Virus record (IMG/VR): IMGVR_UViG_3300027770_000032
Direction: 5' to 3' (one strand)
Length of the DNA: 64,000 nt
Source: a virus
The notes under the pieces are model-generated. The model ran no database searches. It saw nothing but the letters and a program-made list of their open reading frames with translations, and was not told where the DNA came from. Positions 1 to 64,000 of the stretch are shown in pieces (positions within the stretch are counted from its first letter, which is position 1; every line of letters starts with the position of its first letter). Both the position numbers and the translations under genes were made by a program.

Positions 1-1
1 C

Positions 2-2596
2 ACTGTAGGTTCTAGCTTCATTGCCAACACGAGCAAAGTGGCTATCGGTACGGCAGTCGGACTTGAAGCGAACGGTGGTATCGGTACTGCCGGTCAAGTA
101 TTACACTCAAATGGTACTTCGATATACTGGGCAGTTGATGACAATGCCGGAGGAACAGTCACATCTGTCGCAACTGCCAACGGTCTTTCTGGTGGTCCAA
201 TTACATCAACTGGTACACTCGGTGTAACGACCGGTTCGACACTTACGGTGAATACTGCCGGCATTCATGTGAACTCAGCCTTATCAATCACATCTCTTAC
301 GTTAGCAGGTGCAGCTTCTGGTGTTACGACACTTGCTGCCGGTAATACAACAATTACAGGTTTTGCAAACGTAACAGGTAACGTACAAATAAGCGCGATC
401 AATGCAACCTCATTTGGCGCTACGCTTACTTCAAATTCAACGACCGCTATTTTAACTCTTGGCAACTCTTCTGTTACCGCAACAATGAATAGTTCAACCT
501 TTAGTGGCACTGCAAACAACTCTACGAATCTTGACGGGTCTTCATTAGCTACAGTACAAGGTCAAATTACTGGTAACGCTACTACTGCATATACAAACTC
601 AGTATCCTACACTGACACAAAGATCGGTACAGCGAATACTGCGATGGTTGCAAATGCCGGTGCAGCATATACCAATGCGACTATTTTTGCTGCCAATGCT
701 TCGAATGCAAACAATGGCACATTAGCTTTTGCTCGATTACCTTCATTGTTTGTTGGAACGACTACGATTCAGTCAACAAGTGCTGCACAAGCCGTAACAG
801 GTATTACGACGCTTGCCGCAGGTAACACGACGATTACTGGTGATATTACCGTTTCTGGTAACCTTACTATCAATGGTACTACAACCAATATAAATTCTAC
901 AAATCTTGTTGTAGAAGATAAAAACATTGTGCTTGCTGACGTAACTACTCCGACCGATGTGACTGCCGACGGTGGTGGTATTACTCTGAAAGGTGCCACC
1001 GATAAGACATTTAACTGGGTTGATGCAACTGACAGCTGGACTTCTTCTGAACATATCGATCTTGCGGCCGGTAAAGTCTATAAGATCGGTACTACTACTA
1101 TTGCTAACTCTACAGCTTTAGGTACTGGAATTCTTGCATCGTCTCTTACCTCTGTAGGCACTTTAAGTTCTCTTACGCTCGGTGGCGCAGTATCAGGCGT
1201 CACAACACTCGCTGCCGGTAATACTACTATTACTGGCTTTGCGAATGCTTCAGTTTCGGTCAACTCAGCATTGTTAACTGTGGGTACAGCCTTTGTTGCT
1301 AATACGATTGGAGCTTTTCACACTGGTACTGTTAACGCTGCATCATTTACAACCACTGGTTTAACAATTAATACTACTGCTATTGTTCCTACATCAAACT
1401 CATCAGGGCAGACATTAGGTAATACCACTTCTAGGTTTGTTTTGTCCGCCAACTCAATTGACACAACAGGCGCAATTAACATCGCCGCCGGGCAAGTGTT
1501 AAAATTCAATAATGATGTTGGTATTTCTCGCTCGCAAGCTGCAGTATTGTCTATCGGCAACGGAACTCAAAATGATTCTACTGGAACAATAAGTCTTACT
1601 GGTGGTTTATTTCAAGGCGCAGTCAATGCAGCTTCACATACTGTCGGTTCTAGCTTCATTGCCAACTCAACGGGCATTACATCAACTGGCTTTGCAAACG
1701 TATCGACTACATTACAAGTGGGAACGAATACAGCCACCTTTGGTACCGCTGTTTATATTATAGCAAGTGGTAACACCGGTGTTGGTACAAGTTCTCCGGC
1801 ATCACTGTTTCATGTCAAACGCGGCAGCAATGCTACCGAAAACTACCCTACTAATACTTGGGCGGCGCGCATTATCAATGCCACCGATGCCAATACTGAA
1901 AATGGCCTTGTTGTCGGCAATCGCTGGGCTGCGGTTGAGTCAACAATTTTTGAAGCCGGGTCGATTTATGGCGGAGGCTCTGCTTGGGCATCTTATTATA
2001 AAGTCACAGGCATTGGAACGCACACTTGGGGCACGGGCTCAACTGGCACTGAAGCTATGCGTATCGATACTAACGGTAACACTGGTATTGGTAACACCGC
2101 ACCGGCCCATAAATTATCGATAGGTGGCACGCTCGCAGCCGGTAACACTACGATCACGGGTTTTGCTAACGTATCGACCACTTTACAAGTAGGAGGCATT
2201 TCTACTCTTGCCGCAAACTTAGTAATGGCCAACAATTTTATTACTCGCCCAGTGTTAGCAGGTTACTCTGAACACGAAGTGTCAAACACGGCAGTTACTG
2301 GTACATTTACACTAGACTTTTCGACTGCAAACTTCTTCGATCTAATACTTACTGGAAACACGACAATCTCACCATCTGGAATTCCAGCGAATACAAGAAT
2401 GGTTTCTGCTACACTTGCAGTCAAACAAGATGCGACCGGAGGAAGAACCATTACATGGCCGACAGGTACTAAATACGCGGGTGCTGTCTCGCCTCCTGCG
2501 ACAACGACTGCAAATGCTGTCGATATCTGGTCGATTATGACGTACGATGCGGGCAATACTTACATTGTTTCATTGTCAGTAAAGAATGCGAGCTAA
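2..2596 (+). CDS. Long tail fibre protein, 5'-truncated by window edge
   Basis: Frame is open from base 2 (TVGSSFIANTSKVAIG...). T/G/A/N/S-rich with repeated TLAAGNTTITGFANV units and myovirus fibre motifs (VEDKNIVL...ADGGGITLKG.TDKTFNW, MRIDTNGNTGIG). C-terminal QDATGGRTITWP domain. Confidence 0.8.
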   Translation, partial: TVGSSFIANTSKVAIGTAVGLEANGGIGTAGQVLHSNGTSIYWAVDDNAGGTVTSVATANGLSGGPITSTGTLGVTTGSTLTVNTAGIHVNSALSITSLTLAGAASGVTTLAAGNTTITGFANVTGNVQISAINATSFGATLTSNSTTAILTLGNSSVTATMNSSTFSGTANNSTNLDGSSLATVQGQITGNATTAYTNSVSYTDTKIGTANTAMVANAGAAYTNATIFAANASNANNGTLAFARLPSLFVGTTTIQSTSAAQAVTGITTLAAGNTTITGDITVSGNLTINGTTTNINSTNLVVEDKNIVLADVTTPTDVTADGGGITLKGATDKTFNWVDATDSWTSSEHIDLAAGKVYKIGTTTIANSTALGTGILASSLTSVGTLSSLTLGGAVSGVTTLAAGNTTITGFANASVSVNSALLTVGTAFVANTIGAFHTGTVNAASFTTTGLTINTTAIVPTSNSSGQTLGNTTSRFVLSANSIDTTGAINIAAGQVLKFNNDVGISRSQAAVLSIGNGTQNDSTGTISLTGGLFQGAVNAASHTVGSSFIANSTGITSTGFANVSTTLQVGTNTATFGTAVYIIASGNTGVGTSSPASLFHVKRGSNATENYPTNTWAARIINATDANTENGLVVGNRWAAVESTIFEAGSIYGGGSAWASYYKVTGIGTHTWGTGSTGTEAMRIDTNGNTGIGNTAPAHKLSIGGTLAAGNTTITGFANVSTTLQVGGISTLAANLVMANNFITRPVLAGYSEHEVSNTAVTGTFTLDFSTANFFDLILTGNTTISPSGIPANTRMVSATLAVKQDATGGRTITWPTGTKYAGAVSPPATTTANAVDIWSIMTYDAGNTYIVSLSVKNAS

Positions 2597-2599
2597 GAT

Positions 2600-3922
2600 A
2601 TGGGTATTGGTGGAGGTTCTAAATTTACACTCGAAAAAACTTGGCGCGCAAGTGGTGTCGGCACGACTACGTTTAATGCACCAGGCAATATCGCAATCCC
2701 TTACGGTAGAAATGTAATCAACGTTGCTGGTGCAGGTGGCACCGGAACAGCAGCCATTTCTGGTAACTTAAACTATAATCCACTTGTACCAGGAACATTA
2801 AACTATAATCCACTTGTTCCAGGAACATTAAACTACAATCCACTCGTTCCTGGTACTCTTAACTATAACCCACTCGTTCCTGGTAACTTGAACTATAATC
2901 CACTTGTTCCTGGAACATTAAACTATAATCCTCTAGTTCCAGGCAATCTGAACTATAATCCGCTTGTTCCCGGAAACCTAAACTATAATCCACTTGTTCC
3001 TGGAACTGCCAACTATAATGCTGTCGTTCCGGGCACTTCTAACTATAATGCTGTCGTTCCGGGCACTTCTAACTATAATGCTGTCGTTCCAGGCAATTCT
3101 AACTTTAACCCAATTGTTCCAGGAACTGCGAGCACATATAATCCAGAGAGCGCAGGAACAGCGAGCTCATATAATGCTCCAAGCCCAGGAACAATTGCTG
3201 GATATACTCCCTATAAAGCCAAAGCGGGTACCGGAGGCAATCCGTTCTATAATGCTCCAACTGCTGGTAATCTGAATTATAACTCTCCTTCTCCAGGTAC
3301 AGTTGCAAGTTATAATTCTCCTTCAGGCGGCACATTTGCTGGTACTAATCCATCAAGTGGAGGTACATTTGCTGGTACTAATCCATCAAGTGGAGGTACA
3401 TTTGCTGGTACTAATCCATCAAGCGGCGGTACTTTATCTTCATACAATGCTCCAACTGGCCAAACATCGACCGGAACATATAATGCTCCAACTGGAAAAA
3501 CATCGACCGGAACATATAATGCTCCAACTGGTCAAACATCAACAGCAACATACAATGCTCCAACTGGCCAAACATCGACCGGAACATATAATGCTCCAAC
3601 TGGAAAAACATCAACAGGCACTTATAATGCACCAACGGGTCAAACCTCAACAGGCACTTATAATGCACCAACGGGTCAAACCTCGACCGGAACATATAAC
3701 GCTCCGACTGGACAAACGTCGTCAACATATAATCCAAATACTCCGGCAGTTGCCGGTACCTCATCATCAGCGCTCGGCGTGACAGCTCCCGGATCGGCGA
3801 CCGGAGGAACTCCAGCAACACCGGTAGGTCAAACACTTGTTAGCTATTATACATATCCAGATAACGCAACATATCCTGTGACAGTGGCTCCTGGGGGTAA
3901 TATAACTATAGTAGTATCGTAA
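2600..3922 (+). CDS. Gly/Pro/Thr-rich repeat protein, probable fibre-tip adhesin
   Basis: Directly follows the fibre gene. A Gly-rich domain (TTFNAPGNIAIPYG...VAGAGG / YPVTVAPGG) is split by ~330 aa of tandem repeats. Confidence 0.65.
   Translation: MGIGGGSKFTLEKTWRASGVGTTTFNAPGNIAIPYGRNVINVAGAGGTGTAAISGNLNYNPLVPGTLNYNPLVPGTLNYNPLVPGTLNYNPLVPGNLNYNPLVPGTLNYNPLVPGNLNYNPLVPGNLNYNPLVPGTANYNAVVPGTSNYNAVVPGTSNYNAVVPGNSNFNPIVPGTASTYNPESAGTASSYNAPSPGTIAGYTPYKAKAGTGGNPFYNAPTAGNLNYNSPSPGTVASYNSPSGGTFAGTNPSSGGTFAGTNPSSGGTFAGTNPSSGGTLSSYNAPTGQTSTGTYNAPTGKTSTGTYNAPTGQTSTATYNAPTGQTSTGTYNAPTGKTSTGTYNAPTGQTSTGTYNAPTGQTSTGTYNAPTGQTSSTYNPNTPAVAGTSSSALGVTAPGSATGGTPATPVGQTLVSYYTYPDNATYPVTVAPGGNITIVVS
2762..3745 (+). 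repeat. Coding tandem repeats: 30-nt (GxLNYNPLVP), 33-nt (GTFAGTNPSSG) and 36-nt (QTSTGTYNAPTG) units
   Basis: Directly visible. In-frame units with synonymous third-position variation. Confidence 0.95.
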
Positions 3923-3946
3923 TTTTTATATAATGAGGAATATATA

Positions 3947-4537
3947 ATGACTTTTGACTTTCAAAAATATAATGCGCCGTTGGAGTGTTTTGCTATATGG
4001 GAAGGTGGATTTACACCTGAAGAAGTAGACAAAATCCTTTATATGGAATCTCTCCAAAACTTTGGAAAAGGTACAGTAGGATCCGAGAATGCAGTTGCTA
4101 AAAAAGAAGTCAGAGACTCTGAAATAGCATGGATTCACCCCGATCAACATTCCCATTGGTTATTTGAACGACTTGCTGCAATCACATCAACCATAAATCA
4201 TCAACAATTTATGTATGATATTAAAGGTGTTGAACTTCTTCAATACACAAAATACAATATTAACCAACACTACACTTGGCACTGGGATGTTGAGTTTGGT
4301 TGGCAAAACTTTCAGCGTAAAATCTCTGCCACGATGATGCTCTCTGATCCTGATGAGTATGAAGGTGGTGAACTCGAGGTTTGCAATAATGGCAATTTTG
4401 AAGATACTAAAGTAGTGAAACCTAAAAAAGGTGATATTGTTTTCTTTGCATCTTGGATGCCGCATCGAGTAAAACCAGTTATTTCTGGTGAAAGAAAATC
4501 ATTGGTAATGTGGGTAATGGGAAAAAGGCAATCGTAA
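3947..4537 (+). CDS. 2OG-Fe(II) oxygenase, PKHD/prolyl-4-hydroxylase-like
   Basis: YTWHWD (HxD), YEGGEL, PHRVKPV (distal H), RKSLVMW (RxS). Confidence 0.9.
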   Translation: MTFDFQKYNAPLECFAIWEGGFTPEEVDKILYMESLQNFGKGTVGSENAVAKKEVRDSEIAWIHPDQHSHWLFERLAAITSTINHQQFMYDIKGVELLQYTKYNINQHYTWHWDVEFGWQNFQRKISATMMLSDPDEYEGGELEVCNNGNFEDTKVVKPKKGDIVFFASWMPHRVKPVISGERKSLVMWVMGKRQS

Positions 4538-5253
4538 TGTTTAACTTCTTTAAAAAACCGGTGATGGAATTCTATTGCCATCCAGAACAACATGGTGTTA
4601 TTCCTGAACCAAAACCGGCTGCAAAGTATATAGCAGATTGGTTTAAAAAAATTCCTGTCGATCTTGATGAAAGAGACACGTTTGGTGCTCGATCAATGTC
4701 TGCAAAGAAATGTATGCCAATGCTAGATGCAATGACATTAGGATACGTGATTCCTTTACAAGCAGATCTACATCTCATTTCTAATCACGATCGCACTCAT
4801 ATTGAGGTGACAAATCCTCCTGGTACAAAGATTTGTGAGTTTCATAATATCAAGCAAGTTGGTGAAAAGACTGCGCCCGGATTTCCGGCAGCTCCAATAA
4901 AGTTCATCAACTATTGGGTGATTAAAACAAAGCCCGGTTATTCTACGATGATCATGCCATTAGTTAATAATTTTGATAATGACTTTACGTGTTTGTCAGG
5001 TCTTGTCGACACTGATAGATATCCTAAAGAAATCAATTTTCCTGCAATCTGGCACACTCCTAACTTTGATGATATTATTCCAGCAGGAACTCCACTTGTT
5101 GTAGTGTTTCCTATTAAAAGAAGCGATATTCCATCTAAACCAATCGTCAGAGAAATGACCACTAAAGAATTTAAACACATTGATAATATCAAAAAAGCAC
5201 AAGACAGTCGTCGTCATGTCTATACACAAGAATTGAGGGAACCTAGAAAATGA
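4537..5253 (+). CDS. Conserved hypothetical protein of phage oxygenase clusters (DUF6065-like)
   Basis: KKCMPMLDAMTLGYVIP, W.IKT.PGYS, G.VDTD.Y, IPAGTPLV motifs. ATG overlaps the previous stop. Confidence 0.55.
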   Translation: MFNFFKKPVMEFYCHPEQHGVIPEPKPAAKYIADWFKKIPVDLDERDTFGARSMSAKKCMPMLDAMTLGYVIPLQADLHLISNHDRTHIEVTNPPGTKICEFHNIKQVGEKTAPGFPAAPIKFINYWVIKTKPGYSTMIMPLVNNFDNDFTCLSGLVDTDRYPKEINFPAIWHTPNFDDIIPAGTPLVVVFPIKRSDIPSKPIVREMTTKEFKHIDNIKKAQDSRRHVYTQELREPRK

Positions 5254-5969
5254 TTTTCAATTTTCTTAAAAAGAAAAAAGATCTTGAATTTGTAGATACC
5301 AGTAGAACTGCTTATCAGACATATCCTGTTGTAAGAGCGGCTGATATCAAACCGCGCACATTTGAATATCAAAAAAACAAATACAAAAAGCATATGTTGC
5401 CTCACTGCCCCGGTATGATTCAATATGCTGAGATGGGATATATTATTCCTGCATGGATTGATATTCACATTAGAGCGAATAAAGCAGGTGTTGCTCACTA
5501 TATTGGATCTGACGAACGCGGAACCCGCGGATATTTGCCAGGTAGAGTAATGGGTGCAGACGTAATCGATGGGATCTTTGAACCAGAAGATGGTGTTCCG
5601 TTGACTCCTCTTAATTTTGGAGCACCTTGGGCTATTTTTGGTCGTGGTAATATTACAGCCTTGTTATTACCTGCGATTTATCATTCAGACTTCTTAGACG
5701 ATTTGATGGTATTACCTGGATCTGTTGATTATGAAAAGTTTCATACTGCCAATTTTATCTGTGCTCCAAAGCGTGAGTGCGAGGTACATATCAAAGCTGG
5801 AGATCCTTTGTTGCATGTGATCCCGTTCTGGAATAAAGAATTTAATGCTGGATTTGGGCCTGGATCACAAGATCAAGTAGACAAATGGAATAATGAAATT
5901 CCCGGTGATGATAAACAATATTATCGTAGGTTTCAAATGTTAAAGAAAGTGTTTAGGTTGTCAAAATGA
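5250..5969 (+). CDS. Paralogue of the preceding hypothetical protein (DUF6065-like)
   Basis: CPGM...GYIIPAW, PGSVD, IKAGDPLLHVIPF align with the upstream gene. Confidence 0.55.
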   Translation: MIFNFLKKKKDLEFVDTSRTAYQTYPVVRAADIKPRTFEYQKNKYKKHMLPHCPGMIQYAEMGYIIPAWIDIHIRANKAGVAHYIGSDERGTRGYLPGRVMGADVIDGIFEPEDGVPLTPLNFGAPWAIFGRGNITALLLPAIYHSDFLDDLMVLPGSVDYEKFHTANFICAPKRECEVHIKAGDPLLHVIPFWNKEFNAGFGPGSQDQVDKWNNEIPGDDKQYYRRFQMLKKVFRLSK

Positions 5970-7036
5970 AAATATTTGTATCAATCTGTTCTTATAGAGA
6001 TCCACTTTTACATTATACTCTTGAGAGTTTAATTGAAAACAAATCAAATAGACACGAAGCAACTTACTCGATCTTAGAACAGATCGTATACAAAGACTCG
6101 CTTGAGAAGTTATATCCAGAACTTGTGGCAAGACCGGATGTTGTTTATAAAAGAGTCGAACCACAATATTCAGACGGGGTAGGTTGGGCGAGAAAGGTTA
6201 ACTCACTGAATGTAAGAGATGAGGATTTCTTTTATCAAATCGACAGTCATATGGTGTTCGATGAAAACTGGGATCGATATCTTGTAGAAGACTATAAGCG
6301 TGGTGTCAAGAAATCTGGTAGTAAGAAAGTTATTATTGACGGTGGAACTAAAACTTATACGTTAACTGAAAAGTTTGAACCGTATAAACATATAGAAGCT
6401 TACGGAATTACCACACATGCAAAATATTTTATGTGGGACAGAAATTCTATATTAGCAGTACATGGACATCATGTTCCTCCTACACCAGATGTGATGCCTA
6501 CAGCACATCTTTTTGCCGGCAATCTTTTTACTCATGTCGAATGGCTTCAAAATGTAGGAATCAATCATCTTTCGTTTTTTGATGCTGAAGAACAGCTTCT
6601 TACTATGACATCATTTGAAGCCGGTTACTATATGTACGCGCCGACTGAAGTTAAAGTATATCATTTCGCCGGATCCGGAGAGTATACTACTAAACAGTGG
6701 TATAAACCTATTATTAGTATGGATAAATACTCAGAATGCGTAAAAATATCTGTTAAACAGTGGACAGATTATCTTGAATATGTTCAAGAATCCGTTCTCA
6801 TAGATTACTACAAATATTCTGGCGTAGATTACATTAATCAAAAGATCGAAGATCGCGGTCGAGACTATCCTGCATTAGTCAGTAAAATGAATTATCCTTT
6901 GATACCAGGCGAAACTCACGTCGTTATTAATAAAGAAATTGAAGAAGACACTAAATCTAATATAATTGTTAATGAAGAAATTCAAGATGATAAAGGTGAA
7001 ATAACAAATGACAGTGCCGAATCTCAAACGGAATAG
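5966..7036 (+). CDS. Glycosyltransferase, GT60 / Skp1 hydroxyproline GlcNAc-transferase (Gnt1)-like
   Basis: IFVSICSYRDP, GVGWAR, QIDSHMVF..NWD (DxH), EE..L and YH motifs are typical of the GlcNAc/GT60 family. Confidence 0.8.
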   Translation: MKIFVSICSYRDPLLHYTLESLIENKSNRHEATYSILEQIVYKDSLEKLYPELVARPDVVYKRVEPQYSDGVGWARKVNSLNVRDEDFFYQIDSHMVFDENWDRYLVEDYKRGVKKSGSKKVIIDGGTKTYTLTEKFEPYKHIEAYGITTHAKYFMWDRNSILAVHGHHVPPTPDVMPTAHLFAGNLFTHVEWLQNVGINHLSFFDAEEQLLTMTSFEAGYYMYAPTEVKVYHFAGSGEYTTKQWYKPIISMDKYSECVKISVKQWTDYLEYVQESVLIDYYKYSGVDYINQKIEDRGRDYPALVSKMNYPLIPGETHVVINKEIEEDTKSNIIVNEEIQDDKGEITNDSAESQTE

Positions 7037-7469
7037 AGAATGTGGAGATTGTAAAGAATGCTGTACGGGCACTTTATATGCTGATATTTACGGAAAAATT
7101 ATGGATAAGGGAAGACCGTGTCACTACTTAGGTGGAGAGGGTTGCACTATTTATGAAAAAAGGCCAGGTGTTTGTAAAGCATATGCATGTGAATGGCTAA
7201 GAGATGATTCGACACTTATTCCAGAATGGATGAGACCGGATTTATCAAAAGTTATTATTACGCAAAAAGGCTGGGGTGATAATCTTCAACACAATTATTG
7301 GAATATCGCAGAAAGCCATCAGAAGATTGATTCTGTAATCTTAAATTGGGTCTATATGTATACGTCTTCTCATAATATATGTGCTAACATTGAAGTTGAC
7401 GGAAGATGGTATCAAATGGGCCCTCCCGAATTTGTAGAATATATGCAGAGAAGTGTTTCGGCGACTTAA
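7008..7469 (+). CDS. YkgJ/FliB-like cysteine-cluster (Fe-S/Zn) protein
   Basis: CGDCKECC...CHYL...GCTIYEKRPGVCKAYAC. Confidence 0.8.
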   Translation: MTVPNLKRNRECGDCKECCTGTLYADIYGKIMDKGRPCHYLGGEGCTIYEKRPGVCKAYACEWLRDDSTLIPEWMRPDLSKVIITQKGWGDNLQHNYWNIAESHQKIDSVILNWVYMYTSSHNICANIEVDGRWYQMGPPEFVEYMQRSVSAT

Positions 7470-7473
7470 ATCT

Positions 7474-8067
7474 ATGTTATACGAAGAAATAAAACTTAAA
7501 AATCCTGGGGTATTAAAAACAAAACTACCTAATGATATATTCAGGCAGATAAAAGCTGATGCACTTGCAGATGCTGAAAAAAAGATCCCATATAATGAAC
7601 ATTTAGTAGGTCAAATTGCTGGTGAATATCAAATCAAAGTAAATCCATATTTTGAAAAAATTATTAATAATATGTGGATTGAATATAGAGAAAGATTTGA
7701 CTATCATCTTTCAAACCAATATTATATTTCTGATACAGCATGGATAAATGTCCAGAAAAAACATGAATTCAATCCCGTGCATCATCATGAAGGTGCAGCA
7801 TCTTGGGTTATATGGTTACAGATCCCGTATGATTTAGAGGAAGAATTGAACACTTTTAAAAATGCAAAAAGTCGTGATACTTCTTTATTTTATTTTTATT
7901 ATAATTCGTTTATAGGAACACAAGAAAATTCCCCGCTGTATATTGATAAACAATGGGAAGGAACTATGATTATGTTTCCGGCGATGCTGAAGCATAGCGT
8001 ATATCCATTTTATACTACAGACTCTCCAAGAATTTCAATATCTGGGAACATTGAAGTCCATGCATGA
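7474..8067 (+). CDS. 2OG-Fe(II) oxygenase (TIGR02466-like)
   Basis: WIN.QKKHEFNPVHHH, FPAMLKHSVYPF, RISISGN. Start could be GTG 7453. Confidence 0.85.
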   Translation: MLYEEIKLKNPGVLKTKLPNDIFRQIKADALADAEKKIPYNEHLVGQIAGEYQIKVNPYFEKIINNMWIEYRERFDYHLSNQYYISDTAWINVQKKHEFNPVHHHEGAASWVIWLQIPYDLEEELNTFKNAKSRDTSLFYFYYNSFIGTQENSPLYIDKQWEGTMIMFPAMLKHSVYPFYTTDSPRISISGNIEVHA

Positions 8068-8890
8068 TATTCAATTTTGGAAAGAATTATGTCCAAATCT
8101 TACGATTGCAGAAATAGATCGTTGGGCAACACCGTCAGAAATTGCTATAGAAGATGTCAAAGATAAAATAGTTAACGACGGATATTTCCATATACCATTT
8201 GACTCATGGAATCTGCCTTTCGATGAAATGACTCGATGCATTGAAAAGTTAAAAGATCTTGATATGCAACCAGTATGGTGTTTTATATACGACGAGTTTT
8301 GGTTATTGACGGTCAAGATCGATGCACACATCAAATCTATTCTTGGTGAAAATTATTATCGGCTTCCTGAAGTGTGGGCATGGCATATCGATCCATCGAA
8401 AGAAGAAAGAGGCTGGAAGATACATCGAGAAGGCGGATATTATAGTACATTTGATGACGGTCTTCCAAAAACTTTAACTATCTGGATTCCTTTAACAGAT
8501 GCAACTTCAGAGAATGGTTGCATGTGTGTCGTGCCAATAGCAAACGATCCTAACTTTTATAATACAGACGAATCGTATTATGCAAATTGGCAAGAAGATT
8601 TTTATGATAATAGTAAAAAAATACTTGAAGCCAAATCAGGAGATGTGCTTGGATGGCATCCGCAGATATTACATTGGGGGAAAAAATCTACTAATAAAAA
8701 TGCAAATCCGCGAATATCAATATCCATGGAGTTTGTTTCGAATCGTATATTAGAACTAAATGATACTGCGTGTTTTTATGACAAAGAAGAACATCCATGG
8801 TTAGATCCATTTTATATTCCAGATCTGACTAAAAAGACAGAACTCATAAATAAGCTAGTATCACGATATCAACATATGTGGGAAAAGTAA
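8060..8890 (+). CDS. PhyH-family 2OG-Fe(II) dioxygenase
   Basis: WKIHRE, TIWIPLTDATSENGCM.VVP, GDVL...LHWG, PRISIS. Confidence 0.8.
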   Translation: MHDIQFWKELCPNLTIAEIDRWATPSEIAIEDVKDKIVNDGYFHIPFDSWNLPFDEMTRCIEKLKDLDMQPVWCFIYDEFWLLTVKIDAHIKSILGENYYRLPEVWAWHIDPSKEERGWKIHREGGYYSTFDDGLPKTLTIWIPLTDATSENGCMCVVPIANDPNFYNTDESYYANWQEDFYDNSKKILEAKSGDVLGWHPQILHWGKKSTNKNANPRISISMEFVSNRILELNDTACFYDKEEHPWLDPFYIPDLTKKTELINKLVSRYQHMWEK

Positions 8891-9499
8891 ATGCCTGAAC
8901 TAACCAAATACGAAAAATTAGTAAGACTTCAGCCGGTCGATTTTGTGCCTGAGATACAATTGTATCTATGTGATACAGCACATCACATCGTATATCCCGA
9001 TAGATATCCTTGTTGGGCATACGCATGGGTAGGCGGAAAGGCACTTGCCAGATATATTCTTGATAATCCGCAATTAGTTCAAGGCAAAACAATCATTGAC
9101 ATGGCAGCTGGATCTGGAATTGCAGCCATCGCAGCTAAAATGGCTGGCGCTGCAAGAGTAATAGCAGTCGATGACTATACACCGAGTATAGAAATCATGC
9201 AACTCAATGCTGAAGCGAATGGCGTTGAAATAGAATTGGTTCAACAAAGCGTTTTTGACTATCAACCAAGCCACGCCTATGACTTATTCATAATGGGCGA
9301 TCCATTCTATAACGATGATCTCTTCTCGTATGTTGAAAATAATTTCAAACCAGTACTTGTCGGATGCCCGGTAAGATCTCATACTTTGTATTATAATTTT
9401 TATGTAAAAAATCCAATACACACATATACTATTGAATCACCTCCAGGCTACGACGACTATCTCGAATTTGACACACACATTTGGTGGTTAAGTGCCTAA
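8891..9499 (+). CDS. SAM-dependent protein (lysine) methyltransferase, ETFbeta-KMT/PrmA-like
   Basis: WAYAWVGGKALARYILDNP, IIDMAAGSGIAAIAA motif I, LNAEANGV. Confidence 0.8.
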   Translation: MPELTKYEKLVRLQPVDFVPEIQLYLCDTAHHIVYPDRYPCWAYAWVGGKALARYILDNPQLVQGKTIIDMAAGSGIAAIAAKMAGAARVIAVDDYTPSIEIMQLNAEANGVEIELVQQSVFDYQPSHAYDLFIMGDPFYNDDLFSYVENNFKPVLVGCPVRSHTLYYNFYVKNPIHTYTIESPPGYDDYLEFDTHIWWLSA

Positions 9500-10250
9500 A
9501 TTTACGTGTTTATTAACACCAGGAAGATCGGGCTCTACGTTTTTATACACTGCATTTAATCAAATTCCAAATACTATTGCACATGAATCATACTATGTGT
9601 GTACTGATAATATCGAGCAGTGTTTTTCTTCTATTTACGGAAAATCGTTGGCAGAAAAAAACAGATTCATAAAGTCTAAGATCGAATATATCGAAAACTT
9701 AGACTGTGAATACTATGTTGATACTGTATCTCTTATATGCCAAGATAATAACTTAGAGTTGTTTATCGATAACGGTTATAAACCAAATGTCATTACGCTT
9801 CGCCGTGATCCAAGAGATGTTGCCTTAAGCTGGTATAGTTTTGGTTGGGATCCGACTAAGTCGCCTTTAACATCTGTCAATCCAAATGACAAAGATGCCA
9901 TCAAAATCACATTACAGGATCCACATGATTATCAATATTGTTTATGGTATTGCTTTGAGATTGAAAGACTGTGTAGACAATATAAAACAAAACTTGAATC
10001 TTGGGGCGTCAAACATTATGAAACATCCTTGTCTCATATAATAGACAAAGACAAGTTTAATTTGATGTTAGATTTTTTTGAAATGCCTAACATATCAGAG
10101 ATATGTCAAGGTAAAATAAATGAACTGAATGAATTTAAGGTCAGATCATTAGAAAATCATCTAATTCCTGAGTTGCAACAGCAGTTTCTAGAAAACATTA
10201 GAGACAATAATGACATAGAGTTTTTTGATATGGATCAGTGGAACTATTAG
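9492..10250 (+). CDS. Sulfotransferase-like protein
   Basis: PGRSGST (5'-PSB loop) and LRRDPRDVALSW (3'-PB). Confidence 0.65.
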   Translation: MPKFTCLLTPGRSGSTFLYTAFNQIPNTIAHESYYVCTDNIEQCFSSIYGKSLAEKNRFIKSKIEYIENLDCEYYVDTVSLICQDNNLELFIDNGYKPNVITLRRDPRDVALSWYSFGWDPTKSPLTSVNPNDKDAIKITLQDPHDYQYCLWYCFEIERLCRQYKTKLESWGVKHYETSLSHIIDKDKFNLMLDFFEMPNISEICQGKINELNEFKVRSLENHLIPELQQQFLENIRDNNDIEFFDMDQWNY

Positions 10251-10849
10251 TCTCTATAAACAGGAAGTGGAAAACCATATTGTGCTACATTTCCTGGTGA
10301 AACATAATGTAAAAAGGCTTGTGTGATAGATTTTTGTTCTACCTTTGGTCGATAATGCCATCTTCCGTCAAATTCGGTTGTGCCATAAAACATAATAGCA
10401 TCTCCTTCTTCCATAAAGACTTCTACAGGATTTGATCCGTGTTCGTCATCACAGAAACATAAAGACGTTGGCTGATCGCCGTCTTTGTCAATTAGTATAG
10501 TAGCTGAGAATTCACAGACAGAACGATCTCGATGGATCTTGAGTTCAGAATCGGTATAATATTGCCTAAAAAATACATAAGAAGGAATCAATTCAGTATT
10601 AAAGATGTCTTGCACTTTATTCTTATATGCGAGCAGCATACTATCAGCAAAGATAGTAGGTTGATAGTGATCGACATTGCCAATGAGATAAGGATTTGCT
10701 TCTACAGTCTTAATATTCGAAGCCTGTGAAACATCCATAAAAGACTTACAAATCTGAATTACTTCTGCAGATAAAAAGTTCTTGATGAGAACATATCCAT
10801 GTTTTTTAAGATGTTTTCTAGCGTTTTTCATTATATGCCTTTCATCCAC
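10247..10849 (-). CDS. 2OG-Fe(II) oxygenase
   Basis: R.Y...L.IHRDRSVCEFS, GDA.MFYG, WHYR, QAFLHYV. Confidence 0.8.
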   Translation of the reverse strand: MDERHIMKNARKHLKKHGYVLIKNFLSAEVIQICKSFMDVSQASNIKTVEANPYLIGNVDHYQPTIFADSMLLAYKNKVQDIFNTELIPSYVFFRQYYTDSELKIHRDRSVCEFSATILIDKDGDQPTSLCFCDDEHGSNPVEVFMEEGDAIMFYGTTEFDGRWHYRPKVEQKSITQAFLHYVSPGNVAQYGFPLPVYRD

Positions 10850-11592
10850 TTTGTTCCATGCTTCGAGCTGTACTTTGTTTCAGGATCGTATGCTGCAAAA
10901 TCTTCGTAGCGAGGATCTCCTGGCTCAGCTCGCTTGCCGATGCTATACTCGCCGATATGATTGACGATGTTATTTCCTTCTTCGGTCTTGAGCTTACATG
11001 TTTGCATGCCAAGTTGTTGCAACGATTTCGCGACGACATACTCACTTAAGTTCTTCTCGCCTACTGATTCGGTATGAGGAAGATCTACTATGGCACGCGG
11101 AAAAACACTTGCCAAACTCCAAAAATATGCTTCAGAAAGTTCTCCTCGATATTTTCCGAGTGTAATGTCTGTTTCATAAGCCTGAGTTTCCTCTTCAAAA
11201 TCATACCATTTTTGTCTTGTCAAACATACTTGAGAAACGTTACGATAATCATGTAAGATCTGAGTCATGTCGAGCATTCGAATCGGACAGTTGAACGTCA
11301 CATCATCTTCTGATAGATACACGTAGTCATAATCTCGTTCTCTCAGCAGTTCGAAGGTTCGATTCCATACGTATGGCAAACCCATATTCTGTTGATGTAA
11401 GAAGATCTCGGTAAAACCAAAACTTTTGGCTAACTCGAACATCGTACCATCGTGGCGACCTTTTGGCATATCATCGATAAAGATGCCTTCGACTTCACAA
11501 CCTTCAAAGTCTAACATATCACGCTGAGATTTGAGTGTAGGAATTAAATACTCGAGTCGATTCGTCGACCATATTACTTTACAAACTTTCAT
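10831..11592 (-). CDS. Glycosyltransferase, GT-A (GT2-like)
   Basis: IFIDD, N.GL, YVYLSEDD, HIG motifs. Confidence 0.65.
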   Translation of the reverse strand: MKVCKVIWSTNRLEYLIPTLKSQRDMLDFEGCEVEGIFIDDMPKGRHDGTMFELAKSFGFTEIFLHQQNMGLPYVWNRTFELLRERDYDYVYLSEDDVTFNCPIRMLDMTQILHDYRNVSQVCLTRQKWYDFEEETQAYETDITLGKYRGELSEAYFWSLASVFPRAIVDLPHTESVGEKNLSEYVVAKSLQQLGMQTCKLKTEEGNNIVNHIGEYSIGKRAEPGDPRYEDFAAYDPETKYSSKHGTKWMKGI

Positions 11593-12140
11593 CTCACTTG
11601 CTCCGTGTCAAAAAAGAATGTCTGAAAAAGACGTCCATCATATAAATCTTTCCCAAAGTAATCTAAGCTAGCATGGAAAAGGTCACCGCTATAAAGAATC
11701 AATCGATTGTATTTGTTGCCTACAACATCGATTCGATCCCACTTGGTATAGTCATATGCTTCGTGCTCGTTTGTTGGAGCCCGATATTCGCCTGTTTCTT
11801 TGTGCCGATACATGGCAGTGCCAGCGGTATATGGAGCATCTGGTGACAAGTAGCATACACCAGCCCACATGCTTGTATGATCGCAATGAATCCACGTTCG
11901 ATCTAAAGCGGTAGCGTATTGAAAGGCACCAGTATAACCGGAATCTTCGTGCCAATTGGAAATCTTTCCGACTGGATTCATCCAATGCTGAATGCAATCT
12001 TTGACATCTTGTGTCAAGAATGAAGGTGTTCGTTTTCCTGGATAGTTACCTATGACGCCAAAGTCTTGAGTTAAAGCAAAGGCTCTGACCGCGTCTGGAT
12101 TGATATAGAAGTTATCAATAATCATCAAGTCTAAATTCAT
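11589..12140 (-). CDS. 2OG-Fe(II) oxygenase-like protein (DUF6445-like)
   Basis: IIDNFY.NPD.VR, YPGKR, WIHCD, YNRLILY...FH, RLFQTFF. Confidence 0.7.
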   Translation of the reverse strand: MNLDLMIIDNFYINPDAVRAFALTQDFGVIGNYPGKRTPSFLTQDVKDCIQHWMNPVGKISNWHEDSGYTGAFQYATALDRTWIHCDHTSMWAGVCYLSPDAPYTAGTAMYRHKETGEYRAPTNEHEAYDYTKWDRIDVVGNKYNRLILYSGDLFHASLDYFGKDLYDGRLFQTFFFDTEQVR

Positions 12141-12171
12141 AATATTTCAAGTCCTCATGCTATACTAGTTG

Positions 12172-12179
12172 TATTTATA
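12172..12179 (-). promoter_or_regulatory. T4-type late promoter TATAAATA driving the minus-strand modification operon
   Basis: TATTTATA on the + strand, ~30 nt upstream of the 12140 start. Confidence 0.7.
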
Positions 12180-12184
12180 CGTCT

Positions 12185-12192
12185 TATAAATA
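12185..12192 (+). promoter_or_regulatory. T4-type late promoter TATAAATA for gp13
   Basis: Exact consensus upstream of the neck gene. Confidence 0.8.
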
Positions 12193-12225
12193 GCTAGACA
12201 CATAAATATAATAAAGAGGTATTCG

Positions 12226-12969
12226 ATGGCAACTCCTACTACAAAAGCGACATTTAAAGAGTATTGCCTTCGGAAGCTCGGCAAACCAGTCATTGAGATT
12301 AACGTCGACGATGATCAGGTAGATGATCGCATCGATGAAGCAATTCGTTACTGGTATGACTATCACTTCGATGGTTCAGAGAGAATATACTATAAGCATG
12401 CTATCACGTCAACTGACGTAACAAACAAGTATATCACTCTTCCAGAGAATATCATTGGTGCTGTCAGCATCTTCTCGATGGGTGATCCTTCGATTCGCTC
12501 TGACGACCTCTTTAATATTCGCTATCAGATCGCACTGAATGATATTTATACTTTGACAAACGTATCTCTTGTTCCATACTACATGGTCATGGAACATCTT
12601 GCACTCATGACTGAGCTTCTTGTTGGTAAACAACCTATTCGTTATTCTCGTCACAAAGATCGTCTTTATGTTGATATGGATTGGAATACAGTTGCTGTCG
12701 GTGAATTCTTACTCGTCGAAGCTTACGAAGTTGTAGATCCAGAAACATGGACAGATGCTTATAACGATCGTTGGCTTCAAAACTATGCTACGACTTTGAT
12801 TAAAGAACAATGGGGTTCGAATCTTACAAAGTTTACTGGAATGTCCTTACCGGGTGGAGTACAGTTTAACGGAGAGAAAATCTACAATGACGCGGTCGAC
12901 GCAAGAACTAAGATGGAACAAGAAATGATTTCATCTTATTCCCTTCCGGTTCTCGATATGATAGGTTAA
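12226..12969 (+). CDS. gp13: Neck protein
   Basis: YCLRKLG.PVIEINV.DDQ..DRIDEA...YHFDG; QWG.NL.KF.G..LPGGV. Confidence 0.95.
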   Translation: MATPTTKATFKEYCLRKLGKPVIEINVDDDQVDDRIDEAIRYWYDYHFDGSERIYYKHAITSTDVTNKYITLPENIIGAVSIFSMGDPSIRSDDLFNIRYQIALNDIYTLTNVSLVPYYMVMEHLALMTELLVGKQPIRYSRHKDRLYVDMDWNTVAVGEFLLVEAYEVVDPETWTDAYNDRWLQNYATTLIKEQWGSNLTKFTGMSLPGGVQFNGEKIYNDAVDARTKMEQEMISSYSLPVLDMIG

Positions 12970-12973
12970 CCCT

Positions 12974-13702
12974 ATGACAACCAATTTCTATTTTAACAAC
13001 TTTACAAATAGTCAAGAGCAGATCTTAATCGAGGATCTGGTTCTTGAGTCTATTCAAATATATGGTCATGATGTATTCTATTGTCCTCGTACACTCGTAG
13101 CCAAAGATGAAATCTACGAAGAAGATGCAGTATCAGAATACAACAGTAATTACTTAATTGACATGTATATTCGTAGCTATGAAAGTTACGAAGGCGACGG
13201 GCAATTCTTGTCGAAGTTTGGTCTTGAAATCAGAGATCAAGTCACATTTACTGTCTCTGTTCGTAACTTTATGAATGAGATCGGAAACGTTGAGATGATC
13301 GATCGTCCTCAAGAAGGCGATCTGATTTATCTTGCAATGGCAGATCGTTTAATGTATGTGAAGTATGTGAACAAAACTCCTGTCTTTTATCAGATGGGCG
13401 CTATCCAGATGTATGATCTTGTTTGTGAGATGTTCGAGTATGGTAGCGAGAAGTTGAATACAGGTATTACAGCTATCGATAGCATTGAGAAAAACTCCAG
13501 TCTAAGTCTCGATGCCTTTGGAATCTTGACGAATGACAATTTACTTCTGATTACTCAAGAAGGAAATCCAATCATACAAGGTAGCTATGATTTTGGCACA
13601 CAAGCCGGAGATGCATTCGAAGATAATATCGAGTTTGAAACAGACGGGGACACTATCCTTGACTGGACGCAGATAGATCCGTTTAGTGAAGGACAAGTAT
13701 AA
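12974..13702 (+). CDS. gp14: Neck protein / head closure
   Basis: EQ.LIEDLV.ESI.IYG, SKFGLEIRD, RP.EGDLIY, FYQ.G. Confidence 0.92.
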   Translation: MTTNFYFNNFTNSQEQILIEDLVLESIQIYGHDVFYCPRTLVAKDEIYEEDAVSEYNSNYLIDMYIRSYESYEGDGQFLSKFGLEIRDQVTFTVSVRNFMNEIGNVEMIDRPQEGDLIYLAMADRLMYVKYVNKTPVFYQMGAIQMYDLVCEMFEYGSEKLNTGITAIDSIEKNSSLSLDAFGILTNDNLLLITQEGNPIIQGSYDFGTQAGDAFEDNIEFETDGDTILDWTQIDPFSEGQV

Positions 13703-14532
13703 TGTTTGGAAGAACATGGAATCATGACAGTTTAAGAAAATACATCATTGTATTTGGTACTGTCTTCAACGATATCTATATCAATCGACTTAGCTCGACT
13801 GGAGAAGTACTTCAGACTCTGAAAGTCCCTTTAACGTACGGTCCAAAAGACAAAATACTTTCGAGACTCGAACAAAGCCCGAGACTCGATAATCAAGTTG
13901 GTATTATTCTTCCTCGTATTTCTTTTGAAATGACGACTTTAGAATATGATCCTACTCGTAAGTTAAACACTCTGAATAAGCTGACGAAGCAATCTGCAAC
14001 CGCGGGCACCGATGACGAAGTCAAGTATCAATATCAACCTGTTCCATATGATATGCAGTTCGAAATGAACATCTTAGTGAAGAATGCCGAAGATGGCACG
14101 CGTATCGTAGAGCAGATCGTACCTTACTTTACACCAGCTTTTACCGTAAGCGTGAATGTTGTACCAGAAGTCGATAGCGCGCGAGATATTCCTATTGTTC
14201 TAAATAGTATCTCTTCTCAAGATCAATATGAAGGCAACTTCGAACAAAGAAGAGCTTTAATATGGACACTTAGCTTTACATTGAAAGGTTGGTTGTACGG
14301 ACCATCGAAGAAATCAAAACTAATTAAACACGCTGAAACTGTATTTAGATTTCCAGAAGATGTCGCGACCGGAAATACTAATAGCACAGCGAATACGATA
14401 GTAGTGACTTCACGTCCTGGACTCACCGCGAACGGAGAACCTACTACCAACACTGCTTTAAGTATTTCGTATGAAGATATTATAAGTACAGATGACTATG
14501 CCATTATTAATACAATTACTGAGAATATCTAA
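13702..14532 (+). CDS. gp15: Tail sheath stabiliser / tail terminator
   Basis: FG..FNDI.I, VPL.YGPK.K, LPR.SFE, EQI.PYF.P. Confidence 0.92.
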   Translation: MFGRTWNHDSLRKYIIVFGTVFNDIYINRLSSTGEVLQTLKVPLTYGPKDKILSRLEQSPRLDNQVGIILPRISFEMTTLEYDPTRKLNTLNKLTKQSATAGTDDEVKYQYQPVPYDMQFEMNILVKNAEDGTRIVEQIVPYFTPAFTVSVNVVPEVDSARDIPIVLNSISSQDQYEGNFEQRRALIWTLSFTLKGWLYGPSKKSKLIKHAETVFRFPEDVATGNTNSTANTIVVTSRPGLTANGEPTTNTALSISYEDIISTDDYAIINTITENI

Positions 14533-14921
14533 TGAGCAATGAACTTGATAAATTTTTAAACATCGCCGCCGGCGATAACTTACCAGCTGTGATCGAAAAA
14601 AAGATGAGTACTCAAGTCTCGGCTGACTTTGAATTTGCTCGCGAGAATATGATGGAAGTCATTAATAAAGGGCAAGAAGCTCTCTTCGATCTAATGGATG
14701 TGGCAAAACAAAGTCAACATCCAAGAGCATATGAAGTACTTGCTGGAATGATGAACACTATGGTCGGAGCGAGTAAAGATCTTTTGGATTTACAAGTCAA
14801 AAAGAAAAAATTGATGGAAGATGATCCTTCTGCTTCTCCACAACAAGTCACAAACAATCTTTTTGTTGGTTCGACTGCAGAGTTACAAAAATATCTAAAG
14901 CAGCATAAAGATGGCGAGTGA
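14532..14921 (+). CDS. gp16: Terminase small subunit
   Basis: DFEFAR.N, HPRAYEV, NNLFVGSTAELQ. Confidence 0.9.
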   Translation: MSNELDKFLNIAAGDNLPAVIEKKMSTQVSADFEFARENMMEVINKGQEALFDLMDVAKQSQHPRAYEVLAGMMNTMVGASKDLLDLQVKKKKLMEDDPSASPQQVTNNLFVGSTAELQKYLKQHKDGE

Positions 14922-16584
14922 AAATTACTTAGGTAATCCTCGATTAAAAAGAGCTGACACAAAGGTCGAGTATACTCCAGAGCAAGTTGCCGAGTATATT
15001 AAGTGCTCTGAGGATCCGATCTACTTCATCTTAACTTACTGTAAGATTGTCAATATTGACAAGGGTTTGATCATGTTCCCGCTCTGGGAATTCCAGAAGG
15101 AAATGATCCTTGCATTCGAAGAGAATCGATTTGTCATCTGTAAGATGCCTCGTCAGGTTGGTAAGACGACGACTGTTGCCGCTTATTTGCTTTGGAAGAT
15201 CGTATTTAACGAAGAATACTCGATCGCTATTCTGGCTAACAAAGATAGACAGGCAAGAGAAATCCTTGGTCGTATTCAGTTGATGTTCGAGCATCTTCCG
15301 AAGTGGCTTCAGATGGGTGTGACTGAGTGGAATAAGGGTAACATTAAGCTCGAGAACGGATCTGAAATCCTTGCCTCAGCTACTTCGTCTTCTGCGATTC
15401 GTGGTACTTCACAGAACATGGTTTACCTCGACGAGTTTGCCTTCGTTCCGACCAATATTCAAGACGAATTCTTTGCTTCGGTCTATCCTACCATTTCATC
15501 TGGTCAAAGTTCGAAGGTTCTGATTACTTCGACACCGAACGGCATGAACATGTTCTATCGTATCTGGACCGAGTCAGAAGAAGGCCGTAATGCTTATGCT
15601 CGTGTCGATGTTCACTGGTCACAGATTCCAGGCCGTGACGAAGCATGGAGAGAACAGACGATCAGCAATACGTCTGAAGATCAGTTCAGACAAGAATACG
15701 AGTGCGAGTTCCTTGGTTCTTCGAATACTTTGATTCATCCTACCAAGCTTCGTAATATGGTCTATAAACAACCGATTGCTCAGGCAGACGGTGGACTCAA
15801 GATCTATGAAGAGCCAGAACCAGATACCATTTATGCTATCGTGGTTGATACTGCTCGAGGAGCCGGAGCAGATTATTCTGCTTTTATTGTCGTCAACGTA
15901 TCGACGATGCCATATCGTCAAGTCGCAGCATTTCGAAACAATCTAATATCTCCATTAATATATCCAAATATTATCTACGGTGCCGCAGTCAAATATAATG
16001 ATGCTCTCGTTCTCGTCGAAACAAATGATATTGGTCAGCAAGTCGCGGACATCTTACACTATGATCTTGAATATGATGGAGTTCTGGTGACTGCGAATAA
16101 TGGTAGAACAGGACAAAGTTTATCAGGTGGTTTTGCTACCACTACACACTATGGAGTCAAAACATCAAAGCAAGTCAAGAGAATTGGTTGTGCCACATTG
16201 AAAACTCTTGTTGAGGGTGACAAGTTTTTAATTTATGATTATGATACTATCTATGAGTTGAGTCGTTTTTCACTCAAGAACACTCTGAAAGGAAATCAGT
16301 CTTACGAAGCAGAAGACGGCAATGATGACATGGCCATGTGTTGTGTTCTCTTTGCCTGGTTGACTACACAACCGTATCTGAAAGAGATTACAAATATCGA
16401 TATTCGTATGCAAATTTACGAGCAGAACGAAAAGATGCTTGAGCAACAGATGCTACCATTCGGTCTCATGAGTACAGGTGATGATGCTCATGACGAAGAA
16501 GTCAATGAGTCGTTATTTGACGGCGGACCAAGAGATGATTTTTGGGTAGCGCAAAAGCGTGGTTTTTTCGAAGGAAACTTTTAG
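14911..16584 (+). CDS. gp17: Terminase large subunit
   Basis: YLGNP, RQVGKTT Walker A, LDEFAF Walker B, STPNG, nuclease DTARG...DYS and DD. Confidence 0.97.
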   Translation: MASENYLGNPRLKRADTKVEYTPEQVAEYIKCSEDPIYFILTYCKIVNIDKGLIMFPLWEFQKEMILAFEENRFVICKMPRQVGKTTTVAAYLLWKIVFNEEYSIAILANKDRQAREILGRIQLMFEHLPKWLQMGVTEWNKGNIKLENGSEILASATSSSAIRGTSQNMVYLDEFAFVPTNIQDEFFASVYPTISSGQSSKVLITSTPNGMNMFYRIWTESEEGRNAYARVDVHWSQIPGRDEAWREQTISNTSEDQFRQEYECEFLGSSNTLIHPTKLRNMVYKQPIAQADGGLKIYEEPEPDTIYAIVVDTARGAGADYSAFIVVNVSTMPYRQVAAFRNNLISPLIYPNIIYGAAVKYNDALVLVETNDIGQQVADILHYDLEYDGVLVTANNGRTGQSLSGGFATTTHYGVKTSKQVKRIGCATLKTLVEGDKFLIYDYDTIYELSRFSLKNTLKGNQSYEAEDGNDDMAMCCVLFAWLTTQPYLKEITNIDIRMQIYEQNEKMLEQQMLPFGLMSTGDDAHDEEVNESLFDGGPRDDFWVAQKRGFFEGNF

Positions 16585-16645
16585 TATCAAATTAAATATA
16601 CGATTAATTTGGGTTTTATGAACAAATACCCTAATTTTTTGAAGT

Positions 16646-16653
16646 TATAAATA
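16646..16653 (+). promoter_or_regulatory. Late promoter TATAAATA for gp18
   Basis: Exact consensus 45 nt upstream of the ATG. Confidence 0.8.
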
Positions 16654-16697
16654 AAGTAAATGCAACTTACATGACTAACCTTTAAAGGGAGATAACA

Positions 16698-19310
16698 ATG
16701 GCGTTTCAAGTCAGCCCAGGAATCAATGTTTCCGAAATTGATCTTACAACTACTGTTCCAGCACTTGCGACTACGGTCGGCGGTTTTGGCGGAGTATTTC
16801 GTTGGGGACCAGTCGGAAAGTTCGTTCTTGTAGATTCAGAAAATACACTCGCAAATCGCTTCGGTAAACCGACCTCGGACAACTACGAAACGTTTTATAC
16901 AGCCGCAAATTTCCTTTCTTATGGAAATGCTTTGTATGTTTCGCGGGCCGCCAATACAACAGGTTTTTCTAATACAGCGACTGTTACGCTTAGTAGTAAT
17001 ACTACGCTTGCCACGGCGAACGGCGCGGCTCTTGGCCTTACAGTTGGTAATCGCGTGCAAGGCGATGGCATTCCCGATGATACCTTCGTTACAGCGGTTT
17101 CCAATACCACTACTACTATTTCGAGAGCCGCGACAGCAAATGCTTCAGCTCTAATTTCATTCTTTGCGAATGCTACTACTCTCTCTGCTTATGCTGGTGA
17201 TACAGCTGCAGTCGTTGCATCAAACGTAGTTGTTAGAAACTCAGAAGAATTTGAAAACAAAGGCGCAGCGAATACAACTTTCGCTGGAACAGAGTTTGTA
17301 GCTCGTTATCCGGGTGCACTCGGTAACTCTCTCAAAGTTTCAATGTGCGACAGTGATAGACAATACGCTGAAACCATCACGTTTGAAACTAATACTTCAT
17401 GGGGTTCAACCACTGCAAATGCATATGCTCTTGCTGATCTTACATCGGCAACAATAGCTATCGATGTTGGTAGCAATACTGCTAACGTAGTATTCGTATG
17501 GTCTAACGACGATTTCGCAGATCGTGTAGCCGCTTCTGCAACAGCACGCGCAGTTGGATCGAACGGTGTATCAGCTAACTTTATCTCTCTTGCTACCGCA
17601 AATACACTCTTTACGAACGGTGACGCAGTATGGTATGCAAAGGGAGCTTCTTCGACTGCGAATAGCATTCAAGGTTTATCAGAAGGTACATCGTACTACA
17701 TTACTGGAGCGAATACAAGTGGCTTTACTCTCTCGCTAACATCTGGCGGAGCAAACGTTGCCATCTCGAATGGCGCAGCCAACTCGGTTGTTTATTTTAC
17801 AAAACAAACAGCGACTGGTCTCGGTCTTACTCTTGCACAAGCACGTCTGGCTGTCACAGCGCTTAAAGATAAGATCACTGTCGGCGATTATATCGAAGTT
17901 GGTAATACTTCTATCGGTAAGCAGAACATGAAGGTTGTCTCAGAGGGCGCGCAAGCCGATGACGGTACAAACATTTACTTCAACATCGTTTTCGATTCAA
18001 CTTGGAACAAGTCGACTAACTTTAGTGCTACTTCACTGAAGCGTCAATGGGAATACTTCAACACTGTAGATTCTGCTCCAGGCGTATCTCAAGCGATGAC
18101 AAACGCCGGACTTTCTACGAAAGACGAAGTTTCAGTTGTTGTGGTTGACGAAGATGGTCTAATCAGCGGAACACCTGGTCAAGTGCTTGAAATCTACCAA
18201 AACCTTTCGCGTGCAACAGATGCTAAGAAAGAAGATGGTACAACTAACTACTACAAGACGGCGATCAACGACTTCTCACGTTGGATTTGGGCTACAAACG
18301 ATCGCTCTGGCGCTGCTTCGAATACTCTCTCAACCGTTGCTAACTCGACCAATACGACGACTTATACAAAGTCATTCGTTCGCGGAACAGACGGTGCGAC
18401 AGAAAGTACAGTATCAATGGCAGCCGTTGGTGCTGCATACGATCTCTTCGCAGATGCAAGTACAGTCGATGTTTCTTTGATTCTTCAAGGGAAAGCAATC
18501 GGAACGAACGACGTTCAGTTAGCTAACTATCTGATCGACAACATTGCAGAAGTTCGTAAGGATTGCGTAGTATTCGTTTCGCCAGCCTACTCTGATGTTG
18601 TAGGTATCACTACAGAAAATGCACAAGCGCAGAACATCGTAGATTTCAGAAATCTTCTGCGTAATACCTCATATGCATTCCTCGATTCTGGTTACAAATA
18701 TCAGTACGACAAGTATGCAGATATCTATCGCTACATTCCATTGAACGGCGATATTGCTGGTATTACTGCTCGCAGCGATAGCCTAAAAGATCCTTGGTTC
18801 TCTCCTGCTGGATTTACTCGCGGTCAAATTAAAAACCTCGTCAAGCTGGCGTTTAGCCCTGGAAAAACTGAAAGAGATCTTCTGTATAAGAATGATGTCA
18901 ATCCAATCGTGACATTCCCGGGTCAAGGCACAGTACTCTACGGAGATAAGACTCTCCTCGGTCGTGCAAGTGCATTCGATCGTATTAACGTACGTCGCTT
19001 GTTTATTGTTCTTGAAAAGGCGATTGCAACAGCTTCAAACTCTACGCTGTTTGAATTCAACGACGATTTCACAAGATCACAGTTTGTGAATCTGGTTGAG
19101 CCATATCTTCGCGACGTTCAAGGTCGTCGTGGAATCTTTGACTTCCGCGTGGTTTGTGACGAGACGAATAACACTGCTGAAGTAATTGACAGCAATCGCT
19201 TTGTTGGAGACATCTACATTAAGCCTGCTAAGTCGATCAACTTCATTCAGCTAAACTTCGTCGCCGTCAGATCTGGTGTCGAGTTCAACGAAATCGCTGG
19301 CCAGTTCTAA
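16698..19310 (+). CDS. gp18: Tail sheath protein with inserted domains (870 aa)
   Basis: SPG.NVSEIDLT, FRWGP, PWFSPAG..RG, FDRINVRRLF, FEFND. Confidence 0.97.
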   Translation: MAFQVSPGINVSEIDLTTTVPALATTVGGFGGVFRWGPVGKFVLVDSENTLANRFGKPTSDNYETFYTAANFLSYGNALYVSRAANTTGFSNTATVTLSSNTTLATANGAALGLTVGNRVQGDGIPDDTFVTAVSNTTTTISRAATANASALISFFANATTLSAYAGDTAAVVASNVVVRNSEEFENKGAANTTFAGTEFVARYPGALGNSLKVSMCDSDRQYAETITFETNTSWGSTTANAYALADLTSATIAIDVGSNTANVVFVWSNDDFADRVAASATARAVGSNGVSANFISLATANTLFTNGDAVWYAKGASSTANSIQGLSEGTSYYITGANTSGFTLSLTSGGANVAISNGAANSVVYFTKQTATGLGLTLAQARLAVTALKDKITVGDYIEVGNTSIGKQNMKVVSEGAQADDGTNIYFNIVFDSTWNKSTNFSATSLKRQWEYFNTVDSAPGVSQAMTNAGLSTKDEVSVVVVDEDGLISGTPGQVLEIYQNLSRATDAKKEDGTTNYYKTAINDFSRWIWATNDRSGAASNTLSTVANSTNTTTYTKSFVRGTDGATESTVSMAAVGAAYDLFADASTVDVSLILQGKAIGTNDVQLANYLIDNIAEVRKDCVVFVSPAYSDVVGITTENAQAQNIVDFRNLLRNTSYAFLDSGYKYQYDKYADIYRYIPLNGDIAGITARSDSLKDPWFSPAGFTRGQIKNLVKLAFSPGKTERDLLYKNDVNPIVTFPGQGTVLYGDKTLLGRASAFDRINVRRLFIVLEKAIATASNSTLFEFNDDFTRSQFVNLVEPYLRDVQGRRGIFDFRVVCDETNNTAEVIDSNRFVGDIYIKPAKSINFIQLNFVAVRSGVEFNEIAGQF

Positions 19311-19340
19311 TAAATAAAAATAAACGTAGGAGGAAAGTAA

Positions 19341-19883
19341 ATGGCTTTTAATATCAATGAAATGAGAAGCCAGCTACAATTTGGCGGTGCAAGACAAAAT
19401 CTGTTCCAAGTGGATATTTCAAATCCCGCGAACAGTGATGGAGATCGAAAAACAAGATTCATGTGTCAGGCAGCTCAGCTGCCTGGCTCTGATCTTGGAG
19501 TCATTCCAGTGTTTTACTTTGGTCGTCAAATGAAGTTAGCTGGTGATAGAACATTCGCCGAATGGACAGTCACAATCATGAACGATGAAGACTTCTTGAT
19601 TCGGAATGCCATGGAAGAATGGTCGAATCAGATCAATCGTCTACAGCGCAACGTCAGAGAAATTGGCCCTGGATATAAGTCTCAGGCCACAGTCACTCAG
19701 TTTGGTAAAGATGGTACGAAGATCCGTACTTATGATTTTAACGGAATCTTCCCAAGTAATATCAGCCCTATCGAGCTCGATTGGTCGACGACTGATCAGA
19801 TCGAACTGTTCCAGGTGACATTCCAATATGACTACTGGTCAGTTGGTAAGGTCGGACAGACAGGCGATGCCGGCGGTGATTAA
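19341..19883 (+). CDS. gp19: Tail tube protein
   Basis: GGAR.NLF, AGDRTF.EWTVT..NDEDF.IR, F.YDYW. Confidence 0.95.
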   Translation: MAFNINEMRSQLQFGGARQNLFQVDISNPANSDGDRKTRFMCQAAQLPGSDLGVIPVFYFGRQMKLAGDRTFAEWTVTIMNDEDFLIRNAMEEWSNQINRLQRNVREIGPGYKSQATVTQFGKDGTKIRTYDFNGIFPSNISPIELDWSTTDQIELFQVTFQYDYWSVGKVGQTGDAGGD

Positions 19884-19884
19884 T

Positions 19885-19917
19885 AAGTAAAGGGTAGTTA
19901 TTACCCTTACTTTTTTT
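19885..19917 (+). terminator. Rho-independent terminator after gp19
   Basis: AAGGGTA-loop-TACCCTT hairpin followed by a T tract. Confidence 0.7.
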
Positions 19918-19938
19918 GTTATTTAAATTGGAGAATCC

Positions 19939-21576
19939 ATGGCCGAGTTATTTGGTTTTGAAATTAAAAGAAAGCAAGAAGAAAAAGCGCTTCTATCATT
20001 TGCCCCAAAACAGGACGATGATGGAGCGCTTGTTCTTGCTGAAGGTGGAGCTTACGGCCAGTACGTTGATATGGAAGGTTCTATTCGAACCGAATCAGAG
20101 CTTGTCTCGACGTATAGAGAGATGGCTCAACATCCTGACATCGAATTGGCAGTCGATGATATTATCAACGAAGCGGTTGTCATTGATCCAAAAAAAGAAG
20201 TCGTATCTTTAAATCTTGACGATTTAAAACAGCCAGACAAAGTCAAGAAACTTATTCTCGACGAATTCGAAACTGTACTCGAACTTCTTGAATTTAATAG
20301 CCACGCATACGAGATCTTTCGGAAATGGTATGTCGACGGCAGAATATTCTATCACTTGATGATCGACGAGAAGAAGCCGAGAGAAGGTATTCAGGAACTA
20401 CGCTATGTAGATCCTCGCAAGCTTCGGAAAGTCAAGACTCAGAAGAAAAGAAAAGTTGCAAAAGATTCAAACGTCATTGTTCCGATGGTAGGCGAAGAGT
20501 TCTACATCTACAATGAAAACGGTTTTGGTAAAACTCCAAGTCAACCGAATTATCAAGATCCTACTACACAAGGCATTAAGATCGCAGTCGACTCGATTGT
20601 CAACGTATCTTCTGGCCTTGTCAATGTCAAAGGTGACATGGTTCTTGGTTATCTGCAGAAGGCAATTAAGCCACTCAATCAGTTAAAGGCGATGGAAGAC
20701 TCATTAGTCATCTATCGTATCTCACGTGCACCTGAACGTCGTATCTTCTACATCGATGTCGGTAACCTACCGAAAATGAAAGCTGAGCAATATCTTCGTG
20801 ATGTGATGACTCGCTTTAAAAATAAAGTCGTGTACGATGCCGGAACCGGAGAAATCCGCGATGATCGGAAACACATGACCATGCTCGAAGATTTCTGGCT
20901 ACCTCGTCGTGAAGGCGGTAAGGGTACAGAAATCACTACTCTTCCGGGAGGTCAGAACCTTGGACAGATCGACGACATCGTTTACTTTCAACGTAAGCTT
21001 TACAAAGCTTTGAACGTTCCGATCTCTCGCCTCGATCCTGAACAAGCATTTAACTTTGGCCGAGCCACTGAAGTGACTCGCGACGAAGTGAAGTTTGCTA
21101 AATTTATTACACGTCTTCGCACTCGATTCTCAGAAATTTTTAGTAAGATTCTTGAGAAACAATTGATTCTGAAAGGTATCATTACATCAGAAGATTGGGC
21201 CGAATTTAAAGCTAACTTTAAATACGAATATTCTGAAGATAATCACTTCGCCGAACTCAAGAATACAGAGATTCTTCGCGATCGTATTTCGATGTTACGT
21301 GATGTCGATGACTATGCAGGAAAATACTATTCGCACGAATGGATTCGTCGGAACGTTCTTTATCAGACAGAAGAAGATATGGAAGAGATCGACAAGCAGA
21401 TTATTGAAGAAATGGATAATCCGCAGTATGCTCCACCAGAAATGGGGCCAGGTGGAGAACAGTTACCTCCTGAAGATGCAGGCACTCCGCCTTCTCCAGA
21501 TGATGCGACTCCTTCACCAGCAGGTAAACCGAAGGCTACTTCTATTCCAAACGTACCAGATTTGGTAGGAAAATAA
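19939..21576 (+). CDS. gp20: Portal protein
   Basis: WYVDGR, IYRISRAPERRIFYIDVGNLPK.KAEQYL, EDFWLPRREGG.GTEITTLPGG. Confidence 0.97.
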   Translation: MAELFGFEIKRKQEEKALLSFAPKQDDDGALVLAEGGAYGQYVDMEGSIRTESELVSTYREMAQHPDIELAVDDIINEAVVIDPKKEVVSLNLDDLKQPDKVKKLILDEFETVLELLEFNSHAYEIFRKWYVDGRIFYHLMIDEKKPREGIQELRYVDPRKLRKVKTQKKRKVAKDSNVIVPMVGEEFYIYNENGFGKTPSQPNYQDPTTQGIKIAVDSIVNVSSGLVNVKGDMVLGYLQKAIKPLNQLKAMEDSLVIYRISRAPERRIFYIDVGNLPKMKAEQYLRDVMTRFKNKVVYDAGTGEIRDDRKHMTMLEDFWLPRREGGKGTEITTLPGGQNLGQIDDIVYFQRKLYKALNVPISRLDPEQAFNFGRATEVTRDEVKFAKFITRLRTRFSEIFSKILEKQLILKGIITSEDWAEFKANFKYEYSEDNHFAELKNTEILRDRISMLRDVDDYAGKYYSHEWIRRNVLYQTEEDMEEIDKQIIEEMDNPQYAPPEMGPGGEQLPPEDAGTPPSPDDATPSPAGKPKATSIPNVPDLVGK

Positions 21577-21582
21577 ACCGAG

Positions 21583-21590
21583 TATAAATA
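21583..21590 (+). promoter_or_regulatory. Late promoter TATAAATA
   Basis: Exact consensus upstream of the prohead core genes. Confidence 0.8.
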
Positions 21591-21614
21591 GTAAAAGAAT
21601 TTTGGAGAATTTAT

Positions 21615-21941
21615 ATGGATATTGACGAACTGATTGGAGCAACCGTAGATCAACAACCGACACGGTTTGCAAACGCATTCGACGCAATTATGAGACAGAA
21701 GATTGACGCAAGACTCGAAGATGAAAGCGTTGCATATGCTCAGCAAATGTTCGCCGAACCAGAAGACATCGATGACGAAGACGAAGCCGCTGATGATGCC
21801 TTCGACGAAGAAGATTTTGAAATTGACGACGAAGAGTTCGAAGACGAAGATTTTAATATCGATGATCTTGATCTCGAAGAATTAGAAGATCTCGAAGACT
21901 TAGACACAGAGGAAGATGACGACGATGGCGAAGACGCTTAA
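21615..21941 (+). CDS. gp67: Prohead core protein (gp67-like), acidic tail
   Basis: Position after the portal gene; short helical N-terminus plus D/E-rich tail. Confidence 0.65.
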   Translation: MDIDELIGATVDQQPTRFANAFDAIMRQKIDARLEDESVAYAQQMFAEPEDIDDEDEAADDAFDEEDFEIDDEEFEDEDFNIDDLDLEELEDLEDLDTEEDDDDGEDA

Positions 21942-23142
21942 AGATTTCTTAAATGAAAGACAGCTTGGGCCGATGGTCGTCAAGAATCCTGACGAGCAGA
22001 AGTTCATTGACAAACACGTAGTTGCGAAGACTGCTGATCGCAACGGCAATGACGACGAAGTTTTCAAGGGCTCGAAGGTCAAGATGGCCGATCGCAAGAA
22101 AGAACGTCACGGTTATAATCCTGGCGAAGACGAAGACGTGTATGAAGAACTGAAGGGTGCTCAGCATAAGATCGATGCTAATAAGAATGGCAAGGTCGAT
22201 GCGCATGACTTCCAACTTCTTCGTAAGAAGAAGAAAGTTGCTGAAGAAGCCGAACAGATCGATGAACTATCACACGGCACACTTCGTAGATACCGAATGA
22301 AGGCAAAGTCTATTGCTGACCAGGGCGGTGAACAACGTGCTAAAGGTCGCGAACTAGCCGGCCGTAAGTCATATGGTGATATGATAGGTGGTATTAAAAA
22401 GCCTAAAGTTATGGCCAAAGAAGAAGCCGAGCAGATCGATGAGCTTTCGAAAGAAACTGTTCGCACCTATTACAACAAGGCTGGCGAGCAAGGCAAGAAG
22501 ATTGCTGATAAGATGAAGATGGGTGGCGGTGATTGGTCAAACGACGGATCAGATACCAAGACTCTGAAGAAGCGTGCAGCTGGTCGTACGATGGCTTTGA
22601 AGCGTCGCAGCGGTGAAATCAAGATGTCTGAAGAAGCTGAACAGATCGACGAGATCTCGGCCGGAAAGAAAGATGCATACGCCCAAAAAGCTGGAAAGCA
22701 ACTTCCAGGTTTGTTTGCAAAAAGCAACAGCGCTGATGGAGCTCGTAAGTACTATAATCGTAAGAACGCTGTTCGTAAAATTGCGAATGAAGAAACTGAG
22801 CAAGTTGACGAGAAGTTAGACATGAAGAAAGCGTCGATGGGAACCGTAATCAAGGATTTCCAAAAGTCTGATGCTCCTCAGTTTATGGGTAAGTCACAGA
22901 AAAAGCGCCAAGTTATGGCAATTGCAGCGAAGCTCTCAGCAGAACGCGGCGGCAAACCACTTAATAAAGAAGAGCGTCTTCTAACTAAGCTGGCTGATAT
23001 TTCAGAAACACATCAGAGAACGATGGTATCGGTCTTTGAAAAACTCAACGAAGATAACCAATATGCATTCATGCAAGCCTGCGACACCGCAGACGGCATC
23101 GAACAGATGTTGGATTTCTCAATCAGTTATAGAGGTGAATAA
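21925..23142 (+). CDS. Prohead core / internal head polyprotein with repeated EEAEQIDE(L/I)S linkers
   Basis: Lies between gp67 and gp21; basic modules separated by acidic linkers. Confidence 0.6.
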   Translation: MAKTLKDFLNERQLGPMVVKNPDEQKFIDKHVVAKTADRNGNDDEVFKGSKVKMADRKKERHGYNPGEDEDVYEELKGAQHKIDANKNGKVDAHDFQLLRKKKKVAEEAEQIDELSHGTLRRYRMKAKSIADQGGEQRAKGRELAGRKSYGDMIGGIKKPKVMAKEEAEQIDELSKETVRTYYNKAGEQGKKIADKMKMGGGDWSNDGSDTKTLKKRAAGRTMALKRRSGEIKMSEEAEQIDEISAGKKDAYAQKAGKQLPGLFAKSNSADGARKYYNRKNAVRKIANEETEQVDEKLDMKKASMGTVIKDFQKSDAPQFMGKSQKKRQVMAIAAKLSAERGGKPLNKEERLLTKLADISETHQRTMVSVFEKLNEDNQYAFMQACDTADGIEQMLDFSISYRGE

Positions 23143-23543
23143 TGGCTGTTACTATTACATCAAATAAGAAAAATACCTCTGCTGTTATTCACATATCTGC
23201 TGCGAATAGCGGCAATATTGTGGTTGTTGGCAATAGCACTACTACGAATGTTGGTGCCACTGCCACCTGTCTTGCTACGAGTGATGAGGTTCTTTCTGGA
23301 GCTTACATTACACAAATTGCATGGGGTTGCGACGGTAATGGTCATATTCAAGTGTTAAGAGGTACGACTCTTGTTGGAGTGTATGACTCGACTAGCTATA
23401 TTGATTATGCCGGTAACGGTATGCCGCTCAATGTAAATCCTACTGCAAATTTAGTAGTCAATTTTGTCGGTTCAGCAAACGCATATTGTTTGCTGGAAGT
23501 ACAGAAGCAAGGCACATTCATTTCACCATATAACAACTCATAA
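23142..23543 (+). CDS. Hypothetical virion protein in the head module
   Basis: Translationally coupled ORF upstream of gp21; beta-rich composition. Confidence 0.55.
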   Translation: MAVTITSNKKNTSAVIHISAANSGNIVVVGNSTTTNVGATATCLATSDEVLSGAYITQIAWGCDGNGHIQVLRGTTLVGVYDSTSYIDYAGNGMPLNVNPTANLVVNFVGSANAYCLLEVQKQGTFISPYNNS

Positions 23544-23554
23544 GGTAAGAAGAC

Positions 23555-24232
23555 ATGAAGCTAATCACCGAAGTTGTTGAAGATCTGAAATGCATTACTG
23601 AATCTCGTGAAGACGGGAAGAAGAACGTATACATTGAAGGTATCTTCTTGCAAGGAGGCATTAAGAACCGCAACGGTCGTATGTATCCTGTCGAGACTCT
23701 TGAAAAAGAAGTCAATCGTTACGACGAGTCTTACATTCAAAAAGGTCGTGCTCTCGGCGAGTTAGGTCATCCTGATGGTCCATCGATTAACCTCGATCGT
23801 GTATCTCATATGATCACTTCTTTGAAGAGAGAAGGCACCAATTTCGTGGGTCGGGCAAAGCTGATGGATACTCCGATGGGTAACATCGCCAAGGGGCTGA
23901 TCGGCGAAGGTGTCAAGCTCGGTGTTTCATCCAGAGGTATGGGTTCATTAAAGCTAAATAAAGAAGGCATTAATGAAGTTCAAGACGATTTCTATCTCGC
24001 CACAGCCGCTGATATTGTTGCAGATCCATCTGCTCCTGATGCGTTTGTCAACGGAATTATGGAAGGTGTTGAGTGGGTTTGGCAAGACGAACTTCTCGTT
24101 GCAAAGAAACAAGCGGCGCAGGTAATAGAACAAACCGTACAAAATATTGAAAGCGCATCTTCGAAAAGACAGCTTCAAGCTAAAAAGTTTGAAATTTTTG
24201 AGAACTTCCTCAATAAAATTTCTAAAATCTAA
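23555..24232 (+). CDS. gp21: Prohead protease
   Basis: MKLITE, NRNGRMYP, RALGELGHP, GVSSRGMGS, ADPSAPDAFV. Confidence 0.96.
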   Translation: MKLITEVVEDLKCITESREDGKKNVYIEGIFLQGGIKNRNGRMYPVETLEKEVNRYDESYIQKGRALGELGHPDGPSINLDRVSHMITSLKREGTNFVGRAKLMDTPMGNIAKGLIGEGVKLGVSSRGMGSLKLNKEGINEVQDDFYLATAADIVADPSAPDAFVNGIMEGVEWVWQDELLVAKKQAAQVIEQTVQNIESASSKRQLQAKKFEIFENFLNKISKI

Positions 24233-24268
24233 TTAGAATAAATAAATAAATATTACAAGGAGTCAAAA

Positions 24269-25255
24269 ATGTCAAATAAAGATACGAGTGAAATCGTTCA
24301 AGACGGTATCGATGAATCTGCTGGTTCGGAAACATTGAAGCCGAATCCAACACGCGCAGAGATGCTAGCTACTTTTAGCTCGCTCCTTGCTCAGCTGAAG
24401 GGCGAAGATCTTTCGCACTTCTTTAACGATTCGATCAAGCAATATAGTGCTGATGGTGTTCCTTCAGCTACCGCTCCTGGTGGAGCTCCTGGTATGGGGC
24501 AAATGCCGATGCCTACGCTCAATGCGGTCAAAGAAGACATCGACGAAGTATTCGCCGGCGAAGATCTTACCGAAGAAGCAAAAGAAAAGTTTTCTACGAT
24601 TTTTGAAGCAGCTGTTTCAGCTCGCGTTTCGATCGAAGAAGCTCGTCTTGAAGAAGAGTTTGAAACTCGTCTTGGCGAAGAAGTAGAAGAAATCAAAGAA
24701 GAGATCACTACAAAGATCGATCAGTATCTCGATTACGTAGTAGAATCGTGGATGGAAGACAACAAGCTTGCTGTCGAATCCACATTACGCGCCGATATTG
24801 CAGAGAACTTCATGGAAGGTCTTTACAATCTATTTGCAGAATCATACATCACAGTACCTGAAGAGAAGCTTGATGTAGTTGGTGAATTGAAGGCACAGAT
24901 CGAAGAACTTGAAACAAAGTTCGACGAGTCTGTAAATAAGCAACTCGAACTACAGTCAGTCATCGATGAAGCGACAATGGAAGCGACATTCGACGAAGTG
25001 ACTGAAGGTCTTGCTGCTACGCAGGTAGAAAAGCTTCGCACTCTTGCAGAAGGTATCGAGTTCACAGATTCTGAGTCTTATGTAAAGAAACTCAACATTC
25101 TAAAAGGCAAGTACTTCTCTGAGAAGAAAGAAGTCAATACTGGCGTTATTACAGAAGAAGCGACAGAAGGTCTTACTGAAGATAAGCCTGTAGCGGTTGG
25201 TGAAATGGCAAACTATGTCAGCGCGATTTCAAGAACTAAAACCAAAAACTTTTAA
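24269..25255 (+). CDS. gp22: Prohead scaffolding protein
   Basis: Acidic coiled coil, IFEAAV, YLDYVVE.W..DN.LAVE; position before gp23. Confidence 0.9.
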   Translation: MSNKDTSEIVQDGIDESAGSETLKPNPTRAEMLATFSSLLAQLKGEDLSHFFNDSIKQYSADGVPSATAPGGAPGMGQMPMPTLNAVKEDIDEVFAGEDLTEEAKEKFSTIFEAAVSARVSIEEARLEEEFETRLGEEVEEIKEEITTKIDQYLDYVVESWMEDNKLAVESTLRADIAENFMEGLYNLFAESYITVPEEKLDVVGELKAQIEELETKFDESVNKQLELQSVIDEATMEATFDEVTEGLAATQVEKLRTLAEGIEFTDSESYVKKLNILKGKYFSEKKEVNTGVITEEATEGLTEDKPVAVGEMANYVSAISRTKTKNF

Positions 25256-25298
25256 TTGATAAATAATAAACAAATCCTAAGGATAAAGGGAGAATAAA

Positions 25299-26657
25299 AT
25301 GTTAGCTGAGGAACTAAATAACAAGTGGAAGCCAGTGCTCGAGCACACGGATCTTCCAGAAATTACAGATGCTCATAAGCGCCTTGTCACAGCGACAGTG
25401 CTTGAGAACACAGAGCGCGCGCTTCGCGAAGCTGGTGGTGGACAGCAAATGCTTGGTGAAGGCGATGGTCACATCAACTCTGCAGGCAGCGGCGCTGTTG
25501 CAAACTTCGATCCAGTATTGATTTCACTCGTACGTCGTTCGATGCCAAATCTGATTGCTTATGACGTTTGCGGCGTTCAGCCAATGAACGGTCCAACCGG
25601 CCTTATCTTCGCAATGCGTTCGCAGTATGCTAACTCGACAGATGCGAACACGGCAGAAGCATTCTACAACGAAGCAAACACAGGTCACGCTTCGCGTCTC
25701 GGCGCTGGTTTGACAGCTGCTAACACCGGTGCTGCTACAGCAACTACTGTTGGTGCTAACACTGTTGGTACATCACCTGATTCGTCAAACAACGCTGGCA
25801 ACTCGTTCTACAACTACACAATGGGTCTTCTCGTTGGTTCGGCTGAATTGCTCGGCGCGAACAGCACATACATCTTCCCGGAAATGGGCTTCTCGATCGA
25901 GAAGGTGACTGTATCTGCAAAGACACGTGCTCTGAAGGCTGAATACACGCTTGAACTCGCACAAGATCTGAAAGCGATTCATGGTCTTGACGCAGAATCA
26001 GAACTTTCGAACATTCTTTCGGGCGAAATCCTTGCAGAAATCAACCGTGAAGTTGTTCGCTCTATCATCATCACTGCTGAAAAAGGTGCAACCGATGGTA
26101 CCACAACTGCTGGTATCTTCGATCTCGACACCGATTCAAACGGTCGTTGGTCAGTTGAAAAGTTCAAAGGCCTTCTGTTCCAGATCGAACGTGAATGCAA
26201 CCAGATCGCGAAGCAAACACGTCGCGGTAAAGGTAACGTAATCATCTGCTCTTCGGACGTTGCTTCGGCACTTCAGATGGCAGGCGTTCTTGATTACGCT
26301 CCTGCGATGAATACCTCTTCGTTGAATATCGACGATACAGGCAACACATTTGCTGGTGTTATCAATGGTCGCATTAAGGTCTATATTGATCCATATGCTG
26401 GTACAAACTTCTTGGTCGTAGGCTATAAGGGTTCGAATCCATTCGACGCTGGCCTCTTCTATTGCCCATACGTTCCACTTCAGATGGTTCGTGCGGTTGA
26501 TCCAGGTTCGTTCCAGCCGAAGATTGGCTTCAAGACACGCTACGGCATGGCACCGAATCCATTCGCGAAGGGTACAACTGCTGCTTCTGCAACAGCTGTT
26601 CTTGAGCAGGATTCGAACAAGTACTATCGTCGCGTTCTTGTTAACAACTTGATGTAA
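25299..26657 (+). CDS. gp23: Major capsid protein
   Basis: DPVLISLVRR.MPNLIAYD.CGVQPM.GPTGLIFAMR, ELAQDLKAIHGLDAE, FQPKIGFKTRYG. Confidence 0.98.
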   Translation: MLAEELNNKWKPVLEHTDLPEITDAHKRLVTATVLENTERALREAGGGQQMLGEGDGHINSAGSGAVANFDPVLISLVRRSMPNLIAYDVCGVQPMNGPTGLIFAMRSQYANSTDANTAEAFYNEANTGHASRLGAGLTAANTGAATATTVGANTVGTSPDSSNNAGNSFYNYTMGLLVGSAELLGANSTYIFPEMGFSIEKVTVSAKTRALKAEYTLELAQDLKAIHGLDAESELSNILSGEILAEINREVVRSIIITAEKGATDGTTTAGIFDLDTDSNGRWSVEKFKGLLFQIERECNQIAKQTRRGKGNVIICSSDVASALQMAGVLDYAPAMNTSSLNIDDTGNTFAGVINGRIKVYIDPYAGTNFLVVGYKGSNPFDAGLFYCPYVPLQMVRAVDPGSFQPKIGFKTRYGMAPNPFAKGTTAASATAVLEQDSNKYYRRVLVNNLM

Positions 26658-26695
26658 GTATAAGAGTTGGTATAAAACCAACCACTAAAACTAAG

Positions 26696-26725
26696 GAGGG
26701 GGATCGAAAGGTCCTCCTCTTTTTT
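26696..26725 (+). terminator. Rho-independent terminator after gp23
   Basis: GAGGGGGATC-GAAA-GGTCCTCCTC followed by a T tract. Confidence 0.8.
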
Positions 26726-26738
26726 GGCATGTACAATA

Positions 26739-26746
26739 TATAAATA
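26739..26746 (+). promoter_or_regulatory. Late promoter TATAAATA, nested in a TGTACA-N16-TATAAT element
   Basis: Exact consensus upstream of gp3. Confidence 0.7.
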
Positions 26747-26781
26747 GTGTGTATAATGGGTATTACAGCCGAAGGAAAGAT

Positions 26782-27294
26782 ATGACTGCCGTAAACAATA
26801 TAAACAAAAACTTTCTGTCACCTTTAGGCTATAAGTTTACCTTAGCGCGAGCACCGGCGATTAGTTACAATGTACAGAACGTTCGTTTTCCTGGAGTACA
26901 GATGAGTAACGGAGAGAGCCCAACTCCATTCGTTCCGATTCCAGTCACAGGCAAACTAACTTATAGCCCACTCGATCTGACGTTCCGAGTGAATGAAGAT
27001 ATGACAGATTATCTCGAGATCTATAACTGGATGGTAGCACTCGCTTCTCCTACCAGTTTTGACGGTTATAAAGCTTTGCAAAATTCTCAGGTCGGCGGTG
27101 CAGCTACTTTATATTCGGATCTCAATCTGCAGATTATGAATAGTAGCATGAACTCGAATATTATGATAACTTTTTATGATGCATTTCCGATTAGCATAGG
27201 AGATATTGAGTTTAATACTACAGATACTAGTGTCAATTATATAGAATGCAGTGTAGAGTTTAAATATCTAAGGTATGATATCGAAGTTTTATAG
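26782..27294 (+). CDS. gp3: Tail completion / tube terminator protein
   Basis: NFLSP.G.KF, F.V.EDM..Y.EIYNW, F.DAFP.S. Confidence 0.85.
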   Translation: MTAVNNINKNFLSPLGYKFTLARAPAISYNVQNVRFPGVQMSNGESPTPFVPIPVTGKLTYSPLDLTFRVNEDMTDYLEIYNWMVALASPTSFDGYKALQNSQVGGAATLYSDLNLQIMNSSMNSNIMITFYDAFPISIGDIEFNTTDTSVNYIECSVEFKYLRYDIEVL

Positions 27295-27303
27295 GATTTA
27301 GTT

Positions 27304-27738
27304 ATGAAAATTGATGACATTTATGCAGAATGGGAAAAGGATTCCCAGATTAATCGCTCTGAGCTCGGCGACGAGGCGCTCAACATTCCAAAGCTCCATC
27401 ACAAGTATTTCAAGATCTTTACGCATGAGCGGCTGTTGCTTCGTAAGCAAGAAGTCGAACTGAAGCAACTGAAGCTCGAGAAGCTGGAGTTTTACACTCT
27501 CGGACCGACAGAAGAGTCTCATGAGAAAGGTTGGCGCTTGCCACCGCAAGGAAAAATACTGAAATCTGAAGTGAATAACTATATCGAAGCAGACAAGGAT
27601 ATGGTGAATCTATCACTGAAAATCGGCATTCAGCACGAGAAGATCGATCTCCTTGAATCCATCATCAAGTCTCTCACTGCTCGTGGTTTTAATATTAAGG
27701 CCGCTATCGAGTGGGAGCGTTTTAAAGTAGGTATTTAA
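27304..27738 (+). CDS. uvsY: Recombination mediator
   Basis: W.KDS.I, IP.LH.KY, YIEAD, R.FNIK.AIEW. Confidence 0.9.
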   Translation: MKIDDIYAEWEKDSQINRSELGDEALNIPKLHHKYFKIFTHERLLLRKQEVELKQLKLEKLEFYTLGPTEESHEKGWRLPPQGKILKSEVNNYIEADKDMVNLSLKIGIQHEKIDLLESIIKSLTARGFNIKAAIEWERFKVGI

Positions 27739-29201
27739 TGAGTTCAGTGCACCTTAAATTTATTAATAATGTCCACGTCAAAGTGGAGGCAGAGCCATCG
27801 ACTATTATGGAACTGGCAGATGCGTTTACGTTCTATGCTGAGAACTATAAGTTCCATCCAAAGTATCGAGCCAGAATGTGGGATGGAAAGATTCGTCTCG
27901 TTAACAATCTAACTGGATATGTATACGCCGGATTGGCAAGGCATATTAAAAAGTTTTGTGATGCTCGAAACTATACATTCTCGTTTGATGAAGAGATGTA
28001 CTATGATGGTGTATCTGAGCATGAGTTGAGAGAATTCATAGATACTCTTAGAATTCCTGAAAAGTATGCAATTCGAGACTATCAGTTTGATTCAATCTTA
28101 AAGTGTATTCGATCGAATCGAAGAACATTAGTATCGCCAACTTCTTCTGGTAAATCATTGATGATCTACATTCTGATGAGATGGTATCAGAAACACAAAG
28201 GTTTGATTATCGTTCCTACGATTGGGCTGGTAAATCAGATGGAGAGTGACTTTCGAGAGTATGGATATACAGGTGATATTCATATGTCGACTCAAGGTTT
28301 GAGTAAGGCGAATGATATTGAAGCCGAACTTGTTATTACAACGTGGCAGTCACTCAATAATGGTAAGAATAAGATGCCAAAACCTTGGTATCAACAGTTT
28401 GGAGTCGTATTCGGAGATGAAGCACATGGAGCAAAAGCGACTTCGCTTATACAAATTCTTAGCAGTCTTACTGATTGTAAGTATCGTTTTGGTACTACCG
28501 GCACGCTCGATGGTACACCTCTTAATGAGACAACAATCGAAGGTCTCTTCGGTCCAAAGTACAAAGCAGTTACCACAAAAGAGCTCATGGATCAAGGATA
28601 CGTATCTAAACTCAAGATCAAGTGTATTGTCCTTAAGTATGATGAACAGACAAGCAAAGAGCTCAAAGGAAAAACATACCAAGAAGAAATCGATTTCCTC
28701 GTTGGTAGTGAAGCTCGGAATAAGTTCATTCGCAACCTCGGACTCTCTTTAAAAGGTAATAAGCTTGTTTTCTTTCGAATTGTCGATCATGGTAAAACAC
28801 TCTATGATCTCATCACAAGAAGTACTAATCATAATGTTTTTTACATCGATGGTTCTGTTAGTGGTGATATGCGAGAGTCTATACGAAAGGCTCTCGAAGA
28901 AGAAGAAAACGCCATCCTCCTCGCCTCGCTCGGAACGACATCGACAGGCGTGAGTATCAATCGACTACATCATATGATCGCCGCTTCTCCATCGAAGTCG
29001 AAGATTAAAGTTCTACAGTCCATCGGTCGTATGCTTCGATTGCATGAAGAGAAACAAGAACACGGCGCCATCTTATATGATATCGTCGATGATCTCTCTT
29101 ACAAATCCCATCAAAACTTTACGCTCAAGCATTTTATTGAAAGAACAAAGATCTATGATGCTGAGCAGTTTGACTACGAAATCTATAACGTAAAGGTTTA
29201 A
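27738..29201 (+). CDS. uvsW: RNA-DNA/DNA helicase (SF2)
   Basis: WDGKIRL, SPTSSGKSL, GDEAH, LQSIGR.LR. Confidence 0.95.
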   Translation: MSSVHLKFINNVHVKVEAEPSTIMELADAFTFYAENYKFHPKYRARMWDGKIRLVNNLTGYVYAGLARHIKKFCDARNYTFSFDEEMYYDGVSEHELREFIDTLRIPEKYAIRDYQFDSILKCIRSNRRTLVSPTSSGKSLMIYILMRWYQKHKGLIIVPTIGLVNQMESDFREYGYTGDIHMSTQGLSKANDIEAELVITTWQSLNNGKNKMPKPWYQQFGVVFGDEAHGAKATSLIQILSSLTDCKYRFGTTGTLDGTPLNETTIEGLFGPKYKAVTTKELMDQGYVSKLKIKCIVLKYDEQTSKELKGKTYQEEIDFLVGSEARNKFIRNLGLSLKGNKLVFFRIVDHGKTLYDLITRSTNHNVFYIDGSVSGDMRESIRKALEEEENAILLASLGTTSTGVSINRLHHMIAASPSKSKIKVLQSIGRMLRLHEEKQEHGAILYDIVDDLSYKSHQNFTLKHFIERTKIYDAEQFDYEIYNVKV

Positions 29202-29203
29202 TT

Positions 29204-29587
29204 ATGATAAAAGTATTACATCTGATTAACGGCGAAGTCCTGATCGGTAAAATCAAAAATGAAACAGATAGATCGGCGACATATACAATTGAACAACCAT
29301 TTATGATGGATATTGTCGACGACTCAGATGAAGGTTCTGGTATTCGTATGGATTATTTGTTAGCATTTTCGAAAGATAACTGTGTACATATAAAGAAAAA
29401 CGTGGTATTGTATAACTATAATCCTTCGAATAGACTCGAAGAATATTATGGCCGACTCGTTGAATTTACGGCTAAACGCGATAATGATGTCATGTTAAAA
29501 CAAACCCTCGAGGGTATGGATGAGATGGATCGTAAGATGAAATCTTTTCTGACACAAAGACTCGTAGGAAAAAGTACAGTAAATTGA
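29204..29587 (+). CDS. Conserved hypothetical protein (Sm-like) between uvsW and gp55
   Basis: L.NGE.LIG N-terminus; syntenic position in T4-like phages. Confidence 0.6.
   Translation: MIKVLHLINGEVLIGKIKNETDRSATYTIEQPFMMDIVDDSDEGSGIRMDYLLAFSKDNCVHIKKNVVLYNYNPSNRLEEYYGRLVEFTAKRDNDVMLKQTLEGMDEMDRKMKSFLTQRLVGKSTVN
29383..29411 (+). promoter_or_regulatory. TGTACA-N17-TATTGT promoter upstream of gp55
   Basis: Member of a recurring motif family. Confidence 0.5.
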
Positions 29588-29596
29588 GAAAGTTGA

Positions 29597-30160
29597 ATGA
29601 TGATTAAAAAGAAACCGACTACCCACTATATCGACAATAAGTTGTTTTATACCGAGATGGTCAAGTTCTGGAATTCTTGTCAAGAAGCGAAGAAAAATGG
29701 TGAACCAAGGCCAGCGATTCCGAATTACGTAGGCAAGTGCATCATGATGATTGCGCAACGCCTCTCAACTCGACCTAACTTTATCGGATATTCGTATCGT
29801 GAAGAGATGGTCGGAGATGGTATTGAAAACTGCTTGACATACATTCATAACTTCAATCCAGACAAATCTTCGAATCCATTCGCATACTTTACTCAAATCA
29901 TTTACTATGCATTTCTACGCCGAATTCAAAAAGAAAAGAAGCACACATATATCAAGCACAAAGCTTTTGAGAATAGCATGATCATGAACACACTCGTGGA
30001 CATGGCGCCTGAAGATCGATCGCATTTTAATGCCGCGTTTATCAATGTCTCAGAAAAGCTTGGTGAATTGGTAGAGAAATTTGAAGCAAAGAAACCACCA
30101 AAGCCTGTCGAAAAGAAAGGCGTAGAGAAGTTTATCGAGGACGAAGAAGATGAAGGATAA
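29597..30160 (+). CDS. gp55: Late-transcription sigma factor
   Basis: HY.DNK, PNF.GYSYREEM..DGIENC, NPFAYFTQI.YYAFLRRI.KEKK. Confidence 0.96.
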   Translation: MMIKKKPTTHYIDNKLFYTEMVKFWNSCQEAKKNGEPRPAIPNYVGKCIMMIAQRLSTRPNFIGYSYREEMVGDGIENCLTYIHNFNPDKSSNPFAYFTQIIYYAFLRRIQKEKKHTYIKHKAFENSMIMNTLVDMAPEDRSHFNAAFINVSEKLGELVEKFEAKKPPKPVEKKGVEKFIEDEEDEG

Positions 30161-30320
30161 TATTCCAACACTCATTGAACAGATCAAAGAAAATATGCTT
30201 GACGAAGGAACACCGAAACATATTCGATATAACTATATGGTCTCAATGGAAGCCATTCGTGATTATGCAGATAAAGCATTACGTGAATATCACAGTAACA
30301 AAAAGAAGATTTTTAAATGA
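30150..30320 (+). CDS. Small hypothetical protein (56 aa)
   Basis: ATG overlaps the end of gp55; stop overlaps the gp47 start. Confidence 0.55.
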   Translation: MKDNIPTLIEQIKENMLDEGTPKHIRYNYMVSMEAIRDYADKALREYHSNKKKIFK

Positions 30321-31381
30321 AGATTGCTTTAATTACTGACACCCATTGGGGTGCTCGTGGAGATTCTGCGGCTTTCGCAGAATATTTTAATAGGTTTTAT
30401 TATGAACATTTCTTTCCGTACCTTTCTGCTAATGGTATTAGCCGCATTTTTCATTTGGGTGACATTGTTGATCGACGAAAGTATATCAACTTTGTTACAG
30501 CCAGACATTTACGGCGATTCGTCGAACACTGTGATACTTCCGGAATCAGACTAGACGTTATCATTGGTAATCATGATACTTCGTTTAAGAATACGAACGA
30601 AGTGAATTCTATGCGCGAATTGTTTGATCACTCGACGTATGACATTCACTATTACTCAGATCCTACAGAAGTAGATATCGACGGCTTGAGTGTTGCCGTA
30701 CTTCCTTGGATTTGTTCTGGTAACTATGACGAAAGCATGAAGTTTATCGATAACACTTCTGCGCAGGTTTTATTTGGGCATCTCGAACTCGCTGGCTTCG
30801 AGATGTATAAGGGTGCAGTAAATGATCATGGATTTAGCGCTAGCATGTTTGATAAGTTTGATGTCGTGTGTAGTGGGCATTTCCATCATAAATCCACGCG
30901 TGGTAATATCAATTATCTCGGCGCACCCTATGAAATGTCTTGGTCTGACTATGATGATCCAAGGGGCTTTCATATATTTGACACAGACACTCGTGAGCTA
31001 ACATTTATACAGAATCCTTATACGATGTTTCAGAAGTGGTTTTATGATGATGCCAAGTGGCCTAACTTCGAATCGATTCATGAGTTAGATTTCGATACTG
31101 TCAAAGGTAACTATGTGAAGGTAATTGTAAAGAACAAGAACAACCCGTTCTGGTTCGATACATATATTGACAAGCTCGAAAAGGCAGGTGCTCTTGACAT
31201 ACAGGTGGTCGAAGATAATCTCAATCTTCAATTGGAAGATGACCGTGACATTGTCAATGAAGCGGAAGATACACTCACAATCCTCACCAAAGTGATTGAC
31301 CAGTGGGAAACTCCAGTGGATAAAAAAAGATTGTACAATTTCTTAACAACGTTGTATGGTGAAGCTTTAAGTGTGGAGTAA
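30317..31381 (+). CDS. gp47: Recombination endonuclease subunit (Mre11/SbcD-like)
   Basis: DTHWG, HLGD..DRRK, GNHD, SGHFH, YLG. Confidence 0.95.
   Translation: MKIALITDTHWGARGDSAAFAEYFNRFYYEHFFPYLSANGISRIFHLGDIVDRRKYINFVTARHLRRFVEHCDTSGIRLDVIIGNHDTSFKNTNEVNSMRELFDHSTYDIHYYSDPTEVDIDGLSVAVLPWICSGNYDESMKFIDNTSAQVLFGHLELAGFEMYKGAVNDHGFSASMFDKFDVVCSGHFHHKSTRGNINYLGAPYEMSWSDYDDPRGFHIFDTDTRELTFIQNPYTMFQKWFYDDAKWPNFESIHELDFDTVKGNYVKVIVKNKNNPFWFDTYIDKLEKAGALDIQVVEDNLNLQLEDDRDIVNEAEDTLTILTKVIDQWETPVDKKRLYNFLTTLYGEALSVE
31332..31360 (+). promoter_or_regulatory. TGTACA-N17-TATGGT promoter upstream of gp46
   Basis: Member of the motif family; 24 nt before the ATG. Confidence 0.5.
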
Positions 31382-31383
31382 TC

Positions 31384-33099
31384 ATGATTTATTTTAACAA
31401 ACTCCGTTGGCAGAATCTTCTGTCGACTGGAAATCAAATGACTGAAGTCCAATTGGATCGCAGCAAATCTACACTCATTCTCGGTGAAAATGGCGCAGGC
31501 AAGTCGACGATCTTGGATGCGCTGTCTTATGTCTTGTATGGTAAAGCTTTCCGTAATATCAATAAGCCACAGCTTGTCAATTCGATGACAAATAAGAACC
31601 TTTTAGTTGAATGTGAGTTCCTGATAGGAAAAAACGCCTTTCTTGTAAAAAGAGGTATGCGACCTAACCTCTTCGAGATATATCAAAATGGTGTACTATT
31701 AAATCAAAATAGCTCCAATAAAGATTATCAAGATTACTTTGAGAAGCAATTATTGAAATTAAGTTTCAAATCCTTCAGCCAGATCGTAGTATTAGGCTCT
31801 GCAAACTATTTGCCCTTTATGCAGCTCCCAGCTCATGGGCGAAGAGAAGTCATCGAAGATCTTCTGGACATACAAATCTTTAGTACGATGAATACGCTAC
31901 TCAAAGAAAAGATCATTGAGAATCGGAATGAACTTCACGAGTCTGATCATAAGATTAACTTGATCGAAAACAAGATCGAGCTGGCAGAGAAGCACATCGT
32001 ATCTCTTCGTACCAACAATGACGAGCTGATCAAAGCTAAGCAAGGCATGATCGATGAACTCGAAGATCGTGTATCAGAAACTGAAACTGCTATTCAAGTT
32101 GTGTCTGATAACATCTTATCTCTGAGTGCACAGATCGAGGATCATGACAAGGTATCGAAGCGTAAGCTGAAGCTACGTCAGATGGAGACCGATCTCGAGA
32201 CCAAGATTCGTAAGTTTAAGAAAGAGATCTCGTTCTTTCACGATCACGATAACTGCCCGACATGTCGTCAAGGTATCGACCATGATTTCAAAGAAGAATG
32301 GATTAGTAATCGCACGAATAAGACAAGTGAGATTGAAACTGCCATGGTTGAGATCGAAAGACAGATGGAAAACATCGAGACTCGTCTGAACGAGATCGCT
32401 GGTATCAATACACAGATCACGTCTCTCAATACACAGATCACTGGTCATAATGCTGACATTCGTTCGTGGCAGAATTCAATCAAGACTCTCAACGCAGAGA
32501 TCGAATCGATTCGTAATAATACGCTTGCGATTGATACGAGCACTGATGATGTCGATGTTTTCAAGACTGAGTTAAAGAATACCAAAGCTCGCAAAGAAGA
32601 ACTTACACATCATCGTTCGGTTCTGGAAGTAGCAGGTGTTTTGCTCAAAGATACAGGTATCAAGACGAAGATCATTAAGCAATACGTTCCTGTCATGAAT
32701 AAATTGATCAATAAGTATCTCGCAGCCATGGACTTTTTTGTCCAGTTCGAATTGGACGAAAACTTTAATGAAACTATTAAGTCGCGTCACAGAGACGATT
32801 TCAGCTATGCCTCTTTCTCAGAAGGAGAAAAGATGCGCATTGATCTTAGCCTTATGTTTACCTGGAGGGCTATTGCTAAGCTGCGCAATTCTGCTTCGAC
32901 CAACCTTCTCCTCATGGATGAAGTCTTCGACTCGTCGCTCGACGTCGGGGGAACAGAAGAATTCATGAAGATCCTCGAAGGCTTGACACAAGATACGAAC
33001 ACTTTTGTGATCTCACATAAGGGCGATCAGCTCTATGATAAGTTCCATTCGGTGATTAAGTTTGAGAAGCATAAAAATTTCAGTAGGATTGCAGCATGA
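31384..33099 (+). CDS. gp46: Recombination ATPase subunit (Rad50/SbcC-like)
   Basis: GENGAGKST, CPTC zinc hook, FSEGEK.RIDL, DEVFDSSLD, ISH. Confidence 0.96.
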   Translation: MIYFNKLRWQNLLSTGNQMTEVQLDRSKSTLILGENGAGKSTILDALSYVLYGKAFRNINKPQLVNSMTNKNLLVECEFLIGKNAFLVKRGMRPNLFEIYQNGVLLNQNSSNKDYQDYFEKQLLKLSFKSFSQIVVLGSANYLPFMQLPAHGRREVIEDLLDIQIFSTMNTLLKEKIIENRNELHESDHKINLIENKIELAEKHIVSLRTNNDELIKAKQGMIDELEDRVSETETAIQVVSDNILSLSAQIEDHDKVSKRKLKLRQMETDLETKIRKFKKEISFFHDHDNCPTCRQGIDHDFKEEWISNRTNKTSEIETAMVEIERQMENIETRLNEIAGINTQITSLNTQITGHNADIRSWQNSIKTLNAEIESIRNNTLAIDTSTDDVDVFKTELKNTKARKEELTHHRSVLEVAGVLLKDTGIKTKIIKQYVPVMNKLINKYLAAMDFFVQFELDENFNETIKSRHRDDFSYASFSEGEKMRIDLSLMFTWRAIAKLRNSASTNLLLMDEVFDSSLDVGGTEEFMKILEGLTQDTNTFVISHKGDQLYDKFHSVIKFEKHKNFSRIAA

Positions 33100-33236
33100 A
33101 CCAGTGGATTGAAGAGAAAGATGGCAAACAGTATTGGTGTCAATACTTTTCGAAAGATGAACTCATACTTCTGAAAAAGTATCATACAGCAATTAATAGA
33201 ATGACAAAACTAGATTATAGCAGGATTATCAAATGA
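33096..33236 (+). CDS. Small hypothetical protein (46 aa)
   Basis: ATGA overlaps at both ends. Confidence 0.4.
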   Translation: MNQWIEEKDGKQYWCQYFSKDELILLKKYHTAINRMTKLDYSRIIK

Positions 33237-33793
33237 TCAAAGACATCTTAATGCATACGGATCCGATCTTGAAAGAAGAGATGCCGAAGTTTGATTTCGA
33301 TAATCCTATAGTCAATGCTGTAGAACTCTACAACGATCTTGCTGAGACGATGATCGATGCTGAAGGCATGGGACTTTCGGCCAATCAGATTGGTATACGT
33401 ACTCGTATGTTTGTGATGCGATCAGAGAATGTCATCGGTGTGATCAATCCGAAGATTGTCGACGTATCTTCTGAGACGGTCGTCCTTGAAGAAGGCTGCT
33501 TGTCATATCCGAATCTTTTCGTCAAGATCAAGCGCCCGAAGTTTATTAAGGTTCGCTTCACACATCCTGATGGCACGACTGAGACGAAGAAGTTTGACGG
33601 TATTACTGCTCGTGTATTCCAGCATGAGCTCGATCACTTAAATGGAATTCAGCATACCAAGCGAGCGAATACATATCATATGGAACAAGCAAAAAAGCTA
33701 GCGGCGAAAATAAACCGAAAAAACGGTGTACTTAAACCGAAAAATGAGTTATCTTTAGAAGTACAACAAATGATGGATTGGTTAAAAGCATGA
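33233..33793 (+). CDS. def: Peptide deformylase
   Basis: GMGLSANQIG, EGCLS, QHELDHLNG. Confidence 0.95.
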   Translation: MIKDILMHTDPILKEEMPKFDFDNPIVNAVELYNDLAETMIDAEGMGLSANQIGIRTRMFVMRSENVIGVINPKIVDVSSETVVLEEGCLSYPNLFVKIKRPKFIKVRFTHPDGTTETKKFDGITARVFQHELDHLNGIQHTKRANTYHMEQAKKLAAKINRKNGVLKPKNELSLEVQQMMDWLKA

Positions 33794-34197
33794 GTGAAGA
33801 TTGGGTAAGAGATATTTCTGGTATGCATCGGTATTACGGTGTCAATGAGAAGATTCAAGATTTTGATGCCGAGAAGCTGAAGCAGTTTCTTCGGTTTCGC
33901 ATGTCGTTCCTCGACGAAGAACTGACTGAAACAAAGAATGCGGTGAACGCCAATGACGCAGAAGAAATCGTCGATGGTCTAATCGACCTTTGCGTGGTGG
34001 CCATCGGTACATTGGATTCGATGGGTATTGATTCGTATGAGGCATGGAATCGTGTTCTACGCGCCAACCTTCAAAAACAAGTCGGAGTAAAGCCAGAACG
34101 ACCGAATCCTCTCGGTCTTCCAGATCTGATCAAACCTGCTGGTTGGAAGGCTCCATCCCATACTAATAATCATGGATTGCTAGCAAAGCTTAAGTAA
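33790..34197 (+). CDS. All-alpha NTP pyrophosphohydrolase (MazG/PRA-PH-like; candidate dCTPase/dUTPase)
   Basis: EELTE...EEIVDGLIDL, V.RAN..K, DLIKP.GW.AP. Confidence 0.8.
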   Translation: MSEDWVRDISGMHRYYGVNEKIQDFDAEKLKQFLRFRMSFLDEELTETKNAVNANDAEEIVDGLIDLCVVAIGTLDSMGIDSYEAWNRVLRANLQKQVGVKPERPNPLGLPDLIKPAGWKAPSHTNNHGLLAKLK

Positions 34198-34700
34198 TGT
34201 GGATTATTGACAATTTTTTACCTGACTCTTTGTATCAAGATCTTAAATCCTTAATATTAGGAGATAACATCGAATGGAACTATTGTCCAGGTGCTACATA
34301 TAAAGATCAGCACGATGAATTCTATTTTGTGCATAGTGTGATAGCCGAGAATTATACATCACCTCACTTTAAAGATATTAAACCGATACTTTATTTCATG
34401 GATGATAAACTCGGTTTTGTCATTAATAAAATTATAAGAATTAACTGTACGCTTACTACCAATCAAGGTGTACGTAAGCGTACGGCTATGCATATTGATT
34501 TTGACGAACCCCATTACACAGGCATATACTATATCAACGATAACAATGGGCCTACTGTGGTAGAAGATACCGAGGTTGAATGTGTAGCCAATCGATTCTT
34601 ACTATTTGAAGGATCTAAGATGCATAGTGGTACCTTACAAGACGACTGTCATGCCAGAGTTAACATTGTTTTCAATATGCAAGGTTTTTTTCGAAAATAA
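34197..34700 (+). CDS. 2OG-Fe(II) oxygenase
   Basis: IIDNFL, MHID, YYINDNNG.T, NR.LLF.G...H, R.NI.FN. Confidence 0.75.
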   Translation: MWIIDNFLPDSLYQDLKSLILGDNIEWNYCPGATYKDQHDEFYFVHSVIAENYTSPHFKDIKPILYFMDDKLGFVINKIIRINCTLTTNQGVRKRTAMHIDFDEPHYTGIYYINDNNGPTVVEDTEVECVANRFLLFEGSKMHSGTLQDDCHARVNIVFNMQGFFRK

Positions 34701-34703
34701 ACA

Positions 34704-34743
34704 TGTACAATTAATCCAATTCTTGGTATAGTGGACCTATAAT
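34704..34743 (+). promoter_or_regulatory. Early-type promoter TGTACA-N17-TATAGT with second TATAAT
   Basis: Motif family; followed by an AAGGA RBS. Confidence 0.7.
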
Positions 34744-34759
34744 CAAGAAGGAAATGATA

Positions 34760-35047
34760 ATGACTAAGTTTGTGAAGAGCAATTTTGAATACCATGGCGG
34801 ATACCTCCATTACAATACCGCCGCCGGCGAACGTAAGTTTGTCGCCCGCTTTAAGCGTGGCCCAATTACCAAAGCCAAGTTTCAAGCCGCGCTGATCAAG
34901 TATTACGATGTAGATGCCTACTTCGCCCGTCTCGTTGGACCTTACAACGCATATGGTCATACTCCTTTTGGAATGATGATGTATGACGGCATTCTTTGCC
35001 GCCATTACAAAACTCACGAGCTCATCCTTGACGGAAAGGCACTCTAA
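34760..35047 (+). CDS. Hypothetical early protein
   Basis: ORF behind promoter and RBS. Confidence 0.65.
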   Translation: MTKFVKSNFEYHGGYLHYNTAAGERKFVARFKRGPITKAKFQAALIKYYDVDAYFARLVGPYNAYGHTPFGMMMYDGILCRHYKTHELILDGKAL

Positions 35048-35325
35048 TGGATAAGTATGACATCCTTCGCTCTCTTTTGAGTTTACCTCTTTTTAAGGCC
35101 CGTGACTTTGCTATAGCAATTCTTCGTGAAATCCCTGTACCTCCGATGACTAATAGCAGTATACCAGCTATGAGAAAGCGTGCTAGTGTGAATAAACTCA
35201 TTCGTGACATTGAAAATGCAAACTCACCGTTTTCTATTAGTCAGACTATGTGGAATCTTGATCAAGCCAAAGCGGGTTTGAATGTAGCAAACTCCGCGTG
35301 GGACAAACATTACAAAAGTATTTAA
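35047..35325 (+). CDS. Hypothetical protein
   Basis: Coupled TAATG start. Confidence 0.6.
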   Translation: MDKYDILRSLLSLPLFKARDFAIAILREIPVPPMTNSSIPAMRKRASVNKLIRDIENANSPFSISQTMWNLDQAKAGLNVANSAWDKHYKSI

Positions 35326-35333
35326 ATTAAATG

Positions 35334-35362
35334 TGTACATATTATGAAAGATGTGGTAGATT
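35334..35362 (+). promoter_or_regulatory. TGTACA-N17-TAGATT promoter; the ATG is 7 nt downstream, so the mRNA is probably leaderless
   Basis: Motif family; no SD between the -10 and the ATG at 35369. Confidence 0.6.
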
Positions 35363-35368
35363 AAAATT

Positions 35369-35905
35369 ATGACTGAACTATTAGAAAAACTCAAAACCAT
35401 CTTTGCAACAACCGAGCCTGGCTTGGTAATCGACAAAGAATTCCTCGAACTCCGTGAAACTATGAAGTCACGCCTCAATCAAGGCACTCGAAACGACTTC
35501 AAGTTTACCAAAGACGTCGACTGTCTGATGCTCGAAGAATGGCTCATCAAGAAAAACATCGTTCTTGGTCCGCTGCCTGAGCACTGTGAAAAAAGCGGAG
35601 CATGCGTTTATGACGTTCGCGTCGACGATGCTTACATCGATTTCAAATGCATCGATGAGAACCTATACTATAACGTTTCTGAACAAAAGATGAATACACA
35701 CCCATGGGTAGAAGCTGGCATTAAAGCTGGACGCTTGACTCATTATTGTTTTTATCGGATGTATCGGCCTGAAGATCGACCACTCCAAGAAAATGATGTA
35801 GTGACATTCGAATTAATCAATGTACTTAATTCGCAATATGTAGTAGATTCATTAATGCCTTCCAAATTCGATGGCAAATTTTATAAGGTGCCTAAATATG
35901 TCTAA
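35369..35905 (+). CDS. Putative PD-(D/E)xK nuclease, DenB (endonuclease IV)-like
   Basis: LEEWL...YDVRVDDAYIDFK resembles the E...D...(D/E)xK restriction-fold pattern; size is similar to T4 DenB. Confidence 0.45.
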   Translation: MTELLEKLKTIFATTEPGLVIDKEFLELRETMKSRLNQGTRNDFKFTKDVDCLMLEEWLIKKNIVLGPLPEHCEKSGACVYDVRVDDAYIDFKCIDENLYYNVSEQKMNTHPWVEAGIKAGRLTHYCFYRMYRPEDRPLQENDVVTFELINVLNSQYVVDSLMPSKFDGKFYKVPKYV

Positions 35906-36278
35906 AGAACGTGAATCAATTAAAGTCCTCCAAGAATGTGCTGAGATCCAGCTAAAGAAGTCGAAAGACTATCAGAACGAAGCATCACGCATTCGCCAAG
36001 CTGACTACTATCCTCGTGGTGTAGCTACCATCACCGATCTCATCTATGCCAAGACTCTGCGTATGCAATCTGTCATCGAAGCGATGGAAAAAGATCCTAC
36101 ATATACGCCTAACTTCGAATCCATTGTAGACTCTGCAATGGATCTGATTAACTATGCGTCGTTCGTCGTTGCTTATTCTCGTGGTAAGATGGACGGTCAA
36201 TCACCAGATCGTGACTTCCTCAATCGTCCTGTCAAGATAGTTGGCGCGGGCGTTGGAGGTAATCTTGCTGAAGGTTGA
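35898..36278 (+). CDS. Nucleotide-modification-associated protein (DUF1599-like)
   Basis: L.EC..IQ.KK..DY, K..R, D...DLINYA.F. Confidence 0.7.
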   Translation: MSKERESIKVLQECAEIQLKKSKDYQNEASRIRQADYYPRGVATITDLIYAKTLRMQSVIEAMEKDPTYTPNFESIVDSAMDLINYASFVVAYSRGKMDGQSPDRDFLNRPVKIVGAGVGGNLAEG

Positions 36279-36915
36279 AGATATTCGTAATCACTTCATT
36301 GATGAATTGATGGACAGTAACTTTGTCACTGATAAGACTGGTGTCAAAACCATCGAGATGATCGGTGCTACATTCGAAGCAGATGAACCAACCATTTTCG
36401 GTGATGTAAATGATGATTACATTCAACGTGAGCTTGAATGGTACGAGTCAATGTCATTGTATGTCGATGATATTCCTGGTGTTACTCCTGCTATCTGGCA
36501 GAAAGTTGCTGATCGTGGTGGCAAGATCAATTCCAATTATGGTTGGGCTATCTATCATAAAGATAACGGTTTGCAATATATGCGTGTCTTCAATCAATTA
36601 TTACATTTGCCAAATAGTCGTCGCGCAGTCATGATCTACACTCGACCTACTATGTGGGAAGATTACAAGCGTGATGGTATGAGCGACTTCATGTGTACTA
36701 ATACTGTACAGTATATGATTCGTAATGAGCAGCTTGTTGCAATCGTTCAGATGCGTTCGAATGATGTTGTCTTCGGTTATCGTAACGACTATGCATGGCA
36801 AAAGCATGTTGCTGATACTTTGACAGCAGACTTAGGATTAACAAAAGAACCAAAAATTATTTGGCATGTTGGTAGTCTTCATGTGTACGAAAGACATTTT
36901 GATAAGGTAAAGTAA
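36241..36915 (+). CDS. gp42: dCMP hydroxymethylase (thymidylate synthase fold); exact start uncertain
   Basis: KTIEMIGA.F.ADEP.IFG, INSNYGW, GMSDFMCTNTVQY, MRSNDVVFGYRNDYAWQ, GSLHVY closely match T4 gp42, including the dCMP-specifying Asp in RND. Confidence 0.88.
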   Translation: MARALEVILLKVEDIRNHFIDELMDSNFVTDKTGVKTIEMIGATFEADEPTIFGDVNDDYIQRELEWYESMSLYVDDIPGVTPAIWQKVADRGGKINSNYGWAIYHKDNGLQYMRVFNQLLHLPNSRRAVMIYTRPTMWEDYKRDGMSDFMCTNTVQYMIRNEQLVAIVQMRSNDVVFGYRNDYAWQKHVADTLTADLGLTKEPKIIWHVGSLHVYERHFDKVK

Positions 36916-37340
36916 TGAAAGACGTTTTATATTATTCAACTCAGAGTGGCCACGAGATCAGTGATGATGTCGTGGTCGTTGGTTTATGCCCTTCGAGTAA
37001 CGATGTCCGTTCGAGATCAGATACGTATTGGCGTCTCAAGAACTGGATGAACATCGTAGGTCAATATGCATACGACTTCTACAACGTGATTCCTGATATT
37101 GTCGACGCAGAGCCGAAGATGGCGAACGTCAATCTTGAGGATATAAATACTAAGCTAAGCAAGTTTAGAGATAAGAAGGTGATTGCTCTCGGCAACTTTC
37201 CTTCGAAGGTACTCGACAAGCTTGGCATAGATCACCTCAAGATCGGTCATCCTTCAATGCGTAATAGAAAGTGGAACGACTTTCATAACGTAACGATGAC
37301 TCTTGAAAATATGAAAGATTATCTGCGTGGAACTCACTGA
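36915..37340 (+). CDS. Uracil-DNA-glycosylase-fold protein
   Basis: VVVGLCPS, F.NV, KVIALG, HPS.RN motifs. Confidence 0.55.
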   Translation: MKDVLYYSTQSGHEISDDVVVVGLCPSSNDVRSRSDTYWRLKNWMNIVGQYAYDFYNVIPDIVDAEPKMANVNLEDINTKLSKFRDKKVIALGNFPSKVLDKLGIDHLKIGHPSMRNRKWNDFHNVTMTLENMKDYLRGTH

Positions 37341-38487
37341 ATATTATGACGAGTATATCCGATATTTCTATCTAGCAAAAGATCAGCAAGCCAAGTGTAA
37401 TCTTGGTTCTGTGCCATACCTCGAATCGAATATGAACGACGACCTCCTCGAGAACGTAGAGCTCTATGACGTCGTCGAACGTAAGTATGCGGGATTCTCA
37501 CAGATTGTCAATGACGTTTTCTATGGATGGACTCCGGAACATCCATACTGGGACAAGATGGAAAAAGGCCATCATACATACCAAAGGAAGACGATTGCCA
37601 CCGACTGGACTGGTAAGCACTCTGACTTTCAACTTGCCGAATGGTTGTATGTGTTCCTTCTCCATCGTGTGACTGGTTCTGGTATCAACTACTCTGTAAA
37701 ACCTTCGGGCTATTCGAACACCGTTCTTCCACATCTCTACAAGTTTAATACTATTGAAGAGATGACGCGATTCATCAACGTTTATCCATATCCATTCTAC
37801 ACGTCGGTAGGTTATCAGTTTCCTTCCTTTCCAAAGCCGAAACCTGGTTACAAGAGAGGTGGAGACTATTATCTTTCTGAGTATGCACCTCGTCTTTGCC
37901 GAGAAATGGCAGAGTGGCTCGAAGGCAATAACTCCAAGAAAGATCTTCGCGAAATCGGAGAATGGATGTTTGACTGGAATACTAAGAATGGACTTCGTGT
38001 TTATCGATTCCAATATGCTGCATTCGTAGCAGACATTGCCGATTGGTTTCCGCAGTATGTCAATCTTGAAAGCCCATTCTATTATGGTACGAATGCGGTA
38101 GAATGTATCTCATATCTTGCTAACAATACAGATAAGTTGCAAAAAGAAAAGTTCCTCGACAAGGTAATGGAAAAGATTTATGCAGATACAGGCGCGTTCC
38201 CTTACAATGCAGAAGATGTATGCTGCGACTTTATCCGATGGGTCGAGAACTATGTGAAACCGGGTGGAGCTTACAATCATCTCGATTTTGACTCACTGTG
38301 GTCGTCATGCAAAATTAAAGATCACCCGTATGGTCGACAAAAGGCAATGCTGGATCTAGGCCTCGTGAGAACTTTCAATGGTATGACAAACCATCCATCC
38401 GATGATACTGTTCTCAAGCAAGTTGGCATGAGTGTACAAGACTATAAGGCAAAAGTAAATGAACATGTTAACACAACTGCTCGGTGA
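37327..38487 (+). CDS. aGPT-Pplase-like (HhH-fold) DNA base hypermodification protein
   Basis: C-terminal YG.NA..CI...EDVCCDFIRW resembles the G.G...GL...E..LC..KY signature; neighbours gp42. Confidence 0.55.
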   Translation: MELTEYYDEYIRYFYLAKDQQAKCNLGSVPYLESNMNDDLLENVELYDVVERKYAGFSQIVNDVFYGWTPEHPYWDKMEKGHHTYQRKTIATDWTGKHSDFQLAEWLYVFLLHRVTGSGINYSVKPSGYSNTVLPHLYKFNTIEEMTRFINVYPYPFYTSVGYQFPSFPKPKPGYKRGGDYYLSEYAPRLCREMAEWLEGNNSKKDLREIGEWMFDWNTKNGLRVYRFQYAAFVADIADWFPQYVNLESPFYYGTNAVECISYLANNTDKLQKEKFLDKVMEKIYADTGAFPYNAEDVCCDFIRWVENYVKPGGAYNHLDFDSLWSSCKIKDHPYGRQKAMLDLGLVRTFNGMTNHPSDDTVLKQVGMSVQDYKAKVNEHVNTTAR

Positions 38488-39466
38488 GCATGAATTTGAT
38501 ATTGAATATCCGAATATTGCCGAAGTCGAGTATGACGACAAAGGAAAGCCGAAGCAATCATGGATGAAAGACTGGACTCAAGAGGAGAGGACTGAAAAGT
38601 TCTTTGAGTTTTGTCGTGAATATGATTTGCGTCGAGACTCTCTTCTTCGTGACAACTATCAACAGTTCAGTCATCGCATGCATTGGCATGAATGTCCTTT
38701 CGTTGATGAGATCAAGGAAGTCGAAGATTTTAAGACTGTACTCGAAGCATGCCTTATCTTCTCTTTTAGCAATGAACACTGGAAAACTTTTAAAGCATGG
38801 CAATCTGGAGGTCCGGAAGCTATGCGTACTCGTTTTATATCTGAACGTCATGCTCGCTCAGATCTTTTTCAAATCTATTATCCAAAAGATACGAGTGTAA
38901 AAGATTGGCTGTGTGAAGTTCCTACGGCATTTGCAGAGAAGCATGCTGAAAGCTTGTTTGAGAAACGCAATCGACCTTATACGATGATGGAGTTTGCTAA
39001 GAAGTTGAACACGATCTTCGTCGAGGAATTTGGTTTTCGTAATGCCATGTATCCTTGTAAGAACGCAGCTCGTCACGTGGCTATGAGTCATCCCGATTGG
39101 GTGGATCCTGATTCTTTCCTTCATGGCGGTACAGGTTATTTCGACGGACTCAGCCAAGTTTTTGATTGTCCGAATCTGATGAGTAAGAGTAAGTATGATA
39201 TTAACGAGTTCGGTGAGTATGTTGCTTTGAATGATGCGGCGAAGATGCAAGTCGAGCATATGGATTATCTGAAGGCACATCTATCAAATCCCATTCATAC
39301 GCATAACTATCTGAACCTCGAAGACAAGCTTTGTATGCATTATAAATATATGGCAGTCAAGCTTGGCGTGAAGTCGCAGACGATGCAAATCCCATATGAT
39401 TGGGTATATCCCATCGAATGGTCTCTCAAGACGAATAGATATGATAGGCTGACGAATGGCACATAA
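38459..39466 (+). CDS. Second aGPT-Pplase-like DNA modification protein
   Basis: GGTGYFDGL...LEDKLCMHYKY; paralogous C-terminus. Confidence 0.5.
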   Translation: MNMLTQLLGEHEFDIEYPNIAEVEYDDKGKPKQSWMKDWTQEERTEKFFEFCREYDLRRDSLLRDNYQQFSHRMHWHECPFVDEIKEVEDFKTVLEACLIFSFSNEHWKTFKAWQSGGPEAMRTRFISERHARSDLFQIYYPKDTSVKDWLCEVPTAFAEKHAESLFEKRNRPYTMMEFAKKLNTIFVEEFGFRNAMYPCKNAARHVAMSHPDWVDPDSFLHGGTGYFDGLSQVFDCPNLMSKSKYDINEFGEYVALNDAAKMQVEHMDYLKAHLSNPIHTHNYLNLEDKLCMHYKYMAVKLGVKSQTMQIPYDWVYPIEWSLKTNRYDRLTNGT

Positions 39467-40358
39467 TAAACATGTCACCGATGGCGTGAACAAAGACGTA
39501 GGCATTTACGGTTGGGAAAAAGCCAGAGAATATTATCTGAGTCTTGCCGAATCATGGACCGATCCTTATCCAGATCCAGTCGTCACAATTCATGACGGTG
39601 TACGATGTGTACGAGACGATCTCATCACTGGAACGAAAGTTCGTGGTGGTGATTGTCTTATTTCAAGAATGAATCAATCGACTATTGTATATGTTCAACC
39701 TCGCACTGGTCTTGCAGGTGTTTCTCTTCTTGATGTGGCCAAGCGTCATAATAAGAAAGTAAAGTTGTTCATGCCTTCTTCACAAACAATCTCTCATCAT
39801 CAGGCATGCTGTATTGAACAAGGAGCAGATGTCGAGTTTCATCGTATTGCTGCAATGCCAAATCTAAACAAGATCGCCAAAGATTGGGCAGATTCTCAAG
39901 AAGATGCCTTCTTCGTTCCTCTTGGTTTAAAGCATGAACTCGTCACCGCTGGTATTGTGAAGGCTGCATCAAAGATCGAAGCGCCTGATGAAGTCTATGT
40001 CGCCATCTCAACAGGTGTACTCTCACGTGCAATGCAGATCGCGTGGCCAAATGCCAAATTCCACTCAGTTGCAGTGTCTCGTAATCTGAAAGCTGGTGAA
40101 CTTGGCCGTGCTGATGTCATCTCTGAACCGATGCCATTTCAACAAAGCGAGAAGGCAGAGAATCTTCCACCGTTTCCATCGATTGATACTTATGATGGAA
40201 AAGTATGGAAATACATTCCAAAAAATACTGGTAGGAACATCTTATTTTGGAATGTCGGTAAACAACCAGTATTGAATGATCCTACAATCTATGATCGCGT
40301 AAATAGTTACCGCGATTGGCAAAAAAATGATGTACAATATAGGCAACTTGATATATAA
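39456..40358 (+). CDS. PLP-dependent enzyme, fold type II (TrpB/cysteine-synthase-like)
   Basis: VRDDL..GTK.R (PLP lysine), YVAISTGVL, YDGKVW, LFWNVG. Confidence 0.8.
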   Translation: MAHNKHVTDGVNKDVGIYGWEKAREYYLSLAESWTDPYPDPVVTIHDGVRCVRDDLITGTKVRGGDCLISRMNQSTIVYVQPRTGLAGVSLLDVAKRHNKKVKLFMPSSQTISHHQACCIEQGADVEFHRIAAMPNLNKIAKDWADSQEDAFFVPLGLKHELVTAGIVKAASKIEAPDEVYVAISTGVLSRAMQIAWPNAKFHSVAVSRNLKAGELGRADVISEPMPFQQSEKAENLPPFPSIDTYDGKVWKYIPKNTGRNILFWNVGKQPVLNDPTIYDRVNSYRDWQKNDVQYRQLDI

Positions 40359-40359
40359 G
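40331..40359 (+). promoter_or_regulatory. TGTACA-N17-TATAAG promoter
   Basis: Motif family. Confidence 0.45.
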
Positions 40360-40366
40360 GGATAAT

Positions 40367-41434
40367 ATGAACATATTACTCACATCCCCATTCACTCCTG
40401 TTTCTTCCAACATTCACTCGCATCGGGCCGCTCAGGCTGCCATCTATGCTGAACAGTTGAGTAGTTTAGGTAACGTCCATCTCGATCGTACTGGTAACAT
40501 TCATCAGGATACGGTATGGATAGATGCTACTGGTAACATTCATTCTGATCCGCCACAAGTTGATAGAGTCTATGTCTATCATGGCAATGATTGGTTTGGC
40601 TCACTAAACCTTTTCGGTGGCATGAAAAATTATAGTAATATCGATAAGTTGATTCTCTACTCGAATCTAAAGGCTCCTGTCTATTCTTTATGGATCGATC
40701 ATCCGAAGTACAGTGAGATGTTAAAGCCCCGACTCGATGGTGATATCCATCCTTTCTGGCATCTTGTTGATTGGGAAAATCTAAAGAAGATCGAAGACAC
40801 TGCCATTACAGTTCGTGAAATTGAAACTACGAATCGTGCAGTGGCCGGTGATAGCCATGCTATTTGCATGTATCGTCCAGGTTGGTTTGTCAATTCGGTT
40901 CCCTTCAAGACTCTCCACGGTGCACTCAAGGAAGGTCTACAAACTTTTATCGAGCCTCATCATGAGATCGCAGAGTTCTACTTCGGTAACATCGACGTAC
41001 GTCACCATCTTTGCCGTCAACCTGATCCTGAACAAGCAACACGAGATTTGGCGAATAGATACTATGAACAGCTCTCTCGACTAGATCTTGCAAAAGTTTC
41101 TGCATATGAGTTGCTTCCTATCGAGCATGAATCGCGAGTCCTTCCAAAGACTGGATACTATAAAGGAACTCCATTCTATGGTTCATGGGAAGATCGCAAT
41201 AGATGTCGTCTTATCTTTAAGGATGAGATGAGAAAGCTTTGTGCTCAAGGTAGTGTCAACCTCATTGAATGGGTTGATCCGCTTCTCAATGACAGAGGTG
41301 AGCTCGACTTTGAATGCATGGAAAAACCAAAGTCGGTCCATCTCTCGCGCAATTCATATCCGCATTGGCAAGGCCGCAAGTGGTCTGGCCTATCTGAAAA
41401 CAAACCCGCAACTCTAGAGGATTTCTTTGCATGA
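40367..41434 (+). CDS. Hypothetical protein of the DNA-modification cluster (SGNH/GDSL-like C-terminal half)
   Basis: AGDSHA, FGNIDVRHH, SVHL motifs. Ends in TLEDFF, a clamp-binding-like tail similar to the gp43 C-terminus TLEDWL. Confidence 0.5.
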   Translation: MNILLTSPFTPVSSNIHSHRAAQAAIYAEQLSSLGNVHLDRTGNIHQDTVWIDATGNIHSDPPQVDRVYVYHGNDWFGSLNLFGGMKNYSNIDKLILYSNLKAPVYSLWIDHPKYSEMLKPRLDGDIHPFWHLVDWENLKKIEDTAITVREIETTNRAVAGDSHAICMYRPGWFVNSVPFKTLHGALKEGLQTFIEPHHEIAEFYFGNIDVRHHLCRQPDPEQATRDLANRYYEQLSRLDLAKVSAYELLPIEHESRVLPKTGYYKGTPFYGSWEDRNRCRLIFKDEMRKLCAQGSVNLIEWVDPLLNDRGELDFECMEKPKSVHLSRNSYPHWQGRKWSGLSENKPATLEDFFA

Positions 41435-41892
41435 AAACTAGTAAGTATATAATGAACGAACATGATGATAATACCGTATCCATCACTAAGAAAGGTCCAA
41501 CAGGTGGACCACAGTTTGAAAGTATGGCAGGATTAAATGGTCCTCCAGGTATATACGTCGAGAATCCTTCGGGCACACACATAAATTTTATTCCAGGAAT
41601 TACGGCGAAGCATCTCAGTGTGTATAAATACAATGAAGGCGAATCACTCAAAGAAATTCAGTCTTACATCGATGCTACTTACGAGCAGCATTATTCCCGA
41701 AATAAATATCAAGCAACAGAATTCATCATTGACGCCGGTCATGGTACTGGTTTTAATATCGGGAATATGATGAAGTACACTCAACGATACGGTCGTAAGG
41801 GTGATCCCGCCGAATGGCGAAAGGACCTGATGAAGGTTATCCACTACGCAATTATGCAACTCCACGTTCATGATACTGAAAATAAAGATTAA
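41431..41892 (+). CDS. DUF3310 / T7 gp1.7-like nucleotide-kinase domain protein
   Basis: HY, F..GN..KY..RYG.KG, DL.K..HY. Confidence 0.7.
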   Translation: MKTSKYIMNEHDDNTVSITKKGPTGGPQFESMAGLNGPPGIYVENPSGTHINFIPGITAKHLSVYKYNEGESLKEIQSYIDATYEQHYSRNKYQATEFIIDAGHGTGFNIGNMMKYTQRYGRKGDPAEWRKDLMKVIHYAIMQLHVHDTENKD

Positions 41893-41901
41893 GGATTAAT
41901 T

Positions 41902-42876
41902 ATGGGTATTGAAATTAATGTTCCAATGGAAGAGCTCAGAAAGCGCAAGCTCTTTATTGCCGCGCCAATGTATGGCGGCCAATGCGCTGGTATGTTTACA
42001 CGATCAATCGCAGATCTCTCTGCACTTTGTACGCACTACGGAATTCAAGTCAGATTTTACTTCTTGTTTAACGAGTCATTGATCACTCGAGCGCGTAACT
42101 ACTGCGCAGACGAATTCATGCGTTCAGGTGATACTCACTTGATGTTCATCGACTCTGATATTGGATTCAATCCAAATGACGTGATCGCACTGCTTGCTCT
42201 ACAAAATCCAGATCCATCAGTAGATAACTATGATATCATCGCTGGTCCATATCCGAAGAAGTGCATCAGTTGGGAAAAGATTAAGCTTGCTGTCGATAAG
42301 GGTATGGCTGACGAGAATCCAAACGATCTCGAAAAGTTTGTTGGTGATTACGTCTTTAATCCAACTGGTGAAACACGAGAGATTGCTCTTGGACAACCAG
42401 TCGAAGTGCTTGAATCTGGAACTGGATTCATGATGATTCGGCGCCAAACTTTCGAGAAGTTTCAAGAAGCTTATCCTCAGCAGTTCTACAAACCTGATCA
42501 CGTTCGTACAGAACACTTCGACGGTAGCCGTGAAATCATGGCTTACTTCGATACGCCGATCGATCATAAGCGTACGAACATTAATGCCGAGCTTGAAGAA
42601 TACTTGAAAAAGAATCCAAAAGCAAAAGCAAAAGAGATTGTAGACTTTGTGAAAGATCCGAACAATGGTGTAATCAAAGAATATTCGAAACGTTACCTCT
42701 CCGAAGACTATATGTTCTGTCAGTGGGTTCGTAATGCTGGAATGCATGTATGGCTTTGCCCATGGATGGAACTGAAGCACGTTGGTTCGTATGTATTCGG
42801 TGGTTCTCTGCCAGATATTGCCCGTATCGGTGCAGCTGCAACTGCAGATCCTTCTGCACTCGGTAAAAACAAATAA
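41902..42876 (+). CDS. Glycosyltransferase-like protein (GT-A fold)
   Basis: NESLITRARN, THLMFIDSDIGF, GTGFMMIRR, YLSEDY.FC, L.H.G. Confidence 0.7.
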   Translation: MGIEINVPMEELRKRKLFIAAPMYGGQCAGMFTRSIADLSALCTHYGIQVRFYFLFNESLITRARNYCADEFMRSGDTHLMFIDSDIGFNPNDVIALLALQNPDPSVDNYDIIAGPYPKKCISWEKIKLAVDKGMADENPNDLEKFVGDYVFNPTGETREIALGQPVEVLESGTGFMMIRRQTFEKFQEAYPQQFYKPDHVRTEHFDGSREIMAYFDTPIDHKRTNINAELEEYLKKNPKAKAKEIVDFVKDPNNGVIKEYSKRYLSEDYMFCQWVRNAGMHVWLCPWMELKHVGSYVFGGSLPDIARIGAAATADPSALGKNK

Positions 42877-42879
42877 TGG

Positions 42880-42908
42880 TGTACAATTAATACAATCGTT
42901 GGTATATT
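42880..42908 (+). promoter_or_regulatory. TGTACA-N17-TATATT promoter upstream of gp45
   Basis: Motif family. Confidence 0.65.
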
Positions 42909-42936
42909 GAATATTCCGAACATATGGAGATTTATT

Positions 42937-43596
42937 ATGAAATTAGATAATGATACGTTGCAAGTACTCAAGAACTTCTCGGCTATTAACAAGAACATTA
43001 TGTTCAAGCCTGGAAATGTGATTCGTACTATTTCGAGTACAAAATCTGTTCTTGCAAAAGCAACAATTAAACAAGAATTTGACAAAGGTTTTGCCGTATA
43101 TGACCTCTCACGGTTTATTGGCACTCTTTCCTTGTTTAATGATCCTGAGATTGAAATCAAGGATTCGTACGTCGAACTCATCGAAGGTAACAACAAGTTT
43201 CAGTACGCTGTCACTGATCCTTCGCTGATCATCGTTCCTCCTGATCGTGAGATTGAATTGCCAAATCCAGAAGTCAATTGCTTGATTTCTGAAGAAGCGC
43301 TTAATCGAGTGATGAAGGCGTTGGCAGTTTCTCAGTTGCCTGAGATTGCCATCGTCGGTAAGAACGGTAAGATCTTGCTTCAGGCTGTCGATACTCGTGG
43401 CACTAGCAACGACTCGTTTAGCATCGAAGTTGGTGAAACTGAAGCTCGCTTTCGCATGGTATTCCGTTCGGATTGCATGAAGTTGATTCCAGGTTCTTAT
43501 GACGTTTCGATCTCTTCCAAGGGCCTTAGCCATTGGAAGGGCGCAACAGTAGAATACTGGATCGCTGTTGAATCCAACTCGGCGTTCGAGGCTTGA
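42937..43596 (+). CDS. gp45: Sliding clamp
   Basis: T..VLKNFS.IN, F.VYDL..F, G.Y.V.IS, YWIA.E. Confidence 0.93.
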   Translation: MKLDNDTLQVLKNFSAINKNIMFKPGNVIRTISSTKSVLAKATIKQEFDKGFAVYDLSRFIGTLSLFNDPEIEIKDSYVELIEGNNKFQYAVTDPSLIIVPPDREIELPNPEVNCLISEEALNRVMKALAVSQLPEIAIVGKNGKILLQAVDTRGTSNDSFSIEVGETEARFRMVFRSDCMKLIPGSYDVSISSKGLSHWKGATVEYWIAVESNSAFEA

Positions 43597-43603
43597 TTAT
43601 TAT

Positions 43604-43632
43604 GGGTGGTGTTTCGGCATCACCCGCTTTTT
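43604..43632 (+). terminator. Terminator/hairpin between gp45 and gp44
   Basis: GGGTGGTG-TTTCGG-CATCACCC followed by Ts. Confidence 0.65.
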
Positions 43633-43648
43633 GTGACGGAGATATATT

Positions 43649-44584
43649 ATGCTTGAAGATTTTTTGTGGGTAGAGAAGTATCGCCCAAAGACCGTGTCCG
43701 ACACTATCCTGACTGACGAACTGAAGAAAACATTTCAACAGTTCGTAGATCAGAAAAACATTCCTAACCTCATTCTCTCTGGTACCGCAGGTGTTGGCAA
43801 GACGACTGTGGCAAAAGCCATGTGCGAAGAACTACAATGTGACTATATCGTTATCAACGGTTCGATGAATGGCAACATCGATATGCTACGTAACGACATC
43901 TCACAGTTTGCTAGCTCTGTGTCGCTCATGGGTGGCAGAAAGATGGTGATCCTCGACGAAGCCGACTATCTCAATCCTCAGTCGACTCAACCAGCTCTTC
44001 GTAACTTTATGGAAGAGTTCAGTGCCAATTGTGGATTTATTCTCACTTGTAACTTTGTTGATCGTATCATCGAGCCTCTTCATTCTCGTTGTTCTGTGAT
44101 CAAGTTCAAGATTCCAAAGTCAGAACTGCCAGCTCTTGCAAAACAATTTATGCAACGAGTGTGCGGCATTCTTGACATTGAAGGTGTAGAATACGAGAAG
44201 CCAGTTGTGGCTGAAGTGATCAAGTCTCACTTTCCTGATTGGCGCCGAGTGATCAATGAGTTGCAGCGTTACAGTGCGACTGGTAAGATCGATACCGGTA
44301 TCCTACGTAACTTCTCTGACAATGCACTCGCCAAACTCATTGGTTACATGAAGGATAAGAACTTCACAGCCGTTCGTAAGTGGCTTGGAGAGTCTGACAT
44401 TGAACCGACCGAGTTCTTCCGTGCCTTCTTCGATAAGGCCGAGGATTATATCGGCAAAGGTAGTATGCCTCAACTCGTACTCCATCTCGCAAAGTATCAG
44501 TATCAGAATGCATTCGCTGCTGATCCTGAGATCAATCTCATGGCATGTCTCACAGAAATTATGGCCGACTGCGAATTCTTGTGA
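43649..44584 (+). CDS. gp44: Clamp loader large subunit
   Basis: LWVEKYRP, G.AGVGKTT, ILDEADY, PLHSRC. Confidence 0.96.
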   Translation: MLEDFLWVEKYRPKTVSDTILTDELKKTFQQFVDQKNIPNLILSGTAGVGKTTVAKAMCEELQCDYIVINGSMNGNIDMLRNDISQFASSVSLMGGRKMVILDEADYLNPQSTQPALRNFMEEFSANCGFILTCNFVDRIIEPLHSRCSVIKFKIPKSELPALAKQFMQRVCGILDIEGVEYEKPVVAEVIKSHFPDWRRVINELQRYSATGKIDTGILRNFSDNALAKLIGYMKDKNFTAVRKWLGESDIEPTEFFRAFFDKAEDYIGKGSMPQLVLHLAKYQYQNAFAADPEINLMACLTEIMADCEFL

Positions 44585-44829
44585 TCTGGTTCAATCGAAA
44601 TAAAACATGCGCCGTGTGTGAAGATAAGTATCTGAAGAGCGTGCCATTTCATGAAATACAAATGAATACTGATGAAGGCATGGTCTCTCTTGAAATATGT
44701 GATAAGTGCGCAGACTTCTTTGATAAGTCTGCAGACGTGATAATGAAAGGCCGATCAAATGACACCCTTCGACTTCGTGAAATCGATCAACTCGACCAAG
44801 AAGAACCTGATGAAAGGTACGGAGAATGA
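44581..44829 (+). CDS. Small CxxC...CxxC zinc-finger-like protein
   Basis: GTG overlaps the gp44 stop; CAVC...ICDKC. Confidence 0.45.
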   Translation: MIWFNRNKTCAVCEDKYLKSVPFHEIQMNTDEGMVSLEICDKCADFFDKSADVIMKGRSNDTLRLREIDQLDQEEPDERYGE

Positions 44830-45145
44830 TGCTCTCGCCGAGAAGACATACAGTCCTTGGCTAACAAATAGATCCTTATCTTACTTTGCCGATTCCATTC
44901 ATGCCGCCAACATGATGAACTGCAACCACAACCTCGATAACAAACTCCAATATTCTTTTTTGATAAATATCATACGACCTAGCAAACGCTTTGCGAAGTG
45001 GGTGAAAAAAGAAAAGGATGGAGATCTCGAAGCGGTTGCAGAGTACTACAATTATAACCGCCGTGCTGCCAAGGCAGCTCTTGATATCCTCTCCTCTGAA
45101 CATATAAAAATAATAAAGAAAAAGATTCAGAAGGGTGAAACATGA
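44759..45145 (+). CDS. gp62: Clamp loader small subunit
   Basis: F...SIN..K, NRSLSYF.D, MN, R..KRF.KW.K. Confidence 0.92.
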   Translation: MTPFDFVKSINSTKKNLMKGTENDALAEKTYSPWLTNRSLSYFADSIHAANMMNCNHNLDNKLQYSFLINIIRPSKRFAKWVKKEKDGDLEAVAEYYNYNRRAAKAALDILSSEHIKIIKKKIQKGET

Positions 45146-45537
45146 ATATTTTAGAAACTTTAGTTGAAGTGAGGCTTGGAGAAGAAGACGATTTCTTGAA
45201 AGTTCGCGAGACTTTGACTCGTATCGGCGTAGCTTCTCGTAAGGACAAGACTCTTTATCAGTCTTGCCATATCTTACACAAACAAGGCAAATATTATATC
45301 GTCCACTTCAAAGAGTTGTTTGCACTCGATGGTAAACCATCAGACTTTTCAGAAGAAGACAAAGGTCGCAGAAATACAATTACCAAGCTTCTCTCCGATT
45401 GGGGATTGATCGCGATTGTTGATCCAGATAATATCATTGATCCTCAGACTCCTTTGAACCAAATTAAGATCCTTCCATTCAAAGAAAAAAATGAATGGAG
45501 TCTCGTGACGAAATATAATATCGGTCGCAAAAAATAA
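45142..45537 (+). CDS. regA: Translational repressor
   Basis: DDFLKVRETLTRIGVAS, LYQSCHILHKQG.YYIVHFKELFALDG, KY.IG. Confidence 0.97.
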   Translation: MNILETLVEVRLGEEDDFLKVRETLTRIGVASRKDKTLYQSCHILHKQGKYYIVHFKELFALDGKPSDFSEEDKGRRNTITKLLSDWGLIAIVDPDNIIDPQTPLNQIKILPFKEKNEWSLVTKYNIGRKK

Positions 45538-45559
45538 GTTATTGATTTAAATTGAAATT

Positions 45560-45635
45560 AAAACGCGCTTGGATGATTCTGAGTGCGTTTTTTTGTGTAC
45601 ATTATTGTCAAAACGTTGTATCCTGGGTATATGAT
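45560..45635 (+). promoter_or_regulatory. Terminator hairpin plus TGTACA-N17-TATCCT early promoter cassette (copy 1)
   Basis: AAAACGCGCTTGGA/TCTGAGTGCGTTTT stem immediately followed by the promoter motif; repeated at 49551. Confidence 0.7.
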
Positions 45636-45654
45636 GATGAAAAGGAAAAATACT

Positions 45655-46047
45655 ATGCTTACTCTTCGTGATATTAACACTGCAACCAACAGCCGTGATG
45701 GCGATATCTACTCTGACCTGTACAAGGACGTATACGGTAGTCGTCCTCGTCACGCCGAGTTCGCGTCGATCGAAGAGTTCGATACCGACTTCGAAGCTCT
45801 TTCGCACATGCTTGATAAGCAGATCGAGAGCGAAGCTGAGTATCAACAGATCTACTTCGACAAGTTTGTTGCTCGAGTTGAAGAGACGATGCAAATCGTT
45901 CAGGGTACAACTCGTGAACGTGCGATCGAGATCATCGCCGAAGCCGAAGGTATTCGCGCGGCGGAGTTCGAATTCTATGGTCTCGAGATTCTTGAGCATG
46001 AACTCAACCTCAAGTACGGTTCAATCGCTCGATGGTTATCAGAGTAA
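45655..46047 (+). CDS. Hypothetical early protein
   Basis: AAGGA RBS; YSDLYKDVYG.RPR motif seen in early genes of T4-like phages. Confidence 0.7.
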   Translation: MLTLRDINTATNSRDGDIYSDLYKDVYGSRPRHAEFASIEEFDTDFEALSHMLDKQIESEAEYQQIYFDKFVARVEETMQIVQGTTRERAIEIIAEAEGIRAAEFEFYGLEILEHELNLKYGSIARWLSE

Positions 46048-46055
46048 AATACCGG

Positions 46056-46084
46056 TGTACAATAATGCCAAACTATGGTAGAAT
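46056..46084 (+). promoter_or_regulatory. TGTACA-N17-TAGAAT promoter
   Basis: Motif family. Confidence 0.7.
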
Positions 46085-46112
46085 GATATTATCAGTTGAA
46101 AAGGAATATATT

Positions 46113-46418
46113 ATGACTCTTACCATTAAACAAATCGAATCGAATTACGCCGTCCCTGCCGACGCGACTCGTCAAAATTATTATCCTGTCCGCGCTTATT
46201 GGATTCCAATCGAACTTCGCGAACAAGTTTTGGCCGCTTACCGCGAAACCAATACTCGTGTCCGTCTTCGCTATCGTGGCCCTCGCGCCGTTTCAATCGG
46301 CCGCGAAATGACTCGTCCCGATAAAACCACTTATCTTCGTTCGCGCCACCGTGCGATGCAAGATTGTTTGATTGCCGACGCAACTCATTTCACTGTTTAC
46401 GACTATACTTCGCGATAA
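46113..46418 (+). CDS. Hypothetical early protein (Arg-rich)
   Basis: RBS plus ORF behind the promoter. Confidence 0.65.
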   Translation: MTLTIKQIESNYAVPADATRQNYYPVRAYWIPIELREQVLAAYRETNTRVRLRYRGPRAVSIGREMTRPDKTTYLRSRHRAMQDCLIADATHFTVYDYTSR

Positions 46419-46448
46419 GTTGAATATATATTATTAGGAGATTATTTT

Positions 46449-46610
46449 ATGAACGTCGAACTTTTTGCATTTCCAACAATGGAAAATCCGAAGGCCGTCG
46501 AAGATACATTTTGCGATCTTCTGAACGCAAAGCGTCGTGGAGAATCGATTCCTGTTGAAGCACTCGATTGGATGGACACCGCGAATAACTGGTTATTGGA
46601 GTCGAAGTAA
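46449..46610 (+). CDS. Small hypothetical protein (53 aa)
   Basis: AGGAG RBS. Confidence 0.6.
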   Translation: MNVELFAFPTMENPKAVEDTFCDLLNAKRRGESIPVEALDWMDTANNWLLESK

Positions 46611-46783
46611 TGCCGAATGAAAATAAAGGTGGAACGTTTGCGCCAGCAGATATGGATTTACTAAAGCGCGCCCTCCGTCATTATAAAGATATGCTCGTAA
46701 GTACTGAAGAGAGCGAGCGAAATGCGTCTCCCGAACTCATGAAGGTAGCTAATCTTCTTCATCGAATAGGTCGTATCGTCTAA
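46610..46783 (+). CDS. Small hypothetical protein (57 aa)
   Basis: GGAG RBS; TAATG coupling. Confidence 0.55.
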   Translation: MPNENKGGTFAPADMDLLKRALRHYKDMLVSTEESERNASPELMKVANLLHRIGRIV

Positions 46784-46791
46784 CAGTTAGA

Positions 46792-46869
46792 GGTCCCGTA
46801 GCTCAGCTGGATTAGAGCACGAGCCTTCTAAGCTTGGGGCCGCAGGTTCGAATCCTGCCGGGATCACCA
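46792..46869 (+). tRNA. tRNA-Arg(TCT)
   Basis: GGTCCCG/CGGGATC acceptor stem, CTTCTAA anticodon loop, GTTCGAATC T-loop, encoded CCA. Confidence 0.93.
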
Positions 46870-46877
46870 CTTTTTAG

Positions 46878-46917
46878 TGTACATTAATTCTTTTTTGGTT
46901 TAAGATGGATCTATAAT
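46878..46917 (+). promoter_or_regulatory. TGTACA-N17-TAAGAT promoter with second TATAAT
   Basis: Motif family. Confidence 0.7.
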
Positions 46918-46932
46918 CAGAAAGGAAACGAA

Positions 46933-47091
46933 ATGCTCAACTATACTCTCACCATTCGCAACGCTAAAACCAATAAGGTTCTTCGTAAGATTGAGTATAA
47001 GAACCACAGCGGTCATGCTATGATGGATGAGTGCTTCTACTGGAGGCAGCATTATCGGAACAAGGGCATCGAGATTATCAACGAATGGTAA
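46933..47091 (+). CDS. Small hypothetical early protein (52 aa)
   Basis: AAGGA RBS behind the promoter. Confidence 0.6.
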   Translation: MLNYTLTIRNAKTNKVLRKIEYKNHSGHAMMDECFYWRQHYRNKGIEIINEW

Positions 47092-47109
47092 TCAATTGTT
47101 AAAGTTTAC

Positions 47110-47185
47110 GGACACTTAGCTCAGTAGGTAGAGCACCGGGCTTTTAACCTGTAGGTCCTGGGTTCGAACCCCAGAGCGTCCACCA
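47110..47185 (+). tRNA. tRNA-Lys(TTT)
   Basis: Cloverleaf with CTTTTAA loop, GTTCGAA and CCA; one acceptor-stem A:C mismatch. Confidence 0.88.
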
Positions 47186-47200
47186 TTTAAAGGATAGTAT

Positions 47201-47746
47201 ATGCCTTGGTCAATCGGAGTGTTTAATAACACACTAGAAAACCATATTAGTAAGATTGCGCCGAACTATATCTTAGATGTAGGATGTGGTTCTGGTTCAT
47301 ATAGTGATATGTTCAAGCGAGCAGCTCCTCGTGCTGTACTCGAAGCAGTTGAGCCTACTGAAAAGTACTGGTCAGCATACAAATTACAAGATAAATATCA
47401 TATTCTTCATAAGATGGAGATTCAAGAGTTTACTAAACAAGATAATAAAATTTATGATTTGATTACTTGTTTCGATGTGCTCGAACATCTTTATCTGAGT
47501 GAAGCTATTGATACTTTAGAGTGTTTGACATATTGTTCTCGTAATATTATTATTGCATGGCCTACAAATGTTAATCAAGGAAACCATGAAGGTAATCCTT
47601 ATGAGAAGCATAAATCTAATATGACGTTATCAGATCTTACACGATTTGATATTACGTATTATCAGAAGACACCGTTAGAGCAAAATGCAATGTATCATTA
47701 TGCACATATTAAAGGTTTACACGGTGAATATACTTCTCTAATTTAG
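47201..47746 (+). CDS. Class I SAM-dependent methyltransferase
   Basis: ILDVGCGSG, AVE, YDLI.CFDVLEH. Confidence 0.8.
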   Translation: MPWSIGVFNNTLENHISKIAPNYILDVGCGSGSYSDMFKRAAPRAVLEAVEPTEKYWSAYKLQDKYHILHKMEIQEFTKQDNKIYDLITCFDVLEHLYLSEAIDTLECLTYCSRNIIIAWPTNVNQGNHEGNPYEKHKSNMTLSDLTRFDITYYQKTPLEQNAMYHYAHIKGLHGEYTSLI

Positions 47747-47752
47747 TTTAAT

Positions 47753-47828
47753 GCCCTTATAGCTCAGTTGGTAGAGCGACGCACTTGTAATGCGTAGGTC
47801 CGGCGTTCAAGTCGTCGTGGGGGCACCA
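47753..47828 (+). tRNA. tRNA-Thr(TGT)
   Basis: GCCCTTA/TGGGGGC stem, CTTGTAA loop, GTTCAAG, CCA. Confidence 0.92.
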
Positions 47829-47856
47829 TTTATTTTTCATTGTATACGTTATTTAG

Positions 47857-47885
47857 TGTACAAATTATGCATTATGTTGTAGATT
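47857..47885 (+). promoter_or_regulatory. TGTACA-N17-TAGATT promoter
   Basis: Motif family. Confidence 0.65.
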
Positions 47886-47909
47886 GAATAATAAGAAATG
47901 GAGATTATA

Positions 47910-48161
47910 ATGACTAATTCTGATTACTTGACGATGGCTGAAACTCGTTTCTCATCGGTTCAACGCTACTTTCCTAATTCTTCTGAGTTTAATCGGCTGT
48001 TTAATATCGTTCTTGATATGACAAATAAGATGACTGACGAAGAACGTCAAGCTCATAAGGAAAAATCCATGGAAACACCTGCCACGAAAGCTGCACGCTT
48101 GAAAGAAGAGCAAAGGATTATGCGGCAGATGGAAATGAACAAAGACAGCAACAGCATATAA
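47910..48161 (+). CDS. Hypothetical early protein
   Basis: GGAG RBS. Confidence 0.6.
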   Translation: MTNSDYLTMAETRFSSVQRYFPNSSEFNRLFNIVLDMTNKMTDEERQAHKEKSMETPATKAARLKEEQRIMRQMEMNKDSNSI

Positions 48162-48164
48162 ATA
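48157..48164 (+). promoter_or_regulatory. Late promoter TATAAATA
   Basis: Exact consensus upstream of the 48176 ORF. Confidence 0.55.
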
Positions 48165-48175
48165 AGGAATATAAT

Positions 48176-48367
48176 ATGATTAAGAAAGTTGAAATGCATG
48201 TCAGTGAACACACTCTCGACGAAGATGGTGGTCCTGGTGCACAGTCGATTGATATCAATCTTTATGTTCAAGCACTCGGGGCAACTCCTGCCGAGAAGGC
48301 AGCGATTCGCACTATTATGAATTCGGCTCAGTTGTATATCAATACAGAATTAAAGAATTTAAAATAA
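48176..48367 (+). CDS. Hypothetical protein
   Basis: AAGGA RBS. Confidence 0.55.
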   Translation: MIKKVEMHVSEHTLDEDGGPGAQSIDINLYVQALGATPAEKAAIRTIMNSAQLYINTELKNLK

Positions 48368-48374
48368 AGTTTAT

Positions 48375-48449
48375 TCCCCGATAGCTCAGTGGTAGAGCAG
48401 GTGACTGTTAATCACCTGGCCGGTGGTTCGAACCCATCTCGGGGAGCCA
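48375..48449 (+). tRNA. tRNA-Asn(GTT)
   Basis: TCCCCGA/TCGGGGA stem, CTGTTAA loop, GTTCGAA, CCA. Confidence 0.93.
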
Positions 48450-48600
48450 ATTCGAGTGGGAGATGATGGAGATGCATCTCTTGATTTAAGGCACACTATG
48501 AGGGTCACTAACGACTAGAACCCGAACTGCTGAACCACCGAAGAAGCGACAAATCTAGGGAGTGGTACTCCTGCCCAACCAGCAATAGGTTTGTCGCTTC
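48450..48600 (+). ncRNA. Candidate structured non-coding RNA
   Basis: 15-bp stem (48543-48557 with 48586-48600) enclosing a GGAGT/ACTCC hairpin; additional short stems upstream; no convincing ORF. Confidence 0.35.
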
Positions 48601-48621
48601 ACATTATTCATGGAGATAGTT

Positions 48622-48771
48622 ATGTGGCGTATTTGGGCAAAAGCTTTAGGTGAAAAAGCAAGTCCTTGTGATCGCGAGTCTGATAGAGTCGCTTTGATCC
48701 GAACTCTCTTCATCGTACAAGCCGTCATAGCAAACATCTTTTTGATTGCAAATGCAATTCATCATTGGTAG
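48622..48771 (+). CDS. Small membrane protein (MWRIWAKALGEKA...HW), as seen in T4-like aquatic phages
   Basis: GGAG RBS; hydrophobic C-terminal half. Confidence 0.6.
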   Translation: MWRIWAKALGEKASPCDRESDRVALIRTLFIVQAVIANIFLIANAIHHW

Positions 48772-48780
48772 GAGTAAATT

Positions 48781-49368
48781 ATGGTACAACGTATTAAGAT
48801 TAAAAGGTTTTGGGATATTGATGAGAATGTAGGTGATGAACTGAAAACTCTTGTTCCAAGTGTAACTTTTAAAACTCGTGTTAGAGATGACTTGATTGGC
48901 GGTGACAATCCATATCGCTGGGAAGATGTCACCACGTGGGATCTGTTCGCAGGTAAACGCGTGGTTCTTTTCTCCCTTCCTGGTGCATTCACTCCAACGT
49001 GTTCGACATATCAACTTCCTGGTTTCGAAGAGAAGTTTGCTGAATTCAAGGCTCTCGGAATTAAGGACATCTATTGTGTTTCGGTCAACGATGCGTTTGT
49101 GATGAATGCATGGGCGAAAGCACAGAAGGTGAAGAAAGTCAAGGTAATTCCTGACGGTTCAGGTAAGTTCACTCGTAAGATGGGTATGCTAGTTCATAAG
49201 GATAATCTCGGTTTTGGTGAACGCTCATGGCGTTACGCATGTGTCGTTAATAACGGTAAGATCGAGAAGTGGTTCATCGAACCAGGCGCAGAAGATAATT
49301 GCCCAGTCGATCCTTATGGTGAAACTGCTCCAGAAAACATCTTAAACTGGTTAAAAGAAAATGGATAA
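48781..49368 (+). CDS. Peroxiredoxin (Prx5/redoxin family)
   Basis: FSLPGAFTPTCS, SVNDAFVM.AW, PDGSG.FT, GFG.RSWRYA. Confidence 0.93.
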   Translation: MVQRIKIKRFWDIDENVGDELKTLVPSVTFKTRVRDDLIGGDNPYRWEDVTTWDLFAGKRVVLFSLPGAFTPTCSTYQLPGFEEKFAEFKALGIKDIYCVSVNDAFVMNAWAKAQKVKKVKVIPDGSGKFTRKMGMLVHKDNLGFGERSWRYACVVNNGKIEKWFIEPGAEDNCPVDPYGETAPENILNWLKENG

Positions 49369-49534
49369 TAAGAAAGTCGTTGCTGGAGTTGCAGGAATAG
49401 CAGTCGTAGGAATCCTTTCCTATTTTGGCTATCGTCTTGTCAAGGAACTGAACGAACTTGATGTCGATTTCTTCGGAGAGAATATCGAAGACTCTTATTA
49501 TCAAAAGTATCCTCAGAAAAACAACGATACATAA
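49361..49534 (+). CDS. Small membrane-anchored protein (57 aa)
   Basis: N-terminal hydrophobic helix; overlaps the prx stop. Confidence 0.5.
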   Translation: MDNKKVVAGVAGIAVVGILSYFGYRLVKELNELDVDFFGENIEDSYYQKYPQKNNDT

Positions 49535-49550
49535 CTCATAATCTTTTTAA

Positions 49551-49629
49551 AAAAAACGCATTCGGACTTGCTCTGAGTGCGTTTTTTGGTGTACATTATT
49601 ATCAAAACAGTGTAAGGTGGAACTATAAT
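49551..49629 (+). promoter_or_regulatory. Terminator hairpin plus TGTACA-N17-TAAGGT promoter cassette (copy 2)
   Basis: Near-copy of the 45560 cassette. Confidence 0.7.
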
Positions 49630-49646
49630 AAAGAAGGAAGAAAAAA

Positions 49647-49991
49647 ATGATTAAGGTTTATCAGATTCAGCTTACCGATGCAGAGATCAACATGATCAAT
49701 ACCGGCGAAACAAGCGCACGTATCAAGGCTTACTTCGATCGTAGCTTCGAAGGTAAATTTAAAGCTGAAAACTTCCAGTACTACACGCATGTCGCTAACG
49801 TTGATACCAACGACATGGAAAATGCCTTTGAAGCAATGAATCTCTGGGAAGAAAGCATATACTTCGAGGATATTTTTAAGCTCGGCCCTTGCTCTTCGAT
49901 GTCAGTTGGTGATATTCTTGACGTTGACGGTAAACTTTATCGCTGCGCTTCGGCAGGCTTCACACTTCTTGAAAATTATCAAAAGGATTAA
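49647..49991 (+). CDS. Hypothetical early protein (YodL-like)
   Basis: VYQI...SMSVGDI....Y.C...GF pattern. Confidence 0.55.
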   Translation: MIKVYQIQLTDAEINMINTGETSARIKAYFDRSFEGKFKAENFQYYTHVANVDTNDMENAFEAMNLWEESIYFEDIFKLGPCSSMSVGDILDVDGKLYRCASAGFTLLENYQKD

Positions 49992-49993
49992 TT

Positions 49994-50275
49994 ATGCTTA
50001 AACTCTCAAAAGATTTAAGTCGGTTTCCAAGTCAGCGAGCTGCTCTGGCTCGTCGGAAATCAGAACTTTTTCTCGAAATCATCAAATGGACCGGCACGTC
50101 CTGTGTTATTGTGGCTGCAGCTTGTCGAGCATTTGATTTCCATGCGGCAGATCTTCTGATCTCGATTGCTGGTGCTGGCCTTTGGGGTTATGCTGCAATC
50201 GCGATGAGAGATAAAGCATTGATTGCTGTAAACGCACTCGTTGTTGGTATTTTAATTGTAGGAGTTATTGTATGA
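49994..50275 (+). CDS. Hypothetical multi-pass membrane protein
   Basis: Three hydrophobic segments. Confidence 0.6.
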   Translation: MLKLSKDLSRFPSQRAALARRKSELFLEIIKWTGTSCVIVAAACRAFDFHAADLLISIAGAGLWGYAAIAMRDKALIAVNALVVGILIVGVIV

Positions 50276-50412
50276 AGTTTGATCCATGGACCGATCGAGT
50301 CTTTGTTCGTCGTTTGAAGAACGTTCTCGTTGCATCTCAGCGTGCAGAGAATCCTGAGTTTAAAGCGATGTGGATAAAAAAGTTTGACGAACTGTTTTTA
50401 AGGGCAGAATAA
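50272..50412 (+). CDS. Small hypothetical protein (46 aa)
   Basis: AGGAG RBS; ATGA overlap. Confidence 0.5.
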   Translation: MKFDPWTDRVFVRRLKNVLVASQRAENPEFKAMWIKKFDELFLRAE

Positions 50413-50433
50413 ACAATAGCAATCGCTAAATAG

Positions 50434-50441
50434 TATAAATA
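50434..50441 (+). promoter_or_regulatory. Late promoter TATAAATA heading the curli/cyclase operon
   Basis: Exact consensus 6 nt before the ATG at 50447. Confidence 0.65.
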
Positions 50442-50446
50442 ATCGT

Positions 50447-50734
50447 ATGGGTTACGATACTATATTCAAAATTATTGGTGACGTCGGATTCCCCATCGCA
50501 GCAGCATTGCTCGGTGGGGTTTTCGTTTATTTTGTTATCAACTATATCCTTGAGAGTGTTGTAAAAGCAATCAGGGGCATGCAGGGTATTATCATGGGGC
50601 TTGACAATCGAGTCAAGACAATGAATCATGATATCATCCGTGTTGATGCTATAGTCAGTTCAGCTCTCGGTCTTCAGCCAGACCTTGACAGAATTGCCCG
50701 AGCAGACGGAAAGAACGATGCTCGGAAAGACTAA
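50447..50734 (+). CDS. Single-TM coiled-coil membrane protein (YvrJ/holin-like)
   Basis: IIGDVGFPIAAA TM segment followed by a coiled coil. Confidence 0.6.
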   Translation: MGYDTIFKIIGDVGFPIAAALLGGVFVYFVINYILESVVKAIRGMQGIIMGLDNRVKTMNHDIIRVDAIVSSALGLQPDLDRIARADGKNDARKD

Positions 50735-50985
50735 TGGATCCAGAACTGCTCGCAGAGCTTATAAAACAATACGGTTTTCCAATTGTCGCGTCTGTGGGAA
50801 TGGGATATTTTGTTTGGTTCATTTATAAGTTTGTCACAGATAAATTAATGCCATTGATTGGCGAAACTAACGGTATTTTAATTGCACTAATCGATCGTGT
50901 CCGTATGTTGGACAACGATCTCATTAGACTTCAACAGAAGGTGAGCGTTGTTTTACAGATAAAGGATCCTCATAATGACAATTAA
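50734..50985 (+). CDS. Paralogous single-TM membrane protein (YvrJ/holin-like)
   Basis: IKQYGFPIVAS TM; DRVRMLDNDLIR parallels DNRVKTMNHDIIR. Confidence 0.6.
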   Translation: MDPELLAELIKQYGFPIVASVGMGYFVWFIYKFVTDKLMPLIGETNGILIALIDRVRMLDNDLIRLQQKVSVVLQIKDPHNDN

Positions 50986-51056
50986 TTTAAAAATTGAGAT
51001 CCTTAAAGTATTCTGTCTTGAATTTGGATTTTCTTCTGAAAAGAAAGAGGAAAAAG

Positions 51057-51497
51057 ATGTTCAAGAAAATATTGATTTGCTCGATATTCTTCAGCAGCCC
51101 AGCGGCAGCTGATCCGCTCGTACAACAGTTTAAAAGTCCATCCTTTAATGGATATGGATGGTCGTCACATGTGCAATCAATCGATGCACAAGAACGTTCT
51201 CGTGAACAAGCAATCAAAGATGCTGAAGCCTCAAAGATTGCTCTTGCAAGAGCTGAAGCTTCGAATACGCCGCTTGCAAAGTTCATGGCACTATTCACCT
51301 CTCAGGTATATGCTCAGCTAGCCACACAGTTGTCAAACAATCTGTTTGCAGAAGGTTCGGCGCAACAAGGCATGTTTAATCTTGATGGTAACACGATTAG
51401 CTATGTAAAAACTGGTACATCAGTGACATTGACTGTCGTTGACAAATTTGGTAATACGACAGTCGTGACTGTTCCTATCGCAACGTTTGCATTTTAA
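51057..51497 (+). CDS. csgF: Curli assembly protein CsgF
   Basis: Signal peptide, then LVQQFKSPSFNG (compare CsgF F.NP.FGG); adjacent to csgG. Confidence 0.8.
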   Translation: MFKKILICSIFFSSPAAADPLVQQFKSPSFNGYGWSSHVQSIDAQERSREQAIKDAEASKIALARAEASNTPLAKFMALFTSQVYAQLATQLSNNLFAEGSAQQGMFNLDGNTISYVKTGTSVTLTVVDKFGNTTVVTVPIATFAF

Positions 51498-51506
51498 GGA
51501 GAAGTC

Positions 51507-52331
51507 ATGAAAAAGCTTTTATTACTTCCATTACTTCTTATCACAACGGCTTGTGCTGGAGGAGTGCATCCTCATCTCAATCAATCATATCTCGCAAGAG
51601 AAGATGCTGAAGTAGAAAGATTTGCAAATCCTAAGTTGTTTAGAACTCTACCAGAACTTGATGGTCAGGTAATTCCGATTGCCATCTACTCGTTCACTGA
51701 TAGAACAGGACAACGCAAACCTTCTGCTACTCAAGCCAGCTTCTCGACAGCCGTCACTCAAGGTGCAGATGCTTATGTTATTAAAACATTGGCAGATACT
51801 GGTGGAGGAAAATGGTTTCGACCAGTCGAGCGCGTAGGCATTGATTCGCTTATTAAAGAACGTCAACTCGTAAGACAGATGAGAGAGCAACAACTCGGAG
51901 AAGGTGCTGAACCACTTCCTCCTTTGATGGTTGCAGGTATCATCCTTGAAGGCGGTATTATTGACTATAGTTCAAATACCAAAACTGGTGGTAACGGTGC
52001 AAGATTCCTCGGAATCGGTCCTTATCAACAATATTCAGAAGATCAAGTTACTATTAGTATGCGACTCGTTTCGGTTCAGACAGGTGAAGTTTTAACTTCT
52101 GTCACCGTTGAGAAGAATCTACTCTCTACTTCCGAGGGAGTGACAGCATTTAAGTTTTTTGATGTGGGAACAAAAGCTTTTGAATTTGATGGACAACAAA
52201 CATCAAATGAAGCTGGTAGTTATGCAATCCGTTCAGCCATAGAAACGGCAGTTGTGGAATTAATCAAGGATGGTGAACGCAAAGGACTATGGAGATTTAA
52301 GCAAAAGGAATCAACAAATGAAGGTAATTAA
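51507..52331 (+). CDS. csgG: Curli secretion channel lipoprotein CsgG
   Basis: Lipobox TAC; Y.F.D.TGQRKP, FSTAVTQGA, WF.PVER.G...L.KERQ..R, EGGII.Y. Confidence 0.93.
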   Translation: MKKLLLLPLLLITTACAGGVHPHLNQSYLAREDAEVERFANPKLFRTLPELDGQVIPIAIYSFTDRTGQRKPSATQASFSTAVTQGADAYVIKTLADTGGGKWFRPVERVGIDSLIKERQLVRQMREQQLGEGAEPLPPLMVAGIILEGGIIDYSSNTKTGGNGARFLGIGPYQQYSEDQVTISMRLVSVQTGEVLTSVTVEKNLLSTSEGVTAFKFFDVGTKAFEFDGQQTSNEAGSYAIRSAIETAVVELIKDGERKGLWRFKQKESTNEGN

Positions 52332-53091
52332 GTCTTTATTAGTTGGTGCTGCTCTTCTTTATGGAACATCAGTGACTGCACAAACCGTGCTACCGACAGC
52401 CCCAACTCCACCAGCAATTGTAACTACATCACCAAATGAGGTGACTGCAGCTGCAGTGGCTACAACAAACAAAGTATATATCGATCAAGAAGGTGGCAAT
52501 GTAGATGTTAACGTTGTTCAAACTGGTACTGCTAATATCATTGGCGACAATGATGATCCTATCTATTTACGAGGTGATAATCAAAGTGTCATCGCTGTTC
52601 AAACCGGTAACGGAAACCAACTCTACATGGGCGTGGTCTCCGCTACAGGAGCAACAGGAATCACAGCAGTAACAGTTCGTCAAATCGGTAATCTCAACAC
52701 CGCAGACATCCGTTGCGGCACGCTTCAATCTGACGCTATCTGTAACAAGTTTGATCTGAATGCCAGATTTACAGGCGATTCAAACTCGCTCGTATTTCAT
52801 GGTTCAGGCGAAAACATTCGTAACTCGATGGATGTAACTGGTGATAATAATGCATTCAACATTGATGCACTCTCACCTAATGCAACTCAGACTCTTCTTG
52901 TCACAGGTGACTATAATGACTTCGACGTGACACAAACAGGTCTTGGCGGCACATTCGGTCATTCACTTTATGTGAACCTCACAGGTACACTTAACACCAT
53001 TACAACCCAACAGTACGGAGCTTCAGAAACCGTAATCAATATTAACTCGGCGGGTTCAAATGGTACGTTTAATATCAAGACTGGCCATTAA
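52318..53091 (+). CDS. Secreted curlin-repeat (CsgA/CsgB-like) protein
   Basis: Signal peptide; repeated xQxGxxN / TGDxN beta-arch units. Confidence 0.7.
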   Translation: MKVIKSLLVGAALLYGTSVTAQTVLPTAPTPPAIVTTSPNEVTAAAVATTNKVYIDQEGGNVDVNVVQTGTANIIGDNDDPIYLRGDNQSVIAVQTGNGNQLYMGVVSATGATGITAVTVRQIGNLNTADIRCGTLQSDAICNKFDLNARFTGDSNSLVFHGSGENIRNSMDVTGDNNAFNIDALSPNATQTLLVTGDYNDFDVTQTGLGGTFGHSLYVNLTGTLNTITTQQYGASETVININSAGSNGTFNIKTGH

Positions 53092-54196
53092 TCTATTACT
53101 TCTGATATCGGTTCCCGCCTTTGCAGGTGTGGGATCGATATCAGAGTTTCAGGGCGGAGGTTCCGTTAAGCGTGGTGCAAAGGTTGCACCTGCTGCTAAA
53201 GGCTCGAGTATCGAGAAGAACGATACCGTATCGACTAACTCTCAAGGTAGATTTAAGATTCGATTCGTTGATGCCACGATGGTAAACATCACACAAAATT
53301 CAAGGTTAATAATTGATGATTTCGTTTATGATGGAAATAATAAGAGTAAAGGCAAACTCGGTCTTAAACTGGCTTTGGGGACTGCAAGATATACTTCTGG
53401 CGGGATTGCTCATGGGAACTCTCGAGGTGTTGGAATACGTACTCCGACTGCGACGATTGCAGTCAGAGGCACAGACTTTGTTATGTCTGTTGATGAGGCA
53501 GGCAGATCGACTGTTGTTCTTGTTCCTGAATGTTACAACGATAAAGATATCACAAAGATCAACTTCGAATGCCCTTCAGGAGCTATCGATGTCATCACTG
53601 CTGCAGGCATCGTCACTCTGACTCAGCCATTCCAAGCAACGATGGTCGAGAATTCTTATGCGCCTCCTGCGCCTCCTGTCGTCATTAATCCTTCAATGAA
53701 GGGTATGGACAACAATATTCAGATCTCTCCTCTCGAAACGGATGACGGTCAATCACTGATCACTGCTGCTCGCGAAGCACTCAAGAAGTTTGTCAATCCT
53801 GCAAAAGCCGCTTCTGATGACAACCAAGATCCAAATACTGGCGGAGATGGCGTAGAAGAAGTTGCGGTGGCTACTCTTCGTTTGCCTACTCAAGACGAAC
53901 TTCAAAACATTTATGCAGAGTATAACTCTGGAGCAAGACCGACAGAAACTATCTATACGAATGTATCTCCTATATTTAAAAAACAAATGCAAGTCGGATG
54001 GGTGTACTCGAGAATCTCAGAAGATAAGAATCAAGTTGTCATAGTGTGGTTACCAAAAGATACTGAAATTCAAATGGTTTCATCTCATAATGGGATTGTC
54101 GACGCTTACAATTTTATGGATGATAAATGGACTACGACTGGTACAGGTAGACCACAAGGAAATATCACCGTGATACAAGAGTCGGGTGCAAGATGA
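53060..54196 (+). CDS. Secreted FecR-domain protein
   Basis: Signal peptide; I.F.D.T....NSRL.ID.FVY, IRTPTATIAVRGTDF. Confidence 0.8.
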   Translation: MVRLISRLAINLLLLISVPAFAGVGSISEFQGGGSVKRGAKVAPAAKGSSIEKNDTVSTNSQGRFKIRFVDATMVNITQNSRLIIDDFVYDGNNKSKGKLGLKLALGTARYTSGGIAHGNSRGVGIRTPTATIAVRGTDFVMSVDEAGRSTVVLVPECYNDKDITKINFECPSGAIDVITAAGIVTLTQPFQATMVENSYAPPAPPVVINPSMKGMDNNIQISPLETDDGQSLITAAREALKKFVNPAKAASDDNQDPNTGGDGVEEVAVATLRLPTQDELQNIYAEYNSGARPTETIYTNVSPIFKKQMQVGWVYSRISEDKNQVVIVWLPKDTEIQMVSSHNGIVDAYNFMDDKWTTTGTGRPQGNITVIQESGAR

Positions 54197-55653
54197 TGAG
54201 ATGGATCTTAACACTACTACTGTTAATGTTCAGCGTGCAGTTAAATGCACAGACACCATCAAACTATGGTTTTGAAGCTGGAACTTATGCTGGTTGGACA
54301 GCTAGTAACGGATCTACTACACTTCGTACGTCATGGAGCGATAGTGGCAACGGTGTACAAGTTACGACTGGAATGCAGAACTATTGCCCAGGCGGTGGTA
54401 AGTGTTGGACGATTACTCCATATGGATCGTACATGCTCTCGGTTCAAGCAGGAGGAAATTCTCCTCAATTTAATGCTGCAATGACTACTCTTGGACTGAG
54501 CGCTTCAAATATCACTTCTATTCGTAATACGATCTATTCGAATGGATCGATGAATCCTACGAACGCTTCTTCTGTCAGTCGAACAATATTCTTACAAGCA
54601 GGAATTACATATTCGTTTGGGTGGCAATATCTGTCGACAGACTATGTTCCGTATAACGACGGTTCTCTCATCACCTTGACAGGTGGACCAGGAACACCAA
54701 CACTCAACGGTCAAACACAGAACTTTGCGTTGTTAGGCTTTACGAATCCTGGAACGGGCAACTACTCGACCAATTCATATGGTGCTACTGGATGGCAGGT
54801 TGCTGTGTTCACAGTTCCGGCAGATGGCAACTATATGCTTGGATTCTCGTCGTTCAATCTTGGCGATACAGCTCTCTCACCTATTCTATTCATCGATCAG
54901 TTACAAGGAACTACGGCGTTGAATGGTACTACGTTTGCTCCTGTTGCACCTAACCAAGGATCTTCGGCACCGACTGCTCCACCTCCGCCTCCTGCAGAAC
55001 CAACATATCCAACTACATCAATTGCGACTAATCAAACTATTAAGCTTGGTCAGACAAATGCCATTGTAAGTAACTCAATTTACATTCAAAACATCGGTGA
55101 TAATAACACCGTCAACATCGAACAGTTCTCAAAATTTAACGCCGTAAGAGGTGTGAATGGTTCTCAATCGATGTTGATCAACGGTAGCAATAACGCTATT
55201 ACTATCAATCAAGGCACTGCAGCGGCAGCTCTTGGAAACAATCTTGCAGAAGTGTCTGTCACAGGAAACGGTAATACGGTATCTCTGACACAACAATATA
55301 ATGGCAAATATACAGAGCTAGTAATGAATGGAACAGGAAATCAGCTGACTGCTCAGCAAAAAGATGTTGGTGGAAAGTCTGCGTTCTTCAACATCTTAGG
55401 TAATTCGAACGTTATCACAACTACACAATCAGGTTCTGGTAATCACTTCTTAGATATCAGTGCACCTTATGGAGGATTGAATGCAACCATCACTCAATCT
55501 GGTGCTGCGCAGAAGCTGTTTAAACTAATAATAAATAATCCTGGAATTGGAGTCACTGTATCGCAAACTGCTGCGAGCGTTACTGACTCAGTCTTAATGT
55601 CAATCACATGTACGACCGGACCTTGCAATGGATACAGTTACGTTAAAAATTAA
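54193..55653 (+). CDS. Secreted protein: N-terminal beta-sandwich, Pro linker, C-terminal curlin repeats
   Basis: Signal peptide, GFE.G...GW domain, APPPPPAEP linker, QNIGDNN/TGNGN/QSGSGN repeats. Confidence 0.65.
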   Translation: MMRWILTLLLLMFSVQLNAQTPSNYGFEAGTYAGWTASNGSTTLRTSWSDSGNGVQVTTGMQNYCPGGGKCWTITPYGSYMLSVQAGGNSPQFNAAMTTLGLSASNITSIRNTIYSNGSMNPTNASSVSRTIFLQAGITYSFGWQYLSTDYVPYNDGSLITLTGGPGTPTLNGQTQNFALLGFTNPGTGNYSTNSYGATGWQVAVFTVPADGNYMLGFSSFNLGDTALSPILFIDQLQGTTALNGTTFAPVAPNQGSSAPTAPPPPPAEPTYPTTSIATNQTIKLGQTNAIVSNSIYIQNIGDNNTVNIEQFSKFNAVRGVNGSQSMLINGSNNAITINQGTAAAALGNNLAEVSVTGNGNTVSLTQQYNGKYTELVMNGTGNQLTAQQKDVGGKSAFFNILGNSNVITTTQSGSGNHFLDISAPYGGLNATITQSGAAQKLFKLIINNPGIGVTVSQTAASVTDSVLMSITCTTGPCNGYSYVKN

Positions 55654-57688
55654 AAAGATTCTATTGAGTCCATGGTTGGCACTCTTTACATTTGCATTAT
55701 TACTTGCATTTAAATTACAAGATCCATACTTAGTTGAAGCGACTCGTCTCAAATTTTATGATTACATCATGCTTGATAAAGCAAAACAATCTGAGCAGAT
55801 TGTAGTCATTAATTTAGGGGAGAAATCAATTGAAAAATATGGTCAGTGGCCTTTCCCGCGCGAAGTCCACGCTAAAATCATTGATGAGGTCTATGATAGA
55901 GGGGCTGCTCTTGTTGGCAGCACTGTACTTATGCTCGAGCCTGATCGCATGGGCACTGATAGTGTTCTTTCAGATAGCTTAAACAAATATCCAGTCGTTC
56001 TTAGTCAGACTGTAAGCGACTCTTGTTCTCGGGTAAGTACGACAATTCGGAAAACAGGCGTTGCCGTAATCGGCGATGGAGAAGCAACTGAATTTCTTCC
56101 TCAATACCCATGCGTTCTAAGTAATGTCTCAGTTCTTCAAGAAGCCGCAGCCGGTGTTGGGATAACGTCAACCCTACCTGAGACTGATGGGGTTGTGAGG
56201 CGAGTTCCTCTTCTATCTGAATCATCAGGCGAATACTATCCCGCATTTGCTCTAGAGCTGTTGCGTGTAGCGGCAGGAGACTCTTCGTATCAAGCCAAGA
56301 TAAATCAGACTGGGGTTGAAGCATTAAGAATTCCTTCTTTTGAAACAATTAAAACAGACGAATATGGAAGAGTGTTCATTAATCCGAACTATCGATTCCA
56401 GTCATACGAAATTGGCGAAGAAGTTCCTGATCTGACTGGTAAGATAGTGATTCTAGGCGTAACTGCCGCAGGAATTGCGAATCCTGTAGCGACTCCTTCA
56501 GGTGCGCAATATCCCCATCAATTGCAAGCGAGTATTCTTGAAACTCTGATAAATGGAGATTCTGTTTCGATTCCGAATTGGACACAGCTTGTAGATCTTG
56601 CTGCTCTTCTTGTTTTGGCTCTGTCATTAATCATGATCTCTCGATTAAAATACTCTATCGTTTGGATAGGTTTGATTCTAGGTGGATACCTTTATTTACC
56701 GGTGTATTTATTCGCGAGTAAAGGAATCTTGTTGGATGTCACTTTTAACGTGCTGGCCATCGCGATCATCTATATGCATATTTATACCGTAAAGTTTATT
56801 AGTGAGTTCATGCAGAAGCAACAAATCAAGAAACAGTTTGGCACATATCTAAGTCCAGATCTGGTCGCAAAGTTACAAAGACAACCAGATCTCTTGAAAC
56901 TCGGAGGAGAATCGCGCGAGCTTTCAATCATGTTCACAGACGTTCGTGGATTTACTACAATCTCTGAACACTATGGCGAAGATGTCCAAGGCCTCACATC
57001 AATCATGAATCGTTATATGACTGTCATGACAAGAGCGATTCTTGAAAACAACGGGACATTAGATAAGTATATCGGTGATGCACAGATGGCATTCTGGAAT
57101 GCGCCACTCGATAACAAACAGCATGCATTAGATGCAGTGAGAACATCCTTTCAGATGCTCAAAGATTTGGAGATATTTAATGAAGAAGTTAAAAGCGAAG
57201 GTATACCCGCTTTTGGGATGGGTCTTGGTATTAACACTGCCACTGTGGTTGTTGGCAATATGGGCAGTACTCAGCGTTTTGACTATACTTGCCTGGGTGA
57301 TGGCGTTAATCTGGCTGCTCGTTTGGAAGGTCAATCCAAGCCTTATGGGGTCAAACTTGTCGTCGGGCCACAAACTGCCGAATTGGTTAGGGATGTATAC
57401 CAAGTAGTTGAGCTTGATCTCATTGCCGTAAAAGGTAAGACAGAACCCGCCAGAATCTATACCATTTTTGATGTTACTGATGGAGCAGGAGACCTCCTAC
57501 ATAAAAAGTTCCTCGAACTCTATCGTCAAGGCAAATGGGATGCAGCTATCAATATGATAAAAGATCTGAAGCGTTGCTGGAACGAAGATCTGAATGCATA
57601 CTACGAGATGATGGAGAAACGCATTCAAGATTTGAAGATTGAAGAACCATATAAATGGGACGGAATTTATCGCGCAACCTCAAAATAA
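55628..57688 (+). CDS. CHASE2-domain membrane adenylate cyclase (class III)
   Basis: GQWPFPR, DGVVRR.P (CHASE2), TM bundle, FTDVRGFT, DKYIGDA, YTCLGDGVNLAARLE. Confidence 0.93.
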   Translation: MDTVTLKIKKILLSPWLALFTFALLLAFKLQDPYLVEATRLKFYDYIMLDKAKQSEQIVVINLGEKSIEKYGQWPFPREVHAKIIDEVYDRGAALVGSTVLMLEPDRMGTDSVLSDSLNKYPVVLSQTVSDSCSRVSTTIRKTGVAVIGDGEATEFLPQYPCVLSNVSVLQEAAAGVGITSTLPETDGVVRRVPLLSESSGEYYPAFALELLRVAAGDSSYQAKINQTGVEALRIPSFETIKTDEYGRVFINPNYRFQSYEIGEEVPDLTGKIVILGVTAAGIANPVATPSGAQYPHQLQASILETLINGDSVSIPNWTQLVDLAALLVLALSLIMISRLKYSIVWIGLILGGYLYLPVYLFASKGILLDVTFNVLAIAIIYMHIYTVKFISEFMQKQQIKKQFGTYLSPDLVAKLQRQPDLLKLGGESRELSIMFTDVRGFTTISEHYGEDVQGLTSIMNRYMTVMTRAILENNGTLDKYIGDAQMAFWNAPLDNKQHALDAVRTSFQMLKDLEIFNEEVKSEGIPAFGMGLGINTATVVVGNMGSTQRFDYTCLGDGVNLAARLEGQSKPYGVKLVVGPQTAELVRDVYQVVELDLIAVKGKTEPARIYTIFDVTDGAGDLLHKKFLELYRQGKWDAAINMIKDLKRCWNEDLNAYYEMMEKRIQDLKIEEPYKWDGIYRATSK

Positions 57689-57691
57689 ACA

Positions 57692-57731
57692 TGTACATTA
57701 ATCCATTTTCATGATAGGATGAACCTATAAT
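57692..57731 (+). promoter_or_regulatory. TGTACA-N17-TAGGAT promoter with second TATAAT
   Basis: Near-copy of the 34704 cassette. Confidence 0.7.
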
Positions 57732-57747
57732 GATGAAGGACGAAAAC

Positions 57748-58215
57748 ATGAATATCACGATTACCGGCATGATTGGCAAGCGCAAAGAGAAAGCCCTTCT
57801 GAAGGAAGCCGCAGAGTTTTTTGCCGATCAGTTGATGGATCCTCGCATGGTTCGCAACCTCACCCTCGACATCGAAGTTTACAATAACCTTGACGTTGAA
57901 GGCGAATGCGTCGATGAAGATGGTTTTCGCAATCCTCGGTGGTTCACCATCGGCCTGAAGAGCCAAGACATCAAAGACATGATCAAGACTCTTGGCCATG
58001 AAATGGTGCACGTCAAGCAACATGCCAAGAACGAACTTCAGACTGGCCATGCAGTTGCTGCACGCGGCGGTCTCAAAATCTACAGCAAGTGGATGGGTGA
58101 AGTTTGGAAAGCAAAACGTAAAGAAGATGATTACTTTGACTCTCCTTGGGAGATCGAAGCGTATGGCCGTGAAGTCGGTCTTTATGCAAAGTGGGTTCAA
58201 TATAAAGGAAATTGA
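57748..58215 (+). CDS. Zincin-type metallopeptidase-like protein
   Basis: HEMVHVKQ and PWEIEAY. Confidence 0.75.
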   Translation: MNITITGMIGKRKEKALLKEAAEFFADQLMDPRMVRNLTLDIEVYNNLDVEGECVDEDGFRNPRWFTIGLKSQDIKDMIKTLGHEMVHVKQHAKNELQTGHAVAARGGLKIYSKWMGEVWKAKRKEDDYFDSPWEIEAYGREVGLYAKWVQYKGN

Positions 58216-58216
58216 T

Positions 58217-58456
58217 ATGAAAGATATTATGAAAACAATTTTTGATCGTGTATTTAGTTTTACTGGTATGGTGGGTTTACTAGTTTTATTGACTGGCTGG
58301 TTTCTTGGATCGGCTATCATTAATGAAAACGAAGAGCGCGCGCTGAATAAAGCTACTATTAAGGCTTGCTACGATGGAGGCCTAATTAAGGTCGATACTG
58401 ATGCAGGTTCTTACTGTGTTGCTCCTGCTAATCTTGTAAGGGTTGAAGTAAAATGA
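58217..58456 (+). CDS. Hypothetical membrane protein
   Basis: AAGGA RBS; TM helix. Confidence 0.55.
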   Translation: MKDIMKTIFDRVFSFTGMVGLLVLLTGWFLGSAIINENEERALNKATIKACYDGGLIKVDTDAGSYCVAPANLVRVEVK

Positions 58457-58665
58457 GTTTTTGGTTGATTGTTTATTTGTTCACTCAAGAAGGCGAATTC
58501 GTTGCAAAAGATGTTTACGAAACCGGTGGTCAAGAACAGTGTGTGAAGTTTGCCGGTGAAGTGACTCGCACGATTATTAATAGCCGTCTGCAAGCACAAT
58601 TTCATTGTGTAAGTGATGATCATTACATGGGCCGCAAACAAGACGAAGGGATTGATTATGACTAA
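58453..58665 (+). CDS. Hypothetical protein
   Basis: Coupled ORF. Confidence 0.55.
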   Translation: MSFWLIVYLFTQEGEFVAKDVYETGGQEQCVKFAGEVTRTIINSRLQAQFHCVSDDHYMGRKQDEGIDYD

Positions 58666-58767
58666 TCATCCTCGTCAGCGCGCAATGTGGGATGGACTAA
58701 CTGGATCAGGCTGTCTTGGTATTGTTCTTTTGCTTGCTATGATAACTGTAATTGGAGTTTTGTTTGA

Positions 58768-59178
58768 ATGACTGAACGTGTAGGTATCGTAGCAAGTTGT
58801 TTTGATTTGTTTCATGCAGGTCATATCCTGATGCTGATGGAAGCAAAGGGGAAATGTGATCGGTTGGTCGTGGCTTTGCAGTCAGATCCTACGATTGATC
58901 GACCTGAGAAGAACAAGCCAGTTCAAGCAATGTTTGAGCGCTATGTACAACTCGAAGCATGCAAGTATGTCGATCAAATAATCCCTTATGATACAGAAGC
59001 TGATCTGCTAAACCTACTGTCAGGTTACGATTGGGACGTTCGTTTCCTTGGTATGGATTACATTGATCGGACAGAATTTACTGGATCCTATCTCGATATT
59101 CCTATCCACTACTGCAGCCGTAGGCACAACTATAGTTCATCTGGTTTGCGTGAACGTATTTTGAAAGCAAAGAAATGA
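58768..59178 (+). CDS. Cytidylyltransferase (TagD-like)
   Basis: FDLFHAGH (HxGH), YSSSGLR.RI. Confidence 0.88.
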   Translation: MTERVGIVASCFDLFHAGHILMLMEAKGKCDRLVVALQSDPTIDRPEKNKPVQAMFERYVQLEACKYVDQIIPYDTEADLLNLLSGYDWDVRFLGMDYIDRTEFTGSYLDIPIHYCSRRHNYSSSGLRERILKAKK

Positions 59179-59618
59179 GTAAGTGGGCAGCACGATTCCT
59201 CGATCTTGCTGACCATGTCGCGACATGGTCAAAGGATCCTCGGACACAAGTAGGATGCGTCATCGTAGATAAGCACAATCGTATCGTCTCTCTCGGTTTT
59301 AATGGCTTTCCTCGTGGTGTGAACGATCTTGCACAGAGATACAATGATAGACCGACGAAACATCTGTTCGTAGCTCACGCCGAGCGAAATGCACTCGATA
59401 ATGCTCCGTTGTCTGTTGAAGGTTGTACGCTTTATAGTCCTCTGCTACCTTGTAGCGAATGCGCAAAGAGCATCATTCAGAAAGGAATTACGAAGGTTGT
59501 ATCATACGAACCAGATGAAGACGTTGAACATTTTCACTGGGATATCACAAAACAAATGTTTTTAGAAGCATGTGTTCAACTTTATCTGATAAATAAAACT
59601 GTCACGCCTAATGGGTGA
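59175..59618 (+). CDS. dCMP deaminase
   Basis: SKDP.TQVG, G.NG.PRG, HAERNA, PC.EC. Confidence 0.92.
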   Translation: MSKWAARFLDLADHVATWSKDPRTQVGCVIVDKHNRIVSLGFNGFPRGVNDLAQRYNDRPTKHLFVAHAERNALDNAPLSVEGCTLYSPLLPCSECAKSIIQKGITKVVSYEPDEDVEHFHWDITKQMFLEACVQLYLINKTVTPNG

Positions 59619-59653
59619 CACAACTAAACTCGCTTAATAGGAGAATGAGTATG
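59600..59653 (+). promoter_or_regulatory. ROSE-like RNA thermometer in the sHSP leader
   Basis: TGTCAC/GTGACA hairpin, then CTCGCT-TAAT-AGGAG hairpin with a bulged G sequestering the SD. Confidence 0.55.
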
Positions 59654-60160
59654 TTTAATAATATCAAGGATTTCGATCGCTTTTTTGTAGGCTTCGATCC
59701 AATCGTAAAGAGAATGTCAGAAGCTGCAGAGCAGACTGTCAAGGCAGCTCAAAACTATCCCCCATACAATATCAAGAAGATTGATGAGAACAAGTATCTT
59801 ATCGAGATGGCTGTTGCTGGTTTCGGTAAGCAGGATCTCGAAATCGAGCTTGCAGAAGATAAGCTAATCATCAAAGGTAATGTTCAGTCTGGAGAACCTG
59901 CAGAGCAGGATTCGAAGGGCGAATGGACATGGCCTGCATTCCTCTATCAAGGACTTGCGAATCGCCCATTTACTCGCACGTTTAATCTCGCGGATAATGT
60001 AGAGATTCGTAACGCATCTCTTCTGAATGGTATTCTCAAGATTGCTCTCGAAGCAATTATTCCTGAGCATAAGAAACCAAAGAAGATCCATATTCAGGAT
60101 CCAGACGAAGAATATCCGTCGCAAGCTGCCGAATTCTTGGCAGAAGGTAAAACGAAGTAA
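59651..60160 (+). CDS. Small heat-shock protein (Hsp20/IbpA-like)
   Basis: FVGFD, YPPYNI, IE.AVAGF, G.A.R.F.R.F.LA, NG.L.I.L, PE.KKP..I.I. Confidence 0.95.
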   Translation: MFNNIKDFDRFFVGFDPIVKRMSEAAEQTVKAAQNYPPYNIKKIDENKYLIEMAVAGFGKQDLEIELAEDKLIIKGNVQSGEPAEQDSKGEWTWPAFLYQGLANRPFTRTFNLADNVEIRNASLLNGILKIALEAIIPEHKKPKKIHIQDPDEEYPSQAAEFLAEGKTK

Positions 60161-60187
60161 AAAGAAGGGGAGCTTTCGCTCCCCTTC
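60161..60187. terminator. Hairpin terminator between the convergent sHSP and endolysin genes
   Basis: GAAGGGGAGC-TTTC-GCTCCCCTTC; the upstream A tract gives a U tract on the minus strand. Confidence 0.75.
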
Positions 60188-60190
60188 AAC

Positions 60191-61357
60191 TTATCCCCAA
60201 TTGGCGTATTGTTTTGTTTTCTTTAGGCGATCGTCAAGACCATGTGTACCGCCATTCACTCGCTTTGTAATCTGAGTGATGATAGCATCGGATACACCTT
60301 TGTCTGCAATTGCAAGCAATCCATTTTTACGGAAGAACCATAATGCAGACTCAAAAGCCAACTCACCAACCACAAGATCAGGATTCGTCAAGACGTCAGG
60401 ACGTTTTACGTCAGCGGCAAAGGTTGCATAGTTGTCTTTCCCAGTCAGTTGGATCGGACCACGACCTCTCCACTTATAACCATCTCCAGAGGCTTCTGAA
60501 CCGTTCCCCATCCGATTAGCATACACTTTGTTTGCAATCTTTTCTGGTTTACGAGCATAACCTGCAGTCGAAGCGATCGTAGGAAAATACTTCTTGAAAA
60601 TTCCGTTGAGTCCCTTATCTGAGTAGTTGAGGTTCTCAGAGAACACCTTAAACCCACCTGACTCATGAGCACACTGACCGAAGAAGTGTGCCGCTTGATT
60701 GTTTGTCAGCTTGAAATAATCTCTTGCTGCCTTATATGTTCCAGGTCCCCATTTACCGTCGGCAACAATGCCGCATTTCGTTTGGAGAGCAGCTAATGGA
60801 CCAAGACCCGCAGCAATCGGAATTGCCTTTGAAGCAGGAACCGGAGGAGTTGTCTGACGAAGAACTCCAGTGGCCTTCATTGTGGTGGGATCAAAATCCT
60901 GAACAGGCGTATATGTTGTGCCACCAGATTTTGACTTCGCAGCAACTAGAAGTTGACGACGATTCCCACCAGCCTTCTTAATCGAAGCGTGAACCCATCC
61001 TGAATTCTTATCACCTTTTGTGTAGAACTCAAGAATCACTTGGTCAAATTCAAGATTATCGCCGATCCAATCGGCAACAGTTTTGTTATCAACACCTTTT
61101 ACTTCAAAGTCAATCGCCTGACCGTTGACATGTTGTGATGTCTTTGAACCACCGACTGCCTTATTCACAAGCGGTGCACGATACGAAGAGTTGATCGTCA
61201 CAGGACCAAACTTTGCACGAACTGGTTCAAGAATCTTTTCGCAACAGTAACGCATATTCTCAATATGTTCTGGAGTTGGATTATTGCTAAGTCCAAGTTT
61301 TTTAGCCGTTGGAGAAACAGTCATTTCTTCTAGAGCAAAATGTTCAGTTAGTTTCAT
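60191..61357 (-). CDS. Endolysin: peptidase M15A + PG-binding linker + GH19 lysozyme domain
   Basis: SSYR...SQH..GQA.D...WVH (M15); DGKWGPGT; AHFFGQCAHES, ENLNYS, RGRGPIQLTG, TKRVNGG (GH19). Confidence 0.88.
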   Translation of the reverse strand: MKLTEHFALEEMTVSPTAKKLGLSNNPTPEHIENMRYCCEKILEPVRAKFGPVTINSSYRAPLVNKAVGGSKTSQHVNGQAIDFEVKGVDNKTVADWIGDNLEFDQVILEFYTKGDKNSGWVHASIKKAGGNRRQLLVAAKSKSGGTTYTPVQDFDPTTMKATGVLRQTTPPVPASKAIPIAAGLGPLAALQTKCGIVADGKWGPGTYKAARDYFKLTNNQAAHFFGQCAHESGGFKVFSENLNYSDKGLNGIFKKYFPTIASTAGYARKPEKIANKVYANRMGNGSEASGDGYKWRGRGPIQLTGKDNYATFAADVKRPDVLTNPDLVVGELAFESALWFFRKNGLLAIADKGVSDAIITQITKRVNGGTHGLDDRLKKTKQYANWG

Positions 61358-61375
61358 TTTTATCGCCTTTTACTA

Positions 61376-61404
61376 TGTACTTTATTTGGGTTTTAGAGTA
61401 TAAC
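61376..61404 (+). promoter_or_regulatory. TGTACT-N17-TATAAC promoter for gp43
   Basis: Variant of the motif family. Confidence 0.5.
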
Positions 61405-61433
61405 TAATAATGCGGCCAGATACTGGAGATCCA

Positions 61434-63941
61434 ATGAATTTTTATACCAATGTTACTCGTCATCGAAATCAAATTTTAGTTCGCGGAATATCTGACGGCA
61501 AACCTGTCAAGTTTTCTGTGAAATACAAACCTTATTTATTCGTTCAAGCAAGTGCACAAACCGAACATAAGAACCTGAAAGGTGAATATGTCGGCAAGAT
61601 GCAATTCGATTCCATGTCTGAAACACGAGAGTTTCTACAAAGTTACGAAAACGTGGCAGGCATGAACATCTACGGCCTCTCCGATTGGCCTTACATGTAT
61701 ATTTATGACAAGTATAAGGGTGAGATCAAGTATGATCCTGCCCTCGTTTCAGTTTGTTCGATCGATATCGAGACCAGCATTGAAGGTGGTTTCCCCGACA
61801 TCGAGAAAGCAGACAATGAAATCACAGCGATTACCATCGGCCGCAATGGTAGAAAGACTACTTTTGGTTGCGGTGAATATCAGGAGCATCAAGACAATGT
61901 ACAATATTACAAATGCGCAGACGAATCTGCACTCTTACTCGCCTTTCTCGAAGTCTGGAACGGATCACTCTATTCGCCTGACGTTGTCACAGGCTGGAAC
62001 ATCGAGTTCTTCGACATTCCGTATCTTGTCAACAGGATTCGAAAGGTTCTTGGAGATGATCACGCTGAACGTCTCTCTCCCTGGAAAATACTTCGTGAAT
62101 ACAAAGTTAACAGCCGTGGACGAGACTGCATTTGCTATGCCCCTATCGGCATCGCCGTCCTTGATTACATCAAACTCTACAGGAAGTTTACGTACACAGA
62201 GCAGGAATCTTACCGACTTGACTACATCGCTCAAGTTGAACTCGGCGAAGGAAAGCTTGACTATCGCGATGAAGGTTATACCGACCTCGATGACCTTCGG
62301 CTAAGAAACTTTCAACTCTACATCGAATATAACGTTCGAGATGTTGAGATCGTTGAGAGACTCGAAGACAAGCTAAAGCTCATCGAGCTGGTCTATGCTT
62401 TGGCTTATGACGCTAAGGTAAACTATGAAGATACCATGGCAACCGTGAAGCAATGGGACGTGATCACTCACAACTATCTTCTCGATCGAAACATCGTGGT
62501 TCCTCTCAACGATAAGAATAAACCCGACCGAGCCTTCGTAGGCGGATATGTCAAAGATCCAAAGGTCGGCATGAGTAAATGGGTTGTGTCGTTCGATCTA
62601 AACTCCCTTTATCCTCACCTTATTATGCAGTACAACATCTCGCCAGAGACGCTTGTCACTCGCTTAAAAGATAAGGTGTCGATCGACGACCTACTTGTTG
62701 GTGGCGCTAGTCAGTTCGGTGGCTATCTTGATAAAACGAACTGCACTATCGCCGCCAACCTTTGTATCTATACAAAAGAAAAGCGTGGCTTCTTGCCATC
62801 GATTATGGATCGTATGTATGACGATCGTACTCGATATAAGAAGCAGATGATCAAGTGTAAGAAAGAATACGAGAAGACGAAAGAACCCCAGCTCGTCAAA
62901 GAAATTGCTCGTCTCGATAACATGCAGATGGCCAAGAAGATTCAGTTGAACTCGGCTTATGGTGCTCTCGGCAACAAGTGGTTTCGCTGGTTTGACGTGA
63001 ACAATGCCGAAGCCATTACCACATCTGGTCAGCTCAGCATTCGTTGGATCGAGAATAAGCTCAACGACTATCTCAACAAACTGTTGAAGACCGAGAACTT
63101 TGACTATGTATTGGCTTCCGATACCGATTCAGTGTATGTGACTCTCGAATACCTCGTGAAGAATGTATTCGGTGATGATGTTCCTGAAACGAAGAAGGTG
63201 ATCCAATATATCGACAAGATCTGTAAGGAACGAATTGAACCATTCATCGACCGTTCTTATCAAGAGCTTGCCGAATATATGCGTGCATATGATCAGAAGA
63301 TGCAAATGAAGCGAGAGAACATCGCAGATAAAGGTATCTGGAAGGCCAAGAAGATGTACATCTTGAATGTATGGAACTCTGAAGGTGTTGAGTATGAGAA
63401 GCCGAAGTTGAAGATGACAGGCATCGAAGCAGTTCGATCCTCGACTCCGACTGCATGTCGTGATGCCATTAAGAAATCTCTCGAGATTATTATGGCTGGA
63501 TCCGAATCGGATCTTCAGAAATATGTGGCCAACTTTAAGTCAGAGTTTTCTTCTCTTGGATTTGACGACATTGCTTTTACTCGCGGTGTCAAGGATATCG
63601 AGAAATATTGGGTAGGTGGTAGGTTCCAAAGCCAGACACCTATTCACGTTCGCGGTTCAGTCGTCTTCAATGAAATGTTGAAGAAGAAGAAACTGACAAA
63701 TAAATATCAATTGATTACCAGCGGTGAAAAGATTAAGTTCGCGTATCTCAAAAACCCGAACCCGACACAAGACTACGTGATCGCATGTCCGAATGGTCTA
63801 CCAAAAGAATTGAAAATGGAAACCTATATCGACTATGCGGTGCAGTTCGAGAAAGGCTATCTTAGCCCTATCGAGTCTATCACAAATACAATGGGCTGGC
63901 AAGCAGAAAAAAGAGCAACACTCGAGGATTGGCTAAACTAA
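61434..63941 (+). CDS. gp43: DNA polymerase, family B
   Basis: DIET, GWNIEFFDIPY, SFDLNSLYP, KIQLNSAYG, SDTDS, KKMY; C-terminal clamp peptide. Confidence 0.98.
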   Translation: MNFYTNVTRHRNQILVRGISDGKPVKFSVKYKPYLFVQASAQTEHKNLKGEYVGKMQFDSMSETREFLQSYENVAGMNIYGLSDWPYMYIYDKYKGEIKYDPALVSVCSIDIETSIEGGFPDIEKADNEITAITIGRNGRKTTFGCGEYQEHQDNVQYYKCADESALLLAFLEVWNGSLYSPDVVTGWNIEFFDIPYLVNRIRKVLGDDHAERLSPWKILREYKVNSRGRDCICYAPIGIAVLDYIKLYRKFTYTEQESYRLDYIAQVELGEGKLDYRDEGYTDLDDLRLRNFQLYIEYNVRDVEIVERLEDKLKLIELVYALAYDAKVNYEDTMATVKQWDVITHNYLLDRNIVVPLNDKNKPDRAFVGGYVKDPKVGMSKWVVSFDLNSLYPHLIMQYNISPETLVTRLKDKVSIDDLLVGGASQFGGYLDKTNCTIAANLCIYTKEKRGFLPSIMDRMYDDRTRYKKQMIKCKKEYEKTKEPQLVKEIARLDNMQMAKKIQLNSAYGALGNKWFRWFDVNNAEAITTSGQLSIRWIENKLNDYLNKLLKTENFDYVLASDTDSVYVTLEYLVKNVFGDDVPETKKVIQYIDKICKERIEPFIDRSYQELAEYMRAYDQKMQMKRENIADKGIWKAKKMYILNVWNSEGVEYEKPKLKMTGIEAVRSSTPTACRDAIKKSLEIIMAGSESDLQKYVANFKSEFSSLGFDDIAFTRGVKDIEKYWVGGRFQSQTPIHVRGSVVFNEMLKKKKLTNKYQLITSGEKIKFAYLKNPNPTQDYVIACPNGLPKELKMETYIDYAVQFEKGYLSPIESITNTMGWQAEKRATLEDWLN

Positions 63942-64000
63942 TGGCAAACTTAGACATCGATTTAGATTTTGATTTTGGTTTCACGACTTCTTCTGAAGAA
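63941..64000 (+). CDS. Hypothetical protein, 3'-truncated (MANLDIDLDFDFGFT...)
   Basis: TAATG coupling after gp43. Confidence 0.5.
   Translation, partial: MANLDIDLDFDFGFTTSSEE

What the first reader, a model, noticed from the sequence alone, without database searches (positions are those of the whole stretch)
35369..42876. hmC hypermodification cluster built from enzymes known from thymidine hypermodification
Seen: a gp42 with the dCMP-type RND motif is followed not by recognisable T4 alpha/beta-glucosyltransferases but by a UDG-fold protein, two aGPT-Pplase-like paralogues, a fold-II PLP enzyme, an SGNH-like protein, DUF3310 and a GT-A enzyme, and is preceded by DUF1599. Established: aGPT-Pplase/amino acid:DNA transferases and PLP enzymes hypermodify 5-hmdU in phages such as phiW-14, ViI and M6, whereas T4 glucosylates hmC. 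Inference: this phage may attach an amino-acid- or amine-derived group to 5-hydroxymethylcytosine, with PLP-dependent tailoring and possible acylation or glycosylation, i.e. a possibly uncharacterised base. No obvious P-loop hm-base kinase is visible in the window.
Basis: partly seen in the sequence, partly recalled or inferred. Interest (0 to 1): 0.8.

Follow-up and report, generated by a model that had tools for sequence, protein, structure and literature searches.

The report
Kinase-less hydroxymethylcytosine DNA hypermodification cassette
An uncultured T4-like phage makes T4's hydroxymethylcytosine but, where T4 has sugar-adding enzymes, it carries a conserved enzyme set related to the one that attaches amino acids to thymine in other phages, so its DNA probably bears a cytosine decoration that nobody has described chemically.

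Summary
Window 35871-41892 is one tightly overlapping + strand gene string in the replication-gene region of an uncultured T4-like myovirus. It starts with a true T4-type dCMP hydroxymethylase: 63% identical to T4 gp42, Cys148 and Asp179 kept, only 27% to the RB69 5-hydroxy-dCMP synthase. Next come a small UDG-like protein and two distant paralogues, ORF386 and ORF335. ORF335 has a helix-hairpin-helix glycosylase fold, and its best solved match is the PaMx11 amino acid:DNA transferase; ORF386's fold is not settled. Both keep an invariant E-D-x-x-C motif. Then follow a PLP enzyme of the same PHROG family as the M6 DNA decarboxylase gp52, an SGNH-motif protein (ORF355) and DUF3310. ORF355 has a T4 beta-glucosyltransferase-like N-terminus and a polymerase-like clamp-binding tail.

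The core is syntenic in phages whose sliding clamp is only 40-46% identical. ORF355 and ORF386 are fused into one protein in other phages. No 5-hmdU-type DNA kinase is present in the window or in five related near-complete genomes. The GT-A-like gene is backbone, not part of the cassette.

Most likely this is a post-replicative, kinase-independent, amino-acid-derived hypermodification of hmC. The chemistry is untested. No paper in the library describes it. The scan has already noted the same cassette on other genomes.

The parts
33778..34197 (+). MazG-like (PRA-PH family) nucleotide pyrophosphatase. Candidate dCTPase that keeps unmodified dCTP out of phage DNA, the functional analogue of T4 gp56. 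It is syntenic with the cassette in all long related loci.
   Evidence: PF01503 E 5e-10; phrog_671 E 4e-21; present in 21/21 long loci.
35369..35905 (+). ORF178, unknown function. Accessory: present only in close relatives.
   Evidence: No Pfam or PHROG match; found in L013, L016 and L018 only.
35871..36278 (+). Nmad1/DUF1599-like protein (nucleotide-modification-associated domain 1). It is fused to a MazG-like domain in some phages (phrog_18404).
   Evidence: PF07659 E 2e-4, below cut-off; phrog_1485 E 8e-13; phrog_18404 E 1.4e-12; conserved in 21/21 loci at 54-98% identity.
36241..36915 (+). gp42, T4-type dCMP hydroxymethylase. Makes 5-hydroxymethyl-dCMP.
   Evidence: E 2.4e-87 to PDB 1B49, Cys148 and Asp179 motifs identical; 63% identity to T4 gp42 against 27% to RB69 gp48.
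36915..37340 (+). Small UDG-superfamily-like protein (141 aa), start overlapping the gp42 stop. Accessory: present in about two thirds of related loci.
   Evidence: PF03167 E 1.8e-3, below cut-off; 25 of 30 Atlas neighbours lie in clusters where 18-33% of members carry UDG; distribution.
37327..38487 (+). ORF386, HhH-type, ADDT-like paralogue A. Family-wide conserved HRxTGSG, D236, G254-x-N256 and E296-D-x-x-C300-D301. Fused behind an ORF355-like domain in other phages.
   Evidence: 953 metagenome homologues, no Pfam. Weak fold signal to AGOG, DUF2419 and PUGT, Z 4.2-5.4, from a poor model. Profile link to ORF335: probability 93%, E 3e-7. Fusions.
38459..39466 (+). ORF335, HhH-GPD fold, ADDT-like paralogue B. 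Invariant GGTG hairpin and N286-x-E288-D-K-x-C292.
   Evidence: Model pLDDT 89; Foldseek top hit 8z2n_B, probability 0.89; VIA top hit 8z2m_A, Z 9.1, 220 aligned; invariant columns.
39456..40358 (+). Fold-type II PLP enzyme of the M6 gp52 family. Candidate decarboxylase acting on the appended amino acid. Carries a TGTKVRGG lysine motif.
   Evidence: phrog_7093 E 6e-39 over residues 46-269; M6 gp52 hits the same PHROG at 2e-159; shared C-terminal PFP..YD.K.WK..FWN.G motif, E 4e-5.
40367..41434 (+). ORF355. N-terminal T4 beta-glucosyltransferase-like domain (about residues 29-111), then an SGNH-motif domain (GDSH 161-164, G185, GNID 207-210, SVH 323-325), then a C-terminal ATLEDFF clamp-binding-like tail.
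   Evidence: Conserved blocks; hhalign to T4 beta-GT probability 57%, E 1e-4; sub-threshold PF09198 hits in the homologues of 4/5 related genomes; tail conserved and shared only with gp43; fusions with the ORF386 family.
41431..41892 (+). DUF3310 protein. Accessory: absent from one sublineage. The domain is often fused to nucleotide kinases in phages.
   Evidence: PF11753, 30.2 bits, above cut-off; phrog_480 E 5e-27 and kinase-fusion PHROGs; distribution.
41902..42876 (+). GT-A-like protein (DSD motif). Probably NOT part of the cassette: a backbone gene that sits beside gp45.
   Evidence: phrog_1574 E 3e-62. It is 60% identical to a gene in phage DLP6 that lies between peptide deformylase and gp45, with no gp42, ORF386, ORF335 or PLP present.

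Best explanation
The cassette is a two-stage pathway that replaces cytosine in phage DNA by an amino-acid-derived derivative of 5-hydroxymethylcytosine, without the DNA kinase used in the thymidine pathways.

Stage 1, before replication (shown by homology): gp42 converts dCMP to 5-hm-dCMP. The MazG-like and Nmad1 proteins probably deplete dCTP, and hmC is incorporated by gp43.

Stage 2, on DNA (inferred):
1. ORF355 rides the gp45 clamp through its polymerase-like C-terminal tail. It binds hmC with a beta-glucosyltransferase-like N-domain. It uses its SGNH-type Ser/His site either to esterify the hydroxymethyl oxygen, which makes a leaving group in place of phosphate, or to load or trim an acyl or aminoacyl group.
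2. The HhH-fold paralogues ORF386 and ORF335 work like amino acid:DNA transferases. The Cys of the E-D-x-x-C motif attacks C6, the C5 substituent leaves to give an exocyclic methylene, and an amino acid's amine or hydroxyl adds to it. The pair may be a heterodimer or may perform two successive transfers.
3. The PLP enzyme then decarboxylates or otherwise tailors the appended amino acid, as M6 gp52 and ViI gp226 do.

The product is therefore expected to be an aminoalkyl- or aminoalkoxy-methylcytosine. The UDG-like and DUF3310 proteins are accessory. The GT-A-like gene is not part of the pathway.
For: gp42 identity and specificity residues.

ORF335 fold: PUGT is the best of 48,161 chains (Z 9.1, 220 of 287 residues), followed by a run of HhH-GPD glycosylases, and Foldseek also ranks PUGT first.

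The catalytic motif: PUGT's catalytic E243-x3-C247 lies near its C-terminus (PMC11472151). ORF335 (E288, C292) and the ORF386 family (E296, C300) each keep an invariant E-D-x-x-C at the equivalent relative position, and the two motifs align with each other. The aligned ranges of the structural match (46-326 against 8-291, 220 residues) are only compatible with C292 lying near C247.

The PLP enzyme shares a PHROG family with the experimentally characterised M6 gp52 (PMC8989533).

Gene fusion: ORF355-like and ORF386-like domains are fused in 7 protein clusters, with all motifs invariant.

Gene neighbourhood: in IMG/VR the fused gene sits between an Asp-type thymidylate-synthase homologue and a PLP gene. 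The unfused order is kept in 21/21 long loci, although gp45 is only 40-46% identical.

The clamp tail is conserved across ORF355 homologues and is shared only with gp43.

PF18748 kinase and T4 alpha-GT are absent from five related genomes that are 70-99% complete.

From established chemistry (my knowledge, not a tool result): C5-cytosine methyltransferases can exchange the hydroxyl of hmC for thiols through the same Cys-C6 adduct without prior phosphorylation, so a kinase-free route is chemically plausible.
Against: No chemistry or DNA composition data exist.

Neither paralogue matches Pfam ADDT or HMUDK_hel, even at E<=10. Profile comparisons with an M6-type ADDT alignment are at noise level and pick a different, Cys-less stretch.

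The ORF386 model is poor (pLDDT 57.6) and its fold matches are within the noise range (Z at most 5.4). The residue-level equivalence of the E/C motif with PUGT was not shown.

The SGNH assignment rests on motifs and a weak Atlas lead (score 0.90). An A5 profile finds nothing in the PDB. The beta-GT similarity is only 57% probability.

ORF355-like genes also occur alone in 25 loci, so ORF355 may have a self-sufficient activity.

HhH-GPD proteins are usually glycosylases.

The window is not a whole genome, so an unrelated kinase elsewhere cannot be excluded for this particular phage.
Confidence: 0.6

Rival explanations
1. The phage DNA carries hmC, either plain or with a simple O-linked group added by ORF355 alone (an acyl or glycosyl group on the hydroxymethyl). 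The two HhH-fold proteins and the UDG-like protein are DNA glycosylases or repair enzymes. They would police the modified genome (for example removing hmU formed by hmC deamination) or attack unmodified host DNA. The PLP enzyme would serve nucleotide or amino-acid metabolism.
For: The HhH-GPD fold is primarily a glycosylase fold, and about 20 of the 22 best structural matches of ORF335 are glycosylases. A UDG-like gene is coupled to gp42. ORF355-like genes occur alone in 25 loci, and the N-terminus resembles T4 beta-GT. There is no sequence membership in ADDT.
Against: The single best fold match is the transferase PUGT, about 2 Z units above the best glycosylase. An invariant E-x3-C motif typical of ADDT, not of glycosylases, is present in both families. 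The PLP enzyme belongs to the DNA-decarboxylase PHROG family of M6 gp52. In the compact fused variant the fused gene and the PLP gene are immediate neighbours.
Confidence: 0.17
2. The same enzymes act before replication on free nucleotides (hm-dCMP or hm-dCTP) rather than on DNA, so a fully hypermodified dNTP is polymerised. This parallels the activity of the 5hmC carbamoyltransferase on 5hmdCTP and the nucleotide-level action of the DUF2419 queuine-salvage enzymes.
For: DUF2419, an HhH-fold enzyme that works on a nucleotide, is among the best fold matches (Z 6.7-6.8). The cassette is flanked by nucleotide-metabolism genes (MazG, Nmad1, gp42). DUF3310 is often fused to nucleotide kinases. The MetaGPA carbamoyltransferase works on 5hmdCTP (PMC8670742).
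Against: ORF355 carries a conserved clamp-binding-type tail that it shares with the polymerase. All characterised ADDT and PLP homologues act on polymeric DNA (PMC8989533, PMC11472151). The T4 beta-GT-like N-domain is a DNA-binding, base-flipping domain.
Confidence: 0.13
3. The pathway works on a uracil or thymine derivative (hmU arising from hmC deamination, or made by another enzyme), so it is an ordinary thymidine hypermodification pathway that merely lies next to gp42.
For: All characterised ADDT and PLP pathways start from 5-hmdU (PMC8989533). A UDG-like gene lies in the cassette.
Against: gp42 has Asp179 and is 63% identical to T4 gp42. The thymidylate-synthase homologues next to the fused variant also have Asp at this position, whereas the M6 dUMP enzyme has Asn. 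No 5-hmdU DNA kinase (PF18748) is present in five related genomes. No dCMP or dCTP deaminase was seen in the cassette.
Confidence: 0.05

Closest known systems
Thymidine hypermodification pathways of phages M6, ViI, PaMx11, PhiW-14 and SP10. These combine a dUMP hydroxymethylase, the 5-hmdU DNA kinase, an amino acid:DNA transferase (ADDT, clade 2 aGPT-Pplase) and a PLP decarboxylase, rSAM or FAD enzyme (PMC5889632, PMC8989533, PMC11472151).
   Same: A thymidylate-synthase homologue makes a 5-hydroxymethyl pyrimidine. ORF335 shows the ADDT helix-hairpin-helix fold (for ORF386 the fold evidence is weak), and both paralogues carry an E-x3-C motif. The PLP enzyme is of the same PHROG family as M6 gp52. 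The aGPT-Pplase-type genes come as a paralogous pair. Partners are sometimes fused.
   Different: The base is cytosine (Asp179 gp42). There is no P-loop 5-HMUDK kinase in the window or in related genomes. An SGNH-motif, beta-GT-like, clamp-tailed protein takes the partner or fusion position that the kinase has in the T pathways. The two HhH proteins fail the Pfam ADDT and HMUDK_hel models. The host is a T4-like myovirus.
T4 hmC glucosylation (gp42, gp56, gp1, alpha-GT and beta-GT).
   Same: gp42 is an orthologue. hmC is made before replication and decorated afterwards. The cassette lies in the replication-gene region. The ORF355 N-terminus weakly resembles the T4 beta-GT N-domain.
   Different: There is no recognisable alpha-GT and no full beta-GT (only sub-threshold N-terminal hits). 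HhH Cys enzymes and a PLP enzyme are present instead.
5-hydroxymethylcytosine carbamoyltransferase clusters found by MetaGPA (PMC8670742).
   Same: An Asp-type thymidylate-synthase homologue plus a PRA-PH/MazG pyrophosphatase lie next to an enzyme that derivatises the hmC hydroxyl. They are known only from metagenomes.
   Different: That system uses a single TobZ-type carbamoyltransferase. Here there is no carbamoyltransferase but a four-enzyme set.
RB69/DLP3 arabinosyl-5-hydroxycytosine pathway (PMC13326640).
   Same: A T4-like phage in which the gene 42 locus is followed by non-T4 tailoring genes, and the thymidylate-synthase homologue has Asp at the N177 position.
   Different: RB69 gp48 is a flavin-dependent 5-hydroxy-dCMP synthase that is only 27% identical to the window gp42. 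Its tailoring is by arabinosyltransferases and sugar-nucleotide enzymes, none of which are present here.
Phage C5-methyltransferase/TET clusters with a P-loop kinase (Burke et al. 2021, PMC8256090).
   Same: These are a predicted post-replicative elaboration of 5hmC in DNA beyond glycosylation.
   Different: There hmC is made on DNA by a methyltransferase plus TET, and a PhiW-14-type P-loop kinase is present. Here hmC is made before replication and there is no kinase.

Membership tests
T4 gp42 dCMP hydroxymethylase (thymidylate synthase superfamily) | Full-length similarity to T4 gp42, with the catalytic Cys148 | tested here: met
   E 2.4e-87 against 1B49 over residues 10-221; FMCTNT identical; 63% identity by tblastn.
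T4 gp42 dCMP hydroxymethylase (thymidylate synthase superfamily) | Asp at the position of E. coli ThyA Asn177 (T4 Asp179), which selects dCMP | tested here: met
   RNDYAWQ is identical to T4; the M6 dUMP enzyme has Asn in the same column.
T4 gp42 dCMP hydroxymethylase (thymidylate synthase superfamily) | Is not the RB69-type flavin-dependent 5-hydroxy-dCMP synthase | tested here: met
   27% identity, E 1e-10, to RB69 gp48, against 63% to T4 gp42 (PMC13326640).
T4 gp42 dCMP hydroxymethylase (thymidylate synthase superfamily) | Product is 5-hm-dCMP | not testable with these tools
   Needs an enzyme assay.
Amino acid:DNA transferase (Pfam PF18724 ADDT, clade 2 aGPT-Pplase) | Match to the family HMM above the curated cut-off | tested here: not met
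   No match for ORF386 or ORF335 even at E<=10. There is no match in five related genomes. Only 1 of 61 ORF386-family members reaches E 1e-3. M6 gp51 scores 1.4e-46 as a positive control.
Amino acid:DNA transferase (Pfam PF18724 ADDT, clade 2 aGPT-Pplase) | PUGT-type two-bundle HhH fold | tested here: met
   ORF335: 8z2m_A is the top match of 48,161 chains (Z 9.1, rmsd 4.1, 220 of 287 residues), and Foldseek also ranks it first with probability 0.89. ORF386 is inconclusive on its own (Z 4.2 to PUGT from a model of pLDDT 57.6) but is homologous to ORF335.
Amino acid:DNA transferase (Pfam PF18724 ADDT, clade 2 aGPT-Pplase) | Essential Cys with a neighbouring Glu (PaMx11 E243/C247; shown essential in M6 gp51 and ViI gp247) | tested here: inconclusive
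   An E-D-x-x-C motif is invariant in both families and the two align with each other. The spacing and relative position match E243-x3-C247. No residue-level structural alignment could be obtained, and hhalign against the ADDT profile did not align these motifs.
Amino acid:DNA transferase (Pfam PF18724 ADDT, clade 2 aGPT-Pplase) | Works downstream of a co-encoded 5-hmdU DNA kinase (PF18748) | tested here: not met
   No Walker-A kinase in the window. PF18748 is absent at E<=1 from five related genomes that are 70-99% complete.
HMUDK_hel (PF18723, former clade 1 aGPT-Pplase) | Match to the family HMM | tested here: not met
   No match for the window ORFs or in related genomes. The only hit is in the C-terminal half of Aeromonas phage 31 ORF233c, at E 0.0036, below cut-off.
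DNA-acting PLP decarboxylase family of M6 gp52 / ViI gp226 (phrog_7093; fold-type II PLP) | Family HMM match and a PLP-lysine motif | tested here: met
   phrog_7093 E 6.3e-39 over nearly the full length. M6 gp52 hits the same PHROG at 2.2e-159. The TGTKVRGG motif is seen in the sequence. Pfam PALP reaches only 21 bits against a cut-off of 35. Decarboxylase activity is not testable here.
SGNH/GDSL hydrolase-acyltransferase superfamily (ORF355 C-terminal half) | Blocks I (GDS), II (G), III (GxND) and V (DxxH) in order within about 190 residues | tested here: inconclusive
   GDSH 161-164, G185, GNID 207-210 and SVH 323-325 are invariant in 15-64 homologues and in the fusions. Blocks III and V are non-canonical. 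There is no Pfam match and no PDB match for the A5 profile. The Atlas lead to Lipase_GDSL scores only 0.90.
T4 beta-glucosyltransferase (PF09198, GT63) | Family HMM match or similarity to T4 beta-GT | tested here: inconclusive
   Sub-threshold hits (E 9e-5 to 9e-3, 12-19 bits against a cut-off of 27) fall in the ORF355 homologues of 4/5 related genomes. hhalign of A5 against T4 beta-GT gives probability 57%, E 1.1e-4, matching residues 29-111 to 28-100. BLASTP gives E 0.011. Only the N-terminal third is covered.
T4-type sliding-clamp (gp45) interaction peptide | Extreme C-terminal [ST]L[ED]x[FWL][FLI] peptide like that of gp43 | tested here: met
   ORF355 ends in ATLEDFFA. The tail is conserved across homologues whose preceding linker varies. 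The only other window ORF with it is the B-family polymerase, which ends KRATLEDWLN. Binding itself is not testable here.
UDG superfamily (ORF 36915-37340) | Family HMM match | tested here: inconclusive
   PF03167 E 1.8e-3, 18.8 bits against a cut-off of 24.3. The Atlas neighbours carry UDG in 18-33% of members.
GT-A glycosyltransferase (ORF 41902-42876) | GT-A family HMM match or DXD motif | tested here: inconclusive
   A DSD motif is seen in the sequence. The only hits are Anp1 at E 0.073 and Glyco_transf_21 at E 0.16. There is no PDB sequence match.

The most novel reading that the evidence does not exclude
Many uncultured aquatic T4-like phages replace cytosine by a still undescribed amino-acid-derived base, for example a 5-(aminoalkoxy)methyl- or 5-(aminoalkylamino)methyl-cytosine. 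It is made on DNA at the replication fork by a kinase-independent route. A clamp-tethered, beta-GT-like/SGNH enzyme activates or acylates the hmC hydroxyl. Two Cys-dependent HhH transferases, which form a new branch of the aGPT-Pplase/ADDT superfamily, then substitute it. A PLP enzyme finishes the group.
Probability: 0.45. Interest if true: 0.85.

Novelty: new variant of a known kind. Interest (0 to 1): 0.78.

Why it matters
All amino-acid or polyamine hypermodifications characterised so far are on thymine and start with a DNA kinase. On cytosine, only sugars, a carbamoyl group and, recently, carboxymethyl-derived groups are known.

This cassette would add a new base and a new activation chemistry to phage DNA modification. 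It is not rare. There are more than 950 protein clusters for ORF386, and 416 IMG/VR stretches encode ORF335 relatives, some of them marine (Tara) sequences.

Such a base would affect restriction, CRISPR and glycosylase defences. It would also affect how well these phages are recovered by sequencing. The enzymes could become tools for hmC-specific DNA labelling.

The E/C motif, the Ser/His motif and the clamp tail give direct mutational tests.

Tried and rejected
1. Megablast of the region and tblastn of ORF386 and ORF335 against 50,697 phage records found nothing. No cultured phage carries the pair.
2. BLASTP of ORF386 against ORF335 showed nothing. Shallow-profile hhalign was marginal at E 0.083. 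Only the deeper A3 profile showed the relationship.
3. Profiles of ORF386 and ORF335 against PDB sequences found nothing relevant.
4. Foldseek with the ORF386 model found nothing, because the model is poor.
5. hhalign or hmmsearch of A2 and A3 against M6 gp51, gp55 and a 27-sequence ADDT alignment gave noise only. I rejected the weak 'RPxxxxE' alignment of the ADDT Cys helix to ORF335 170-187. It would place the Cys helix before the GGTG hairpin, and it cannot be reconciled with 220 structurally aligned residues.
6. I tested whether the Aeromonas phage 31 ORF233c C-terminal half belongs to the ORF386 family. It does not by HMM. It only has weak HMUDK_hel/phrog_2396 hits.
7. I considered the RB69-type 5-hydroxycytosine route and rejected it.
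8. I considered the GT-A gene as the glycosylating step and rejected it as a cassette member.
9. PDB sequence searches for ORF355, the GT-A-like ORF and the PLP ORF found nothing.
Related IMG/VR genomes were used instead.
11. A scan for close relatives of the fused protein P0283 in IMG/VR found none. The alignment A6 did.
12. Literature searches for amino-acid- or amine-type hmC derivatives found no report.

Full report
**Setting.** The window is part of an uncultured T4-like myovirus. The major capsid protein (25299-26657) is about 60% identical to those of Stenotrophomonas phage DLP6, Pelagibacter phage Mosig, Methylophilales phage Melnitz and the cyanomyoviruses. The finding lies in the replication-gene region, between the gp47/gp46 homologues (30317-33099) and gp45, gp44, gp62 and regA (42907-45537), with gp43 at 61410-63941. 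No near-identical phage record exists. No whole genome is held for the window.

**Observation.** From 35871 to 41892 the + strand genes overlap or abut: Nmad1/DUF1599, gp42, a UDG-like ORF, ORF386, ORF335, a PLP enzyme, ORF355 and DUF3310.
- gp42 is unambiguous. It matches T4 dCMP hydroxymethylase at E 2.4e-87, and the catalytic Cys148 context (FMCTNT) and the Asp179 context (RNDYAWQ) are identical.
- A 2026 paper shows that the 'gene 42' homologues of RB69 and DLP3, which also have Asp at this position, make 5-hydroxy-dCMP with a flavin (PMC13326640). I therefore compared both. The window protein is 63% identical to T4 gp42 and only 27% to RB69 gp48. It is a T4-type hydroxymethylase.
- DUF3310 passes its Pfam cut-off. 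DUF1599, UDG and PALP are below cut-off but are backed by PHROG or Atlas results.

**The two 'aGPT-Pplase-like paralogues'.** Neither ORF386 nor ORF335 matches any Pfam family, even at E<=10. The current models ADDT (PF18724), HMUDK_hel (PF18723) and HMUDK (PF18748) score M6 gp51, gp55 and gp54 very strongly as controls.

Both ORFs belong to large, unannotated metagenomic families: 953 and 267 clusters, with no cultured phage among them.

The ORF335 model is confident (pLDDT 89).
- Foldseek ranks the PaMx11 5-PmdU glycinyltransferase gp46/PUGT first, at probability 0.89 against 0.15 or less for the rest.
- An exhaustive alignment against 48,161 representative chains also ranks PUGT first (Z 9.1, rmsd 4.1, 220 aligned of 287). 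DUF2419 and about twenty HhH-GPD DNA glycosylases follow at Z 7.2-4.3.

The ORF386 model is poor (pLDDT 57.6). Its matches are of the same kind (AGOG, DUF2419, PUGT, EndoIII, MUTYH), but their Z scores are within the noise range.

A profile search of 1.84 billion representatives with the ORF386 alignment gave 165 clusters. A 61-sequence alignment of them (A3) aligns with the ORF335 family at hhalign probability 93%, E 3e-7, over 138 columns. ORF335 alone also finds distant ORF386-family members by phmmer, down to E 5e-10. The two genes are therefore true, very distant paralogues.

**Catalytic motif.** PUGT uses Glu243, Thr244 and Cys247 (PMC11472151). The Cys and the neighbouring Glu are essential in M6 gp51 and ViI gp247 (PMC8989533). 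An ADDT alignment confirms E243-T-x-L-C247 as invariant.
- ORF335 has invariant N286, E288, D289, K290 and C292.
- The ORF386 family has nearly invariant E296, C300 and D301.
- The two motifs are aligned with each other by hhalign, and they are invariant in the fused proteins.

The spacing (E, then C four residues on) and the location in a late helix match ADDT. I could not obtain a residue-level superposition. Sequence profiles do not connect the families to ADDT, so this equivalence is an inference. The structural alignment ranges (46-326 against 8-291, 220 residues) are compatible with C292 lying near C247. They are not compatible with the alternative weak hhalign pairing.

**The PLP enzyme.** It matches phrog_7093 at E 6e-39 over nearly its whole length. 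M6 gp52 is the PLP decarboxylase shown to act on glycinylated thymidine in DNA, and it is a core member of that PHROG family (2e-159). The two proteins also share a C-terminal motif. A TGTKVRGG motif supplies the expected PLP lysine. Its only homologues in cultured phages lie beside ParB genes and are annotated as a DNA modification methylase.

**ORF355 is the new element.**
- Its family keeps GDSH(161-164), G185, GNID(207-210) and SVH(323-325) invariant. This is the order and spacing of SGNH blocks I, II, III and V. No HMM or PDB profile confirms the fold, and the Atlas gives only a weak GDSL lead.
- Its N-terminal third resembles the N-domain of T4 beta-glucosyltransferase. Sub-threshold PF09198 hits fall exactly in the ORF355 homologues of four of five related genomes. 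hhalign gives probability 57%, E 1e-4, for residues 29-111 against 28-100 of T4 beta-GT, ending at beta-GT Asp100. BLASTP gives E 0.011.
- Its last residues (ATLEDFFA) form a [ST]LE[DAS]F[FLI] tail that is conserved although the preceding linker is not. The only other window protein with such a tail is the gp43 polymerase, which ends KRATLEDWLN. This is the kind of peptide that tethers T4 proteins to the gp45 clamp, which argues for action on newly replicated DNA.
- In seven protein clusters an ORF355-like domain is fused to an ORF386-like domain, with E-values down to 1e-57 and 7e-54 for the two halves. That is the position the kinase takes in fused thymidine-pathway proteins (PMC8989533).
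- In Aeromonas phages 31, 44RR2.8t and 25 the ORF355-like domain is the N-terminus of a 795-aa protein. These phages have gene 42 but no glucosyltransferase (PMC2993671). The C-terminal part of that protein has only weak HMUDK_hel/phrog_2396 hits and is not an ORF386-family member.

**Conservation and variants.** In 21 of 21 long IMG/VR loci the order is MazG, Nmad1, gp42, (UDG), ORF386, ORF335, PLP, ORF355, (DUF3310), GT-A-like, gp45. ORF386, ORF335 and PLP are 62-73% identical where gp45 is only 40-46% identical.

A compact variant has an Asp-type thymidylate-synthase homologue (29% identical to gp42, FG[FL]CND), then the ORF355::ORF386 fusion, then a PLP gene, with no ORF335.

Twenty-five further loci have an ORF355-like gene alone.

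The GT-A-like gene is 60% identical to a DLP6 gene that lies between peptide deformylase and gp45 in a genome region lacking gp42, ORF386, ORF335 and PLP. It is a backbone gene, and the cassette looks like an insertion upstream of it.

**The missing kinase.** The window has no Walker-A protein other than gp46 and gp44. PF18748 finds nothing at E<=1 in five related genomes that are 70-99% complete. PF18724, PF18723 and T4 alpha-GT also find nothing there. The pathway is therefore not a copy of the thymidine pathways.

**Mechanism proposed.** hmC is made and incorporated as in T4; this part is shown by homology. The later steps are inferred.
1. ORF355, tethered to the clamp, recognises hmC. It either esterifies its hydroxyl to create a leaving group, or handles an acyl or aminoacyl group.
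2. The Cys of ORF386/ORF335 adds to C6. The C5 substituent leaves to give an exocyclic methylene, and an amino acid adds to it.
3. The PLP enzyme decarboxylates the amino acid.

The identity of the appended group is unknown. With a PLP enzyme but no radical-SAM isomerase, the ViI-type route (an O-linked serine decarboxylated to an aminoethoxy group) is the closest precedent.

**Novelty.** Searches of the paper library for amino-acid- or amine-type hmC derivatives, or for an hmC-directed ADDT, found nothing. The nearest published ideas are hmC carbamoylation (PMC8670742) and the suggestion that P-loop kinases next to phage TETs might phosphorylate 5hmC (PMC8256090).

This scan has already noted the same cassette on several other genomes, with the same reading. 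Those notes agree with the conclusions I reached here from my own tests, and they are not independent evidence.

**Limits.** All functional statements beyond gp42 rest on fold, motifs, fusion and synteny.

Noticed in passing
window 36241-36915 compared with L009, L013, L016 and L018: In the closest relatives gp42 is only 75-78% identical, while every neighbouring gene is 90-98% identical. In L024 it is 95%. This suggests that the gp42 allele alone has been exchanged by recombination within the cassette.
   Followed up: no
window 34197-34700: This 167-aa ORF matches phrog_274, labelled 'DNA endonuclease V' (E 6e-36), has no Pfam hit, and contains an HxD...H pattern that looks more like a 2OG-Fe(II) oxygenase. 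It lies between the MazG-like gene and the cassette and is present in few relatives (only L024 among the long loci).
   Followed up: no
L083:4408-5931 (Aeromonas phage 31 ORF234c): A phage-encoded sodium:solute symporter (PF00474, E 7e-53) lies directly upstream of the 795-aa ORF355-like fusion protein. It might import the co-substrate of that enzyme.
   Followed up: no
L097-L172 (25 IMG/VR loci, e.g. L097, L128, L140): ORF355-like genes of about 35% identity occur without ORF386, ORF335 or PLP within 6 kb upstream and 3 kb downstream. The family therefore also works outside this cassette. Their contexts were not examined.
   Followed up: partly
L086:6082-6792 (Microcystis phage Mae-JY30); Erythrobacter phages R6L and ZS04: The nearest cultured-phage homologues of the PLP enzyme (29-33% identity) are annotated 'DNA modification methylase'. 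In Mae-JY30 the gene follows two ParB/sulfiredoxin genes. This is probably a mis-annotated PLP enzyme in another DNA-modification module.
   Followed up: partly
window 33778-34197 and 35871-36278: The MazG-like ORF and the Nmad1 ORF match consecutive halves of one PHROG family (phrog_18404, positions 51-139 and 157-248). They are therefore fused into one protein in some phages.
   Followed up: no
window 41902-42876: The GT-A-like backbone gene has homologues in Sinorhizobium phages phiM7, phiM12 and phiN3, Rhizobium phage RHph_I1_18, Stenotrophomonas phage DLP6 and Synechococcus phage ACG-2014f. One Manatee Spring virome record calls it 'dpG-synthase-like'. Its substrate is unknown.
   Followed up: partly

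Follow-up and report, generated by a model that had tools for sequence, protein, structure and literature searches.

Introduction

The closest described relative of the locus studied here is the curli region of phages infecting SAR11 and OM43, reported in 2022 with the gene order small membrane proteins, CsgF, CsgG, curlin, FecR, second curlin, and adenylate cyclase (PMC9599517). This block is annotated in HTVC008M (NC_020484, 7181–13807) and in Melnitz (MZ577097, 50118–56876). Among bacteria, alphaproteobacterial curli operons contain csgF and csgG followed by genes for small secreted repeat proteins, as in the phages, and their CsgG is 44–50% identical to phage CsgG. These operons also lack CsgE, CsgC, and CsgD (PMC9599517), but they do have CsgH, which is missing from the phage block.

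A second group of related systems couples FecR-domain proteins to CHASE2 receptors. On pSymB of S. meliloti, the gene directly preceding the CHASE2 cyclase gene cyaK encodes a protein of 1190 aa that combines a FecR domain with TPR repeats and also shows a weak outer-membrane barrel match. We take this protein to be NsrA, the outer-membrane protein required for CyaK signaling (PMC7529298, PMC13001267), and the rhizobial precedent invoked by the original prediction for this DNA therefore holds. In Shinella and Paracoccus, a FecR-domain gene likewise directly precedes a full-length CHASE2 class III cyclase gene, and in all three cases the cyclase has the architecture of the phage enzyme. The bacterial FecR proteins are 655–1190 aa long with TPR repeats, which reside within the protein in S. 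meliloti and are encoded by a separate upstream gene on the Shinella and Paracoccus plasmids; the phage FecR protein has 378 aa and neither TPR repeats nor a barrel. The Burkholderia "BiofilmReg" system (PA4035–PA4036 type) resembles the phage arrangement in that an exported FecR-domain protein and a CHASE2 membrane sensor share one operon, but its output is a histidine kinase with a response regulator instead of a cyclase, its FecR protein carries LysM, and it has no curli genes (PMC5192318).

Results and Discussion

An intact viral curli block under a late promoter

The DNA analyzed here (the window) is a stretch of 64,000 nucleotides from IMG/VR record IMGVR_UViG_3300027770_000032. It belongs to an uncultured T4-like phage and contains an intact new copy of the already published "viral curli" block. 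The original prediction had identified all elements of this block correctly. Eight intact, co-oriented genes and the promoter motif TATAAATA were verified on the plus strand:

50434..50441, + strand: near-leaderless T4-type late promoter, TATAAATA motif 5 nt upstream of the first ATG
50447..50734, + strand: small membrane protein 1, 95 aa (phrog_18771, 2e-29)
50734..50985, + strand: small membrane protein 2, 83 aa (phrog_18771, 2.7e-28)
51057..51497, + strand: CsgF homologue, 146 aa from ATG 51057 (PF10614, 1e-16; signal peptide)
51507..52331, + strand: CsgG outer-membrane channel lipoprotein, 274 aa (PF03783, 1.2e-52, full model)
52318 (or 52270)..53091, + strand: curlin-repeat protein 1, 257 aa from ATG 52318 (signal peptide, Q/N/G ladder)
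53060..54196, + strand: exported FecR-domain protein, 378 aa (PF04773, 2e-12; signal peptide)
54193..55653, + strand: curlin-repeat protein 2, 486 aa (signal peptide; predicted-structure model)
55628..57688, + strand: CHASE2 receptor adenylate cyclase, class IIIb, 686 aa (PF05226, 1.9e-38; PF00211, 3e-17)

Adjacent genes overlap by 1, 14, 32, 4, and 26 nt or are separated by gaps of 71 and 9 nt. The window contains 12 copies of TATAAATA where 3.25 are expected, a number reached by none of 100 shuffled sequences. In 20 of 29 distinct relatives the motif stands 4–8 nt before the ATG of the same first gene, and in one more it stands 34 nt before it, although the sequences upstream of this gene are otherwise unrelated. 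Where the small-protein pair has moved, TATAAATA precedes csgF. These data uphold the earlier assignment of a late promoter, which drives an operon of translationally coupled genes. Across all eight genes dN/dS ranges from 0 to 0.19, indicative of purifying selection. The low dN/dS, the invariant or nearly invariant catalytic residues, and the presence of signal peptides and a lipobox indicate that the genes of the block are functional.

From the two small genes through the optional second curlin to the cyclase, the genes stand in the same order in the window as in HTVC008M and Melnitz, and CsgE, CsgC, and CsgD are absent from all three. It differs from these cultured phages in several respects: the proteins are only 40–52% identical, the G+C content is about 42%, and the second curlin carries a head resembling carbohydrate-binding modules (CBM) where that of HTVC008M carries PA14. 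The block is followed on the same strand by a phrog_10499 gene, a heptose kinase/adenylyltransferase-like gene, dCMP deaminase, and Hsp20, whereas the neighbors in the cultured phages are tail genes. The connection between curli genes and the FecR/cyclase pair had been treated as new when this DNA was first read, but it was published in 2022 (PMC9599517). The main yield from the window is a correct annotation and the correction of two published labels, namely FecR as an iron regulator and the small genes as histidine kinases.

The small membrane proteins are paralogues

Each of the two proteins at the head of the operon has one N-terminal hydrophobic helix, and protein 1 also has a GFPI motif and a C-terminal helical region. 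They are paralogues (30% identity, E 1e-13) encoded by genes that overlap at the sequence TAATG, where the start of the second meets the stop of the first. For protein 1 we obtained a dN/dS of 0.03–0.15. A Pfam scan of both proteins returned no domain, and a feature-based Atlas search matched unnamed viral proteins only.

The label histidine kinase, published for these genes (PMC9599517), does not hold. The products are 83–95 aa long without a HisKA/ATPase domain, and an alignment of 77 sequences contains no His column common to both paralogues.

The original prediction called the pair holin-like and a candidate effector of cAMP signaling. Two paralogous proteins with a single hydrophobic helix each at the head of a late operon could form a holin/antiholin pair set by cAMP from the cyclase, and the proteins occur only along with the block (among cultured phages, protein 1 is found only in the six records with the block). 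The holin label itself derives from one weak PHROG match, to phrog_4898 with E 0.0046 over 19 residues, and we found no further support for a role as holin or cAMP effector. The proteins have no nucleotide-binding domain, and in at least nine loci (L066, L068–L072, L119, and L120 among them) the pair is encoded downstream of the cyclase on the opposite strand. Since the pair is absent from T4-like phages without the curli block, these genes are not general lysis genes of this phage group. We consider a cAMP-controlled holin/antiholin pair very improbable.

A secretion channel with two curlins

That csgF and csgG occur in pelagimyophages was correctly stated in the original prediction. The longest open reading frame of csgF begins at TTG 50994, but ATG 51057 is probably the real start, as it yields a signal peptide. 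The N-terminal CsgG-binding stretch of CsgF contains Pro, Phe, and Gly residues that are invariant in phage and bacterial proteins (E. coli FQFRNPNFGG vs QQFKSPSFNG), and the Asn-rich constriction residues are not conserved. CsgG is 38% identical to the E. coli protein, with the lipobox Cys present and 44 invariant columns. In its constriction loop other residues stand in place of Tyr51 and Asn55, and the Phe is retained.

Each of the two curlin-repeat proteins in the window falls below the Pfam cut-off when scanned alone. At the family level, Pfam Curlin_rpt is detected in 13 of 23 members of the curlin 1 family, and the family profile matches E. coli CsgA (hhalign 93.8%, E 1.7e-7) and the solved curlins PDB 8c50 (4.7e-7) and 8enq, a CsgA fibril (1e-3). 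The structural model of curlin 2 consists of a β-sandwich head (residues ~22–250), a Pro-rich linker, and a curlin-type β-solenoid (~291–486) with Pontibacter CsgA (8c50) as the best fold match of the solenoid tail (Z 15.3, 20% identity). For the head, carbohydrate-binding modules and the adhesin domains of gingipains are weak matches. These lectin-like heads are swappable; relatives carry PA14 instead. The gene, which sits between fecR and the cyclase gene with overlapping frames, is optional and present in 25 of 45 loci. Both curlins have signal peptides for Sec export and dN/dS values of ~0.06–0.10. Profile matches and the predicted fold both show that these fibre proteins are real curlins. 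Among the eight proteins we found no Pfam or PHROG match to CsgE, CsgC/CsgH, or CsgD.

A different role has been proposed for CsgG/CsgF, as a repurposed pore that makes no fibres and serves either as a pinholin- or secretin-like lysis timer or as an uptake channel (PMC9004378; partly PMC7029224). The missing CsgE gate, the altered constriction loop of CsgG, and late expression are all compatible with this idea, as is the absence of clumping in OM43 cultures infected with Melnitz (PMC9004378). The proposing papers, however, assumed that csgA and csgB were missing; here, two exported and conserved curlins match solved curlin structures, and lectin-like heads would make no sense on a bare pore. 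We therefore judge the fibre-free pore unlikely. The block is a new member of the curli (type VIII secretion) module that has been described from aquatic phages of T4-like and podo type.

An exported FecR-domain protein

The FecR-domain protein comprises a FecR/PupR-type fold (~25–225) followed by a divergent C-terminal part. Its structural model best resembles the periplasmic domain of PupR (6ovm, Z 9.6), an anti-sigma protein (4m0h, Z 8.0), and the anchoring domain of an RTX adhesin (5ix9, Z 6.9), with all remaining chains at Z ≤4.4, and so confirms the FecR fold. The FecR domain directly follows a cleavable signal peptide; the protein contains neither a cytoplasmic anti-sigma domain nor a membrane anchor, and a Pfam scan returned no TPR or outer-membrane barrel match. 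Profile comparison aligns it with the homologous FecR module of the protein whose gene precedes cyaK in S. meliloti (hhalign 95.5%, E 1.4e-8).

FecR has previously been interpreted as a ferric citrate type iron regulator of viral secretion, with the small upstream genes as histidine kinases (PMC9599517). The name of the Pfam family and iron limitation in the ocean favor this interpretation. Against it, the phage protein is exported, lacks the anti-sigma part, and matches the module upstream of cyaK; the closest setting in which such a protein has been characterised is alongside CHASE2 cyclases. The kinase part meets the objections of size, domain content, and His conservation given above. This iron-regulator model is hardly credible in our view.

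A CHASE2 cyclase with a complete active site

The inner-membrane cyclase begins with a transmembrane segment, followed by a periplasmic CHASE2 domain, three transmembrane segments, the catalytic domain, and a short C-terminal tail. PF05226 matches residues 24–332, and hydrophobic segments span residues ~8–30 and 317–390. The best solved relative is CyaB from P. aeruginosa (3r5g, 2e-32), with which D438, K480, D484, T554, N561, and R565 align. Among 72 homologues D438, K480, D484, and R565 are invariant, and T554 and N561 are present in 67 and 70 sequences, respectively. The VKG motif is also kept and aligns with that of CyaB (G603 in 72 of 72). With this complete active site the protein is a predicted cAMP producer. 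The enzyme is intact, as originally proposed, but the substrate-selecting pair is Lys480/Thr554, characteristic of class IIIb, and not Lys/Asp. A search for a cNMP-binding (cAMP receptor) domain in five block-carrying phage genomes found none.

Collinearity and recombination

In related loci the genes are strictly collinear. In 42 of 45 cyclase-seeded IMG/VR loci with enough flanking sequence, csgF, csgG, curlin, and fecR lie upstream on the same strand, and the other three loci lack only a detectable match to curlin 1. Conversely, fecR and the cyclase gene lie downstream in 27 of 27 csgG-seeded loci. In the 20 of 45 loci without the second curlin, fecR directly abuts the cyclase gene, an adjacency like that of NsrA–CyaK. 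Relatives of the cyclase are encoded on more than 585 IMG/VR contigs, and few non-structural gene sets of aquatic T4-like phages are as widespread as this block.

Recombination moves csgF, csgG, curlin, and fecR together as a unit, separately from the cyclase gene. The divergence of fecR tracks that of csgG, csgF, and curlin (Spearman 0.74–0.89) and not that of the periplasmic CHASE2 domain (0.27–0.48). CHASE2 domains of 76–84% identity are paired with FecR proteins that are only ~40% identical. This block-wise recombination parts fecR from the cyclase and weakens the idea of a tightly co-evolved FecR–CHASE2 interface.

The curli fibres or adhesin and the FecR–CHASE2 pair, a bacterial-type envelope sensor for some unrelated cue, might be independent neighbors, captured into the same variable region and co-inherited by adjacency only. 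The recombination boundary between fecR and the cyclase is consistent with this notion, as are modules without a cyclase, such as those of some podophages that retain FecR (PMC9599517). The two modules are also separate in the bacterial replicons that we inspected: three plasmids carrying the FecR–CHASE2 pair contain no CsgG, and their pair loci contain no CsgF or curlin either, and in three alphaproteobacterial plasmid curli loci FecR, the CHASE2 cyclase, and the small membrane pair are all absent. It is therefore possible that the two modules were joined only in phages, and the union need not be functional. Against mere adjacency stand the strict collinearity in both sets of loci, its extension across two virus families (PMC9599517), and the position of the optional second curlin, whose gene is inserted downstream of fecR and upstream of the cyclase gene in overlapping frames. 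Moreover, fecR is inherited with the curli genes and not with its supposed partner in the sensor. We regard independent neighbors as a real but distinctly minor prospect.

A possible link between surface fibres and cAMP

As a whole, the observations are best explained by a viral curli module in which pore and curlin fibres are combined with a FecR protein that informs the CHASE2 cyclase of the condition of the outer envelope, a model to which we assign an even chance. Two results speak against it: infected OM43 cultures did not clump (PMC9004378), and the five block-carrying phage genomes that were searched yielded no cNMP-binding domain. Late in infection the phage would supply the cell with a CsgG/CsgF pore, through which the two curlins would be exported to assemble into surface fibres, some with a glycan-binding head at the tip. 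The FecR-fold protein would remain in the periplasm. Because the same fold is encoded upstream of bacterial CHASE2 cyclase genes, and because the phage protein lacks the outer-membrane part found in Sinorhizobium, we propose that this protein attaches to the CsgG apparatus or to the cargo of that apparatus and signals to the CHASE2 domain what state the outer envelope is in. This input would set the synthesis of cAMP, which would act on host proteins. Candidate gains for the phage are cell-to-cell adhesion, receptor masking, or timing of the end of infection. The surface amyloid antenna reporting to cAMP that was originally envisaged is compatible with these findings. Infected cells would gain an outer-membrane secretion system that is lacking in SAR11 and OM43, the known hosts. 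If FecR–CHASE2 truly reads the state of the apparatus, it would be the first second-messenger sensor linking surface and cytoplasm that a phage encodes, and it would offer a tractable model of CHASE2 receptors, most of whose ligands are still unknown.

A bolder version is a complete trans-envelope sensor of the NsrA–CyaK kind, in which the CsgG/CsgF channel and a lectin-tipped amyloid fibre supply the missing outer-membrane part of FecR. When the fibre touched a neighboring cell, a glycan, or another phage, cAMP would be made late in infection and would tune the end of the infection cycle. We offer this version as speculation that is rather unlikely to be right.

A further bacterial precedent comes from Bacteroidota, where genes for CsgG-like lipoproteins often adjoin CHASE2 cyclase genes, as in at least 12 sampled genomes. 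Should the complete sensor exist, this gene pairing would mark a general, undescribed class of bacterial envelope signaling.

Results and Discussion

The original prediction placed a late operon at window 50434-57688 (+ strand), in which curli-type secretion genes are joined to a FecR/CHASE2 signaling pair. This observation was confirmed as a whole in its genes, order, and motif: all of the listed elements are present, as eight co-oriented reading frames following the T4-type late promoter motif TATAAATA.

Features of the block and their Pfam matches
50434-50441, + strand: TATAAATA, 5 nt upstream of an ATG
CsgF: PF10614, 1e-16
CsgG: PF03783, 1e-52; lipobox Cys in the translation
Curlin repeat: weak matches below the cut-off, in the 273-aa and 486-aa proteins
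FecR protein: PF04773, 2e-12; signal peptide in the translation
CHASE2 cyclase: CHASE2, 2e-38; class III cyclase domain, 3e-17

The two leading genes encode small membrane proteins that are indeed paralogs, with 30% identity (E 1e-13) and common membership in phrog_18771. The likeliest starts of CsgF and curlin 1 are ATG 51057 and ATG 52318, and translation from either start yields a signal peptide, as does translation of curlin 2. The translated cyclase consists of one transmembrane segment, the CHASE2 domain, three transmembrane helices, and the catalytic domain. Along the block the genes overlap by 1, 14, 32, 4, and 26 nt or are separated by gaps of 71 and 9 nt, and no convincing terminator was found within the block or immediately downstream. 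Pairwise dN/dS values range from 0 to 0.19 for all eight genes. The identity of the parts is nearly certain.

TATAAATA occurs 12 times in the window compared to an expected 3.25, and none of 100 shuffles reached 12. Three copies lie inside 380 nt (window 12172-12192 and 12543-12550), and two of them stand back to back on opposite strands as a possible divergent late promoter pair.

Using megablast, we found no match of the block region among cultured phages. By tblastn, Pelagibacter phage HTVC008M and the four Melnitz phages of OM43 each matched both the cyclase and CsgG. The GenBank records of HTVC008M and Melnitz contain the same eight genes in identical order, under the names CsgF, CsgG, curlin repeat protein, FecR domain protein, and adenylate cyclase, which bears out the reported occurrence of csgF and csgG in pelagimyophages. 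Two papers treated the CsgG/CsgF pore alone and called csgA/csgB missing (PMC7029224, PMC9004378). The whole module is described in PMC9599517 as one or two small upstream genes (labeled histidine kinases), CsgF, CsgG, CsgA/B, FecR, often a second CsgA/B, and adenylate cyclase. According to the same paper, both podophages and myophages carry the module, its affinities are alphaproteobacterial, it has moved between virus families, and its expression is seen in metatranscriptomes; the words CHASE, NsrA, PA14, lectin, signal peptide, and promoter do not occur in it. Hence, the predicted linkage of curli, FecR, and cyclase genes is real, but their join is not new. The block in the window is a real, selected, late-expressed module and another member of an already published type. 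Its neighbors (window 48781-49368, 57730-58215, and 58768-60160) are unlike those in HTVC008M and Melnitz: the block is preceded by a peroxiredoxin-like gene and followed on the same strand by a phrog_10499 gene, a heptose kinase/adenylyltransferase-like gene, dCMP deaminase, and Hsp20.

Conservation and Linkage

In IMG/VR, relatives of the cyclase turn up on more than 585 contigs. Upstream flanks of at least 6 kb were available for 45 cyclase-seeded loci; in 42 of these, csgF, csgG, curlin 1, and fecR precede the cyclase gene on its own strand, and in the remaining three only curlin 1 went undetected. Of the csgG-seeded loci, 27 extend far enough downstream, and every one contains fecR and the cyclase gene. 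This survey, which the original prediction had proposed as a check, established that the genes are linked in relatives. Of the 45 cyclase-seeded loci, 25 include curlin 2, and in 40 the small-protein pair stands at the operon head; in four the pair is displaced to the opposite strand, downstream of the cyclase gene. The pair occurs in 50,697 cultured phage records solely in the six that also carry the block. Of 29 distinct relatives, 20 have TATAAATA 4-8 nt ahead of the ATG of the first small gene and one more has it at 34 nt, despite unrelated DNA upstream of the block among these relatives. In three of the inspected loci from which the pair has moved, csgF has a TATAAATA of its own.

Extra DNA of 0.6 to 2.5 kb separates the curlin 2 and cyclase genes in two comparison loci (L084 13364-13936, L119 14206-16694), and in a third (L120) extra DNA lies between fecR and the cyclase gene. 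The junction upstream of the cyclase gene seems to be a preferred insertion site.

Fiber Proteins

The profile of curlin 1 (23 homologues) contains 25 invariant Q, N, G, and I positions with curlin-repeat spacing. It aligns with E. coli CsgA (hhalign 93.8%, E 1.7e-7), with the solved Pontibacter curlin 8c50 (4.7e-7), and with E. coli CsgA fibrils (8enq, 1e-3); 13 of the 23 family members pass Pfam Curlin_rpt. Curlin 2 had been described as a fusion of a beta-sandwich with curlin repeats. Its structure model, which like that of the FecR protein is of moderate confidence only (pLDDT 63 and 57), reproduces this architecture: the head is a beta-sandwich, and the conserved C-terminal repeat region forms a curlin-type beta-solenoid with CsgA 8c50 as the best match (Z 15.3, 20% identity). 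With Foldseek, neither model found a match at E 0.001 or better.

The modeled head in the window bears a weak resemblance to the adhesin domains of gingipains and to carbohydrate-binding modules. A lectin-like PA14 domain replaces this head in HTVC008M gp018 (L002 6639-7964) and in two further loci (L045 5266-6420, L119 12863-14206; 2.7e-6 to 5e-14), and L029 and L048 encode curlin 2 with yet another head. Thus, lineages have exchanged the head and kept the curlin tail. Within one type the head is under strong constraint (dN/dS 0.05-0.07), with no sign of diversifying selection. Curlin 2 looks like a fiber subunit that displays a binding domain.

FecR Protein

The FecR protein is exported by a signal peptide and consists only of a FecR domain and a divergent C-terminal part. 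The model of residues 21-232 is most similar to the periplasmic signaling domain of the anti-sigma regulator PupR (6ovm, Z 9.6), followed by another anti-sigma factor (4m0h, Z 8.0) and the N-terminal cell-surface anchoring domain of a Marinomonas RTX adhesin (5ix9, Z 6.9, 27% identity); all remaining chains score Z 4.4 or less. These three are generally described as periplasmic domains acting against a partner in the outer membrane. The phage protein has neither the membrane anchor nor the cytoplasmic anti-sigma domain that characterize true FecR, so a reading as an iron regulator is not supported. The model of the C-terminal part (226-378) is unreliable. The sole invariant residue of this part is a Gln in the terminal strand I-x-V/I-x-Q (window 54166-54193); the strand has the appearance of a curlin strand, but homology is unsupported by profile comparison (hhalign probability 2.4%).

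The FecR protein has no match on plasmids (tblastn, 1e-8), and the protein homologue search returned only close phage relatives among the matches listed. The sole match in a scan of genome contigs lies on a 46.6-kb phage-like contig (L122, RGCF01000015.1) of a MAG labeled "Bacteroidetes bacterium". This contig encodes a 71% identical FecR protein together with CsgG and the only CHASE2 match of the MAG, and probably represents phage sequence that ended up in the bacterial MAG through binning.

Bacterial Counterparts and Proposed Mechanism

The original prediction also invoked FecR-CHASE2 signaling in rhizobia. This precedent is sound: directly upstream of cyaK on S. meliloti pSymB lies a gene for a 1190-aa protein, and the start of cyaK overlaps its end. 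A FecR domain occupies the N terminus of this protein, which also contains TPR repeats and weakly matches an outer-membrane barrel. The phage FecR profile matches the FecR module of this protein (95.5%, E 1.4e-8). By its position, and as reportedly described by Garnerone et al. 2018, we take this protein to be NsrA. NsrA is an outer-membrane protein without which the CHASE2 cyclases CyaK and CyaD1/D2 fail to react to a protein signal from outside (PMC7529298, PMC13001267). In Burkholderia, an exported LysM-FecR protein is paired with a CHASE2 histidine kinase (PMC5192318). Only two plasmid cyclases, from Shinella and Paracoccus, align over more than 90% of the phage cyclase, and both genes are preceded by co-oriented genes for a FecR-domain protein and a TPR protein.

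Three alphaproteobacterial plasmid curli loci resemble the phage block in the order of csgF, csgG, and then small genes, and contain neither FecR nor CHASE2; CsgG is likewise absent from the three FecR-CHASE2 plasmids. Given that the two systems are separate on these plasmids, the most fitting reading of the phage block is a curli operon of alphaproteobacterial type combined with a FecR-CHASE2 cyclase pair, in which the FecR protein has lost its own outer-membrane part. The same separation favors the main rival explanation, by which the curli genes and the sensor pair would each work on their own. In pairwise identities over 47 distinct loci, divergence of fecR tracks that of csgG, csgF, and curlin 1 (Spearman 0.74-0.89), which speaks against such independence; it is only loosely related to that of the periplasmic CHASE2 domain (0.27-0.48), and this recombination boundary between fecR and the cyclase gene speaks in favor of it.

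Identity of two comparison loci to the window
L017: CsgG 46%, FecR N-domain 43%, CHASE2 periplasmic domain 84%
L052: CsgG 70%, FecR N-domain 69%, CHASE2 periplasmic domain 67%

These correlations indicate that csgF-csgG-curlin-fecR is swapped as one unit, which ties FecR to the curli part and implies that a given CHASE2 domain functions with widely divergent FecR proteins, perhaps by way of their invariant core: the FecR alignment contains 37 invariant columns, nearly all in the N-terminal domain. The small-protein pair is a separate block, about 90% identical where the curli genes are only about 45% identical.

Domain architecture, rhizobial precedent, and gene linkage suggest coupling of the two parts, by which the state of the curli-type export apparatus, or contacts of its fiber, would be relayed by the periplasmic FecR-fold protein to the CHASE2 cyclase. 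We regard this coupling as the likeliest mechanism, held tentatively at somewhat under an even chance.

In 301 sampled genomes of Bacteroidota, the phylum of the MAG that holds L122, 46 bacterial genomes contain both CsgG-family and CHASE2 matches. The two genes lie 1-3.5 kb apart in at least 12 of the 46, compared to about 0.5 expected by chance, a count that overstates independent events because the sampled genomes are related. Ten such loci (L131-L140, from genomes G165, G113, G185, G233, G293, G237, G069, G285, G265, and G057) gave no match to the FecR, CsgF, and curlin HMMs. Their CHASE2 proteins are full-length relatives of the phage cyclase (330-407 bits), often with a TPR-containing protein encoded just upstream. 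The CsgG-family proteins are small and lipoprotein-like; their similarity to the family is confined to its N-terminal half, and they match LpoB as well. An 832-aa neighbor of these cyclases is not FecR-like. We found no description of this pairing of CsgG-family/LpoB-like proteins with CHASE2 cyclases in the literature searched. It shows that CHASE2 cyclases are encoded near proteins of the outer-membrane side in two phyla.

Cyclase and Predicted cAMP Output

The best solved relative of the 686-aa cyclase is P. aeruginosa CyaB (3r5g, 2e-32). The predicted intact cyclase with its substrate Lys was borne out by K480 and, as judged by sequence, a full catalytic set: D438 and D484 for metal binding, K480 and T554 for the substrate (class IIIb), and N561 and R565 for the transition state. 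Across 72 homologues, HTVC008M and two bacterial proteins among them, each of the six residues is retained in 67 to 72. The VKG motif (residues 601-603) is also kept and aligns with CyaB, with G603 invariant. Constraint is strongest in the catalytic domain (dN/dS 0.04-0.08) and looser in the CHASE2 domain (0.17-0.25).

A search for the cNMP-binding domain PF00027 gave no match in five block-carrying phage genomes (HTVC008M, Melnitz, and three large IMG/VR genomes, one rated complete), so any cAMP receptor would be host-encoded or of another type. On Paracoccus aminophilus pAMI5 (L128 167-1993), a divergent gene for a cyclic-nucleotide-binding, patatin-like phospholipase adjoins the TPR-FecR-CHASE2 cyclase triplet; this protein is a candidate cAMP effector of the bacterial module.
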